Shown here in pieces: positions 1 to 64,000 of a stretch of 64,000 nucleotides of DNA. The stretch lies in the NCBI GenBank assembly GCA_964016885.1, contig OZ024743.1, forward strand, positions 330,212,001 through 330,276,000, given 5' to 3'. The position numbers and the translations under genes were made by a program. Numbering within the stretch: the first letter of the stretch is position 1; the number at the start of each line of letters is the position of its first letter. The notes under the pieces are model-generated. The model did no database searches. It was given only the letters and a program-made list of their open reading frames with translations, and was not told the origin of the DNA. This DNA is from Eledone cirrhosa (taxonomy: Eukaryota).

Positions 1-1504
1 GGAGGAATTAGAAGATGCCAAAAAAATGGTAAAGAAAGATGGGTACAGGGTCACCCCCCCCCCCCACACACATACACCTAATAAAATGGAGCATCGGCGC
101 CTATGCATCGTGTCTTATCGAACAATTAATGTAAAATCGCTCCGAGTGGAACGGGCATCCGAGTCCCAAATCCAAAAAGCTTTGGGACATGTGTGGGCAA
201 AAAAACCCCACATCAGACGTGGGCAGAAGTATGGAACCGTGGATGTGTTCTTTGAAACACCAGAGGAGGCTAGAGAACACTCCATGGCCCCATTAAGAAG
301 TGACGACTTCACACTCGTCCCAAGCTATTGTGGTCAGAGATTCGTAAAGATCAGGGTGACCCACGTTCCACCGGCCATCGAAATTCCCTGGCTAATAGCT
401 GCCGTCCTCGCCGGTATCGAAGCCAACACTAAGATAATAGCAATAGCGAAAGAAAAGCAGGAGAACTGGTCCGGATCTGGGATGGAGCTCCTGATCCAAG
501 CGGACCAAAAAAGCATTGAGGAGATCCCAGAGGTAATAGCCTCACTGACGGCAGCCACCTCACCGTAATTGTCGGAGGCAGAAGGCCTAGGTGTGTCGTT
601 TGTGGTGAAGGAACCCACCTAAGGCTCTCTGCCCTCAGGCTAAAAGGTTGAGGCCACCTCTCCTACCCACCCCAGTGACTCAACCATCAACACCACCAGC
701 AGCAGAGATGGCAGCAACAACTGTAGCAGCAACAACAGAAGCAACTATAACAGCAACAACCCCAGCAACAGTAGCAAAACCAACACCACCACCACCCAAC
801 GCTTCAGAACTAGCACCAGCGCCTACAACCATCCACCACGCCACAACCAAAACTAACGCCTGTGGAGGATTTTCCACTCCCCGGCCTATCACAACTGGAG
901 ACAGATTGTGACGACGAGGAGTGGGAAACGGTATCAGGAAAAAAAAAGAAACCAAAAAAGAAAAAATTCTCTTCCTTCCCCCTCCAAAAACAAAATACAG
1001 AGGGAAACAAATAAATTAACAAACAAAAAAGTTAGGACAGATATGACACCATCCACACCAGCATCAACAACCCCATCACCCCAAACACCAACACCATCAC
1101 CATCATTAACCCCAACACCACCATCACCTACACCACAAAAGTCACCAAAATGCGAAACAGAAACAGACCCACAACAAACGCAAACAAAACAAAACAACCA
1201 AAACGATACACACTACACAGCATTAAATTTGAACAACAAGCAATTATTACACTACATCCAACACAACACCAGCATCACAGAAAAAGACTACACAACGACC
1301 CAAAAATTGACACCACCTCCACACATACAAATCACTCGCATCACACAGAAAACGTACATGACACTAAAACAAAAATTCCCCAAAGACATCGGAGACTTCC
1401 GACAAGCACTCTCCAGGAGGATTTATAAGGACATCCTTCCTGAGGAGGCCACAAGCAGTGAAAAGGATGGAAAAACCGTCCTTCCTCTACGAGAAGTAAG
1501 GTAA
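1..1504 (+). pseudogene. Tx1 ORF1 (RRM-like region, CCHC knuckle, Pro/Thr-rich linker, basic NLS-like patch), frameshifted
   Basis: ORFs 26-568, 648-911 and 908-1504 are collinear with ORF1 of copy 3; knuckle C-V-V-C-G-E-G-T-H-L-R-L-S/C near 592-632. Confidence 0.85.
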
Positions 1505-1538
1505 GTGGTATTTCCCATCTTTTCCACTCCTTTTCAAC

Positions 1539-4500
1539 ATGACCTCACTCAGAATAGGCAGCATAAATGCGCGTGGCTTGGGGTCGTCATGGAAGCAGGG
1601 CCACCTGCTCAACGACCTCAGGTCACTAAACATAGATGTAGTGGCCATCAGCGAGACGAGAATCTCCGAAGCACGGGCCTTCGCACCGATCTTCGGCGGC
1701 TACGATGTGTACGCATCTCCCAGCCGTCCGGGATCGGGGGGAGGAGTTGCTGTGCTTTTTCGGAGAGGTTTGGATCTTGCCATACGGGCCATCTTCCTGG
1801 ACCTAGAAGGTAAGTTGGTGGTGCTGGACGTGACCAGCGGAGACGGGCAAGCTTTCAGGTTAGTGGCCGTCTATGCCCCGACAGGAGCAGGGCGGCCTGA
1901 TTTCTTCCGGCGTCTCGAGACCTTTCTTGGAACGTCCCGCTCTTTAGTGTTAGTGGGCGACTGGAACGGGATCTTATATGCACGCTGGGATTGTGTGGGA
2001 TTAGTGGATAGGGAAGGAGGGTGCAAGAGTCTCACCAACCTGCTCAGGCGTTTTGAACTGTCTGACAGGTACCGAATGGATTTCCCGAATGTACCAATGT
2101 GGACTTGGACAAATCGCATAGGGTCATCCAGATCATATCTAGATAGAGTATTTTGTAGGGAAATAGATAGGTCTAGCATAAGCTGTCCACAATTCAAGAT
2201 AGTTAGCTGCACGGACCACAAATTCGTAATCTGTGTGCTTGACTTAGATAGGCTTCATAGACGAGGACCCGGCTACTGGAAGCTAAACGCGTCCTTACCA
2301 GCGCGCAAGGCCTACAGAGACCGGATTAGCGAACTAGTTAAGCGGGCGTTGACGGGGGCCATCGTCAACAACAAGTGGTGGTTTGCTCTGAAAAGAGCAA
2401 TTAGAATAGAGTCCATTAGGTTTAGTAAGGCTTTAGCAATAGAGAAAAATAGAGCAGAGGGAGAATTAGTTAGAAAATTAGACGAGGCGCTTAGCAAAGG
2501 CATCGCGACGGACGTACTTGCGGCGAAATTGGCCCTTGACCAATTCTTCAATGCAAAGCACGAAGGCTGCGTTGTCAGAGCTAGGGTGCGTGCTCTCAGA
2601 CACGAGGGGACGAAAGCCGTTCAATGGGCCCGAGTGGCGGAGGCGCGTCGTGGCAACAAAGCCACGATCCGGTCTTTGGTGGATCACGACGGGCGCATGC
2701 TACTCGATCCCGGGCAAATGTGTGAAGCTTTTCAGCGACACTTCGCTCAACTGTTCGGGGGCAGTGGCGGGCCGGATCGAGGGATGGACTTTAGTGTCTA
2801 CCTCGACGGACTGCCGCGGCTTTCGGCCACTGAGGCGGAGTGTTGCGAAAAGCCGATAACAACCGCTGAAGTACGGGAGGCAATGACTGGCTGCACAAGG
2901 GGTAAATCGCCTGGTTTGGATGGTCTGCCCTATGAACTTTACGTACAAATGCCAGACTTGTTCGGAGGCCTCTTGGCGGACGTCTACTGCAACTGGCAAC
3001 AGAACGGGAGAATTCCCAGCTCTGTGAGCCGAGGAGCGGTGGCGCTGCCGAGAAAGGATCCGAACAAGGGGGATAACAGATAATTTTAGGCCCATAACTC
3101 TGCTAAACACAGAGTTCAAGATTTTGGCCAAGGTGCTAGCAAAGAGATTGGCGCTTGTCGTTGGTGGTCTGGTGGGATAGGCGCAGACATGCGCCATTCC
3201 CGACAGATCCATCCACGACAACCTCCACCTCATGCGATACATCGTAGAGAGGGTAGCTAGGAAACCTGGCACAGGTGGGTCTTTGATCAATTTAGATCAG
3301 CCGAAAGCCTTCGATAGGTTCGACCATCATTACCTAGCGGCAGTCCTGAGGGCGGCTGGCTTTGGGCCCGTCTTCAGAGGCAGGATCGCTGCCATGCACA
3401 GCGACATCTGCTCGGTAGTGAGAGTGAACGGTCACCTTTCGGAACCGTTCAACATCATGCGCTCGGTCCGCCAAGGATGTGCCCTCTCGTCCCTATTGTA
3501 CGTATTGACTCTCGAGCCATTACTGCACAAACTGGAGACGTTAAGGGGGGTCCCTCGCGAACTAGGATGCGGAAGATCCGTGTCAGCATATGCGGACGAT
3601 GTCACCGTAGTGGTCTCGAACGCCAAACACATCGAGGCGATCGGCACTACACTAAGAGAATACGAAGCGGTGACAGGAGCAATGATCACCCAGGAAAAGT
3701 CAGTGGGCCTGCAGCTCGGCACCTGGAGAGGCAGGTCCATGCCGTCCAATAGCGTCGTCGGGCGCTGGACGGACGGACCGGTTAAATTGCTAGGGGTCTG
3801 GTTCGGTCCAGACCTCCAGACCGACAGTGACGAGGTGACGAGCAGGGTGGCTTCTCTCACCCAGAAATGGGCTGAGAGGAAGCTATCCCTGAAAGGTCGA
3901 GCGGAGGTGGCTAACGCGTACATCGCGTCCGTCATCTACTACCGTCTGACCGTCGTACCTTGTCCTAATCCCCGCCTGACTGCGCTGGAGCGTTTGCTCT
4001 TTCGCTTCTTGTGGAAGGGACGCGCTCCGATGGTCAGGCGGTCCATCTGCTGTCAACACCCGCTACGTGGAGGGCTGGGCATGCCGTGGCTGATGATGCG
4101 CAGACACGCGCTCAGGCTACGACATCTCCACCTCTTCCTCGACGGTGATCAGGTGTGGTCGCCGTTTGCTAGACACGTTTTTCCCCAGCTCGTCTCCTTG
4201 ACGGAGCTGCAGTCCTGGGTCAAGCGAAGACCGAGAGGGAGCGCTTGGAGACTGGAATGTCTTCAGGCGCTCACAGCCCTCGACCAATCGGGCAATGTGA
4301 TCGGTGGAAACTCCACCTTGGCGTTCTATAGGGGATTAGTGGAGGGGAAGAGCGACGACGTACTTGGAGAAACTCTAGGCGTCGACGAAAATCAACTAGC
4401 CAATCTCTTCGGAAGGACTTTCGGGCCGGGGCCTATGGACAACTTCCAGAATCCCTGGCCTGGCAGTGCTACCGAGGAGCTTTGCCAGTTCGGGATAAAC

Positions 4501-4949
4501 TCTACAGGCATGGAGGTGCCGTCAGCCGGGCATGTCCGAGATGCGCGCAGGGCGACGAAACCGTCCTGCACGCACTCGTCCAGTGTCCGAGCATTGCTGA
4601 CTTGTGGGTTTATGTCGAACACCTGCTGTCACGTGTAGGACGGATCCAGCTATCAGGTGAGTCCATCGCGAGGATTGCCCCGCCCCCTTCCTTTAGCCGG
4701 GAAGGGCAGGCAGTTTTTATCTGTCTGGTGGCCATGGCGAAAGAGATAGTATGGTGGACACGTTTGAAAGGGCTGAAGACGAGCACTTACCTCTTCGGTG
4801 ATGCCCTGATTAACTTTTTCAAATTTTATTTGAAAAGGAAAATCAGGGTAGAGAGGGAAGTGCTCTCTTCCCAGCATTTTGTTGAAAGATGGGTGAGAGA
4901 AGCAAGTATGGCCCGAATGAATGGGCCTTCTCTGAGTATGTGTCTGTAA
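1539..4949 (+). pseudogene. Tx1 ORF2 (APE endonuclease, reverse transcriptase, C-terminal CCHC), frameshifted
   Basis: Motifs SINARGL, SETR, GDWN, SYLDR, TDH, KSPGLDG, QGCALS, YADD and CPRC...ETVLHALVQC across ORFs 1539-3083, 3232-4638 and 4482-4949. Confidence 0.95.
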
Positions 4950-5192
4950 ATTAAAGGTGGAAAACTGGGAGAGGGCACTTGCCCTGGTGGTCAGGGCCAC
5001 TGTGGTCTTTTAATGGGCTTTCTCCACAAATGTCCCTCGGAAGTCTCCCCCCTATTGGGGAATTTTTCTTTGTTATTTTATTTCAACCTCTGTTTTTTTT
5101 ACACGCAGAAATGCCCATTTGTACCGTCCTGTATTGTCCTGTACTGTCCTTAATGTCTACTTTATGTAAACCCTTGTGGTTAATAAAGAAAA

Positions 5193-5244
<52 letters not shown>

Positions 5245-5995
5245 TTTCATTATTGTTTCTGAGATATATGCCGTGGGTCTTCCTGACACCTAGAGTAAAT
5301 AAATTCACAGTGTGCATTGGTAAGCCAGTTAATACAGCACATTGATTATAATTTTAAAAAAAACAACAGTATACATATATAAACATGTGCATATGACTTG
5401 TTATTGGTCTGTTCGGACGTCTTTTGCTCGCTCCCAGTAAGTCGCTTTATTTACCTGTTATAATTATTTGTTGTTTAATTTTTCTTGTTGTGTAAGGGAT
5501 ATAAGCCCTTGGTTTTGCCCCGTGAAGGGGAAAGTATAATATTTGGGCCTTTTGGCCCAAATATTTGAACAATATTTGAACATTTTACTTTTAAAAATAA
5601 AAAAAAATGGCTGAGCCACGCCCCCCAGCAATGTGTCTGCTGTCGTGTGACAACGGCGTAAAAGTTGAGAGGAGGGTTACAGAAATTAATACAACAAACA
5701 CCACCACAAACAACGTGAACAAAGACAACAATACTGAGAACAGTAATTTTTAAAAAATTACCACACCAACTACAACAATAACAGCGACAACCAAAATACA
5801 GACAACAGAAAAAAATCCCAACACTGAAAATATAAGTAATAGCAATGGCAATTATTTAGATTTGTTACATACGGACATGGATTTCCCGCCATTACCAATG
5901 TCTACAGGTGTTAAAGCCGCCATCCTCCCACCACAATATCAAAAAGAACAACCAACACCACTGACACCACCACCACAACTGAAACTAAAAATAAT

Positions 5996-6183
5996 TGTTT
6001 CTACTTTTGCACAAGGCCAGCAATTACCCAATGCATTACTGGTACTTTATTCTATCGACCTCGGAAGGATGAAAGGCAAAGTTAACTTCGGCGGGATTTG
6101 AACTCAGATCATACAGGGAGGTAACTCTATACTTCAAAGCATGGCATCCGACCCTCTACCGATACTGCCAATCCACCGCCTTA
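5996..6183 (-). mobile_element. tRNA-derived SINE
   Basis: Reverse complement of the family copy at 42958; flanked by direct repeat ACTGAAACTAAAAATAAT (5978-5995 and 6184-6201). Confidence 0.9.
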
Positions 6184-6201
6184 ACTGAAACTAAAAATAA
6201 T

Positions 6202-9200
6202 GATTTCATTTATTGGCCACAAGGGCCGACATATAGGGGACAATACAAAAGACTGGGACAGTGGGGTTTTACAGAACAATATGAATAACAATAACAAAGT
6301 AACAAGAAAAATACAAGAAAAATTCCCCAATAGGGGGGGTGTCTACCCAGGGTTCGCTCAGGTACCCCACCAATCCTGAACGACCCGACGCTTCGAGAGC
6401 ACCATGGAAGGGCACCCCTTTATTCCTCAAATTTACCTACCTACAGCCGCATGACCAGAGTAGGCCCACTCACACGGGCCATTCTCGCCACATTCACCCA
6501 CCTTTCAGCAAATGTACTGGGGGGCAGCACTTCTCTCTCCACCCTTACCTTCCTTTCCAAGTGAAACGTGAAAAAGTTGATGAGGGATTGGCCGAAGAGA
6601 AAAGTGTCTGTCTTCAGTCCTTTCAACCTCGTCCACCATACAACCTCTTTCGCTACTGCCACCAGACAGAGGAAAATTGCCTGCCCTTCCTGGCCAAAAG
6701 AAGGTGGCGTGTCGATCTTCACTATGGACTCGGCCGATAGCGGATCCGTTCTACACGCGACAACAGCCGTTCGACATAACTCCACAAGTCAGTAATGCAC
6801 GGAGTAATGCACGGACACTGGACGAGTGCGTGCAGAACGGTTTCGTCGCTCTGCGCGCATTTCGAGCAGGTTCGTCTGACAGCACTTCCGTGCCTGTAGA
6901 GTTTATCTCGAACCGGCAGTGCCCCCCGGTAGGACTGGCAAGCGAGGGATTTTTGGAAATTATCCATCGTCCCCGGCTCGAAAGTCCTCCGGTACAGACT
7001 GGTTAGTTCGACTTCGTTGACTCCCAAAGCCTCTCCGAGTGCGTCGTCGCACTTCCCACCACTAATCCTCTATATAACTCGAGAGTGGAAGTTCCACTGA
7101 CCTTATTGCCCGCCTGGTAGAGGGTAGTGAGAGCCTGGCAACATTCCAGATGTCAGTCACCCAGTATCGGACTCTTCTTGACCCAGGACTGCAGCTCAGT
7201 CAAAGAAACGAGCTGCGGAAAGGCCCGTCTGACAAACGGCAACCACACCTGTTCACCGTTTAGGCAGAATATCTGGAGATGCAACAGCCTCAGCGCGTGT
7301 CTGCGCATCATTAGCCGCGGCATGCCCAGCCCTCCAGGTAGAGGGTGCTGGCAGCAGATGGACCGCCTCACCAACGGAACCTGACCCCTCCACAAGAATT
7401 TGAAGAGGAGCCGCTCCAAGATGGCGAGCCGCGAACGGGGGAAAGGGACGACAGTCAGACGGTAGTAGATGACGGACGCGATGTACGCGTTCGCCACCTC
7501 CGCCCGACCTTTCAGTGATAGCTTCTCGCAGCTCATGTCTGGGTGAGACTGGCTACCCTGCAAGTCACCTCGTCCCAATTCTTATCTACATGGAGGTCTG
7601 GCCCAAACCAAACCCCGAGCAACTTTACCGGTCCGTCCGTCCAGCGCCTAACGACGCTGTTGGACGGCATGAACTTGCCTCTCCAGGTGCCGAGTTGCAA
7701 GCCCACCGACTTTTCCGGGTTAAATTTTGTTCCCGTCAACCTTTCATATTCCTCCATTATGTTGCCGACCACCTCGATTTCTGAGGTGTCCGACACCATC
7801 ACGGTGATGTCGTCCGCATAAGCCGACACAGATTTTCCGCGTCCTGGCTCGAGCGGGATGCCCTGCAACAGCTGCAGCTGCCGCAGTAAAGGCTCGAGAG
7901 TCAATACGTACAGAATGGAGGAGAGAGGGCACCCTTGACGGACCGATCGGGAGACCTGAAACGGTTCCGAGAGGTGGCCATTAATTTTGACCACCGAGCA
8001 GGTGCTTGTGCATTGCAGCGATCCAGCTTCTGAAGACGGGGCCGAAGCCAGCCGCCTTGAGGACAGCCTCCAGGTACCGATGGTCAATTTAGATCAATCG
8101 AAAGCATTCGATAGGGTCTATCGAATGCTTTCGATTGATCTAAATTGATCAGAGCCCCACTGAAGCCAAGTTTACACCCTACCCTCTCTATGATGTATCG
8201 CATCAGGTGGTGGTTGTCGTGTATGGACCTGGTTGGGATTGCGCAAGTTTGCGCCTCCCCAACCAAATCCCCGACGACAAGCGCCAACCTTTTCTCTAAC
8301 ACCCTGGCCAAAATCTTAAACTCTATGTTGAGAAGATTTATGGGCCTGAAATTGTCTAATGTGTCCCTTTTGTTCTCCTCTTTCCTTATCAGCGTCACTA
8401 CGCCCCGGCTCACAGAACTGGGAATGCTGCCGTTCTGCTGCCAGTTGCAGTAGAGCGCTTCGAGGAGATTGGAGAACAAGTCTGGCATATTTACGTAAAG
8501 CTCGTGGGGCAGACCATCCAAAGCGGGTGACTTGTGCCTCATACAGCCGACAAGGGCATCCTGAATCTTGGTTGAAGTAATTGGCCTTTCGCAGCGCCCA
8601 GCGTCGGCCGTCGAGAGTTGCGGCAAGCCATCTAGGTAGGGACTGAAGTCCGCCACCGTCTCTGACCCGCCACTTCCCCCGCTCAACCTAGCAAAATGTT
8701 GACGAAAGGCCTCACACATCCGCTTGGAATCGCTCAGCTCGTGTACATCTCGGTCCGTCAAAGACCGAATCGTGGTTTTATTACCAAGCTGCGCCTCTGC
8801 CACGCGAGCCCATCGAACAGCTTTGGTTCCCTCGTTTCTCAGAGCACGCACCTTAGCTCTGACAATGCAACCTTCGTGTTTCGCATTGAAGAAATGGTCT
8901 AATGCCATTCTCGCCGCTTGCACGTTAGTTGCAATGCCACTACAAATAGCCTCGTCTAACATATCTACCAACCTCCCCTCCTTTCTATTTTTCTCTAACG
9001 CTTCTTCTTTGCTAAACTCTATCGACATTATCCTAATCTCTCTTTTGAGAGCCCCCCCCCCACCATCTATTGTTGACGACTCCCCCTGTCAACCTTTTCT
9101 TAACTAAATTGTTGACCTGGTCCCTGTAAGCCTTACGTGCCGGAAATTACATGTTCAGCTTCCAGAAACCTGGTCCTAACCTACGCGTCTTATCTAGGTC

Positions 9201-10796
9201 GACCATACAGATCACAAACTTGTGATCTGAATAGGCGACCGTTTTAAAACGTGGACAGCTTACACTATTTCTGTGTATTTTCCTAATGAATATCCTGTCT
9301 ATATACGATCTAGATGACACTATACGGTTAGTCCAGGTCCACACTGGCGCATTAGGGAAATCTAGTCGGTACCTGTCAGACAGTTGGAACTGGCTGATCA
9401 GGTTCTTGAGGCTTTTGCACCTCCCGCTCCTATCGCATACTCCCACACAGTCCCAGCGTGCGTCTAAGATGCCGTTCCAGTCCCCCGCTAACAGTAAAGG
9501 GCGAGACGTACCCAAAAAGGCTTCCAGACGTCTAAAGAAGTCCAGCCGTCCTGCCACAGTAGACGGCCACCAGTCTAAAGGCAGCACCATCGTTATTGTT
9601 CACGTCCAGGACCACCAACTTCCGGTTCGGGTCCCGGAAGATCGACCTTACCTCGAGATCCAGGCCTTTCCTAAACAGCACTGCCACTCCGCCTCCCATT
9701 CCCGGCCGACTAACAGATGAACAGATGCAAAGATCTGATAGTCGTCGAAAATGGGGGCTAGTGCGCGCGTGTCGGAAATCCTGGTCTCGCTGACGGAAAT
9801 TACATCCATTTCTAGAGACCTGAGGTCGTTGAGCAGGTGACCCTGCTTCCAGGACGATCCCAGGCCTCAAACATTTAAATTTTCTACTCTTAATACGGCC
9901 ATGTTGGCACGTTAAAAGAGAGAGAGGAAAGGTTTACTTACCTTCCGGGCTCTTGTGAAGGTCGGGTGGTTCGACCTCCATAGTTGGTGGGGTTTCTTTT
10001 GGGAACCCCTTTAAAAGTCTTGAAGTGGGTTTTACGTTCGGGGTTCCCATGTCCCGAAGAAAGCTGTCTCGTATCTCTTTGTATAAATCGAGCGACATTC
10101 GAACCAGAAACAAATCTTCCGGCACGCGAAATGTGCTCGATTTAAAAATGTCCCCCTCTTTTTGTATATTTTCACTTCGTGCTACGAGGGCCATCAGTTA
10201 CTTATTGGCCCTCCTGACGAGCATGAAGTTTTGTATGTTTTGTTGGTGTGATTTTATTTGTTTACGTGGCAGTGGTGGTGATGGTTTTGAAGGTGTTGTT
10301 TCGGTTGTGTCTGTATGTTGTGAGTGCGGTGTCTGTGGTTTCAGATGTTTGTGTGTGTATTTGTTCTTGCATCTGTTTAGGTTGTTTGCCTTTGGGGGAT
10401 TCTGGTGATGGTGATGGTGGTGTTGATGTTGGTGTTATTGGGGAGATGTTTGCGTGGGTGGTGTCTTCATTTTTTATAGTGGGTGATTTTGTGCTTTGTT
10501 GAGTTTTTTTTTTTCTTTCTTTCCTTTATTGTTTTTGGGGAGATTTTGGTTTTCCCTCATCTTCACTACTGGTAGATGAGGGGTCTGTGCCTGGAAGTGT
10601 GTCTGTGTGTTTAATTTTTTATTGGTATGTGTATTTGGGGGGGGGGGGGAATTTGACAAATTTCCTCGTTTCCTCCCTGGGTGGTCAATGTTGGTGGTGG
10701 TTTTTCTATTGGTGTTGTTGCTGGTGGTTTTGCCGGTGCTGGTGTTGGTTGTGGTCCTCGCCCCGGCGTCTGCAGCAGTGGAGCCCTTCGACCCCT
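6202..10796 (-). mobile_element. Tx1 copy 2, 5'-truncated, inserted antisense into ORF1 of copy 3
   Basis: Minus-strand fragments of APE (9147-9902), RT (7533-9028, YADD) and CCHC (6441-7027); ORF1 C-terminus 9934-10194; AATAAA near 6210; 18-bp TSD at 6184-6201 and 10797-10814. Confidence 0.92.
6441..9902 (-). pseudogene. Tx1 ORF2 of copy 2, many frameshifts
   Basis: Motifs GDWN, SYIDR, SDH, KSPALDG, QGCPLS, YADD and CSKC...HALVQC. Confidence 0.92.
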
Positions 10797-12203
10797 ACTG
10801 AAACTAAAAATAATAATAACAAAAATAACAATAACAACAACAGCAACAACAGCGACAATGAGAATAACAACAACAACAACATCAACACCAGCGCAAAACC
10901 AAATGTGTCGTTTGCTAAAGCGGCAAACAAAACTGAAACAGTTGAGGTAAGCCAGGAAGAATTGAATGAAGCCAAGCGAATGGTAAAAAAATATGGTTAC
11001 AGGGTCAGCCTCACCCCCAAGCTAATACCATGGAGCATCGGCGCCTATGCACCGTGTCATATCGGACGGACGATAAATATTAAAACGCGCCGAGTGGAAC
11101 GGGCATCCGAGTCCCAGATACAAAAAGCTTTGGGACATGTGTGGGCTCAAAAAACCCACATCAGACGTGGGCAAAAATATGGAACCCTGAACGTGTTCTT
11201 TGGTACCCACAGGAAGCCAGAGAGCACTCCATGGCCCCATTAAAAAGTGACGAGTTCACATTCGTCCCAAGCTATCATGGTCAGAGGCTGGTAAGGATCA
11301 GGGTGGCCCAGGTTCCGCCGGCCATTGACATTTTCTGGCTAATGGCTGCCGTCCTCGCCGACATCGAGGTCGACACTAAAGTAATTGAGGTGATAAAAGT
11401 AAAGCAGGAGAACTGGTCCGAATCTGGAATGGAGCTCCTGATCCAAGCGGGCCAAAAAAATATACAGGAAATTCCAGAGGTGATAGACCTCAATGACGGC
11501 AACCACCTCACCGTAATCATTGAGGGTAGAAGGCCTAGGTGTGTCGCTTGGGGTGAAGGAAACCACCTAAAGGCTTTCTGCCCTCAGGTTAAAAAGTTGA
11601 GGCCACCTTTCCTACCCACCAAATGACTCAACCATCAAAACCAGCAGCAGAAATGGCAGGAACAACTGTAGCAGCAACAACAAAAGCAACTGTAGCAGCA
11701 ACAACCCCAGCAACTGTAGCAGCAACAACCCCAGCAACTGTAGCAGCAACAGTAGCAAAACCAACACCACCACCATCCACCGCGACAGAATTAGTACCAG
11801 CACCTCCACCATCCACCACGCCACAACCAAATCCAACGCCAGTGGAGGATTTTCCACTCCACGGCCTATCGCAACTGGAGACAGATTGTGACGACGAGGA
11901 GTGGGAAACTGTATCTGGAAAAAAGAAAAAGAAAAGAAACCAAATAAGAAAAAGTCCTCTTCCTCGCCCTCCAAAAACAAAATGCAGGGCGAAACAAACA
12001 AACTAACAAAAAAGTTAAGACAGTTATGTCACCACCCACACAAGCATCACCAGCCCCATCACCACAAACACCAACACCATCACCATCATTAACCCCAACA
12101 CCACCATCACTAACACCACAAAAGTCACCAACAAGCGAAACAGAAACAAACGCAAACAAAACAAAGCAACCAAAACGATACACACTACACAGCATTAAAT
12201 TTG

Positions 12204-12383
12204 GATTGGCAGTATCAGTAGAAAGTCGGACGCCATGCTTTGCAGCATAGAGTTACGCCCCTTTATTGTGTGAGTTCAAATCCCGCCGAGGTTCACTTTG
12301 CCTTTCATCCTTACGGGGTCGATAAAATAAAGTACCAGTTATGTACTGGAGTAATTGCTGGCCTTGTGCCAAAAGTAGAAACA
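12204..12383 (+). mobile_element. tRNA-derived SINE inserted in ORF1 of copy 3
   Basis: A-box TGGCAGTATCAG, B-box GAGTTCAAATCC; TSD ATTAAATTTG at 12194-12203 and 12384-12393; empty site visible in copy 1 (~1222-1232). Confidence 0.93.
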
Positions 12384-12672
12384 ATTAAATTTGAACAACA
12401 ACCAATTATTACACTTCATCCGACACAACACCACAACAATTCAAACCACCCCCACACATACAAATCACTCGCATTATATAGAAAACGTACAGGACACTAA
12501 AATTAAAATTCCCCCAAGGACATCGGAGACTTCCGACAAACACTCTCCAGGAGGATTTATAAAGACGTCCTTCCGGAGGGGTTACAAACAGTGAGAAAGA
12601 CGGGAAAACCATCCTTCCTCCAGAAGAGGTGAGGTAAGTAGTCTTTCCCATCTTTTTCCACTCCTTTTCAAC

Positions 12673-15600
12673 ATGACCTTACTCAGAATAGGCAGCATAA
12701 ATGCGCGTGGCCTGGGGTCGTCATGGATCCAGGGCCACCTGCTCAACGACCTCAGGTCACTAAACATAGATGTGGTGGCCATCAGCGAGACAAGAATCTC
12801 CGAAGCACGAGCCTTCGCACCGATCTTCGGCGGCTACGATGTATACGCATCTCCCAGCCGTCAGGATCGGAGGTAGGAGTTGCTGTGCTTTTTCGGAGAG
12901 ACTTGGATTTCGCCATACTGGACGGACCGGCAGCGAAAGCAATGCTTTCAGGCTAGTAGCCGTCTACGCCCCAACAGAGGCAGGACGGCCAGATTTCTTC
13001 AGACGTCTAGAGACCTTTCTTGGAACGTCCCGCTTTGTAGTGTTAGTGGGCGACTGGAACGGTATCTTAGATGCACGCTGGGATTATGTGGGGCTAGTAG
13101 ACAGGGCAGGAGGGTGTACAAGCCTCAACAATCTGCTCAGACGTTTTGAACTGTCTGACAGGTATAGACTGGATTATCCGAATGTGCCAATGTGGACATG
13201 GGCAAACCGCATCGAGTCATCCAGATCGTATTTAGATAGGGTATTCTGTAGGGAAAGTGATAAGGCTAGTGTAGGTTGTTCACAATTTAAAGTAGACGAC
13301 TACACGGACCACAAATTTGTGATCTGAGAAGTTGACTTAGATAGACTCCATAGGAAAGGGCCCGGCTACTGGAAACTGAACGCGTCGTTTCCGGCGCGCA
13401 AAGCTTACAGAGACCGGATTAACGAATTAGTTAAGCGTGCGTTGACGAGTGCGATCGTCAACAACAGGTGGTGGTTTACCCTGAAAAGGGCTATTAGAGT
13501 AGAAACGATAAGGTTTAGCAAAGGAGTAGTGATAGAGGGAAATAGAGTAGAGGGAGAGTTAGTTAGAAAGCTAGAAGAGGCGTTTATGACAGGCATCGCA
13601 ACCGACGTGCTTGCGGCGAGATTGGCACTCGACCAATTCTTCAACGCAAAGCATGAAGGCTGGATTGTCAGACACGAGGGAACGAAAGCCGTTCAATGGC
13701 CCAGGTGGTGGAGGCCCGATGTAGCAACAAATCCACAATTCGGTCTTTGCCTGATAAAAACGGGCGCATGTTGCTCGAACCCGAGCAGATGTGTGCGGCT
13801 TTTCAACAGCACTTTATTCCATTGTTCGGGAGCGGCGGCGGGCCGGTGCGCAGTATGGACTGCACGAGGAGTAAATCGCCAGGTTTGGATGGTCTACCCT
13901 ACGAGCTTTATGCGGATATGCCAGACTTGTCCGGCGACTTCTTGGCAGATGTCTACTGCAGCTGGCAGCAGAACGGGAGCATTCCCAGTTTTGTGAGCCG
14001 TAGAGCGGGGGACGTTATAGACAACTTCAGGTCCATAACTCTGCTAAACGGAGAGTTTAAGATTTTGGCCAAGGTGTTAGCAAAGAGATTGGCGCTTGTC
14101 GTCGGTGATCTGGTGGGAGAGGTGCAGGCGTGCGCCATCCCGGACAGATCCATCCACGACAACCTCCATCTCATGCGATACATCATAGAGAGGGTGGTTA
14201 AGGAACCTGGCACGGGTGGGGCCCTGATCAACTTGGATCAATCTAAAGCATTTGATAGGGTCGACCATCGGTACCTGGCTGCGGTCCTCGAGGCGGCCGG
14301 CTTCGGGCCCGTTTTTAGGGGCTGGATCGCTGCGATGCACAGCGACATCTGCTCGATTGTGAGGGTGAATGGTCACCTGTCGCAGCCTTTCAGCATCATG
14401 CGCTCGGTCCGCCAGGGTTGCCCCCTCTCGTCCCTCTTCTACGTACTGGTCCTAGAGCCTTTACTACACAAATTGGAGACGATGAGGGGGTCCCACGCGA
14501 ACTGGAATGCGGGAGATCCGTGTCAGCTTACGCTGACGACGTCACCGTGGTGGTGTCGAGCACCAAACACGTCCAGATGCTCGGCACTACTCTCAAGGAA
14601 TACGAAGCGGTGACAGAAGCAAAGATAAACCAGGAAACGTCGGTGGGATTACAGCTCGGCACCTGGAGAGGGAAGTCCATGCCCTCCGTCAGCGTCGTGG
14701 ACGCTGGACAGAAGGACCGGTTAAATTGTTCGGGGTCTGGTTTGGTCCGGACCTCCAGATGGAGAAAAACTGGAGCGAGGTGACATGCATGGTGGCCTCT
14801 CTCTCCAAGAAATGGGCCGAGAGGCGGCTTTCTCTGAAAGGTCGGGGAGGTGGCGAATGCGTATAGCGTCCGTCATCTGCTACCGCCTGACCGTCGTACA
14901 TTTCCACCGCTCAACTCTGACCAAAATGGAGTGCCTTCTGTTCCGCTTTTTGTGGAAGGAACGTGCTGCCATGGTCAGATGATCCATTTTCTGTCAATAC
15001 CCGTTGCGTGGAGGACTAGGCATGCCGTGGCTGATGATGCGTAAACATGCGCTGAGGCTGCGACATCTCTGGTGCTTCCTTGACGGCGAACAGGTGTGGT
15101 CGCCGTTTGCCAGACGCGCTTTTCCCCAGCTTGACGGAGCTGCAGTCGTGGATCAGGAAAAGACCGAGGGATAGCGCTTGGAAGCTGGAATGTCTCCAAG
15201 CGCTCACTGCCCTCTACCGGCTGGACACTAGTATCGGTGGAACATCCACCTTGGCGTTCTATAGAGGGCTAGTGGAGGGAAAGAACGACGACTTTCTTTG
15301 GGAGACCCTGGGCGTCGAAGACGATCAGCTGTTCGCTCTCTTCAAGAGAACTTTCAGACCGGGGACTATGGACAACTTCCAGAAATCCCTGGCCTGGCAG
15401 TGCTACCGGGGAGCGTTGCCGGTTCGGGATAAGATCTACAGGCACGGAGGTGCTGTCACCCGAGCCTATCCGAGATGCGCGCAGAGCGACGAAACCATCC
15501 TGCACGTACTCGTTCAATGCCAGAGCATTGTTGACTTGTGGAGCTATGTCGAACAGTTGCTGTCGTGTGTAGGATTGATCCGGTTATCGACTGAGTTCAT

Positions 15601-15883
15601 TGTGCAGATGGTCTCGCCGTCTTCCTTCGAGGAGGAAGGGCAGGCGGTTTTCATCTGCCTGGTTGCCATGGCGAAAGAGATTGTGTGGTGGACAAGATTG
15701 AAAGGGTTAAAGACAGACACTTTCCTCTTCGGCGAATCCCTAATTAACTTTTTCAAATTTCACTTGAAGAGGAAAATCAGGGTGGAGAGGCAAGTGCTGC
15801 CTTCTAGCAAGTTTGTTGAAAGGTGGGTGAATGTAGCGAGAATGGTCCGAGTGACCGGGACCGCTCTGAATATACGTCTGTAG
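12673..15883 (+). pseudogene. Tx1 ORF2 of copy 3, with frameshifts and internal deletions
   Basis: ORFs starting at 12673, 12770, 13442, 13696, 14418 and 15080 carry APE, RT (YADD) and C-terminal motifs. Confidence 0.93.
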
Positions 15884-16075
15884 TTTGAGAGATGGGAAAA
15901 TTGACAGAGGGCGCTTGCCCTGGTGGTCAGGGTGGCCGTGGTCTTTTGTTTGGTTTTCGCCACGTGTAACCCTCGGAGGATTCCCCCCTATTGGGGAATT
16001 TTTCATTGTTTCAATTTTCATTTTTATTGTTTATATATATATATATGTTTCTGTCTTTTTTTCTTATATAAATAA

Positions 16076-16251
16076 TTGTTTCTACGTTTGGCACAAGGCC
16101 AGAAATAACCCAGAGCATTACTGGTACTTTATTTTATCGACCCCGTAAGGATGAAAGGCAAAGTTAACCTCGGCGTGATTTGAACTCAGAATGGCAAGGG
16201 CCGTAACTCTATACGTCAAAGCATAGCGTCCGACCCTCTACCGATACTGCC
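16076..16251 (-). mobile_element. tRNA-derived SINE in the 3' UTR of copy 3
   Basis: Reverse complement of the family consensus. Confidence 0.88.
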
Positions 16252-16383
16252 GAAAAATATTTACACGCACAAAACCCACTTTGTATCGTCCTGTACCGTC
16301 CTGTGCCGTCTGTAATGTTTTTCTTGATGTCAGCCCTTGAGGCCAATAAAGAAACCATTATTATTATTATTACTATTATTATA

Positions 16384-16508
16384 TAAGGATGAAAGGCAAA
16401 GTCAAATCCCGCTGAGGTTGACTTTGCCTTTCATCCTTACGGGGTCGATAAAATAAAGTACCAGTAATGCATTGGGTAATTGCTGGCCTTGTGCCTAAAG
16501 TAGAAACA

Positions 16509-16558
<50 letters not shown>
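16384..16558 (+). mobile_element. 5'-truncated SINE with a 22-bp inverted duplication at its 5' junction and an (ATT)n tail
   Basis: Matches the 3' part of the SINE; 16384-16405 is the reverse complement of 16418-16439. Confidence 0.85.
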
Positions 16559-16559
<1 letters not shown>

Positions 16560-17034
16560 CCTCGAACCCTCTCACCCGTCCCTTCTACACGTTTCTTGTT
16601 CTTTCCTTCTTCCTCTACCTGTTGCCTTCCCTCATACAATGTGTTTCTCTCCTTTCTCTCAAATCTCAAAAGTTAATGTTTCTCTTCTCTCTCCCTCCTC
16701 TCCTCTCTCTCCCCCTATCCTCTCTCCCCCTCTGCTCTCTGTCTCTCCCTCTCTCTGTCTCCCCCTCTCTTTCTCACTCAATAGTTAAACCCAGGTTTAA
16801 TTAACAGACAAATATATAATATATTTGTATTTTATTTTCTACCTGCCACATTTCACTCCTTGCTGCACATTCTTCCATCCCTGCACACGCCTACTCTCAC
16901 CAACTACTCCAGTTTGTCAGTACCTCCCCTACAACCCGTCACAACCACCACCCCATCACTTACCCGCACACATTACCACTACCACCACTGTCTGTCATTC
17001 TAACCACTACTAAGATAGCTGTGACATGTTCACG

Positions 17035-18380
17035 GATTATGCATTTCTTATCTATACAGGGAGGTCTTTGAAAAGGGTATCACACCAAAATCAACATACT
17101 GATTGCGGATTTAGTACAGGTGATGAGAAACGTGTCCCGTATGTGCAACCCCGAAGAACTAATGAGACACATACAACACTTCATCCACCGTATGCAGTTC
17201 TCTGGTTACAATCAGAGAGATAAAATCAGTGTATATAGAGGAGCCAGAACCAAATGGGAAAAAATGGTAAATAATGATACAAATGGGACCTGCCCCTTGT
17301 ATAGGAGCAAATTTTGGAATAGAATAGAAAGAACTAGGAATAAGGTTAATAGAATAAACTCATGGTATGATAGCAATAAATACCAGAGTGTAATGTTCAT
17401 CGATACAACCCCTAGAGGTGAATTAGCTTACAAATTTAGAAGGGCCCTAGATAAACATAAACTCAATATTAAGATAGTAGAAAGACCAGGTACCTCCATA
17501 AAAAACACTTATTAGCAAGACATACCCTTTTCAAAGACCTCCCTGTATAGATAAGAAATGTATAATCTGTAAATTAAGCCCCCATATTAACTGTAAAACT
17601 AGAAATGTAGTATATAGCATAAGATGTACTGAAGGACAATGTAGAGATAAAAATATAGTGTACATAGGTGAGACAGCTCGTAGTATAGGGGAACGGATAA
17701 ATGAACACTGGCGAGACTTTCAAGATAGTAAAGAATCATCTGTACTCTACCAACATGCTAAAATAGAACATAAGGGTAAATTAGAGAACATAGAAATAAA
17801 AATAGAATCTACACACAGAAAAGACGCAATGTTTAGACAAATCACAGAGGCAATAAACATAAATAAATTCCAACCAAAATTAAATCGAAAATATGAATGG
17901 AATAGCAACATCACAACTTATAATTAACGACAAAATGAAAACACACACGCACATAGAACAAACAACCAACCAGTAACATGTAAATAAACAAATAAATAAA
18001 CGAATATAAATAAACACACACAGACACCCGGATGTAACACATGCGCAAACTAAGCACACAACACATAGAAAAACAAGATGGCGTAGGACAGAACAAATAG
18101 AGGCACAAAACAAAGAAAAGAATCCCCAGTCACTGAAGAGGTCACATAATGTGTGACGAAAGAACTTTGAGAATATATGAACAACCGCCCGGTTGTGGAA
18201 CCAACCAACCAACCGGAAATTCATAAATTTTTAAATTTATAATTTAATTTATAATAAACTGGAGTGAAAGTAGCTGGTGCGTGTGTTTCTTATTGGCAAC
18301 ATGACCCTCCCAAAGTATAACAATGTCGGTTTCAACACACGTTTTCAGATAAAGAATCTTTGCTAATCAAATTCAGAAAC
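17035..18380 (+). mobile_element. Penelope-like element 3' fragment (RT C-terminus, GIY-YIG endonuclease, pLTR region)
   Basis: C-x2-C...VVYSIRC...VYIGETARSIGERINEH...E...LN GIY-YIG signature (17560-17927); short inverted segment at the 5' junction; hammerhead core at 18133. Confidence 0.88.
18130..18170 (+). ncRNA. Minimal hammerhead ribozyme motif in the Penelope 3'/pLTR region
   Basis: tca-CTGAAGA-g-GTCACA(taatg)TGTGAC-GAAA-gaactt-tga. Confidence 0.6.
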
Positions 18381-18381
18381 G

Positions 18382-18444
<63 letters not shown>

Positions 18445-18644
18445 NNNNNNNNNNNNNNNNNNNNNNNNNNNNNNNNNNNNNNNNNNNNNNNNNNNNNNNN
18501 NNNNNNNNNNNNNNNNNNNNNNNNNNNNNNNNNNNNNNNNNNNNNNNNNNNNNNNNNNNNNNNNNNNNNNNNNNNNNNNNNNNNNNNNNNNNNNNNNNNN
18601 NNNNNNNNNNNNNNNNNNNNNNNNNNNNNNNNNNNNNNNNNNNN
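18445..18644. other. Assembly gap (200 N) flanked by (TA)n and (CA)n
   Basis: Run of N. Confidence 0.99.
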
Positions 18645-18647
18645 TCT

Positions 18648-18728
<81 letters not shown>

Positions 18729-18883
18729 CAAAATATTGTTACGATAGGGTTGATTTTACATATACTCACTCATATCAGACCAAGATGGTGATACATCTGC
18801 ATTTTTGTATAAGAACACCTCATAATTGTATGAGCATCTGATGATGTCACATAGAAACTTTTAATAATATAATCATTGCATAA

Positions 18884-20612
18884 CACCGTGTAACGAAAAA
18901 AAAATGTTCTCTGTTCCTGGCTTGTAATCACTTTATTTATGTTGCTTAGGTCCCAAATACATAAAAAAATGTGCTATTAAACAGTTAAAAGTTTGGGTTT
19001 GTAAACATTCTAAGCTATTCACTAGAATTATTTGTATGCTGGATTTTACATTGTATGTAGGTTTAATTTGCTTATGTTAAATGATTTTTTTATATGTTTC
19101 AGGTTAAATTAAAATTATAAAATAAAGAGTAATACCTAAAGAAAATTATAAAAGTGTAATAAAGTATAACATTGTTAAAAAGTGGATTAAAGAGATTTAT
19201 TGATACTGGATTTTCGCACCCTGAATAAAGGGTAAGTTGTGTTTTAAGCATTCGTCTCCAGGATGAAGCAGTGGAACTTGGTCAAGGAAGAAGGTGCAGG
19301 GGTGACAAGTCAGAGAAGTCGACACGAACCTTTCTCAGGCTTTTACACTCTTAGGGATGGCCTATTCTTCTGCCATGATGTGCCTGGACTGTTTGACGTT
19401 ATTGGGGTGCCTTTTGTGCCCAAGGAGTGGCTGCTATTTATAGACAGCTCCACCACAAGTTTGAAGCCTGTCCTCCTCCACAATGGAAACAAGTTCCCGA
19501 CACTGCCCCTAGCTCATTCAGTCTGCCCGAAGGAAGATTACTACAGTGTGAAAGTCCTCTTGGAAGCTCTGCAATACAACCAGTACAATTGGGAAATCAT
19601 CGGAGACTTCAAGATGGTGGCTTTCCTGCTTGGACTCCAAGGAGGCTTTATCAAATTTCAATGTTTCCTCTGCCTTTGGGACATCAGAGCCACCTCTGAC
19701 CACTACTAAAGAAAGAACTGGGAGCAGCGAACAGAATTTGTAGTTGGGACCCGGAACGTCATGTGGGAGCCACTGGTTGATCCCAGGATTGTGTTCATGC
19801 CGCCACTACACATTAAGTTGGGGTTGATGAAGCAGTTTGTGAAGGCCCTCAACCAAGAATCAGCCGCTTTTGAGTTCTTCCCCAAGTTATCTGAGGCCAA
19901 AATCAAAAGTGAAATTTTTGTTGGACCTTAGATAAAGAAGGTGTTTGAGTCTACCGAGTACTCCAATAAGCTCAATATGATTGAGAGAACAGCATGGAAC
20001 TGTTTCAAGGCTGTTAAGGGCTTCCTGGGCAACTACAGAGCTGAAAACTACCAGCAACTGATGCGGGATCTGATAAAGGCTTTTGGCGCCATGGGATGCA
20101 GGATGTCGCTTAAACTCCACATGCTGGACGCTCACCTGGAAAATTTCAAGGACAATATGGGCACCTACTCAGAAGAACAAGGCGAATGATTCCACCAAGA
20201 TGTGAAAGAGATAGAGCGGAGGTACCAGGGCCACTACAATGAAAAAATGATGGGGGACTATATCTGAGGGCTAGTGCGGGAATGCGACCTGGACCACAAC
20301 CGCAAATCCAGGAAATCCAGTCATTTCTGACGTGTATAAGTTGCTTTATAAGTGTTATTTGTTTTTACTTGTTTGCTTTTGATAAGCTTGTGTAATAAAA
20401 TAAATATATACTCTATTAATTTAATCATATCAACTGATAAATTTTTAAAAAAATGTGTTTTTTCTTGAAAAATATGAAAATTTTGAAATATCAAACTCCT
20501 GACCACAAACCCAAACTTCTGATTAAATAATAGTGTTTTTTTATAATAATGGGATATACCAAACAAGGAAATGACACTTAGAACCGGGGTACAAATAATA
20601 TGTTACACGGTG
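18884..20612 (+). mobile_element. Chapaev3-like (CMC superfamily) DNA transposon, internally deleted
   Basis: TIR CACCGTGTAAC (18884-18894) / GTTACACGGTG (20602-20612); TAA duplicated on both sides (TWA TSD); transposase remnant inside. Confidence 0.8.
19263..20329 (+). pseudogene. Chapaev3-type DDE transposase, C-terminal part with stop codons
   Basis: Motifs WLLFIDSS..SLK.VLLHNGN, GDFKMV..LLGLQGG..K..CFLCLWD, PPLHIKLGLMKQFVKAL, MSLKLHML..H and SEEQGE*FHQD. Confidence 0.82.
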
Positions 20613-21337
20613 TAATCATTCCAGTGAAATATATATTATGCAATAAAACAATTATGTAAAAGTAACACTGCCTTAACATTACGTAAATGGAAACTCTGTC
20701 ACACCTAATCACCAATACGTGAAGTACGTTTGGATTGCGTAAACTGGTTTATGCTGGCGGTTTTACAACGTAACCTCCACGGATAGGCACCCTTATTATC
20801 TGCACTATATATATATATATAGTTTATAAATTGTAAGAGAAATACAAACATGAGGACAACTACCACTCTTCTGCTGTCTACTGTAGGTCGCTGATGTTTC
20901 GACACATTAAACATAGTACATCTCACCACAATGCGTGAATAACTACGAGATGTAGTTATTAAGGAAAAAACAACAACAAAAACAGAGATGATAGCAAAGA
21001 GAACGACAGAAAAAGAAAATAAACAGAAAAACATACCGTTAGAGAGGGGGAAACACGATACAGTGGTATATGTAAGTTGCAGTAACCAAAGGGAGAGAGG
21101 GAGAAGTTAAAAAGGAGACCGTGTGTAAGCCCGAATCCGTATTAATAGTACGAGAGACAGAGTGAAGAGAAACACGTCTGATCTTAACGAGAACAAGTAC
21201 AAAGAGGGAGAGACGAAGGAAAATGGAAGTGAATGGGGGAGGGGAAGCGGTAAGGGAGCAGAGCGAGAGGTGGAGAGAGGAGATGGATGGTGAGAGAGAA
21301 AAAGTATAAGGGAGAGAGAGAGAGGGCGTATAAGTGA

Positions 21338-21384
<47 letters not shown>

Positions 21385-21816
21385 GGAGAGAAAGAAAGAG
21401 GGAGAAAGGAGTAAAGAAAGAATTTAATTTAGAATGGTAGGACTTAAGTCCAAAACCAAAATTAACAAGTGAGATAGAGAGAATAGAACGAAGGCCACAG
21501 CAATATATATATATGTAATGTATGTATGTATGTATGTATGTATGTATATATGGGAGAGATGACCCCTTAGCCTTTGTCAAGGCAGAATTCTAGGAGAAGG
21601 GAAACTCTGATATAACACCTGCAACTCTGATGGTATCCAATGATGTTGACTTGTTCTTCTTTTTGGTAAATATCCTCTTGGTTAAGAGAGTGGGACTGGC
21701 TTTGTGCAGTGCCTTTGCTCACTATAAAAGCTTCACGGCACAGGCATTGCTTTATATCTGGAGATCTCTCTGCACTTGTCGTCACATGGTACCATGGGCC
21801 CAGCACTATGTGTCAG

Positions 21817-22118
21817 TAATTGTCACAAGTGTACTGTTTGTACCAGAGTTTTCAAGTCGCTGGCTGGACTAAAAAGTCACACTCGTTCAGCGCATCGGTA
21901 GGAGTTCTCCTACATGGATATAAAGTAGTGGCCGTACTCGAAAACGAGTTGGCAGCCACCATATGTATATATGTATAATTGTGACAAGTGTAGTGTTTGT
22001 ACCAGAGTTTTCAAGTCGCTGGCTGGACTAAAAAGTCACACTCGTTCAGCGCAGGGGTTCTCCTACATGGATATAAAGTAGTGGCCGTACTCGAAAACGA
22101 GTTGGCAGCCACCATGTA
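21817..22118. repeat. Tandem duplication of a ~150-bp unit
   Basis: aattgt.acaagtgta.tgtttgtaccagagttttcaagtcgc...ggcagccacc occurs twice (from ~21818 and ~21977). Confidence 0.85.
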
Positions 22119-22349
22119 TGTATGTATGTTCTTCTGGTTTTATAATTTCACAATTTTTTTCCCAATAAAGAGAGAGTCGGTTTCTAACATAGAGACAAGA
22201 CTCTCTCATTGGAATTTACACAACATCAACTAGGTAGATATGTATGCATGCATGCATGTGTAGATATGGATGTTATTGTATGTGTGGATGTGGATGTTTT
22301 GAGTTGTATGTGTGCATGTGTATATGCTTTGCATATATACATGTGTATA

Positions 22350-23992
22350 TGCAGTTATTAGATGCAAAATATTTGGAATGTTTTACATATTTTTACTGTT
22401 CCATTAATGGATTGTACTTGTTTCCTAACTAGTTGTGTTCTTTCTGTTCCTGTGAAGCTCAGCTTCTCAAGATTTGTATTGAGGCAGTTACTAACATATT
22501 CCAGTGCCCCAATAATCACAGGCATAAATCTGAAGGTGTAATCAGGGTAGAGTATCTGCATATTTCTCATCAGTTCTGCATAAATATTCTCCTTTTCACT
22601 AAACTTTGATATTATATTGGCATCTGCTGGGCAGCTAATTTCCACTACTGTGCATGCTTTCTTCTCCCTGTCCCATATCATAATATCTGGTCTGTTATGC
22701 CTGCATTTTATTTGGGTTTTTACTGGAACATTCCACCAGTACTCTTTCATATTATGTACATGGATGTCTTCCACATTGCTGTAGATTTTAATCTGTTTAT
22801 TATCGGGGCTATCTTTTTTACGAACTGCATTGTACAGTGTTTTGGCCACTACATCATGCCTCATAGGTAGATAGTACCGCCATGACATCTTTGGACAGCT
22901 GCTGATGACATGGGTGATATCCTCGATGTTAGTTCTGCAGAGTCTGCACTTGTTATCACATCTAGCTGTTTTTCCTGCATCCCTATCTCTTTTGTGAATC
23001 AGGTATTTCGTGTTAATCTCCTGTTCTTGGATTGCAAAAGCGTATCCTTCAAAGTGGGAGCCAATATATCGGTTGTTGGTCCAAGATAGACTACTTTCCT
23101 TATCTATATTACTCTCACTCTGGAGCTTCCTGGCAACATATCCATGCATGATTTTTTGCTGATAAGCATGCATTTTTTCATCCATGGATTCACTGCGAAA
23201 CTGCTGAGCGACTGAGGGTGTGAGTTTTGATTACCACACAGGGAATATCTCTCGAGGAGTTCCTTCCCAACTCTCATGATCTTATCTGTTTCATGTAGAT
23301 AGACTTGCTCGAGAAACGGGCTCCTACGCTTCGAGGTTCGTAGATGTTGTCGGAGAGATATGATGCGACATTCAAATGTTGTCTGGACTGATGTTAGGCC
23401 TCTCCCTCCCTGCTTACGTTTCAAGTAAAGGCGGTCTATGTCACTGTTGATGTGGAAGTTTCCGGTGTTGTTTAGTATTTTTCGAGTTCCAACATCAACA
23501 GCTCGGATTTCGTCTATCGTCCAATTGAGTATTCCAAACGTTGGTGTTAGGACAGGCACAGCAAACACATTGTGAGCCATTGTTTTGTTTTGTGCAGAGA
23601 GTTCCGATGACCAGATCTTTCTTAATCGGGTGTAGTATTCCTTGGTTACGCGTTCTTTATTACAGATGCCATTATAGGATGTGTTCTCATCTATCCCCAG
23701 GTATCTGTAGCAGTCCTCATCAGATATCGGTGAAACAGTTAGGCCATTGATGACAATGTTGCTAGATTGGGTTGTTGTTTTTCCCCGCTTTACAGTCATG
23801 TATGAGCATTTATCTTGGCCAAACTCCATTCCTATATCCTTTGAGAACGTTGTAACCAGGTCAATATTTTTCTTCATCCCATCCCTGTTCTTGGCATAGA
23901 GTTTCAGATTGTCCACAAAGAAATTATGGGTTAGGTTCGTATTTCTGTCCTCCTGTGAGCCAATGATGTATCCCTCACATTTCTTGAGCAGA
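22350..23992 (-). mobile_element. R4/Dong-clade-like non-LTR retrotransposon (RT plus restriction-like endonuclease), 5'-truncated
   Basis: THNFFVDNLKLY (xDDLKLY type), Y.YLG, CRLC...EDITHVISSC, RHD, RPD...VVEISCP...K..Y; flanked by (TACA)-type repeats. Confidence 0.88.
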
Positions 23993-24356
23993 TTTATGTA
24001 TGTATTTATATATGTATGTATGTATTTATGTATGTACGTATGTATGTATGTATTTATGTATGTACGTATGTATGTATGTGTTTATGTATGTATGTATTTA
24101 TGTATATATCGATAATTGAAACATCGAAATTATTCGTTTGGTAGATTTTATTGCATTAGCACCATGACAACCTTATTACCTAAGATGCTGCCTAATGAAC
24201 TTGCGTTGGAGATTACTTGATCACAGCATCACGTGATCATAAACGCCACGAAAATATGTATCATGGCTGATTATGAATAAAGGAATTATGAATATCTACA
24301 ACTTACCTTCGCAATTATCAATATATTTATTTATATACAACCTCGCTATATATATA

Positions 24357-25265
24357 CGAGGTGTGTCAGAAAAGTTCCAGGACTGTTGTCACAAAAGATT
24401 TATTTCAAACCCAAACTTCACACTAAGCGTTTTCTCCTTCAAAGTAATCTCCCTGGAGTCTAATGCACTTTTCCATCCTTTTCTGCCACGCTTGCATGCA
24501 CTCCTGGAAGGATTCTTCTGGGATCCTCCGCAGTTCCGTCGTCACGGCCTTTTTGATGTCGTCCACGTCTTCAAAACGGGCCCTTTCCGGGTCGTACTCG
24601 AAGATCTATGACTCATCACCGGCGATGACTGTCCCTAGCAAGTCTGGTTTGGTTTCAAGACGCTCGAGGATGTCTTGGCACACTTGCATGCGTCGACCAT
24701 TCTGGTCATCGTTCAGCAGTTTTGGCACCATCTTCGCGCAGACTTTCCGCATGTCCAAATCTTCAGTGAGAATCTTCCAGACGCTGTTCCGATTCATGCC
24801 CAGCTCATTTGCCATCAGTCGAACAGTCAGCCGACGATCGCTACGCACCATCTGCCTGACGCGCTCAACGTTGACCTCAGTCCTGGTTGTTGAGGGCCTT
24901 CCGCTCCTGGGGTCATCTTCCACGTCCTCACGTCCTTCTTCAAACCTCTTGCATCACACAAAAACACGCGAGCGTGACATCGTCTCATCTCCATACACTT
25001 GCTGCAGCAATCCCAGTGCTTCTGACGGAGTTTTCCCCAACGGTACCAGAAACTTCAAGTTGCTCTGTGCTCATTGCTTGACGACCTGAAACAGAGGACA
25101 TGTATATAAATTTATGAAGAAAAATGTTTGATCGCTGTAGAGAACTAAGATTACAGTTACATACTCCAAGGGGATTACTTTGAAGGAGAAAACTCTTAGT
25201 GTGAAGTTTGGGTTTGAAATAAATCTTTTGTGACATCAGTCATGGAACTTTTCTGACACACCTCG
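24357..25265 (-). mobile_element. Tc1/mariner (mariner) element, internally deleted, with ~100-bp inverted termini
   Basis: TA TSDs at 24355-56 and 25266-67; TIR CGAGGTGTGTCAGAAAAGTTCC; transposase motifs DDPRSGRP, KMVPKLL, GDES, YDPE and GDYFEG. Confidence 0.93.
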
Positions 25266-25339
<74 letters not shown>

Positions 25340-25554
25340 CACATATATATATATATATAAGTTTATCCCGGGTTCAATCGGGGGTAGCACAGTAAGTAAG
25401 GTACTCAATACATAGCAGAGTATGAATATTTAATATAGAAATCGCTTCTACAGTAGTAGAACTGTTTCATTCGGGAGAAATCATCAGGAGGCCAACTGTC
25501 CAAGTAATATGGTGATATTTATACTTTTTTCTGGTGGTAGGAGAGGGTGGTTAT

Positions 25555-25609
<55 letters not shown>

Positions 25610-25747
25610 AGAAAAAAAGAGAATCAGTGTTGCAACGAATGGAATTTGTTGGATATGTTACAATCGTTTCTCTGGTGACCAGCTCGAGGCAGGTTCGATG
25701 TGATGATCGAACCTGACTCTGAAAAATCGCAAGGTCCTCAGATACGT

Positions 25748-25794
<47 letters not shown>

Positions 25795-25805
25795 TATATA
25801 GAATA

Positions 25806-26442
25806 CTAACAGTGGTACCCGGCGTTGCACGGGATAAAGTATTTTGGAACGCGGGCCGCCAACAGACCTAATCGTGGAAAAACTGCATGCCTGGACAATA
25901 TTTAAGAAAATAAACCGAATACTCTGATGGCTGGATAATCCTTAAGATTTTCCTCGACGAAGCAGGAAAAATGCAGGTTTTTAACTAATGCGGATCCTAG
26001 GGGATCAAGAAAATGAATTTTTTTTATGTGCATAATATACCTTGAAATTTTGGGAAAATCGGCTAGACGTAACGGCTCAAAAAAGCCCTAAAAAGCTGAA
26101 AAAATGAAGTTTTTCACCTTATGCGGGCCCTAGGCCATAAAAAAGTTTGATTTTCTTTGCTCACGGTATGAAGAAGAGACTGACTAATACATAGTTACAA
26201 TTTCAAGGAAATCGGTCTGACGTAACGCCTCAAAAAAACCCTAAAAAGCTGAAAAAAACGCAGTTTTTCACCCAGGGCATTAAAAGTTCAATTTCTTTAT
26301 TTGCACAACACTCCCTGAAACATAAGTAATACGCATGTAAAGTTTGAAAAGAATCGGTTCGGTACTTTTCGAGTTTTAGGGATTCAAACTCACAGACACA
26401 CACACACACAAAAACAGGCATCCTCAGTTTTATATATATAGA
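25806..26442 (-). mobile_element. Non-autonomous Helitron (Lep1-like architecture)
   Basis: Minus strand starts A|TCTATATATATAAA, followed by a (GT)n tract and an AACCGATT...AAACTT motif; ends with hairpin CCCGTGCAACGCCGGG and TTAG|T; no TSD, inserted between A and T. Confidence 0.75.
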
Positions 26443-26445
26443 TAA

Positions 26446-26622
26446 CTAGGGTGTACCTGGAATATATCAGGGATATATAGAATACAGCTGGGATGTATGG
26501 AATATACCTGGGAGAGATAGAATATATCTGGGGTGTAAGGAGTATATCTGGAGTGTAAGGAGTATATCTAGAGTATATGGAATATATTTAGCATATATAG
26601 AAAACATCTTTGGTATATGGAA
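26446..26622. repeat. Degenerate 20-bp minisatellite
   Basis: Repeats of ggaatatatctggggtgtaa-like units. Confidence 0.7.
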
Positions 26623-26790
26623 TCCGAAATGATGTCATGTAAAACAGAAATCTCAGGAGTAAATGAGATAGCTTGGAAGATATGAGAGAAGATGACACAT
26701 ATGTTAACATCAAGAAATATCTATATCACGTGAATGGTGAATGTACATATAAGGATAGCAGAGGAAGGACTGTGATGATAAATTTATATA

Positions 26791-26821
<31 letters not shown>

Positions 26822-27603
26822 GTGTGTATGTGCGTATGTGTGTGTGCATGTATATATGTTTATATATATATATACATAATTTTAGTAAGTAAGTTAATTT
26901 TTATAATTTTCTTATTTTACGTCTTTCATATTATTGTTCTGCATCCCCATGCATTGAACCACAAAGTTACTAAGACAAAACCTATATATTTGCTGGCATA
27001 GGTATGCATCTGTATATATATGTTAGTAGATATACTAATTCTTTATATATATATATATATATATATAACCAGAGATTAATATGGTTCATTGATTACTCAA
27101 TGAATATAGTTTTACAATAGATTAAAAACACTCTACAGTGAAGTTTTCTGGAGTTATTAATATTATTCAAAATATTAAACATTAATAAATGAAGACATTT
27201 ACATAATCAAAATGTATGTTTTATTATATATATTTCGAAGGTACTGTGCTGTTTTTTCAGTACGTCTTCGTTAGATAAAATACATGAATTGATGTATGAC
27301 ATACCTCAACGGTCTTGATGGTTCAATATATATATATATATATATATTAATCATTTCATATGAATTGTTAACTCAACTTAACATGACACGACGTAAAGTT
27401 TTCATAATCTCCCTCTCTCTCTATATAACATTTCTCTCTCTTGAGTTTTTCTATCTGTCTGTTGACCTAATATCTCTCTGTTGCTTTCCTCTGTTTTTCT
27501 TATGTCTTCCTTTTTTCTTCTTTCTTCCTTTCCTCCTGTCTTTACTTATCTCTTTCTTTTTTCTCCATGCATCTCTTTCTCTCTCTCCGATATTTCTCCA
27601 CGT

Positions 27604-27681
27604 TTTTTCTTTCTCTCCGTCTTTTTCTTTCTCTCCGTCTTTTTCTTTCTCTCCGTCTTTTTCTTTCTCTCCGTCTTTTTC
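27604..27681. repeat. 18-bp minisatellite (~4 copies)
   Basis: tttttctttctctccgtc repeated. Confidence 0.85.
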
Positions 27682-27809
27682 TAATTGTCCTTAATACTAT
27701 GACTTATTAAAATGATATAAACAATTCACTATCCGAATGACTTCCAAAAACAATGGTTGCATTTTAATAGGGTACGTCAAAGCTTATTTGTAAAACTGTT
27801 ATATATTGT

Positions 27810-27872
27810 ATTTTGTCTGATGAAGGCATACCATAATTTAATTTGGTACCCCTGAAATATGTATAATGAAAT
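27810..27872 (+). ncRNA. Minimal type I hammerhead ribozyme (Penelope-type)
   Basis: attttgt-CTGATGA-AGGcaTACCA...TGGTAccCCT-GAAA-T(atgt)ATA-atgaaat, followed by AATAAA. Confidence 0.65.
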
Positions 27873-27912
27873 AAATATGGTTTTATAAATATAGTTCCCA
27901 TTTATTAATATC

Positions 27913-27969
<57 letters not shown>

Positions 27970-28387
27970 TGTATTTATATACATATCCACCACCACCACC
28001 ACAAAACACAACTCCATACTTCATCAACACCGACAAAACATACCTCCACTCCCCAACCAACAATAGTGTGTGTGTCTGTGTGTAAGTATTTTACTCATAC
28101 GGGCGTCTTAAGTGTGCGTGCGTGTACGCAAATTTATCTCTATGTGTGTGTGTGTGTATGTGGACACATGTGTATGCATATGTCTATGTGTGTGTATATA
28201 TATATCTGTATATATATGTGTGTATGTGTATGCATATGTGTGTGTGTGTATATATGTATGTGTATGTATGTGTGTGTATGTGTACGTCTGCATGTATGTA
28301 TATGGGTAAATCTGACTGTATGTGTAGGTGAGCTCATATATGTGCATGTATGTGTATATGTGCGTGTATGTGTGTGTTGTCGGTACA

Positions 28388-28430
<43 letters not shown>

Positions 28431-29507
28431 ATATATATGTGTGAGTATACGTGTGTGCGAGTGTGTATGTGTATATCTTGCATACATGAGTGTGAGTCCA
28501 TGTACCCATACCCATGTGTATATATGTGTATGTATATATGTAAAACACCTTCTACATCGCCTCTCACCTTCCCCCTATCTCTGTCGTTCGCCACCCCCAC
28601 CGATACTCCCCCACTCTCCATATTCGTGTCCGCATGCGCGCATGCACATACATGTGTGTACATATACATATGGCTGTGTGTGAGCGTATGCCGATATGTG
28701 TGGGCAAGTATGTGCGTATGTGTTTTATGTTGTGTGTGTTTATACAACAATATATGTGCACATATATGCATATATGTGTGTACGTATACGTATATACAAG
28801 GTATCTGTCAGACGAAGAGCGTCTAACTATGTATCTATGTAAGGATCTGACGCCACCAATACATCCACCACACCACCACAAACGCCGCTACCATAGACAA
28901 AGCACCACTACCACACCCCCACCCCCACGCCAACCCTTCTACTGACAATCCACTAATCTCATACCACAGCCCATCTCACTAAATAACCTTAACCACCACC
29001 ATATCATCACATCCACCCCCACATACTCTACACGCCAAGGCCAACCCACCACCACCACACCACAGCCCACCTCATCCACAGACCGTCACCAACATCTCAC
29101 CATCACACAACCCCCATATACACTACAGGCCAGTACATCTCCTTGATCCTTCTCACCAATCAAAACATCTCATTTTGTCAAACTCTTGAAACTCTGACTT
29201 TACCACATAGCATGTATTTCATTTTCTTATAGCATTTTAAGAGGGTCCGTCGAGCTGCCGATTATTGAGTCGGGTAGGATCGATATAGATCGAACCTTGA
29301 GCTGATCAGTGGCGAAACGCGCGTCACCTATCAATAAATGCAATGAAGGAATAATCAATCGTCCTTTTTATCCTTTCTATATTTTACACTCTGTATAGCT
29401 CTACACATCATCACAGAAGTGAACCTAAACATCGAGTGCTCACCCGGGTGAACTTGCAGTAACTCCTAGTTACACCCACTGGATGTCTATATATATATAT
29501 ATGTCTA

Positions 29508-29638
<131 letters not shown>

Positions 29639-30094
29639 CTATATTTATATACATATACATGTATATACATGTATATATATTTGTATATATACAAATATAT
29701 GTATATATATATATAGTTCTGATCTAGCTGTCGAAACGGCTGGAGCTCAGCCGTCGGGGTCCTGGCTATTTTCCTATTATCCACTTTACTACCGAAGTAT
29801 TGAGTACTCTGGTGCATTATGGTCCACCTGGTACCATACCACACCCTCTTTGTTTTTATGTATACATATCTATCTATCTATCTATCTATCTTGATAGAGT
29901 AAGACACGCTTCGCATCGGCTCCGCTATTCCATCGGGATTTACCCTTACTATTGTAAGTACCGGATAAATTTTTTAGTGCAACACATTTGGAACACTAAC
30001 CCCTGTTATTTAGGGAAACATTTTTGCATTTACCCCCTTTTTTAGGGGGTAAAATAAATATCTATTTTTGCCGAAAAATTTCTTTCTTGGCAGC

Positions 30095-31931
30095 ATGGCG
30101 GAAAAGATGGCAGACATGTCTGCCATTAGCTCTGCCACGCCCCCCAAGTCTGAAGAACAAAAAATAATTACAACAAAATTAGACATTGAAACAAACAAAC
30201 AAAATGAAAAAACAAATGTTAAGGAAAATGAGCAAACAGAAAACAAACAAACAGAAAATAATACAAATAACGACAGGGCAACTTTCGCCCAGAAAACAAA
30301 ACAATCCATTACATACACACCAATTGACCTAACTGCCGCCAGAGAAAAACTGGCCGAAGCAAAGAAACACATTGTTTTGGGGGAGAACGGAATGTTTTCC
30401 ATTAACTCCCCCCCAGAATTCAAGAAAGCCAGAGCAGAAAACACAGTTCTCTACAGAACTATACTGAACCAGACAAGAAAGCCAGCACAGCCCAGCCAAA
30501 TGGAAATAGAGTTAGTCCTAAAAGACTATATGAAGAATATTCTCTTCATACGAAAGGACCGACTCTATGGCAGCATTTCGGTCCTAACAAGAGACAAAGA
30601 AACGGCGGAGAAGCTTTCCCTAAGCCCACTCTCGTCGACAACATATAGCTTCTATCCCTCCTACATGGGTAGAAGAACACAGAGAGTAAAAGTAAAAACA
30701 ATGCTGCCCACAATGGACTTCTGGTGGGCTATTGCTGGCTTCATTGATATGGGCGAAGACACAATGCTGTCAATGGGGAAGGCAACTGGAGATGCGTTCC
30801 TGGGAATGGGGCTCGACATACTAGTCCAAATGAGGCCCGAAAGAATAGCACAAATCCCGGATCGCATCTGGCTAGATGACCTTACCCCAATAGACATAAT
30901 TGTAGAGGGGAGAAGACCAGCATGCTATTTATGCATGGAAAGGGGACACGTTAAGGCTAACTGCCCGAAACGTATCCCCCAAAAAGGACTATTGCCCACA
31001 CCCACCACAAACAGTACACCAACACCACCCACCTCCAAAAATACACTAATACCACGCACAGCAATCAAAATACAGACACCACCAACCACAAACACAACAC
31101 AAACATCACCACCACCAGCACCAAACACAAGCACAACACAAAAATCACCACCACCAACCACAACACAAACATCACCACCACCATCACCAACCACAAGCAC
31201 GACACAAACATTACCACCACCACCACAAAACCCATTCCAAACAAATAATAAAAAAAACAGTAACAAATCTACCCCTCCCGCAAAAAAACAACAACCACAC
31301 AACACATCCCTTCCACCTAGCGCTGAAGAGTTTCCCCCAACTTCTGAAGAAGAAGGAGGAGAAGCCTTCAGACAAGTTAAAAGAAAAAAAAGAAAACACA
31401 CACCCAGCACACCACAAATAACCCACACACAAACACCAACTCCAATCAAAAACACCCCACCCTCAACAAACAAAAATAAATCTGCGCCTCCCCTCTCCGA
31501 AACATTGACAGCATCACAAAAAAAGACGTTGCAATACACATATATAAATAAAGAAAACAAAAAACTGGTTAAATTAATAAACAATAACCCTATGGTGCAG
31601 ACCGAAGGGCCAAACTTTATCTCAACAGAGAACTTCACCCATTTAAAAATGATAAAGGTCCCTCTGGACCTTTATCGTTCCTTAAAAGAACAATTTAGAC
31701 GGGACGTGAGCCCCCCCCCCCTGTTTAAAACCGTTGAATCGCGTCCTCTTGAAAGATTTCCCCATAACCGCCCCTCTCCCTGACACAATTTCAAATACCC
31801 CAACCCCACCACACACGTGTACCCCCACACCACCACAAAACATCCCTCCACCCAACACACCTGATGCCATGGAAATTACGCAACCCGGAGAGGTAAGTGC
31901 TTTTCTTTCTTCACTTTCAACACCAAAATAG
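30095..31931 (+). CDS. Tx1 ORF1p (CX2CX4HX4C knuckle, Pro/Thr-rich region, KRKKRKH); probable 1-nt frameshift in the C run at ~31710
   Basis: CYLCMERGHVKANC; the C-terminus in frame 31734-31931 (NRVLLK...MEI.QP) aligns with ORF1 of copy 5. Confidence 0.85.
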
Positions 31932-31936
31932 ATCAA

Positions 31937-34900
31937 TTGAGAGTTGGCTGTTTGAACGCGCGTGGCCTGGGCTCAGCTTGGAAGCAAGCAAAGCTTCTAA
32001 GTGACCTCAGGTCACAAAGTATAGATGTGATGGTTGTTTGCGAGAGTCGGATCAGCAGCGTGAGACAGCTGGCGCCCGCCTTCGATGACTTTGAGATGCA
32101 CGCATCTCTCTGTCAACCCGGAGGCGGGGGGGGGGGGTTGCCGTACTGCTGGATAAACGTCTGACTCTCGACGTACAGATTGTTCACTCGGACCCGGGGG
32201 GTCGATTACTGGTGCTGGACGTCGGAGGCGGTGAAGGCGGGGCTTTCAGACTGGTCGGTCTTTATGCTCCCTTCGGGGCGGAAAGAGCCGACTTCTTCCA
32301 GCGTCTGGAGACTTTTCTAGGAACGTCGCGTTCCCTGCTTTTAGTGGGGGACTGGAATGGAATCCTAGATGCGCGTTGGGACTATGCAGGGGCATGTCCC
32401 GATAGAGGGGGGTGTAGCAGCCTCAAGGGGTTACTCGATCGATTCGACCTGGTCGATAGATTTCGACTAGATTGTCCAACTGCGCCAACCTGGACCTGGG
32501 CAAACCGCAGTGGACAATCTAGATCGTACCTAGATAGGTTTTTGGTTAGGAGTAAGGATAGGGACGTATTTAGTTGTCCAGAACTGATCATGGTTGGCTA
32601 TTCAGATCACAAATTAGTGACCTGCGTGGTCAACCTTGATAGAACGCATAGACAGGGTCCCGGTTACTGGAAGATGAACTTGTCCTTACCGACAAAGAAA
32701 GATTACAGAAACCGGATTAGTAGCTTAGTTAAGATGCGGTTGACGGGAGCGATCGTCAACAGTAGGTGGTGGATATCTCTAAAGAGAGAGATTAGAGTAA
32801 GTTCGATAGGTTACAGTAAGGAACTAGCGGCGAATAGAAATCGGAGGGAAAGGGAGTTAACAGATAAACTAGAAGAGGCGATTAGGAGCGGAGACGTAGC
32901 CAGAGTGTTAGCGACGAGAACGGCATTGAGCCAGTTCTTTGACGCGAAGCACGAAGGCTGCGTTGTCCGAAGTAAAATACGTGCTTTAGGAAACGAGGGG
33001 ACCAAAGCTGTTAGCTGGGCCCGCGTGACAGAAGCCAAGAGTGGGATTAAATCCACCATTCGGTCTTTGCGAGACCAGGATGGACGGGTGATCCTTGAAC
33101 CTGAGCGAATGTGCGAGACCTTTCAAAGGCACTTTGCTCGACTGTTCGGAGGTGGCGGGGGGCCGGACGGGGATGTGGACTTCGGTCCATACCTCGACGG
33201 TCTACCGCGTCTTTCGAGCGGCGAAGCGGAGTGCTGCGAAAGGCCAATCACAGCCACTGAAATCGGGGAAGCGCTCAGCCAATGCAGCAGACGCAAATCC
33301 CCGGGTCTCGATGGTCTACCATACGAACTTTATTTAGCTATGCCGGTCTTGTTCTCCGAACTCCTCGAGGCTGTCTATTGCAACTGGCAACAGAACGGGA
33401 GAATTCCCTGTTCTGTGACCAAGGGCGTGGTCACGCTAGTGAGGAAGGACGAGAGCAAGGGGGACGACTTAAGTAACTTTAGGCCCATAACTCTGCTGAA
33501 TGCAGAGTTACAGATTTTGGCCAAGGTGTTGGCGAAGAGGTTGGCGCTTGTGGTGGGTGGTTTGGTGGGAGACGCGCAGACATGCGCTATCCCGTCCAGG
33601 TCCATTCACGACAACCTCCACCTCATGCGATACATCATAGAGAGGGTTGGCTACGAACCCGGCTTTGGTGGGGCCCTGATCAACTTGGATCAATCTAAGG
33701 CGTTCGATAGGGTCGACCATGGTTACCTGGATGCGGTGCTAGCGGCGGCGGGCTTCGGACCCGTTTTCAGGGGCTGGATTTCTGCCACGCACAGTGGCAA
33801 CATCTACTCTAGGATTAAAGTAAACGGCTACCTCTCGGAGCCGTTTCAAATCACCCGATCCATCAGACAGGGGTGCCCCCTCTCCTCCCTTCTGTACGTA
33901 TTGACTCTCGAGCCACTGCTGCGGAAGTTGGAGTTGCTGCGGGGCATACCCCTGGAACCGGGATTGCACAAAGCGGTCTCGGCCTATGCCGACGACGTAA
34001 CAGTAATGGTGGCGGACGCCTCGGAAATCGGGGCGATCGCCACCCTACTGGAGGAATACGAAAGGCTGACGGGGGCTAAGCTGAACCAGGACAAGTCAGT
34101 CGGTTTGCAACTCGGAACGTGGAGGGGCAAACCGATGCCGTTAGACGGTGTCGTCGGGCGGTGGACGGAGGGCCCGGTGAAGCTGCTCGGGGTCTGGTTC
34201 GGACCGGACCTCCAGGTGGAGAAGAATTGGGGCGAGGTGACGAGCAGGGTGTTTGCGCTGACCCAGAAGTGGGCCAAGTGCAAACTATCACTGAAAGGTG
34301 GGGCGGAGGTGACGAACGCTTACATAGCGTCCGTCATCTACTACCGCCTGACCGTCGTGCCTTGCCCCAAGGAAAAGCTCACCATCATGGAACGCATGCT
34401 CTTCCAGTTCCTCTGGAAGAAGCGGCCTCCCATGGTGAGGAGATCCATCTGCTGCCAGCACCCTTCGAAAGGAGGGCTGGGTATGCCGTGGCTGTTGATG
34501 CGTAGGCACGCATTGAGGCTACGGCATCTACAGGTATTCCTCAACGGTCAGCCGGTGTGGGCCCCGTTTGTGAGGCGAGCCTTCCCACAGCTCGTCTCGC
34601 TCACCGAACTGCAATCCTGGGTGAAGCAAAGACCGAGAAAACTGGGCAACTGGCACACCGAGTGTGCCCAGGCGCTCACGGCTATCTGGCAAGCGGACCC
34701 GACTGTCAGTGGAGAATCCACCTCGACATTCTATAGAGGGTTGGTGGCTAGCAGGGGCGACGACACCCTTGGAGAGTCGCTAGGCATGGAGGAGGACGAA
34801 CTGGCCAGCCTGTTCGGTAGAACTTTCGGCCCGGGACCCATGGACAACTTCCAGAGGTCCCTAGCCTGGCAGTGTTACCGGGGGGCTCTGCCCGTTCGAG

Positions 34901-35367
34901 AAAAGCTCTACAGACACGGGCGCCCGGGCAGGGATCCCGCGAAAAAGATCTGTCCCAGATGCGTGCGCGACGAGGAAACCGTTGCGCATGCACTGGTACA
35001 CTGCCCGGGCGTTGCCGATCTGTGGGGCTACGTCGAACGACTGCTGTCGCGTGTGGCGCCGATTCGATTAACCGCCGAGTCTGTGGTGAACATCAAGCCA
35101 CCTCCTCCCTTCAGAAATGAAGCAGAGGCGGTCTTTCTGTGCGTAATAGCCATGATGAAAGAGGTTGTGTGGTGGACGCGCCTGAAAGGTCTGAGGTCGG
35201 GTGACTTTCTCTCCGGCCATCACCTGGTTTACTTCTTCCGATACCACTTCGGAAGAAGAATCAGGATGGAGAGAGAAGTGCTTGGTCCCAGACAGTTTTA
35301 TGAAAGGTGGGTGAAAGAAGCGAGAATGGCCCGTGTAAATGGGCCTTCTCTCTACATTGTTCTGTAG
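31937..35367 (+). CDS. Tx1 ORF2p (APE, RT, CCHC); single frameshift in the G run at ~32126-32137; canonical ATG missing
   Basis: Motifs CLNARGL, GDWN, SYLDR, SDH, QGCPLS, YADD and CPRC...HALVHC. Confidence 0.93.
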
Positions 35368-35597
35368 GTGAAGAAGTGAAGAGGAAAGGGGGAGCGCCTC
35401 CTCTCTGGGCTTCCCCCGCGAAAAGAGTTGCACACTTTTCGGGGGTATGTGCAATCCCCAACACGCCCCCTCCCTTTTGAGGACTTTTTATTGTTATATT
35501 ATTATTGTTATTCCTTTTTTCTTTACTCGATTTATGTAAACTCCCCACTGTGTAAATGTCCCCTTCTTTTGTGCCCTCGTGGCAAATAAATAGAAAT

Positions 35598-35679
<82 letters not shown>
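35598..35679. repeat. (TATC)n microsatellite joining Tx1 copies 4 and 5
   Basis: About 20 TATC units. Confidence 0.95.
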
Positions 35680-35890
35680 CTGGGATGGACACACGCGTAT
35701 AACTTGCTGAGTAAGTTCTGTTTAAATTTCTATAGAAATTCTTGTCTGATAACTTTAATTTTTGTACCATTTTGTAGAGGGACTGCCAGGTCAAACTTTG
35801 ATCTGGTCAGTCTCTCAAAATATTCTACGCCTTTAGGCGAAATAGTTAAAAAAAAAGTTTTTTCTTGTTGAAAAGTCAATATTTTTTTAA

Positions 35891-37677
35891 ATGGCCGAAG
35901 CTTCTTCACCAAAATTCGAAGGAGGAAAGGGGAAGATGAACTTACAGCTTCCCCCTGCCACTGTCACAGTAGCAGAGGTCAAGAAGATAGGTCAGCCAGA
36001 GGAAGAATTCTCTCCACCTGTTAACCGACAACTTGACGTTGCCATGGCAACAACCCAAAGAACCAGCAGCAACAGCAACAACAACAACAATGCGACGGAC
36101 GAAAACAACACCAATAACAATAACAATAACAACAACAAGACCAATAACGGTGACAACAACAACAATGATAACAACAACACCACCAACGACAACAACAACA
36201 CAAACAAACAAAATTTCTCCTTCGCCGAGACGACAAGGAAAACCCTCGACTATCTGCCAGTAGATATAACAAAAGCGAAGGAGCTACTGGCGGATGCGAA
36301 AAAATATATAGTGTACGGGGAAAATGGTTCATTCACATCCATTCCCCCCCGGAACTAAAAAGCCAGAGACTCCTAAACACGGTCATGTTTAGGACAATCT
36401 CGAACAAAAGTAAAAAACCAGCTCAACCATCACAGAGCGAGATAGAGCTGGTTTTAAAAGACGTCATGAAGGACATCACCTTCATTCAGAAGGATAGACT
36501 CTACGGGAGTCTATCCATTCTCGTGAAGGACAGGGACACAGCAGTGAAACTGTCCATCAAACCAATCACATCCACCGCATACACCTTCTACCCTACGTAC
36601 ATGGGTAGAAGAACACAAAAAATAAAAATCCACACCATCCTGCCGATTATGGACATATGGTGGGTTTTGACAGGTTTTCTGGACCTGGAGGATGACATGC
36701 TGGTGTCCATGGGAAAGGCATCGGGTGACGCGTTCAGTGGAACGAGCCTCGAACTTGTAGTTCAAATGAGGCCCGAAAGGATCGCCCAGATCCCTGAACG
36801 CGTCATACTGGATGATCTAACCTTCATCAACATTACCGTTGAGGGTAGACGGCCCTCGTGTTACCTCTGCGGAACCAGAGGTCACCTGAGGGCTGTCTGT
36901 CCCCAACTTAATAAGAAAACCCCAATCCTGCCTACACCACCAACAACTGCACAACCAACACAATTACCACAACTACCACTACAAAAACAACCACCACAGC
37001 TCAAACCAAAACAAAACAATGTCCAACCCATCCCCTCCACTCAAAAAACAAAAACAATTTCCAAAACACCCGTACCGCAAACACAACCCGAAAATATACC
37101 CCTCCCCTCCAACGCGGAAGATGACCCTAGTTCGTCGTCAGACGAGGAGGAGCACTTCCACACAATCAAAAGAAAAAAAAGAAAACACACCTCAGACACA
37201 CAAATGAAAAAAACCCCTCCCCAAAACATAACACTGACACCAACACAAAAGAGCTCACAACAGCAAACAAAAAACACCACACAAAAACAAAAACATGCAT
37301 ACACATACATAAATACAAGAAACAAAAAACTGTTAAACATTGTGTACAACAACAATCTAATAAAAACACAAGGGCCTAACTTCACCCAGGCAGGGGATTT
37401 CCCCCACCTCAAAATGATTAAGGCCCCACAGGACACCTATAAAACTTTAAAAAACAATTTTAAAGAGGACGTGGGTCCCCCCTGCGTCGGGCCCATTAAC
37501 CGCGTCCTCCTAAAAAACTATCCCACCCCCTCCCCAAACACCCTCACAACTCCAAGCTCCCCAACCACACAACACACTGATGCCCCCACACTTCCACAAA
37601 CCACCACCCCACCCAACAACCCATCCCCCACCCTAATGGAAATTGTGCAGCCCGATACCCGGGACGCAGAGAGGTAA
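35891..37677 (+). pseudogene. Tx1 ORF1 of copy 5 (one frameshift near 36350)
   Basis: Asn-rich N-terminus, CYLCGTRGHLRAVC knuckle; homologous to ORF1 of copy 4. Confidence 0.88.
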
Positions 37678-37701
37678 GTGCCTTTTCTCTTCACCACCAA
37701 C

Positions 37702-40127
37702 ATGGCTATGCTAAGAGTAGGCTGTTTAAATGCGCGTGGCCTGGGCTCAACTTGGAAGCAAGCAATGCTTCTAAATGACCTCAGGTCACAACGTATAGAT
37801 GTGATGGTTATTTGCGAGGCCCGGATCAGCAACGTGCGACAGCTGGCCCCCACCTTTGATGACTTTGAGATGCACGCATCTCTCTGTCAGCCCGGAGGTG
37901 GGGGTGGAGTTGTCATTCTGCTGCAAAAACATCTGGGTCTCGCAACACAGATGGTACATTTGGACCCGGAGGGTCGACTAGTGGTTCTGGACCTTGGCAG
38001 TGGTAAAGGCGGAGCGTTTAGGTTGGTAGCCGCCTACGGCCCTTTCGGGTCAATGCGGCCGGACTTCTTCCATCGTCTGGAGACTTTTCTAGGGACGTCC
38101 CGCTCCTTGCTATTAGTGGGGGACTGGAATGGTATCCTAGATGCACGCTGGGACTACGTAGGGGCCTGCCCCGATAGAGAGGGGTGTAATAGCCTCAAAG
38201 GGTTAATCGGTCGATTTGACCTGGCCGATAGATATCGACTAGATTTTCCGACTGCGCCAACCTGGACTTGGGCAAATCGTAGCGGATCATCTAGGTCGTA
38301 CCTAGATAGGTTCTTAGTTAGAATTAAGGATAAGGACTTTTTAAGTTGTCCAAAAATGCGCATGGTTGGCTATTCAGACCACAAATTAGTGACCTGCATG
38401 GTCAACCTTGACAGAACTCATAGACAGGGCCCCGGTTACTGGAAGCTCAACTTGTCCTTGCCGGCAAGTAGAGCCTACAGGAATCGGATTAGTACGTTAG
38501 TTAAGGAACGGTTGACTGGAGCGATCGTCAACAGCAGGTGGTGGGTATCTCTAAAGAGAGAGATTAGAGTAGTCTCGATAGAATTTAGTAAGGTTCTAGC
38601 TGCGGATAGGAATAGGAAGGAAAGGGAGCTAATAGATAGAGTAGAAGAGGCAATTAGAAGCGGCGACGTGGCCAGAGTGCTAGCGTCGAGAACGGCTTTG
38701 AGCCAGTTTTTCGACGCGAAGCACGAAGGCTGCGTTGTCCGAAGTAAAATACGTGCTCTAGGGAACGAGGGGACCAAAGCTGTTAGCTGGGCCCGCGTGA
38801 CAGAGGCCAACAGTGGAACTAAATCCACCATCCGGTCTTTGCGAGACCTGGATGGACGGGCGATTCTTGAGCCTAAGCAGATGTGTGAGGCCTTTCAAAG
38901 GCACTTTGCGTCGTCGGACGCTGGACGGAGGGCCCGGTGAAGTTGCTCGGGGTCTGGTTCGGACCGGACCTCCAGGTGGAGCAAAACTGGGCGGAGGTTA
39001 CGAACAGGGTGTTTGCACTGACCCAAAAGTGGGCCAGTTGCAAACTATCCCTGAAAGGCCGGGCGGAGGTGGCGAACACCTACATAGCGTCCGTCATCTA
39101 CTACCGCCTGACCGTAGTGCCCTGCCCAAGGGAAACCCTCACCAAGATGGAGCGCGCGCTCTTCCAATTCCTTTGGAAGAGGCGGGCTCCTATGGTGAGG
39201 AGATCCATCTGCTGTCAACACCCTTCGAAAGGAGGGCTGGGGATGCCGTGGCTAATGATGCGTAAACACGCATTAAGGCTACGGCACCTCTACGTATTCC
39301 TCACCGGACAACCGGTGTGGGCCTCGTTTGTGAGACGAACCTTTCCCAGACTCGTCTCACTCACCGAGCTGCAATCCTGGGTCAAGCAAAGACCGAGAAA
39401 ACTGGGCGCCTGGCACACTGAGTGTGCCCAGGCGCTCACCGCCCTCTGGCAGGCGGATCCGGTTATCAGTGGAGACTCCACCGCAACATTCTATAGAGGG
39501 CTGGTACGCAGCAGGTGCGACGACGCCCTCGGAGAAGCCCTAGACATGGAGGAGGACGAACTGGCCAGCCTGTTCGGTAGGACATTCAGCCCGGGACCTA
39601 TGGACAACTTCCAGAAGTCCCTGGCCTGGCAGTGCTACCGAGGGGCTTTACCCGTTCGAGAAAGGCTCTACAGACACGGGCGCCCGGGTAGGGACCCCGC
39701 CAAAAAGATCTGTCCCAGATGCGTGTGCGACGAGGAAACCGTTGCACACGCATTAGTACACTGCTCGGGCGTAGCCGATCTGTGGGGCTATGTCGAACAA
39801 CTGCTGTCAAGGGTGGGACCGATCCGGTTGACCACCGAGTCTATTGTAATGATCAAGCCGCCTCCCCCCTTCAAAGATGAAGCAGAGGCGGTGTTTCTGT
39901 GCGTAATAGCCATGGCGAAAGAGGTTGTATGGTGGACGCGTCTGAAAGGACTGAGGTCGGGCACCTTTCTCTCTGGCCAACAACTGGTCCGTTTCTTCCG
40001 ATATCATTTCGGAAGAAGGATCAGGATGGAGAGAGAGGTGCTGCACCCCAGCCGTTTCTATGAAAGATGGGTGAAAGTGGCGAGAATGGCCCGTGTGAAT
40101 GGGCCTTCACTCTACATCAGACTATAG
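37702..40127 (+). pseudogene. Tx1 ORF2 of copy 5 lacking ~1 kb that covers the RT core
   Basis: FQRHFA is followed directly by VVGRWTEGPVKLLG (frame-shifted); no YADD. Confidence 0.92.
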
Positions 40128-40418
40128 GTGAGGAAGATGAAAGACCAAGGGAGCACCCCTTCTCTGTGCTCCTGAGGAGAAGGGTTGCACACTTTTTTCG
40201 GGGGTGTGTGCGACCCCCCAAGGCGCCTCCTCTCTATTGAGGATTTTGTTAAAAATTTTATTTTTTGTTATATCTTATTTTATTTTTATATTTTGTTATT
40301 GCCTCCTCCTTATTGAGGACGCCTTTTTGTGTAAACTCCCCCCTTTGTACTTGTCCCACTTTTGATGCCCTAGTGGCAAATAAAAGAAATATATCTATCT
40401 ATCTATCTTTCTATCTAT

Positions 40419-40473
<55 letters not shown>

Positions 40474-40474
40474 G

Positions 40475-40510
<36 letters not shown>

Positions 40511-40594
40511 ATACAAATAAAGAAATATATCTATCTCTCTCTCTATATATATACACATACATACATATAAATATGTATGTATATAAATATATAC

Positions 40595-40625
<31 letters not shown>

Positions 40626-40691
40626 TATATATATATGTGTGTGTGAGTGTGTGTGTGTGTAGAAAGGACACCAGAGGAAGGACTGTGGTGG

Positions 40692-40741
<50 letters not shown>

Positions 40742-40757
40742 TATATTTATATATATA

Positions 40758-40802
<45 letters not shown>

Positions 40803-40831
40803 TTATATATATATATATATATATATTCATA

Positions 40832-40913
<82 letters not shown>

Positions 40914-40917
40914 TATA

Positions 40918-41935
40918 TCATCATCATCATCATCATCATCAGGTTTAGCGTCCGTGTTCCACGCTTGCATGGGTTTGGACGGGGGTTTTCCCACTTGAGG
41001 CAAGAGTGGTTGTCTTGCTCGCATAGGACTGTCTGGCGGGTTTTCTACAGTTGGATGCCCTTCCTAACACCAACCACATTTACAGTGTGGGGCTGGGAGG
41101 TTTTTACCGTGTTGCCTACACGGCCACATTACAGCGTGGACTGTCTGGCTGGTTTTCTACAGCTGGATGCCCTTCCTAACACCAACCACATTTACAGTGT
41201 GGGGCTGGGAGGTTTTTACCGTGTTGCCTACACGGCCACATTTACAGCGTGGACTGTGTGTTTTTTGTCGTGACACCTACACGATCTCATTTGTTTCGGC
41301 CTGGATGTTGTGGGACCAACATAACTTTGCATTGAAAGGGGCGGTGTGGGTGGGGTGGAGGTGGTGGGACGGGGGTGTGTTTTGATAGAGGTGCCTACTG
41401 ACTGTAGTAGGTTTTTACTTTGTATTTAGGTAAGGCGGGTCTTCTCTATTACTGAGTACCGCCAAAGGTCTCGGTCCAGTGACATTGTCTTGGAGAGGTG
41501 TAAGCGTGTGAGGTCGGAATTTATCAGCTCGTCCCATGTTTTTCTGGGTCTGCCTACTCCGTGGCTACCGTCTATCTTTATTGCCCTGCACTTTGTTATA
41601 CAGCTGTCGTCTTTCATGCGCATCACGTGACCGTACCAACGTAGCCTTCTCTCGAGTAAACAACATCTGATCCCTCTTATTTCTAATTTTTTCCTTAGTT
41701 CGTTTATGCTTTGCCGTTCACGTATATTACTATTGCACATCCAGCGGAGCATGCAAGCTTCGTTCCTCTCTAGTCTGCGTATATCCTCCGCACACAATGC
41801 CCAGGTCTCACTGCCATGCAGCATTGCTGTTCGTATGCAGGCATCGTATAACCTGCCTTTCATTTTTAGGGAGAACCCTCTAGCGGCTAATAGTGGTATA
41901 AGCTCTCTGAACTTTTTCCATCCAGTTCTGACTCT
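40918..41935 (-). mobile_element. RTE-clade LINE 3' fragment with a (GAT)n tail
   Basis: KGRLYDACIRTAMLHGSETW...RRLRWYGHVMRM...GRPRKTW; (CAT)n at 40918-40940 on the plus strand; ~110-bp tandem duplication in the 3' UTR (41026-41256). Confidence 0.88.
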
Positions 41936-41946
41936 ATATATATATA

Positions 41947-42045
<99 letters not shown>

Positions 42046-42337
42046 TCATTAGTTAAGCAAAACAAGACCACAGATATAACAAGGAAGACATTAATAAAAA
42101 AATTGTCAACATATTTTAGTTTATATATATATAAACGGAAAAAATGAAACGAAATTTCATTTCTCACTCTTAGTACGGCTGTTACTTAAATATAAGTATG
42201 TTTATGTACATACATATATGTATACAGACGTACTACTGTACGTCTGAATACATATGTGTATATACGTATACATACCTATATATATATATATGTAAAAGAA
42301 ATCAAAGAACGCTTACATACTCAAACAGTTTTTATTC

Positions 42338-42382
42338 GCTGACAATGTTTCATCCATACCGTTGGGCAGGAATCATCAGAGC
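42338..42382 (-). ncRNA. Minimal hammerhead ribozyme motif
   Basis: Minus strand reads gct-CTGATGA-tTCCTGCC(caac)GGTAtGGAt-GAAAC(att)GTC-agc, then AATAAA. Confidence 0.65.
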
Positions 42383-42510
42383 TTAATAAACAAAAATACA
42401 GTGCTGAGTATAAGCTCTACCAAGCTTAGTCACACAAACAATTGGAATACAATGTCAAAATATGGCACGGTACATGTGTGTTTATGCACATACGCACCGT
42501 GCTGTACGTA

Positions 42511-42679
<169 letters not shown>

Positions 42680-42957
42680 AAGACAACCGAGAAAGGACTG
42701 TAATGGTGACCCTAGGTATTAAACATGAAACAGATGATACTTACTGATGATAATAACAGTATAAAGGTAAGAAAGTATTTTGTCAGAGTGCAATATTCTT
42801 TTGCCAAAACTGATCATAATTGTAGCGGGTGTCTTTAGTTCTTCTCTGCAGTAATGCTTTCACCTTCATCATCGTGGGGCACAGTTGAGATATATCCCCT
42901 AGCCGAAGTGTGTATAATTGGCCCTTCATCTTCTTTTTATATTTGTCATTATTTGAA

Positions 42958-43141
42958 GGGCGGTGGATTGGCAGTATCGGTAGAGGGTCGGACGCCATGC
43001 TTTGCAGCATAGTTACGCCCCTTTACGATCTGAGTTCAAATCCCGCCGAGGTTGACTTTGCTTTCATCCTTACGGGGTCGATAATATAAAGTACCAGTAA
43101 TGCACTGGATAATTGCTGGCCTTGTGCCTAAAGTAGAAACA
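42958..43141 (+). mobile_element. tRNA-derived SINE, full-length
   Basis: A-box TGGCAGTATCGG, B-box GAGTTCAAATCC; TSD ATTATTTGAA at 42948-57 and 43142-51. Confidence 0.93.
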
Positions 43142-43355
43142 ATTATTTGAATGTTTTCTTCAGTCCTTTTCTTCTCTCTCTTATTACACAGATGATGACT
43201 GGGAGGAACTGTGTTAGTGAAATAAGTTTAGGTGTCAGAGTCCTATTTACGAAGTGTAAATACGGATGAGTAATGTACGTTCTTAAAGAGAAGAATTATT
43301 AAAAAAAGAAAAATATAAAGCATCTTACTTTTATTGACGAGGTAGAGGAAATAAT

Positions 43356-43537
43356 TGTTTCTACTTTTGGCACAAGGCCAGTAAAGTACCCAGTATATTA
43401 CTGGTACTTTATTTTATCGACCCCATAAGGATGAAAGGCAAAGTTAACCTCGGCGGGATTTGAACTCAGAATGGCAAGAGCCGTAACTCTATGTGTCAAA
43501 GCATGGCGTCCGACCCTACCGATACTGCCAATCCACT
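43356..43537 (-). mobile_element. tRNA-derived SINE
   Basis: Reverse complement of the family; TSD GAGGAAATAAT at 43345-55 and 43538-48. Confidence 0.93.
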
Positions 43538-43805
43538 GAGGAAATAATGGTGATTACAAAGAAATAATTTGAGCGAACGAAGAGTTAAATCTAAGTAACT
43601 AAAATAACTATTAACGAAGTGGTTGATTAAAATATTTATTAGAGGTTCATTTAGTTAAAGTATTACAAACCCATTTACGGGGCCAACACAGTCTAAATCG
43701 TTTGAGTGCTTTTTTAGACAGATAAGGTTACCATTTATTTCAATTGCTTGTTTGTTTAACATTTCTATCTGTTTGCCGCATTTATTTACATTGCCATCTT
43801 CTCTG

Positions 43806-43874
43806 TTTGAGCTTTTAGTTAATTCAATTTGAGCTTTTAGTCAATTCAATTTGAGCTTTTAGTTAATTCAATTT
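43806..43874. repeat. 22-bp unit repeated three times
   Basis: tttgagcttttagttaattcaa x3. Confidence 0.85.
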
Positions 43875-44164
43875 CCTGCGTACCACCGTTCTTGAATAGA
43901 TTTAAACCTTGTCTCAATCCATCACCAACGATACGCTGATTAACCAGATACAGAATTTGTTTTCTGTTTTATTCAAGGATTGCTTCTCTATTTTCCTATT
44001 CTTTGATTGTTTTTTGTTTTTTATATATCAATGTTATTTCTAGTGTATATAAACAGTATAAACTTTACAAAGAATGATATCGTAAACAGAGAAAATCAAA
44101 AACACATTAATGTACATAGCAAATGAAACTAACAAACTCTCACCTACTCAGACTTTTAAGCTTG

Positions 44165-44232
<68 letters not shown>

Positions 44233-44322
44233 AAACATGTTTGAGCAGTGACAGCTTGTACATTCTATTAATTCCAAGTTAGAAACATGTCAAATAAGTC
44301 AATGTGACATTATACACACACA

Positions 44323-44408
<86 letters not shown>

Positions 44409-44485
44409 CATACATATACGTATGTATGTGTGTGTATCTATATGTAAATGCATGTTTGTACATATGTATATATCTATCCTAGGTT

Positions 44486-44576
<91 letters not shown>

Positions 44577-45041
44577 ATGGTGACACATGTTCACCGACAT
44601 ATTACTGGACCTCTTACAGTTTCACACGACGGTCACACTGTCACAATATCTTGTTTACTTGTGAAACACAATCTCACTTAGAAACCACTTGACAAACTAA
44701 ACAAATACCACTCAACGATATTATGATATTAATGTAACAATTCAATATCACCAAACTAATTATGATTAATAATTCCTTCTTATAGATATGACTTGATCAG
44801 CTGGTAGAGTCGATAAAAAGTCGTATTTGATCCGGCTCTCTGACTTCTGTGTTCAAATGCCGCCTCCTGATTCCGGAAAAGTTATGAAATTCCTTCCAGG
44901 AGTTTCGACGTTCAAGTAATATAAACATTTATTTCATGGTAGAATGGCCTCTTCTGGTATGGAATTGGTCTGAAGATATGATCAAGAATATCCCCAAATA
45001 CGAATTGAAACAGGTTTACGACAGTTTTTACTCTGTTGGCA

Positions 45042-45104
45042 AGGGCGGTAACTCTATGCTGCAAAGCATGGCGGCCGATCCTCTACCGATACTGCCAATC
45101 CACC
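45042..45104 (-). mobile_element. SINE 5'-head fragment
   Basis: gtaactctatgctgcaaagcatggc...ctaccgatactgccaatccacc is the reverse complement of the SINE head. Confidence 0.75.
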
Positions 45105-45208
45105 GAAATAATGGTTATAAGAATAAATACGATTCTATTAATTTATAGATAACTTCCACTGTATTGCTTGGTAAGGCCGTCAACACTGTATCCTTATATA
45201 ACATTAGT

Positions 45209-45425
45209 GATGGATTGGCAGTATCGGTTGAGCATTGGGCAACGTGCTTTGCGTCAGATAGTTACGGCCCTTTACGTTCTGAGTTCAAATTCCACCGTGG
45301 ACAACTTAGCCTTTTATCATTACGGGGACGATAAAATAAACTTAAGATAATGAACTCGGGGTCGATTTTATAGACTTTCCCCGTCCCTTCAAACTGCTGG
45401 CCTTGTGTTAAAAGTAGAAACATTT
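45209..45425 (+). mobile_element. Diverged SINE of the same superfamily
   Basis: TGGATTGGCAGTATCGG...GAGTTCAAATTCC...GGCCTTGTGTTAAAAGTAGAAACATT. Confidence 0.8.
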
Positions 45426-46239
45426 ATGTAAATAGTTTACGACATTCAGAATCTTGTTTACTTTTCATAAGTGATTTTTCACTAAGGTGGTCGATTTGGC
45501 TGAATGATTAGAGGATCAGATATTTGTTTTGGTTCTCTGAGCTCTGAGATCAAATCTCGTCGAGGCCCACTGTCAGTGTCGGAGCCGATAAAGAATGTAG
45601 GAGCCCATGCTGGGTTGCAACTCTCACTCTCTCTCTCTGTCTTCCCGTGAATATCCTGCTGGATCAAGGAAGGAATGGTCGCGAAGGTGTCTGTGTCTGC
45701 TACCGAGTAGATGGGCACCTAAAGTAAATACCAGTGAAGAACCTGATTGGATCGTAATCGATTATACTCAATCATAGCAAACATGGGTGATAGAGGTCTG
45801 ATGTTAGTAGAATGCACTCAATCACATTAAACATGGCTGGTCAGCAACTTCTGTTAGTTCAATATTCTCAACCACATCAAACCTGGTGTCGAGGGTCGGT
45901 ATGCCACAGCTGGGAAGTGGGGGGGGGGGCCCTGCTGGCCTACAAAATAGCTCAAGTAGATTGTGTTTATCACCTCTGTAGGCCAAACATTTCCCCATGC
46001 GTTCTTGTCTGGGCACTAACTCCACCATATTGGGTTCGGTGTGAAAGCAAGAGCTTAGGGCTATAACCGATGTAATGCTTGGATTGCAGTATCCTAAAGT
46101 GCATATACTTGCAGCTGGGCACCTCTTGGGAAACCAATCGCCCAAAGAAACTCCATTAAAATGAACTTACACTGTGAATTCCTTCGATGGAGCCGGCGCA
46201 ACCCACCCTGGGTGAACGTTGTCTCAAGTACAAGTAAGT

Positions 46240-49200
46240 AGACCAAATATACGGGGTCAAGAGCTGATGTTAATCCAATACAATCAACCACACCATGCAT
46301 ACGTGGTCAAGACCAAATGTTAGTCCAATATACCCAACTACACCATACACAGGACGTCAAGACCGGATGTTAGTCCAATATACTCAAATACACCATACAT
46401 AGATGGTCAAAACCTTATGTTAGTCCAATATACCCAACCACACCAAAGATAGGTAGTCGGGACATTATGTTAGTCAAATATACTCAACTACACCATACAA
46501 AGGTGTTCTGGACCTTATGTTAGTCCAATATACCCAACCACACCATACACGGGTGGACGGGACCTTATGTTAGTCCAATATACCCAACCGCACCATACAC
46601 GGGTGATCGGGACCTTATGTTAGTCCAATATACCCAACTACACCATACATTGGTGGTCGGGACCTTATGTTAGCCTAATATACCCAACTACACCATACAT
46701 TGGTGGTCGGGACCTTATGTTAGCCTAATATACCCAACTACACCATACACGGGTGGTCGGGACCTTATGTTAGTCCAATATACCCAACCACACCATACAC
46801 AGGTAGTCGGGACCTTATGTTAGTCCAATATACCCAACTACAACATACACGGGTGGTCGGGACATTATGTTAGTCCAATATACCCAACCACACCATACAC
46901 AGGTGGTCGGGATCTTATGTTAGTCCAATATAACCAACCACACCATACACAGGTGGTCGGGACCTTATGTTAGTCCAATATACCCAACCACACTATACAC
47001 GGGTGGTCGGGACCTTATGTTAGTCCAATATACCAAAGCACACCATACACAGGTGGTCGGGACCTTATGTTAGTCCAATATACCCAACCACACCATACAC
47101 GGGTGGTCGGAACCTTATGTTAGTCCAGTATACACAACCACACCATACACGGGTGGTCGGGACCTTATGTTAGTCCAATATACTCAACCACACCATACAC
47201 AGGTGGTCGGGATCTTATGTTAGTACAATATACTCAACCACACCATACACAGGTGGTCAGGACCTTATGTTAGTCCAATATACCCAACCACACCATACAC
47301 GGGTGGTCGGGACCTTATGTTAGTCCAATATACTCAACCACACCATGCAGAGGTTGTCGGGACCTTATGTTAGTCTAATATACCCAACCACACCATACAC
47401 AGGTGGTCAGGACCTTATGTTAGTCCAATATACCCAACCACACCATACAAGGGTGGTCGGGACCTTATGTTAGTCAAATATACTCAACTACACCATACAC
47501 AGGTGGTCGGGACCCTATGTTAGTCCAATATACGCAACTACACCATACAAGGGTGGTCTGGACCTTATGTTAGTCCAATATACTCAACCACACCATACAC
47601 AGGTGGTTGGTACTTTATGTTAGTCCAATATACTCAAACACACCATACACAGGTGGTCGGTACCTTATGTTAGTCCAATATACCCAACTACACCATACAC
47701 AGGTAGTCGGGACCTTATGTTAGTCCAATATACCCAACCACACCATAAACGGGTGGTCGGGACCTTATGTTAGTCCAATATACCCAACCACACCATACAC
47801 GGGTGGTCGGGACCTTATGTTAGTCCAATATACCCAACCACACCATACACGGGTGGTCGGGACCTTATGTTAGTCCAATATACGCAACCACACCATACAC
47901 AGGTGGTCAAGACCTTATGTTAGTCCAATATAACCAACCACACCATACACAGGTGGTCGGGACCTTATGTTAGTCCAATATACCCAACTACACCATACAC
48001 AGGTGGTCATGACCTTATGTTAGTCTAATATAACCAACCACACCATACACAGGTGGTCGGAACCTTATGTTAGTCCAATATACCCAACCACACCATACAC
48101 AGGTAGTCGGGACCTTATGTTTGTCCAATATACCCAACCACAACATACAAGGGTGGTCGGGACACTATTTTAGTCCAATATACTCAACCACACCATACAA
48201 GGGTGGTCGGGACCTTATGTTAGTCCAATATACTCAACCACACCATACACAGGTAGTCTGGACCTTATGTTAGTCCAATATACCCAACCACACCATACAC
48301 AGGAAGTCGGGACCTTATGTTAGTCAAATATACCCAACCACACCATACACAGGTAGTCGGGACCTTATGTTAGTCCAATATACCCAACTACACCATACAC
48401 AGGTGGTCGGGACCTTATGTTAGTCCAATATACTCAACCACATCATACACAGGTAGTAGGGACCTTATGTTAGTCCAATATACCCAACCACACCATACAC
48501 AGGTAGTCGGGAACTTATGTTAGTCCAATATTCCCAACTACACCATACACAGGTATTCGGGACCTTATGTTAGTGAAATATACCCAACCACAACATACAC
48601 CAGTGGTCGGGACCTTATGTTAGTCCAATATACCCAACCACACCATACACAGGTAGTCGGGACCTTATGCTAGTCCAATATACCCAACCACACCATACAC
48701 AGGTGGTCGGGACCTTATGTTAGTCCAATATACTCAACCACATCATACACAAGTGGTCGGGACCTTATGTTAGTCCAATATACCCAACCACACCATACAC
48801 AGGTGGTCGGGACCTTATGTTAGTCCAATATACTCAACCACACCATACACAGGTGGTCGGGACCTTATGTTAGTCCAATATACTCAAGCACACCATACAC
48901 AGGTGGTCGGGACCTTATGTTAGTCCAATATACCCAACAACACCATACATAGGTGGTCGGGACCTTATGTTAGACTAATATACCCAACTACACCATACAC
49001 AGGTGGTCGGGACCTAATGTTAGTCCAATATACCAAAACACACCACACACGGGTGGTCGGGACCTTATGTTAGTCCAATATACTTAACCACGCCATACAC
49101 GTGTGGTCGAGACCTTATGTTAGTCCAATATACCCAACCACACCATACACGGGTGGTCGGGACCTAATGTTAGTCCAATATTCCCAACTACACTATACAC

Positions 49201-52200
49201 AGGTGGTCAGGACCTTATGTTAGTCCAATATACTCAACCACACCATACACGGGTGGTCGGTCCCTTATGTTTGTCCAATATACCCAACCACACCATACAC
49301 AGGTGGTCGGTACCTTATGTTAGTCCAATATACCCAACTACACCATACACAGATGGTCAGGACCTTATGTTAGTCCAATATACCCAACCACACCATACAC
49401 AGGTGGTCGGGACCTTATGTTAGTCCAATATACCCAATTACAACATACACAGGTGGTCAAGACCTTATGTTAGCCCAATATACCCAACTACGCCATACAC
49501 GGGTGGTCGGGACCTTATGTTAGTCCAATATATCCAACTACACCTTGCACGGGTGGTCGGGACCTTATGTTAGTCCAATATACCCAACCACACCATACAC
49601 GAGTGGTCGGGACCTTATGTTAGTCCAATATACCCAACCACACATACATAGGTGGTCAAGACCTTATGTTAGTCCAATATACCCAACCACACCATACACG
49701 GGTGGTCAGGACCTTATGTTAGTCCAGTATACCCAACTACACCATACACAGGTAGTCGGGACCTTATGGTAGTCCAATATACCCAACCACACCATACACG
49801 GGTGGTCGGGACCTTATGTTAGTCCAATATACCCAACCACACCATACACGGGTGGTCAAGATCTTATGTTAGTCCAATATACCCAACCACACATACATAG
49901 GTGGTCAAGACCTTATGTTAGTCCAATATACCCAACTACACCATACACAGGTGGTCATGACCTTATGTTAGTCCAATATAACCAACCACACCAGACACAG
50001 GTGGTCGGTACCTTATGTTAGTCAAATATAACCAACCACACTATACACGGGTGGTCGGGACCTTATGTTAGTCCAATATACCCGACTACACCATACACAG
50101 GTGGTAAAGACCTTATGTTAGTCCAATATACCCAACCACACCATACACGGGTTGTCGGGACCTTATGTTAGTCTAATATACCCAACCACACCATACACAG
50201 GTGGTCGGGACCTTATGTTAGTCCAATATACCCAACCACACCATACATGGGTGGTCGGGACCTTATGTTAGTCCTATATACCCAACTACACCATACACGG
50301 GTGGTCAAGACCTTATGTTAGTCCAATATACCCAACCACACCATACACGGGTGGTCGGGACCTTATGTTAGTCCAATATACCCAACCACACCATACACAG
50401 GTGGTCAGGACCTTATGTTAGTCCAATATACCCAACCACACCATACAAGGGTGGTCGGGACCTTATGTTAGTCAAATATACTCAACTACACCATACACAG
50501 GTGGTCGGGACCTTATGTTAGTCCAATATACTCAACCAGACCATACAAGGGTGGTCGGGACCCTATGTTAGTCCAATATACCCAACTACACCATACAAGG
50601 GTGGTCGGGACCTTATGTTAGTCCAATATACTCAACCACACCATACACAGGTGGTCGGGAGTTTATGTTAGTCCAATATACTCAACCACACCATACACAG
50701 GTGGTCGGGACCTTATGTTAGTCCAATATACCCAACTACACCATACACAGGTAGTCGGGACCTTATGTTAGTCCAATATACCCAACCACACCATACACGG
50801 GTGGTCGGGACCTTATGTTAGTCCAATATACCCAACCACACCATACACGGGTGGTCAAGACCTTATGTTAGTCCAATATAACCAACCACACCATAGACAG
50901 GTGGTCGGGACCTTATGTTAGTCCAATATACCCAACTACACCATACACAGGTGGTCATGACATTATGTTAGTCCAAAATAACCAACCACACCATACACAG
51001 GTGGTCGGGACCTTATGTTAGTCCAATATACTCAACCACACCATACACAGGTAGTCTGGACCTTATGTTAGACAATATACCCAACCACACCATACACGGG
51101 TGGTCGGGACCTAATGTTAGTCCAATATACCCAACTACACCATACACAGGTGGTCAGGACCTTATGTTAGTCCAATATACTCAACCACACCATACACGGG
51201 TGGTCGGTCCCTTATGTTTGTCCAATATACCCAACCACACCATACACATGTGGTCGGGACCTTATGTTAGTCCAATATACCCAACTACACCATACACGGG
51301 TGGTCGGGACCTAATGTTAGTCCAATATACCCAACTACACCATACACAGGTGGTCAGGACCTTATGTTAGTCCAATATACTCAACCACACCATACACGGG
51401 TGGGCGGTCCCTTATGTTTGTCCAATATACCCAACCACACCATACACAGGTGGTCGGGACCTTATGTTAGTCCAATATACCCAACTACACCATACAGAGG
51501 TGGTCAGGACCTTATGTTAGTCCAATATACCCAACCACACCATACACAGGTGGTCGGGACCTTATGTTAGTCCAATATACCCAATTACACCATACACAGG
51601 TGGTCAAGACCTTATGTTAGTCCAATATACCCAACTACGCCATACACGGGTGGTCGGGACCTTATGTTAGTCCAATATATCCAACTACACCATGCACGGG
51701 AGGTCGGAACCTTCTTTTAGCACAATATACCCAACCACACCATACACGAGTGGTCGGGACCTTATGTTAGTCCAATATACCCAACCACACATACATAGGT
51801 GGTCAAGACTTTATGTTAGTCCAATATACCCAACCACACCATACACGGGTGGTCGGGACCTTATGTTAGTCCAATATACCCAACTACACCATACACAGGT
51901 AGTCAGGACCTTATGTTAGTCCAATATACCCAACCACACCATACACGGGTGGTCGGGACCTTATGTTAGTCCAATATACCCAACCACACCATACACGGTT
52001 GCTCAAGACCTTATGTTAGTCCAATATACCCAACTACACCATACACAGGTAGTCTGGACCTTATGTTAGTCCAATATACCCAACCACACCATACACGGGT
52101 GGTCGGGACCTTATGTTAGTCCAATATACCCAACCACACCATACACGGGTGGTCAACACCTTATGTTAGTCCAATATAACCAACCACACCATACACAGGT

Positions 52201-55200
52201 GGTCGGGACCTTATGTTAGTCCAATATACCCAACTACACCATACACAGGTGGTCATGACCTTATGTTAGTCCAAAATAACCAACCACACCATACACAGGT
52301 GGTCGGGACCTTATGTTAGTCCTATATACCCAACCACACCATACAAGGGTGGTCGGGACACTATGTTAGTCCAATATACTCAACCACACCATACAAGGGT
52401 GGTCGGGACCTTATGTTAGTCCAATATACTCAACCACACCATACACAGGTAGTCTGGACCTTATGTTAGTCCAATATACCCAACCACACCATACACAGGT
52501 AGTCGGGACCTTATGTTAGTCCAAATACCCAACTAAACCATACACAGGTGGTCGGGATCTTATGTTAGTCCAATATACCCAACCACACCATACACAGGTA
52601 GTCGGGACCTTATGCTAGTCCAATATACCCAACCACACCATACACAGGTGGTCGGGACCTTATGTTAGTCCAATATTCTCAACCACATTATACACAGGTA
52701 GTAGGGACCTTATGTTAGTCCAATATACCCAACCACACCATACCCAGGTAGTCGGGAACTTATGTTAGTCCAATATTCCCAACTACACCATACACAGGTA
52801 GTCGGGACCTTATGTTAGTCCAATATACCCAACCACACCATACACGGGTGGTCAAGACCTTATGTTAGTCCAATATAACCAACCACACCATAGACAGGTG
52901 GTCGGGACCTTATGTTAGTCCAATATACCCAACTACACCATACACAGGTGGTCATGACATTATGTTAGTCCAAAATAACCAACCACACCATACACAGGTG
53001 GTCGGGACCTTATGTTAGTCCAATATACTCAACCACACCATACACAGGTAGTCTGGACCTTATGTTAGTCCAATATACCCAACCACACCATACACGGGTG
53101 GTCGGGACCTAATGTTAGTCCAATATACCCAACTACACCATACACAGGTGGTCAGGACCTTATGTTAGTCCAATATACTCAACCACACCATACACGGGTG
53201 GTCGGTCCCTTATGTTTGTCCAATATACCCAACCACACCATACACATGTGGTCGGGACCTTATGTTAGTCCAATATACCCAACTACACCATACACGGGTG
53301 GTCGGGACCTAATGTTAGTCCAATATACCCAACTACACCATACACAGGTGGTCAGGACCTTATGTTAGTCCAATATACTCAACCACACCATACACGGGTG
53401 GGCGGTCCCTTATGTTTGTCCAATATACCCAACCACACCATACACAGGTGGTCGGAACCTTATGTTAGTCCAATATACCCAACTACACCATACAGAGGTG
53501 GTCAGGACCTTATGTTAGTCCAATATACCCAACCACACCATACACAGGTGGTCGGGACCTTATGTTAGTCCAATATACCCAATTACACCATACACAGGTG
53601 GTCAAGACCTTATGTTAGTCCAATATACCCAACTAAGCCATACACGGGTGGTCGGGACCTTATGTTAGTCCAATATATCCAACTACACCATGCACGGGAG
53701 GTCGGAACCTTCTTTTAGCACAATATACCCAACCACACCATACACGAGTGGTCGGGACCTTATGTTAGTCCAATATACCCAACCACACATACATAGGTGG
53801 TCAAGACTTTATGTTAGTCCAATATACCCAACCACACCATACACGGGTGGTCGGGACCTTATGTTAGTCCAATATACCCAACTACACCATACACAGGTAG
53901 TCAGGACCTTATGTTAGTCCAATATACCCAACCACACCATACACGGGTGGTCGGGACCTTATGTTAGTCCAATATACCCAACCACACCATACACGGTTGC
54001 TCAAGACCTTATGTTAGTCCAATATACCCAACTACACCATACACAGGTAGTCTGGACCTTATGTTAGTCCAATATACCCAACCACACCATACACGGGTGG
54101 TCGGGACCTTATGTTAGTCCAATATACCCAACCACACCATACACGGGTGGTCAACACCTTATGTTAGTCCAATATAACCAACCACACCATACACAGGTGG
54201 TCGGGACCTTATGTTAGTCCAATATACCCAACTACACCATACACAGGTGGTCATGACCTTATGTTAGTCCAAAATAACCAACCACACCATACACAGGTGG
54301 TCGGGACCTTATGTTAGTCCTATATACCCAACCACACCATACAAGGGTGGTCGGGACACTATGTTAGTCCAATATACTCAACCACACCATACAAGGGTGG
54401 TCGGGACCTTATGTTAGTCCAATATACTCAACCACACCATACACAGGTAGTCTGGACCTTATGTTAGTCCAATATACCCAACCACACCATACACAGGTAG
54501 TCGGGACCTTATGTTAGTCCAAATACCCAACTAAACCATACACAGGTGGTCGGGATCTTATGTTAGTCCAATATACCCAACCACACCATACACAGGTAGT
54601 CGGGACCTTATGCTAGTCCAATATACCCAACCACACCATACACAGGTGGTCGGGACCTTATGTTAGTCCAATATTCTCAACCACATTATACACAGGTAGT
54701 CGGGACCTTATGTTAGTGCAATATACCCAACCACAACATACAAAAGTGGTCGGGACCTTATGTTAGTCCAATATACCCAACCACACCATACACAGGTGGT
54801 CGGGACATTATGTTAGTCCAATATACTCAACCACAACATACACAGGTGGTCGGGACCTTATGTTAGTCCAATATACTCAAGCACACCATACACAGGTGGT
54901 CGGTACCTTATGTTAGTCCAATATACTCAACCACGCCATACACGTGTGGTCGGGACCTTATGTTAGTCCAATATACCCAACCACACCATACACGGGTGGT
55001 CGGGACCTAATGTTAGTCCAATATACCCAACTACACCATACACAGGTGGTCAGGACCTTATGTTAGTCCAATATACTCAACCACACCATACACAGGTGGT
55101 CGGTCCCTTATGTTTGTCCAATATACCCAACCACACCATACACAGGTGGTCAGGACCTTATGTTAGTCCAATATACCCAACTACACCATACACAGGTGGT

Positions 55201-58200
55201 CAGGACCTTATGTTAGTCCAATATACCCAACCACACCATACACAGGTGGTCGGGACCTTATGTTAGTCCAATATACCCAATTACACCATACACAGGTGGT
55301 CAAGACCTTATGTTAGTCCAATATACCCAACTACGCCATACACGGGTGGTCGGGACCTTATGTTAGTCCAATATATCCAACTACACCATGCACGGGTGGT
55401 CGGGACCTTATTTTAGCCCAATATACCCAACCACACCATACACGAGTGGTCGGGACCTTATATTAGTCCAATATACCCAACCACACATACATAGGGGGTC
55501 AAGACTTTATGTTAGTCCAATAAACCCAACCACACCATACACGGGTGGTCGGGATCTTATGTTAGTCCAATATACCCAACTACACCATACAGAGGTAGTC
55601 GGGACCTTATGTTAGTCCAATATACCCAACCACACCATACACGGGTGGTCGGGACCTTATGTTAGTTCAATATACCCAACCACACCATACACGGGTGGTC
55701 AAGACCTTATGTTAGTCCAATATACCCAACTACACCATACACAGGTGGTCAGGACCTTATGTTAGTCCAATATACCCAACCACACCATACACAGGTGGTC
55801 GGGACCTTATGTTAGTCCAATATACCCAATTACACCATACACAGGTGGTCAAGACCTTATGTTAGTCCAATATACCCAACTACGCCATACACGGGTGGTC
55901 GGGACCTTATGTTAGTCCAATATATCCAACTACACCATGCACGGGTGGTTGGGACCTTATTTTAGCCCAATATACCCAACAACACCATACACGAGTGGTC
56001 GGGACCTTATGTTAGTCCAATATACCCAACCACACATACATAGGTGGTCAAGACCTTATGTTAGTCCAATATACCCAACCACACCATACACGGGTGGTCG
56101 GGACCTTATGTTAGTCCAATATACCCAACTACACCATACACAGGTAGTCGGGACCTTATGTTAGTCCAAGATACCCAACCACACCAAACACGGGTGGTCG
56201 GGACCTTATGTTAGTCCAATATACCCAACCTAACCTTACACGGGTGGTCAAGACCTTATGTTAGTCCAATATACCCAACTACACCATACACAGGTGGTCA
56301 TGACCTTATGTTAGTCCAATATAACCAACCACACCAGACAGAGGTGGTCGGTACCTTATGTTAGTCAAATATAACCAACCACACTATACACGGGTGGTCG
56401 GGACCTTAAGTTAGTCCAATATACCCGACTACACCATACACAGGTGGTAAAGACCTTATGTTAGTCCAATATACCCAACCACACCATACACGGGTGGTCG
56501 GGACCTTATGTTAGTCCAATATACACAACCAAACCATACATGGGTGGTCGGGACATTATGTTAATCCTATATACCCAACTACACCATACACGGGTGGTCA
56601 AGACCTTATGTTAGTCCAATATAACCACCCACACCATACACGGGTGGTCGGGACCTTATGTTAGTCCAATATACCCAACCACACCATACACAGGTGGTCA
56701 GGACCTTATGTTAGTCCAATATACCCAACCAAACCATAGACGGGTGGTCGGGACCTTATGTTAGTCCTATATATCCAACTACACCATACACGGGTGGTCG
56801 GGACCTTATGTTAGTCCAATATACTCAACCACACCATACAAGGGTGGTCGGGACCCTATGTTAGTCCAATATACCCAACCACACCATACACGGGTGGTCG
56901 GGACCTTATGTTAGTCCAATATACCCAACCACACCATACACGGGTGGTCGGGACCTTATGTTAGTCCAATATACCCAACTACACCATACACAGGTGGTCG
57001 CGACCTTATGTTAGTCCAATATACCCAACTACACCATACACAGGTGGTCATGACCTTATGTTAGTCCAATATAACCAACCACACCATACACAGGTGGTCG
57101 GGACCTTATGTTAGTCCAATATACCCAACCACACCATACAAGGGTGGTCGGGACACTATGTTAGTCCAATATACTCAACCACACCATACAAGGGTGGTCG
57201 GGACCTTATGCTAGTCCAATATACCCAACCACACCATACACAGGTAGTCGGGACCTTATGTTAGTCCAATATACCCAACTACACCATACACATGTGGTCG
57301 GGACCTTATGTTACTCCAATATACCCAACTACACCATACACAGGTGGTCGGGACCTTATGCTAGTCCAATATACCCAACCACACCATACACAGGTAGTCG
57401 GGACCTTATGCTAGTCCAATATACCCAACCACACCATACACGGGTGGTCGGGACCTTATGTTAGTCCAATATACCCAACCAGACCATACAAGGGTGGTCG
57501 GGACCTTATGTTAGTCAAATATACTCAACTACACCATACACAGGTGGTCGGGACCTTATGTTTGTCCAATATAATCAACCACACCATACAAGGGTGGTCG
57601 GGACCCTATGTTAGTCCAATATACCCAACTACACCATACACAGGTGGTCGCGACCTTATGTTAGTCCAATATACCCAACTAAACCATACAAGGGTGGTCG
57701 GGACCTTATGTTAGTCCAATATACTCAACCACACCATACACAGGTGGTCGGGACTTTATGTTAGTCCAATATGCTCAACCACACCATACACAGGTGGTCG
57801 GGACATTATGTTAGTCCAATATACCCAACTACACCATACACAGGTAGTCGGCACCTTATGTTAGTCCAATATACCCAACCACACCATACACGGGTGGTCG
57901 GGACCTTATGTTAGTCCAATATACCCAACCACACCATACACGGGTGGTCGGGACCTTATGTTAGTCCAATATACCCAACAACACCATACACAGGTGGTCG
58001 GGACCTTATGTTAGTACAATATACCCAACTACACCATACACAGGTGGTCATGACCTTATGTTAGTCCAATATAACCAACCACACCATACACAGGTGGTCG
58101 GGACCTTATGTTAGTCCAATATACCCACCCACACCATACAAGGGTGGTCGGGACACTATGTTAGTCCAATATACTCAACCACACCATACAAGGGTGGTCG

Positions 58201-61200
58201 GGACCTTATGTTAGTCCAATATACTCAACCACACCATACACAGGTAGTCTGGACCTTATGTTATTCCAATATACCCAACCACACCATACACAGGTAGTCG
58301 GGACCTTATGTTAGTCCAATATACCCAACCACACCATACACAGGTAGTCGGGACCTTATATTAGTCCAATATACCCAACTACACCATACACAGGTGGTCG
58401 GGACCTTATGTTAGTCCAATGTACCCAACCACACCATACACAGGTAGTCGGGACCTTATGCTAGTCCAATATACCCAACCACACCATACACAGGTGGTCG
58501 GGACCTTGTGTAAGTCCAATATACTCAACCACATCATACACAGGTAGTAGGGACCTTATGTTAATCCAATATACCCAACCACACCATACACAGGTAGTCG
58601 GGAACTTATGTTAGTCCAATATTCCCAACTACACCATACACAGGTAGTCGGGACCTTATGTTAGTGCAATATACCCAACCACAACATACACAAATGGTCG
58701 GGACCTTATGTTAGTCCAATATACCCAACCACACCATACACAGGTGGTCGGGACCTTATGTTAGTCCAATATACTCAACCACACCATACAGAGGTGGTCG
58801 GGGCCTTATGTTAGTCCAATATACTCAAGCACACCATACACAGGTGGTAGGGACCTTATGTTAGTCCAATATACCGAACAACACCATACATAGGTGGTCG
58901 GGACCTTATGTTAGTCCAATATACCCAACCACACCATACACGGGTGGTCGGGACCTAATGTTAGTCCAATATACCCAACTACACCATACACAGGTGGTCA
59001 GGACCTTATGTTAGTCCAATATACTCAACCACACCATACACAGGTGGTCGGTCCCTTATGTTTGTCCAATATACCCAACCGCACCATACACAGGTGGTCA
59101 GGACCTTATGTTAGTCCAATATACCCAACTACACCATACACAGGTGGTCAGGACCTTATGTTAGTCCAATATACCCAACCACACCATACACAGGTGGTCG
59201 GGACCTTATGTTAGTCCAATATACCCAATTACACCATACACAGGTGGTCAAGACCTTATGTTAGTCCAATATACCCAACTACGCCATACACGGGTGGTCG
59301 GGACCTTATGTTAGTCCAATATATCCAACTACACCATGCACGGGTGGTCGGGACCTTATTTTAGCCCAATATACCCAACCACACCATACACGAGTGGTCG
59401 GGACCTTATATTAGTCCAATATACCCAACCACACATACATAGGGGGTCAAGACTTTATGTTAGTCCAATATACCCAACCACACCATACACGGGTGGTCGG
59501 GATCTTATGTTAGTCCAATATACCCAATTACACCATACAGAGGTAGTCGGGACCTTATGTTAGTCCAATATACCCAACCACACCATACACGGGTGGTCGG
59601 GACCTTATGTTAGTCCAATATACCCAACCACACCATACACGGGTGGTCAAGACCTTATGTTAGTCCAATATACCCAACTACACCATACACAGGTGGTCAG
59701 GACCTTATGTTAGTCCAATATACCCAACCACACCATACACAGGTGGTCGGGACCTTATGTTAGTCCAATATACCCAATTACACCATACACAGGTGGTCAA
59801 GACCTTATGTTAGTCCAATATACCCAACTACGCCATACACGGGTGGTCGGGACCTTATGTTAGTCCAATATATCCAACTACACCATGCACGGGTGGTTGG
59901 GACCTTATTTTAGCCCAATATACCCAACCACACCATACACGAGTGGTCGGGACCTTATGTTAGTCCAATATACCCAACCACACATACATAGGTGGTCAAG
60001 ACCTTATGTTAGTCCAATATACCCAACCACACCATACACGGGTGGTCGGGACCTTATGTTAGTCCAATATACCCAACTACACCATACACAGGTAGTCGGG
60101 ACCTTATGTTAGTCCAATATACCCAACCACACCATACACGGGTGGTCGGGACCTTATGTTAGTCCAATATACCCAACCACACCATACACGGGTAGTAGGG
60201 ACCTTATGTTAATCCAATATACCCAACCACACCATACACAGGTAGTCGGGAACTTATGTTAGTCCAATATTCCCAACTACACCATACACAGGTAGTCGGG
60301 ACCTTATGTTAGTGCAATATACCCAACCACAACATACACAAGTGGTCGGGACCTTATGTTAGTCCAATATACCCAACCACACCATACACAGGTGGTCGGG
60401 ACCTTATGTTAGTCCAATATACTCAACCACACCATACAGAGGTGGTCGGGGCCTTATGTTAGTCCAATATACTCAAGCACACCATACACAGGTGGTAGGG
60501 ACCTTATGTTAGTCCAATATACCGAACAACACCATACATAGGTGGTCGGGACCTTATGTTAGTCCAATATACCCAACCACACCATACACGGGTGGTCGGG
60601 ACCTAATGTTAGTCCAATATACCCAACTACACCATACACAGGTGGTCAGGACCTTATGTTAGTCCAATATACTCAACCACACCATACACAGGTGGTCGGT
60701 CCCTTATGTTTGTCCAATATACCCAACCACACCATACACAGGTGGTCAGGACCTTATGTTAGTCCAATATACCCAACTACACCATACACAGGTGGTCAGG
60801 ACCTTATGTTAGTCCAATATACCCAACCACACCATACACAGGTGGTCGGGACCTTATGTTAGTCCAATATACCCAATTACACCATACACAGGTGGTCAAG
60901 ACCTTATGTTAGTCCAATATACCCAACTACGCCATACACGGGTGGTCGGGACCTTATGTTAGTCCAATATATCCAACTACACCATGCACGGGTGGTCGGG
61001 ACCTTATTTTAGCCCAATATACCCAACCACACCATACACGAGTGGTCGGGACCTTATATTAGTCCAATATACCCAACCACACATACATAGGGGGTCAAGA
61101 CTTTATGTTAGTCCAATATACCCAACCACACCATACACGGGTGGTCGGGATCTTATGTTAGTCCAATATACCCAATTACACCATACAGAGGTAGTCGGGA

Positions 61201-64000
61201 CCTTATGTTAGTCCAATATACCCAACCACACCATACACGGGTGGTCGGGACCTTATGTTAGTCCAATATACCCAACCACACCATACACGGGTGGTCAAGA
61301 CCTTATGTTAGTCCAATATACCCAACTACACCATACACAGGTGGTCAGGACCTTATGTTAGTCCAATATACCCAACCACACCATACACAGGTGGTCGGGA
61401 CCTTATGTTAGTCCAATATACCCAATTACACCATACACAGGTGGTCAAGACCTTATGTTAGTCCAATATACCCAACTACGCCATACACGGGTGGTCGGGA
61501 CCTTATGTTAGTCCAATATATCCAACTACACCATGCACGGGTGGTTGGGACCTTATTTTAGCCCAATATACCCAACCACACCATACACGAGTGGTCGGGA
61601 CCTTATGTTAGTCCAATATACCCAACCACACATACATAGGTGGTCAAGACCTTATGTTAGTCCAATATACCCAACCACACCATACACGGGTGGTCGGGAC
61701 CTTATGTTAGTCCAATATACCCAACTACACCATACACAGGTAGTCGGGACCTTATGTTAGTCCAATATACCCAACCACACCATACACGGGTGGTCGGGAC
61801 CTTATGTTAGTCCAATATACCCAACCACACCATACACGGGTTGTCAAGACCTTATGTTAGTCCAATATACCCAACTACACCATACACAGGTGGTCATGAC
61901 CTTATGTTAGTCCAATATAACCAACCACACCAGACACAGGTGGTCGGTACCTTATGTTAGTCAAATATAACCAACCACACTATACACGGGTGGTCGGGAC
62001 CTTAAGTTAGTCCAATATACCCGACTACACCATACACAGGTGGTAAAGACCTTATGTTAGTCCAATATACCCAACCACACCATACACGGGTGGTCGGGAC
62101 CTTATGTTAGTCCAATATACACAACCAAACCATACATGGGTGGTCGGGACCTTATGTTAATCCTATATACCCAACTACACCATACACGGGTGGTCAAGAC
62201 CTTATGTTAGTCCAATATAACCAACCACACCATACACGGGTGGTCGGGACCTTATGTTAGTCCAATATACCCAACCACACCATACACAGGTGGTCAGGAC
62301 CTTATGTTAGTCCAATATACCCAACCAAACCATAGACGGGTGGTCGGGACCTTATGTTAGTCCTATATATCCAACTACACCATACACGGGTGGTCGGGAC
62401 CTTATGTTAGTCCAATATACTCAACCACACCATACAAGGGTGGTCGGGACCCTATGTTAGTCCAATATACCCAACCACACCATACACGGGTGGTCGGGAC
62501 CTTATGTTAGTCCAATATACCCAACCACACCATACACGGGTGGTCGGGACCTTATGTTAGTCCAATATACCCAACTACACCATACACAGGTGGTCGCGAC
62601 CTTATGTTAGTCCAATATACCCAACTACACCATACACAGGTGGTCATGACCTTATGTTAGTCCAATATAACCAACCACACCATACACAGGTGGTCGGGAC
62701 CTTATGTTAGTCCAATATACCCAACCACACCATACAAGGGTGGTCGGGACACTATGTTAGTCCAATATACTCAACCACACCATACAAGGGTGGTCGCGAC
62801 CTTATGTTAGTCCAATATACTCAACCACACCATACACAGGTAGTCTGGACCTTATGTTAGTCCAATATACCCAACCACACCATACACAGGTAGTCGGGAC
62901 TTTATGTTAGTCCAATATACCCAACCACACCATACACAGGTAGTCGGGACCTTATGTTAGTCCAATATACCCAACTACACCATACACATGTGGTCGGGAC
63001 CTTATGTTAGTCCAATATACCCAACTACACCATACACAGGTGGTCGGGACCTTATGCTAGTCCAATATACGCAACCACACCATACACAGGTAGTCGGGAC
63101 CTTATGCTAGTCCAATATACCCAACCACACCATACACGGGTGGTCGGGACCTTATGTTAGTCCAATATACCCAACCAGACCATACAAGGGTGGTCGGGAC
63201 CTTATGTTAGTCAAATATACTCAACTACACCATACACAGGTGGTCGGGACCTTATGTTTGTCCAATATAATCAACCACACCATACAAGGGTGGTCGGGAC
63301 CCTATGTTAGCCCAATATACCCAACTAAACCATACAAGGGTGGTCGGGACCTTATGTTAGTCCAATATACTCAACCACACCATACACAGGTGGTCGGAAC
63401 TTTATGTTAGTCCAATATGCTCAACCACACCATACACAGGTGGTCGGGACATTATGTTAGTCCAATATACCCAACTACACCATACACAGGTAGTCGGGAC
63501 CTTATGTTAGTCCAATATACCCAACCACACCATACACGGGTGGTCGGGACCTTATGTTAGTCCAATATACCCAACCACACCATACACGGGTGGTCGGGAC
63601 CTTATGTTAGTCCAATATACCCAACCACACCATACACGGGTGGTCAAGACCTTATGTTAGTCCAATATACCCAACTACACCATACACAGGTGGTCATGAC
63701 CTTATGTTAGTCCAATATAACCAACCACACCAGACACAGGTGGTCGGTACCTTATGTTAGTCAAATATAACCAACCACACTATACACGGGTGGTCGGGAC
63801 CTTAAGTTAGTCCAATATACCCGACTACACCATACACAGGTGGTAAAGACCTTATGTTAGTCCAATATACCCAACCACACCATACACGGGTGGTCGGGAC
63901 CTTATGTTAGTCCAATATACACAACCAAACCATACATGGGTGGTCGGGACCTTATGTTAATCCTATATACCCAACTACACCATACACGGGTGGTCAAGAC
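46240..64000. repeat. 50-bp satellite/minisatellite array (~350 monomers; continues past the window end)
   Basis: Consensus GGGACCTTATGTTAGTCCAATATACCCAACCACACCATACACRGGTGGTC, head-to-tail with no unique spacers. Confidence 0.98.

Follow-up and report, generated by a model that had tools for sequence, protein, structure and literature searches.

LINEs require far more ORF1 than ORF2 protein, for which the known solution is that reinitiation on a single, unspliced RNA is inefficient, and among Ty1/Copia elements, Drosophila copia shows splicing comparable to that of the Arabidopsis element EVD treated below. Tx1-clade microsatellite-targeting LINEs (Kibi, Koshi, and crocodilian Tx1; PMC4494074) have two ORFs, with a CCHC motif in ORF1 and APE endonuclease, RT, and a zinc region in ORF2, and they insert into microsatellites and form tandem runs. 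The elements of Eledone cirrhosa described here are alike, with (TATC)n as the target of one family (that of copy 4 below) and (ATT)n as that of another (copy 1); their targets are other ones, and the accessible parts of PMC4494074 mention neither splice sites round ORF2 nor start-to-end pairing. In the termination-reinitiation systems of SART1 and LINE-1 (PMC5972666), a bicistronic RNA likewise carries overlapping stop and start codons (ATAG in copy 4's family), a non-AUG start is tolerated, and RNA structure is found by the ORF2 start; as far as that source was available, this structure is local, with no pairing to an ORF2 end 3.4 kb off and no splicing.

Splice sites in a LINE transcript are also known from human L1 (SpIREs, PMC5860796), whose RNA is mostly unspliced. 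According to the portions available, those splices lie in the 5' UTR and between 5' UTR and ORF1, are judged detrimental, and have left retrocopies (116/6,609), whereas in the present LINE the sites flank ORF2 and no spliced retrocopies were found. The shGAG RNA of Arabidopsis EVD (Ty1/Copia, PMC5580714) shares a conserved U1-type donor, a weaker acceptor, and an intron retained in the replicating RNA; the short RNA serves for the structural protein, and U1 also protects against early termination. In the excerpts of that paper, EVD differs in being an LTR element with one polyprotein; its intron, which is linked to early termination, has the protease region at its centre, while in the present LINE the intron would span the whole pol gene with the normal 3' end kept. 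EVD splicing was shown by RNA; that of the present LINE is predicted from sequence. Having non-LTR anatomy instead of LTRs and a gag-pol polyprotein, the element may work alike but is no member of that group. The terms "splic" and "intron" occur 0 times in the passages of PMC13282606, and a literature search, with subscription papers mostly outside its scope, returned no title or abstract start describing ORF2-removing splicing for a LINE.

Copies in the window and anatomy of the element

The window, i.e., the whole stretch of 64,000 nucleotides analyzed, contains five copies. The donor GT sites reported in the earlier note, at 1501, 9941 (minus), 12634, 31893, and 37674, and the ORF2 ends, TAA at 4949 and TAG at 6441 (minus), 15883, 35367, and 40127, match the window letters in 5/5 copies. 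Matches to AGGTAAGT number five on the plus and three on the minus strand, five of the eight lying at the five donor sites. The copies are kin (67-84% alike in blast segments) and hence not five independent observations. The relevant features are the following.

29891..35598, plus: copy 4, full-length L1/Tx1-type LINE between (TATC)n repeats; 5' junction common to four other fetched copies, tail (TATC)20 at 35599-35679
30095..31931, plus: copy 4 ORF1, CCHC knuckle at 30923-30964, low-complexity C-half; look-alike clusters with zf-CCHC
31890..31898, plus: copy 4 5' splice-site motif GAG/GTAAGT, GT at 31893
31899..31920, plus: copy 4 pyrimidine-rich spacer, its sequence differing among lineages
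31921..31943, plus: copy 4 predicted zipper 5' arm, spanning the ORF2 start
31928..35367, plus: copy 4 ORF2, with APE endonuclease, RT, and zf-RVT (Pfam PF03372, PF00078, PF13966); ATA start in the family
35344..35367, plus: copy 4 pyrimidine tract and TAG stop, candidate 3' splice site; rank 1/109 YAG sites in sister copy L109
35348-35370, plus: copy 4 predicted zipper 3' arm
35368..35598, plus: copy 4 3' UTR, AATAAA at 35585-35590
1498..1506, plus: copy 1 donor (TAA family); ORF2 end TAA at 4949, best acceptor-like CAG ending at 5108
6441..9941, minus: copy 2, donor at 9941 to ORF2 TAG at 6441
12634..15883, plus: copy 3, donor to ORF2 TAG; weak pyrimidine tract, nine better YAG sites
37674..40127, plus: copy 5, donor to ORF2 TAG; internal deletion of about 1 kb

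Copy 4 bears a poly-C frameshift in ORF1 (31711-31721) and an early poly-G frameshift in ORF2 (32126-32137), and the ORF2 of copy 5 is without about 1 kb; in sister copy L109, the ORF2 frame is open over 1,100+ codons. The three Pfam domains are those of an L1/Tx1-group ORF2, whose best solved relative is human L1 ORF2p (E 1e-48; R2, E 1e-22). A separate ORF1 is indicated by the zinc knuckle CX2CX4HX4C and zf-CCHC look-alikes (0.92); for ORF1, the Pfam search gave no match and the protein search 0 matches. With (TATC)n on both sides in 5/5 full-length copies of copy 4's family, the element would be placed in the Tx1 clade, a label based on anatomy and target preference. Viral contigs were looked for and none found, and the 200 kb ahead of the window held no match to the ORF2 C-terminus or, with one correctly framed query, to EN.

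The donor motif at the ORF1/ORF2 junction

Genome-wide, G/GTRRG is found 45-75 nt upstream of 12,251 of 13,871 EN-motif matches (reversed-pattern control, 5), and the donor is present in 64/69 fetched junctions. Scored against the U1 5' end of the Eledone cirrhosa genome itself, it forms 7-8.5 of 9 pairs, as a U2-type intron 5' splice site does; 16 of the 19 representatives (232-320 GT sites each) contain no better U1 match within the element, and in copy 4's family the donor is the best U1-complementary GT among 259 (sister copy L109). Positions -1, +1, +2, +5, and +6 are invariant in 17/17 lineages, compared without L128 (chimeric), L112 (no donor), and L138 (near duplicate), while four-fold sites are invariant in 13/100; changes between lineages are confined to GTAAGT/GTAGGT/GTGAGT. 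On these sequence comparisons, the view that the donor is a real, selected U1-type site is strongly supported.

The same note had put the donor at the end of ORF1 and the ORF2 start 28-45 nt further on. The motif is there, but the ORF1 frame of copy 4's family crosses it and stops at TAG 31929-31931, overlapping the ATA at 31928-31930 with which ORF2 begins. All of 30 close copies lack an ATG at this place and read ...CAAAATAGATC, i.e., ATA, and phase 0 is the longest open frame in 30/30 copies (510-581 codons in five).

Among distant L1/Tx1 loci, the motif covers the ORF1 stop at 1/36, and ORF2 stops there are 12 TAA, 11 TAG, and 10 TGA (39/74 loci examined). A relative with 42% identical ORF2 has the motif behind the ORF1 stop, outside coding sequence, at 16/16 loci listed; its ORF2 TAG is located within a hairpin loop and is replaced by TCG in 5/50 matches. 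The 3' UTR of the relatives holds a donor plus pyrimidine-YAG module.

The ORF2 end as candidate acceptor and the predicted zipper

In 12/17 TAG lineages (94-126 sites each), no pyrimidine-YAG outranks the ORF2 TAG, sites being ranked by the author's own pyrimidine count instead of a trained model and without the AG-exclusion rule, which would drop most stop sites (AG 7 nt upstream). Joining at TAG in each lineage's own phase brings a stop within three codons in 11/16 lineages, clusters 11, 16, and 18 being left out, against 7.1 with shuffled phases (p 0.022, lineages not independent); five of ten phase-2 lineages regain no stop at this join. The acceptor-like letters also encode the conserved ORF2 C-terminus, and by eye no branch point is clear. 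At 5,898 of 22,861 ORF2 ends (26%) the stop is TAA, nearly all of these belonging to a single family, a successful one whose donor is perfect. Its best acceptor-like site is a U-rich CAG 158-169 nt into the 3' UTR (7/7 copies), which displaces the AAG 7 nt downstream of the stop formerly suggested for copy 1. The idea that the ORF2 stop doubles as acceptor would accordingly suit most lineages, copy 4's family among them, and fail for the TAA family. TAG is kept in 16/17 lineages, a retention that 12/30 silent G sites equal and that is no greater than expected of such sites. Seen at this level, the putative acceptor is weaker than the donor, which is far better conserved.

A predicted RNA zipper pairs the ORF2 start with the ORF2 end, 3.4 kb apart, and covers the pyrimidine tract and AG. 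Since its 3' arm consists of the acceptor-like letters, it provides a second reason for the ORF2-end sequence, and the predicted pairing would explain part of the acceptor signal. The zipper, counted without L128, L112, L138, and L100, is weak in the copy-3 group and present in L283, where the ORF1-end donor is absent. Its slide control is biased by a register taken from one of the sequences, and whole-RNA folding of two copies recovered it in neither.

Precisely spliced genomic copies, lacking exactly the stretch from donor to acceptor as the earlier note had envisaged, did not come to light: copy 4's family gave 0 versus 379, and three other families gave 0, 1, and 8 matches without GT-AG joins, family totals being uncounted. 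Their absence is weak evidence, because ORF2-less RNA cannot move in cis. Candidates were discarded as inversion (L301), as small or microhomology deletions (L294-L297), or as a 24-nt ORF1 end fused to another repeat and too short to call (L299). Four runs were compared with 31600-35480, i.e., without the 5' part of ORF1; the junction 31892^35368 is not among the 15 of 96 joints listed, and X4 contigs span donor (31767-32113) and stop (34999-35480) unspliced. As X1-X3 look like DNA and the kind of X4 is unstated, these joints count neither for nor against splicing.

Proposed mechanism, rival explanations, and meaning

What can be read from the letters is the donor with its nucleotide-level conservation, the resemblance of the ORF2 stop to an acceptor in most lineages, and the complementarity of ORF2 start and end. 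A strong donor together with a splice-end-like ORF2 end in most lineages suggests that the cell likely removes the enzyme gene from some messages. With a probability of roughly one half, part of the transcripts would be spliced so that all of ORF2 is removed and an ORF1-only mRNA results, the intron being mostly retained and regulated. U1 would bind the donor at the ORF1 end; the AG of the ORF2 stop, or the AG 7 nt before it, would be the acceptor in most lineages, and the 3' UTR CAG in the TAA family. By competing with 3' splice-site recognition, the zipper would determine how much of the RNA keeps the intron and how much is spliced. The unspliced RNA would yield ORF2 protein and the template copied into the genome, while the spliced RNA would supply the excess of ORF1 protein needed by LINE particles; with the junction at or near the ORF1 stop, nonsense-mediated decay would be avoided.

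As an unlikely though serious alternative, U1 would bind at the donor with little splicing from it, guarding the RNA from premature cleavage or keeping it unspliced; the zipper would independently regulate ORF2 translation or RNA packaging and only make the ORF2 end resemble an acceptor. Decoy donors exist in retroviruses (RSV NRS, HIV-1 major donor). The much stronger conservation of the donor, the thriving TAA family, the zipper of L283, and a U1 site past the ORF2 stop in both relatives would all fit, as would an AATAAA/ATTAAA in the 600 nt upstream of the donor, present in 14/19 representatives; these hexamers, however, stand at unconserved places, and ORF2 holds only 0-2. U1 blocks premature termination in EVD, as far as the source extends (PMC5580714). 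Left unexplained are the ORF2 stop as top acceptor-like site in 12/17 lineages, the phase match, and the CAG of the TAA family.

It is quite improbable that the motif was simply inherited as a side effect of codons or stop context and plays no part in RNA processing, a reading largely refuted by sequence comparison. All lineages do share an ancestor, and phase-2 GTAAG, GTAGG, and GTGAG are G, each of the three stops, and G; yet the motif is retained in three frames, phase 2 (R-stop), phase 1 (GK/GE-stop), and phase 0 (read-through), and in the non-coding sequence of the 42% relative, so that coding or stop context offers no explanation, and its 5/5 invariant key positions and its rarity at distant loci speak against it as well. 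Very improbable is a 34-63 nt intron, made up of donor, pyrimidine spacer, and nearby AG, that fuses ORF1 to ORF2. AGs occur at this distance, many in frame, and copy 4's family has no ORF2 ATG, but an in-frame AG is absent in that family (phase 0) and in L117's (by hand), many of these AGs belong to AAG or GAG, CAACATG persists at the ORF2 start of most lineages, space for a branch point is scant, and in the 42% relative the ORF1 stop precedes the donor with the ATG 13 nt on.

Splicing out of ORF2 being the preferred reading, it may tentatively be extended to a LINE clade in which a retained spliceosomal intron contains the whole RT gene; a conserved 3.4-kb zipper between ORF2 start codon and ORF2 end would act as its gate and link splicing to ORF2 translation and to the selection of the RNA that is copied. 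If true, the demand for ORF1 protein would have a second solution, a spliced message with ORF1 alone, convergent with Ty1/Copia elements, in a clade of >13,000 5'-intact copies in the Eledone cirrhosa genome, and the exact junctions predicted can be searched for in cephalopod RNA data that already exist. Should splicing be absent, the start-to-end zipper would still be a testable control element, and some 12,000 strong donors dispersed genome-wide could capture host splicing.

Copy 4 and the boundary between its ORFs

Copy 4 is an L1/Tx1-type LINE of full length (~5.7 kb), flanked by (TATC)n repeats; its ORF1 carries a CCHC knuckle, its ORF2 contains APE endonuclease, RT, and zf-RVT domains, and the closest named protein is from Argonauta hians (63%), which makes an octopod source likely. 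The 22-nt motif at its ORF1 end has 379 exact matches in the 3.0-Gb genome; the best 40 copies stand at 98–100%, tandem spacing of ~5.7 kb is frequent, and the family is young. All five donors (U1-type 5' splice-site motifs, G|GTRRG) and all five ORF2 ends quoted in the earlier note for the LINE copies of the window were verified, ten sites in total. The donors were said to mark the end of ORF1; they lie as quoted, but in copy 4's family the long ORF1 frame, which is in phase 0 at the donor (30/30 copies), continues through 12 further codons and ends at a TAG that overlaps the ATA start of ORF2, with ATG absent in 30/30 copies. Through the resulting ATAG (31928–31931), stop and non-AUG start overlap naturally in a young 379-copy LINE family. 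The ORF2 frame is open in a sister copy, and tolerance of the start codon in termination-reinitiation is known, as described in part of PMC5972666. Other features of the window are as follows.

46267–63995: 50-bp satellite, ~355 copies, 90% alike
22358–24081, minus strand: weak RVT_1 and zf-RVT matches, from fragments of a further non-LTR RT
5986–6180, 12202–12395, 16067–16251, 42959–43536: dispersed SINE-like repeat of ~190 nt, several copies adjoining LINE tails

The 5' and 3' parts of copy 3 (12634–15883) and of locus L128 resemble different lineages, which suggests recombination between families.

Conservation of the donor

Genome-wide, a degenerate EN motif gave 13,871 matches (control, 261), and G|GTRRG was located 45–75 nt upstream in 12,251 of them (control, 5). 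From the first 100 EN-motif places listed, 60 stretches were taken and, together with the window, yielded 69 junctions in 20 clusters with ORF2 6–33% apart; 64 junctions contained the donor. Compared with the U1 5' end of the same genome, whose U1 snRNA genes form tandem arrays of 2,674-nt period (G000:C2:180973544-180995099 and C1128), the donor was unbeaten within the element in 16 of 19 representatives. Positions −1, +1, +2, +5, and +6 are constant across 17 lineages, against 13 of 100 four-fold sites; variation is free from +7 onward.

A relative with 42% identical ORF2 (L245–L282) occurs in record CAXXMW01, an 'Arenicella' MAG of GTDB. Its listed contigs carry eukaryote-type LINEs in tandem arrays (L245–L283) and are likely host DNA binned as bacterial; L284, from another MAG, has the same appearance. 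In the 42% relative, the ORF1 stop TAA is followed by G|GTAAGT 13 nt before the ATG (16/16 loci shown). The donor is absent from L283, a third family on the same contigs, and from the more distant L284, and a donor-like motif covers the ORF1 stop in 1 of 36 distant L1/Tx1 loci. From the position invariance, the phases differing by lineage (2, 1, or 0), the non-coding occurrence in the relative, and the rarity in distant loci, it is concluded at the sequence level that selection maintains the donor as nucleotides, and that the donor is a peculiarity of this LINE clade. A chance origin is improbable, being contradicted by the different phases. A short intron fusing ORF1 to ORF2 is less probable still, since neither copy 4's family nor the 42% relative is compatible with it. 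An acceptor-like TTTTCAG 7 nt before the ORF2 ATG is seen in two lineages only (L110, L116, L137, L139, L140).

The ORF2 end and its predicted pairing

The proposed use of the ORF2 stop as acceptor agrees with most lineages and disagrees with the family ending in TAA. By pyrimidine count before YAG, no site is superior to the ORF2 TAG in 12 of 17 TAG lineages, and in copy 4's family it ranks first of 109. With donor and TAG joined in the phase proper to each lineage, 11 of 16 lineages meet a stop within 3 codons (5/5 phase-1, the single phase-0, 5/10 phase-2), against 7.1 with shuffled phases (p 0.022, for lineages that are related); in 4 of the 5 lineages missing it, an AG 7 nt upstream would give S-L-stop. 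Against the claim stand 5,898 TAA ends beside 16,963 TAG ends genome-wide (among the first 100 TAA ends listed, 98 belong to copy 1's family as judged by eye), and the retention of TAG in 16 of 17 lineages, which 12 of 30 silent G sites match. A U-rich CAG at +158–169 past the ORF2 end (7/7 copies) is a candidate acceptor of the TAA family; two sister TAG copies have CAC there, a difference of one event only.

The ORF2 start is predicted to pair with the ORF2 end ("zipper"), with mean energies of −21.3 kcal/mol for own and −17.4 for crossed pairs; 0 of 20,000 permutations equalled this, a significance inflated by kinship, and the zipper is weak in 3 of 20. In fixed register, 74% of cells pair versus 70% shuffled (2/5,000 shuffles reach 74%), and 10 double changes compare with 5.1 expected (122/5,000 reach 10). 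In the 42% relative, 7 of 8 loci have the homologous ORF2 end as their top partner over 3.7 kb; the same holds for L283, not for L284. Folding of the whole RNA did not recover the zipper in either of two copies. Since the predicted zipper overlies the pyrimidine tract and AG of the candidate acceptor, the case for splicing-driven conservation of these letters is weakened, and a possible means of intron retention is provided.

In L245–L282, the ORF2 TAG lies in a hairpin loop (GGGTCC-TTAG-GGACCC), with TCG in 5 of 50 matches, some copies having a TTCG loop with read-through. A second strong donor is located 14 nt past the stop, with pyrimidine-YAG sites ~55 and 260 nt farther; in L283, it lies ~40 nt past the stop, again with such sites downstream. 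These relatives may have an intron of ~240 or 145 nt in the 3' UTR that genomic copies retain.

Spliced copies and the proposed mechanism

Copies lacking exactly the donor-to-acceptor stretch, a search proposed in the earlier note, were not found in four families: copy 4's family gave 0 against 379, and three more gave 0, 1, and 8 matches, none with a GT-AG join. Human SpIREs, which leave retrocopies (116 of 6,609), can move in cis (PMC5860796); an ORF2-less RNA could not, so that this absence is weak evidence.

Rather doubtful, yet the main rival, is that U1 binds the donor without this splice and the zipper acts on translation; in EVD, a single donor can serve both splicing and another U1 role (PMC5580714, in part). 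The likeliest mechanism, with a probability of roughly one half (0.52), is that U1 would bind the donor and that splicing would join it to the ORF2 end in a fraction of transcripts; the short mRNA for ORF1 made in this way would keep its normal 3' end, while zipper and modest acceptor would leave the remaining RNA unspliced, to serve ORF2 reinitiation and copying. All steps beyond the sequence features are inferred. The literature, as far as covered by the search, holds no description of an ORF2-spanning intron in a LINE. If real, the splicing would work similarly to that of shGAG in Ty1/Copia, albeit in an L1/Tx1-type LINE.

Follow-up and report, generated by a model that had tools for sequence, protein, structure and literature searches.

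The window analysed here, 64,000 nt of the 3.0-Gb genome of Eledone cirrhosa (GCA_964016885.1, contig OZ024743.1, positions 330,212,001–330,276,000 of the forward strand), contains five copies of a LINE that we classify as an L1/Tx1-type non-LTR retrotransposon on the basis of the domains of its ORF2, its separate ORF1, its many 5′-truncated copies and its lack of LTRs. Copy 5 (35682–40391, plus strand) is nearly full length and shares ~99% identity with the intact copies L031–L038. Its ORF1 (35891–37677) is frameshifted and encodes a zinc-knuckle protein whose zf-CCHC match lies below the Pfam cut-off; in intact relatives ORF1 is 593–595 aa long, again with a weak zinc-knuckle match. Its ORF2 (37702–40127; APE endonuclease, RT and zf-RVT; 1145 aa when intact) lacks ~1012 nt of the RT near 38908, a deletion that we rejected as an intron, its ends not being GT-AG. 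In the intact copy L038, Pfam finds the APE endonuclease, the RT and a C-terminal zinc finger in ORF2, with zf-RVT just under the cut-off there and at the cut-off in another Pfam comparison. The element ends with an AATAAA (40379–40384) and abuts a (TATC)n microsatellite (40392–40510) that is its likely target: (TATC)n is found at the 3′ end of all nine fetched copies of the copy-5 subfamily (c5), and TATC-like repeats precede the 5′ end in the five that have one, such that the microsatellite target preference typical of the Tx1 clade is seen in these copies. Named Tx1 references are absent among the close protein matches; protein relatives at 39–41% identity exist without DNA context, and no distant relative with its surrounding DNA was found in metagenome or viral contigs.

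This is a young family of many copies: exact unspliced junctions at the ORF1 end number 1440 in c5 and the sister subfamilies D and E taken together, exact c5 3′ ends number 2782, and other subfamilies contribute 7987 ORF2 starts; by eye, ~60 of the first 100 matches listed in that last set belong to the very abundant family A. Copies 4 and 5 lie head to tail (29867–40510) with only a (TATC)n run (35599–35679) between them, and similar stacking occurs at L031, L034, L037 and L040. Elsewhere in the window, a 50-bp satellite (46267–63995; ~355 copies, 90% matches) reaches the window end, a 200-N assembly gap occupies 18445–18644, and ORFs at 17123–17515, 22358–23877 and 41426–41863 resemble other retroelement fragments by eye.

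The end of ORF1 in copy 5 coincides with a candidate splice donor, GAG/GTAAGT (37671–37679, plus strand, phase 2; 8/9 consensus positions), so placed that an intron would begin at 37674, one base before the ORF1 stop TAA (37675–37677). Such overlap follows from the donor consensus, whose letters themselves read TAA in phase 2 and predispose to TAA or TGA in phase 1. At the other end of ORF2, the stop TAG (40125–40127) would supply the acceptor AG and is followed by G and a TGA (40129–40131) with which the ORF1 stop would be rebuilt. Copy 4 pairs a phase-0 donor (31890–31898, plus strand) with an ORF2 stop TAG and a phase-0 TGA three codons on (35365–35379), and copy 2, on the minus strand, pairs a phase-1 donor (9936–9944) with an ORF2 stop TAG and a phase-1 TAA (6433–6443). 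An earlier, sequence-only reading of this DNA had joined these three donors to their acceptors by hand, and its splices are exact: copy 5 ends in E-R-stop either way, copy 2 in E-G-K-stop unspliced and E-G-R-stop spliced, and spliced copy 4 in E-V-K-K-stop. The donor phases that it gave (2, 1 and 0 for copies 5, 2 and 4) are confirmed by the open ORF1 frames of other copies. The near in-frame stop that it saw after the acceptor for each of these three donors is present, but the two copies that it left out have none. In copy 1 (phase-2 donor, 1498–1506, plus strand) the ORF2 stop (4947–4949) is a TAA, which offers no AG, and splicing to the next one would leave a tail of 65–70 residues in most copies of its family; in copy 3 (phase-2 donor, 12631–12639, plus strand) no close stop lies beyond the TAG at 15881–15883, and the spliced tail is 88 residues. 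In copies 2 and 4, moreover, a stop is reached sooner in a phase other than that of the donor.

That reading had also held that ORF1p would be essentially the same from both RNAs. This is borne out in the fitting phase-1 and phase-2 families, where 0–2 residues change, but in the two phase-0 families 9–12 residues differ; the copy 4 proteins are similar rather than essentially the same because unspliced copy 4 continues for 12 residues beyond the donor. Immunity to nonsense-mediated decay, which it also proposed, adds nothing to explain the design: under the 50–55 nt rule of mammalian junction-dependent decay (the host here is a cephalopod), a stop just upstream of the donor would escape equally. 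The property visible to selection would be an ORF1p tail that is short and harmless.

To set these junctions in a wider frame, copies with both ends were sorted into 15 subfamilies, whose ORF2 identity is 67–96% among those with an intact representative; E2, G2 and I rest on one or two copies each. Left out of the count are copy 3, which fails (L218 stands for its family), the chimera L114 and all copies that do not have both ends; C3 is represented by its modal copy, L227. Donor phases were read from open ORF1 frames, except that those of D, E2, G2, C3 and older A came from homology or long open runs, since no copy of these is open from knuckle to donor. Taking the AG of the ORF2 stop as acceptor, and a stop within three residues in the donor's phase as a fit, we find that 9/15 subfamilies fit in their own phase, compared with 5/30 in the other phases (phases shuffled among subfamilies, p = 0.006); collapsed to 10 lineages, seven fit (p = 0.020), and with a four-residue cut the values are p = 0.019 for subfamilies and 0.032 for lineages. 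Expressed as residues to the first stop for donor phases 0/1/2, the tails of the fitting subfamilies are 15/37/1 in c5 and 3/53/1 in F (own phase 2), 3/37/1 in c4 and 2/4/14 in C3 (own phase 0), and 43/1/33 in H, 69/2/1 in C, 81/2/62 in C2, 6/1/65 in G and 6/1/54 in G2 (own phase 1). Those of the failing ones, all with own phase 2, are 15/37/79 in D, 34/26/71 in E, 27/4/96 in E2, 6/1/43 in older A and 12/2/99 in I, and A has no AG at its ORF2 stop. The sequence-only reading had staked its case on the spliced frame reaching a stop sooner than the other two across many subfamilies, and the comparison of first in-frame stops leaves it standing, since the donor's own phase is enriched among both subfamilies and lineages; the pattern is not universal.

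Could such agreement be due to chance, the three favourable copies having simply been chosen from five? The two omitted copies do fail, and among the 14 subfamilies that have the AG the own phase is strictly nearest in seven and farthest in five. The excess nevertheless extends over 15 subfamilies, six of which (H, C2, C3, older A, I for its 3′ end, and G) played no part in the earlier reading, and the background is ~3%, as other AGs of the 3′ UTR fit in only 9/282 cases (13 subfamilies). For family H, the stop-AG acceptor predicted phase 1 beforehand, and phase 1 was found in 8/8 copies. We consider chance a very unlikely explanation.

The distribution of phases along midpoint-rooted ORF2 trees offers a further view of how the two ends of ORF2 have changed together. 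Parsimony makes phase 1 the likely ancestral state. In the shift from phase 1 to phase 2, GT TGA in H corresponds to G TGA or G TAA in c5, c4 and F, a one-base indel after the acceptor, and in the shift from phase 1 to phase 0 in C3, where a base was lost from ORF1 upstream of the donor, one extra base moves the stop from +6 (C and C2) to +7, where it lies in 9/9 fetched copies having a 3′ end; at least 40 identical C3 junctions exist. In its shift to phase 0, c4 made use of a stop that its sister F, in phase 2, already had. By contrast, the move of A and I to phase 2 has no counterpart at the stop AG, and D, E and E2 have lost the stop after the TAG. The tree contains only about seven independent events, and both indels are also compatible with the RNA pairing described below. 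The proposal that the two ends co-evolved is supported to a moderate degree and suggests a real signal, in that all seven phase-0 and phase-1 subfamilies fit and two shifts are matched by indels, but it is no rule, as 6/8 phase-2 subfamilies, young intact ones among them, fail with the stop-AG acceptor.

The two putative splice sites differ in quality, the donor being strong and the acceptor middling. The donor agrees with 8–9 of nine consensus positions in 14/15 representatives across all three phases, which gives the first gene a conserved U1-type donor at its end, as in copia and EVD (see below), and at most three other GT sites per element equal it (none of 260 in an intact copy of the copy-5 type). 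The pyrimidine count before the stop AG is in the top 2–25% of AGs, or about the top third for family I. Each of the six subfamilies that fail carries another AG, 7 or 13 nt farther upstream, inside an AGN codon of ORF2 (in copy 5 the corresponding CAG, with its AG at 40119–40120, 7 nt before the end of the stop, is an alternative acceptor that places ORF1 in frame with the last ORF2 codons), and joining a phase-2 donor to this AG, a post hoc choice, leads in frame to ORF2's own stop after 2–4 residues. If either AG is allowed, 15/15 subfamilies stop within four residues compared with 11/30 in the other phases (p = 0.001, again post hoc and with an added degree of freedom); the prompt stop after the junction that marks copia and EVD is present in 9/15 with the stop AG, and in all 15 only with this second acceptor. 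A single rule of the first AG after the pyrimidine tract was rejected: it fits C2, C3 and I, mispredicts H, where the stop AG is right, and misses G2. It counts against the upstream AG that GAG is a poor splice acceptor. For copy 4 we likewise rejected a mini-intron of 39 nt with the AG before ORF2 as its acceptor, which would give the ORF1 frame with an early stop and no ORF1–ORF2 fusion.

The two ends of ORF2 are also complementary to each other. Folding predicts a long-range zipper between the stretch from the donor to 30 nt past the ORF2 ATG and the region around the ORF2 stop in 15/15 subfamilies (−44 to −64 kcal/mol; z = −2.9 to −7.6 against dinucleotide shuffles), with no better window among ~130 tested per family (53 for I). 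In copy 5, the predicted 5′ arm (37669–37731, plus strand) comprises the donor, the spacer and the ORF2 start, and the 3′ arm (40095–40167) includes the stretch that would pair with the donor. Across subfamilies the zipper covers 5–8 of the nine donor positions and pairs 2–3 of the three start-codon bases, and A and G carry a near-exact donor complement in the 3′ UTR; the cognate arm is best in 6 of 12 cases, such that family-specific pairing is only partial. Covering the ORF1 stop, the ORF2 start and the ORF2 stop, the zipper might itself be the functional unit, acting in translation or reverse transcription with the donor and the matched stops as passengers, a reading favoured by the consistency of the predicted pairing. 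Any complementary sequence would serve such a unit, however, yet the donor keeps its U1 consensus in three phases over the whole range of ORF2 divergence, and we regard this explanation as unlikely.

A more serious possibility, though still a doubtful one, is that the donor is only a docking site for U1, for example against premature polyadenylation, that ORF2 is no intron, that the matched stops reflect one phase-1 ancestor and luck, and that the ‘acceptor’ is simply an ORF2 stop within a zipper arm. The contrast between donor and acceptor would be expected under this reading, as would the lack of spliced retrocopies (below) and the six failing subfamilies; both the pyrimidine tract and the upstream AG are accounted for by the zipper, because they pair with the first codons of ORF2, and a role of this kind for U1 is described at the EVD donor in the available text of PMC5580714. 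What docking does not predict is a stop that follows the phase through two indels, nor the fit of H. Nor does the zipper appear to explain the matched stops: a null model holding its energy within 2 kcal/mol, loose and treating families as independent, expects 2.3 fits of 14 compared with nine seen, the spacer of c5, c4 and F offers the A of their stop no complementary base, and loss of the stop in D and E has added to the pairing.

Genomic copies with the intron exactly removed would be the most direct trace of splicing, and pattern searches for exact or near-exact spliced retrocopies of c5, D, E, A, c4, H, C, C2, C3, F and G returned no true case, the five hits being a slip, three small deletions and a point change; denominators were counted for c5, D and E, as the unspliced junctions and exact c5 3′ ends given above. 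As an RNA without ORF2 needs mobilization in trans, this blank weighs only against abundant germ-line splicing. Contigs of four sequencing runs, none of them on record as RNA, were compared with the intact c5 copy L038, and the donor–acceptor joint was not among the 15 of 84 joints listed, which carries no weight either way.

The donor conserved in three phases, the excess of phase-matched stops and the complementary ends are established. Beyond them, the post-acceptor stop likely follows the donor phase because transcripts spliced to remove ORF2 must still end ORF1 promptly, and we hypothesize, with confidence that is evenly poised, that some transcripts do have ORF2 spliced out, the zipper keeping them a minority form. 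During transcription of ORF2, U1 would occupy the donor, and the 3′ arm, once made, would zip onto the donor, the spacer and the ORF2 start; most RNA would stay full length because the zipped arm would hide both the donor and the acceptor region. RNA spliced before zipping would become a ~2.3-kb ORF1-only message, yielding more ORF1p relative to ORF2p, and in phase-2 lineages without a stop after the TAG, the AG 7 or 13 nt upstream would let ORF1 borrow the stop of ORF2. The fullest version of this scheme, which we hold more tentatively, makes the whole RT gene a switchable intron in which the anti-donor zipper chooses between full-length and ORF1-only RNA, with stops tracked through repeated frameshifts and borrowed from ORF2 in some lineages.

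The closest known system would seem to be the subgenomic splicing of copia and EVD. The Drosophila LTR element copia makes a spliced Gag RNA, a proven case, from which most of pol is removed and in which Gag ends in the last exon; the proposed removal of ORF2 resembles this removal of pol, although the octopus elements are non-LTR and their splicing is put forward by inference. An ORF1-only form of an L1-type element exists as HAL1, which is genomic, whereas no ORF1-only genomic copy was found here at the tested junctions. The Arabidopsis Ty1/Copia element EVD makes a spliced GAG-only message (shGAG) with a stop just after the junction, and U1 also blocks premature termination there (PMC5580714, in the text available). 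EVD resembles our LINEs in that its structural gene has a conserved U1-type donor close to its end, but it is an LTR element with one ORF, a short intron and early polyadenylation, in which splicing is proven; these LINEs have two ORFs, the putative intron is all of ORF2 (3.47 kb), a stop is present even in the unspliced RNA, and we infer the splicing from sequence. Splice sites within a LINE are functional in the human L1 SpIREs and putative here. According to the accessible part of PMC5860796, SpIREs splice within the 5′ UTR or between the 5′ UTR and ORF1, keep ORF2 in cis, and leave retrocopies (131 of 6,609 full-length L1s, ~2%), of which none were found for these LINEs. With the microsatellite-targeting Tx1-clade LINEs Kibi and Koshi our elements share an ORF2 with APE, RT and zinc finger, a zinc-knuckle ORF1 and insertion into microsatellites, but the target here is (TATC)n, and the available text on Kibi and Koshi (PMC4494074) mentions neither a splice nor a pairing of ends. 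No description of a LINE with ORF2 as an intron was found in the literature searched, which covers few subscription journals and Repbase reports.

How LINEs obtain abundant ORF1p and scarce ORF2p from one RNA is an open question, and for human L1 an unknown AUG-independent initiation has been invoked (PMC5009743, as far as its available text goes). If the scheme is true, a LINE that removes ORF2 by splicing would have reached the copia solution in a non-LTR element, and the range of donor phases and acceptors found among its subfamilies, with compensatory changes in the zipper, would provide exact, testable junctions in thousands of young copies.

Several subfamilies show further peculiarities of their own. 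In c4, an ATA that overlaps the ORF1 stop TAG replaces the ORF2 ATG in 11/11 copies (31928–31936 in the window, and L151–L160), and ORF2 is still open in the 10 fetched copies despite this; non-AUG initiation of the c4 ORF2 is likely. L114 is a chimera with a C-type 5′ end and an A-type 3′ end, and copy 3 (12560–15883) and its older family (L212, L213 and L218) combine A-type ORF1 ends with G-type or G2-type 3′ ends, so that the subfamilies appear to recombine. The C3 copies (L226–L235) are identical at the ORF1/ORF2 junction, yet the long ORF1 frame is open to the donor in 0/10, with a longest run of 324 codons, and in the five copies inspected ORF1 breaks in low-complexity runs.
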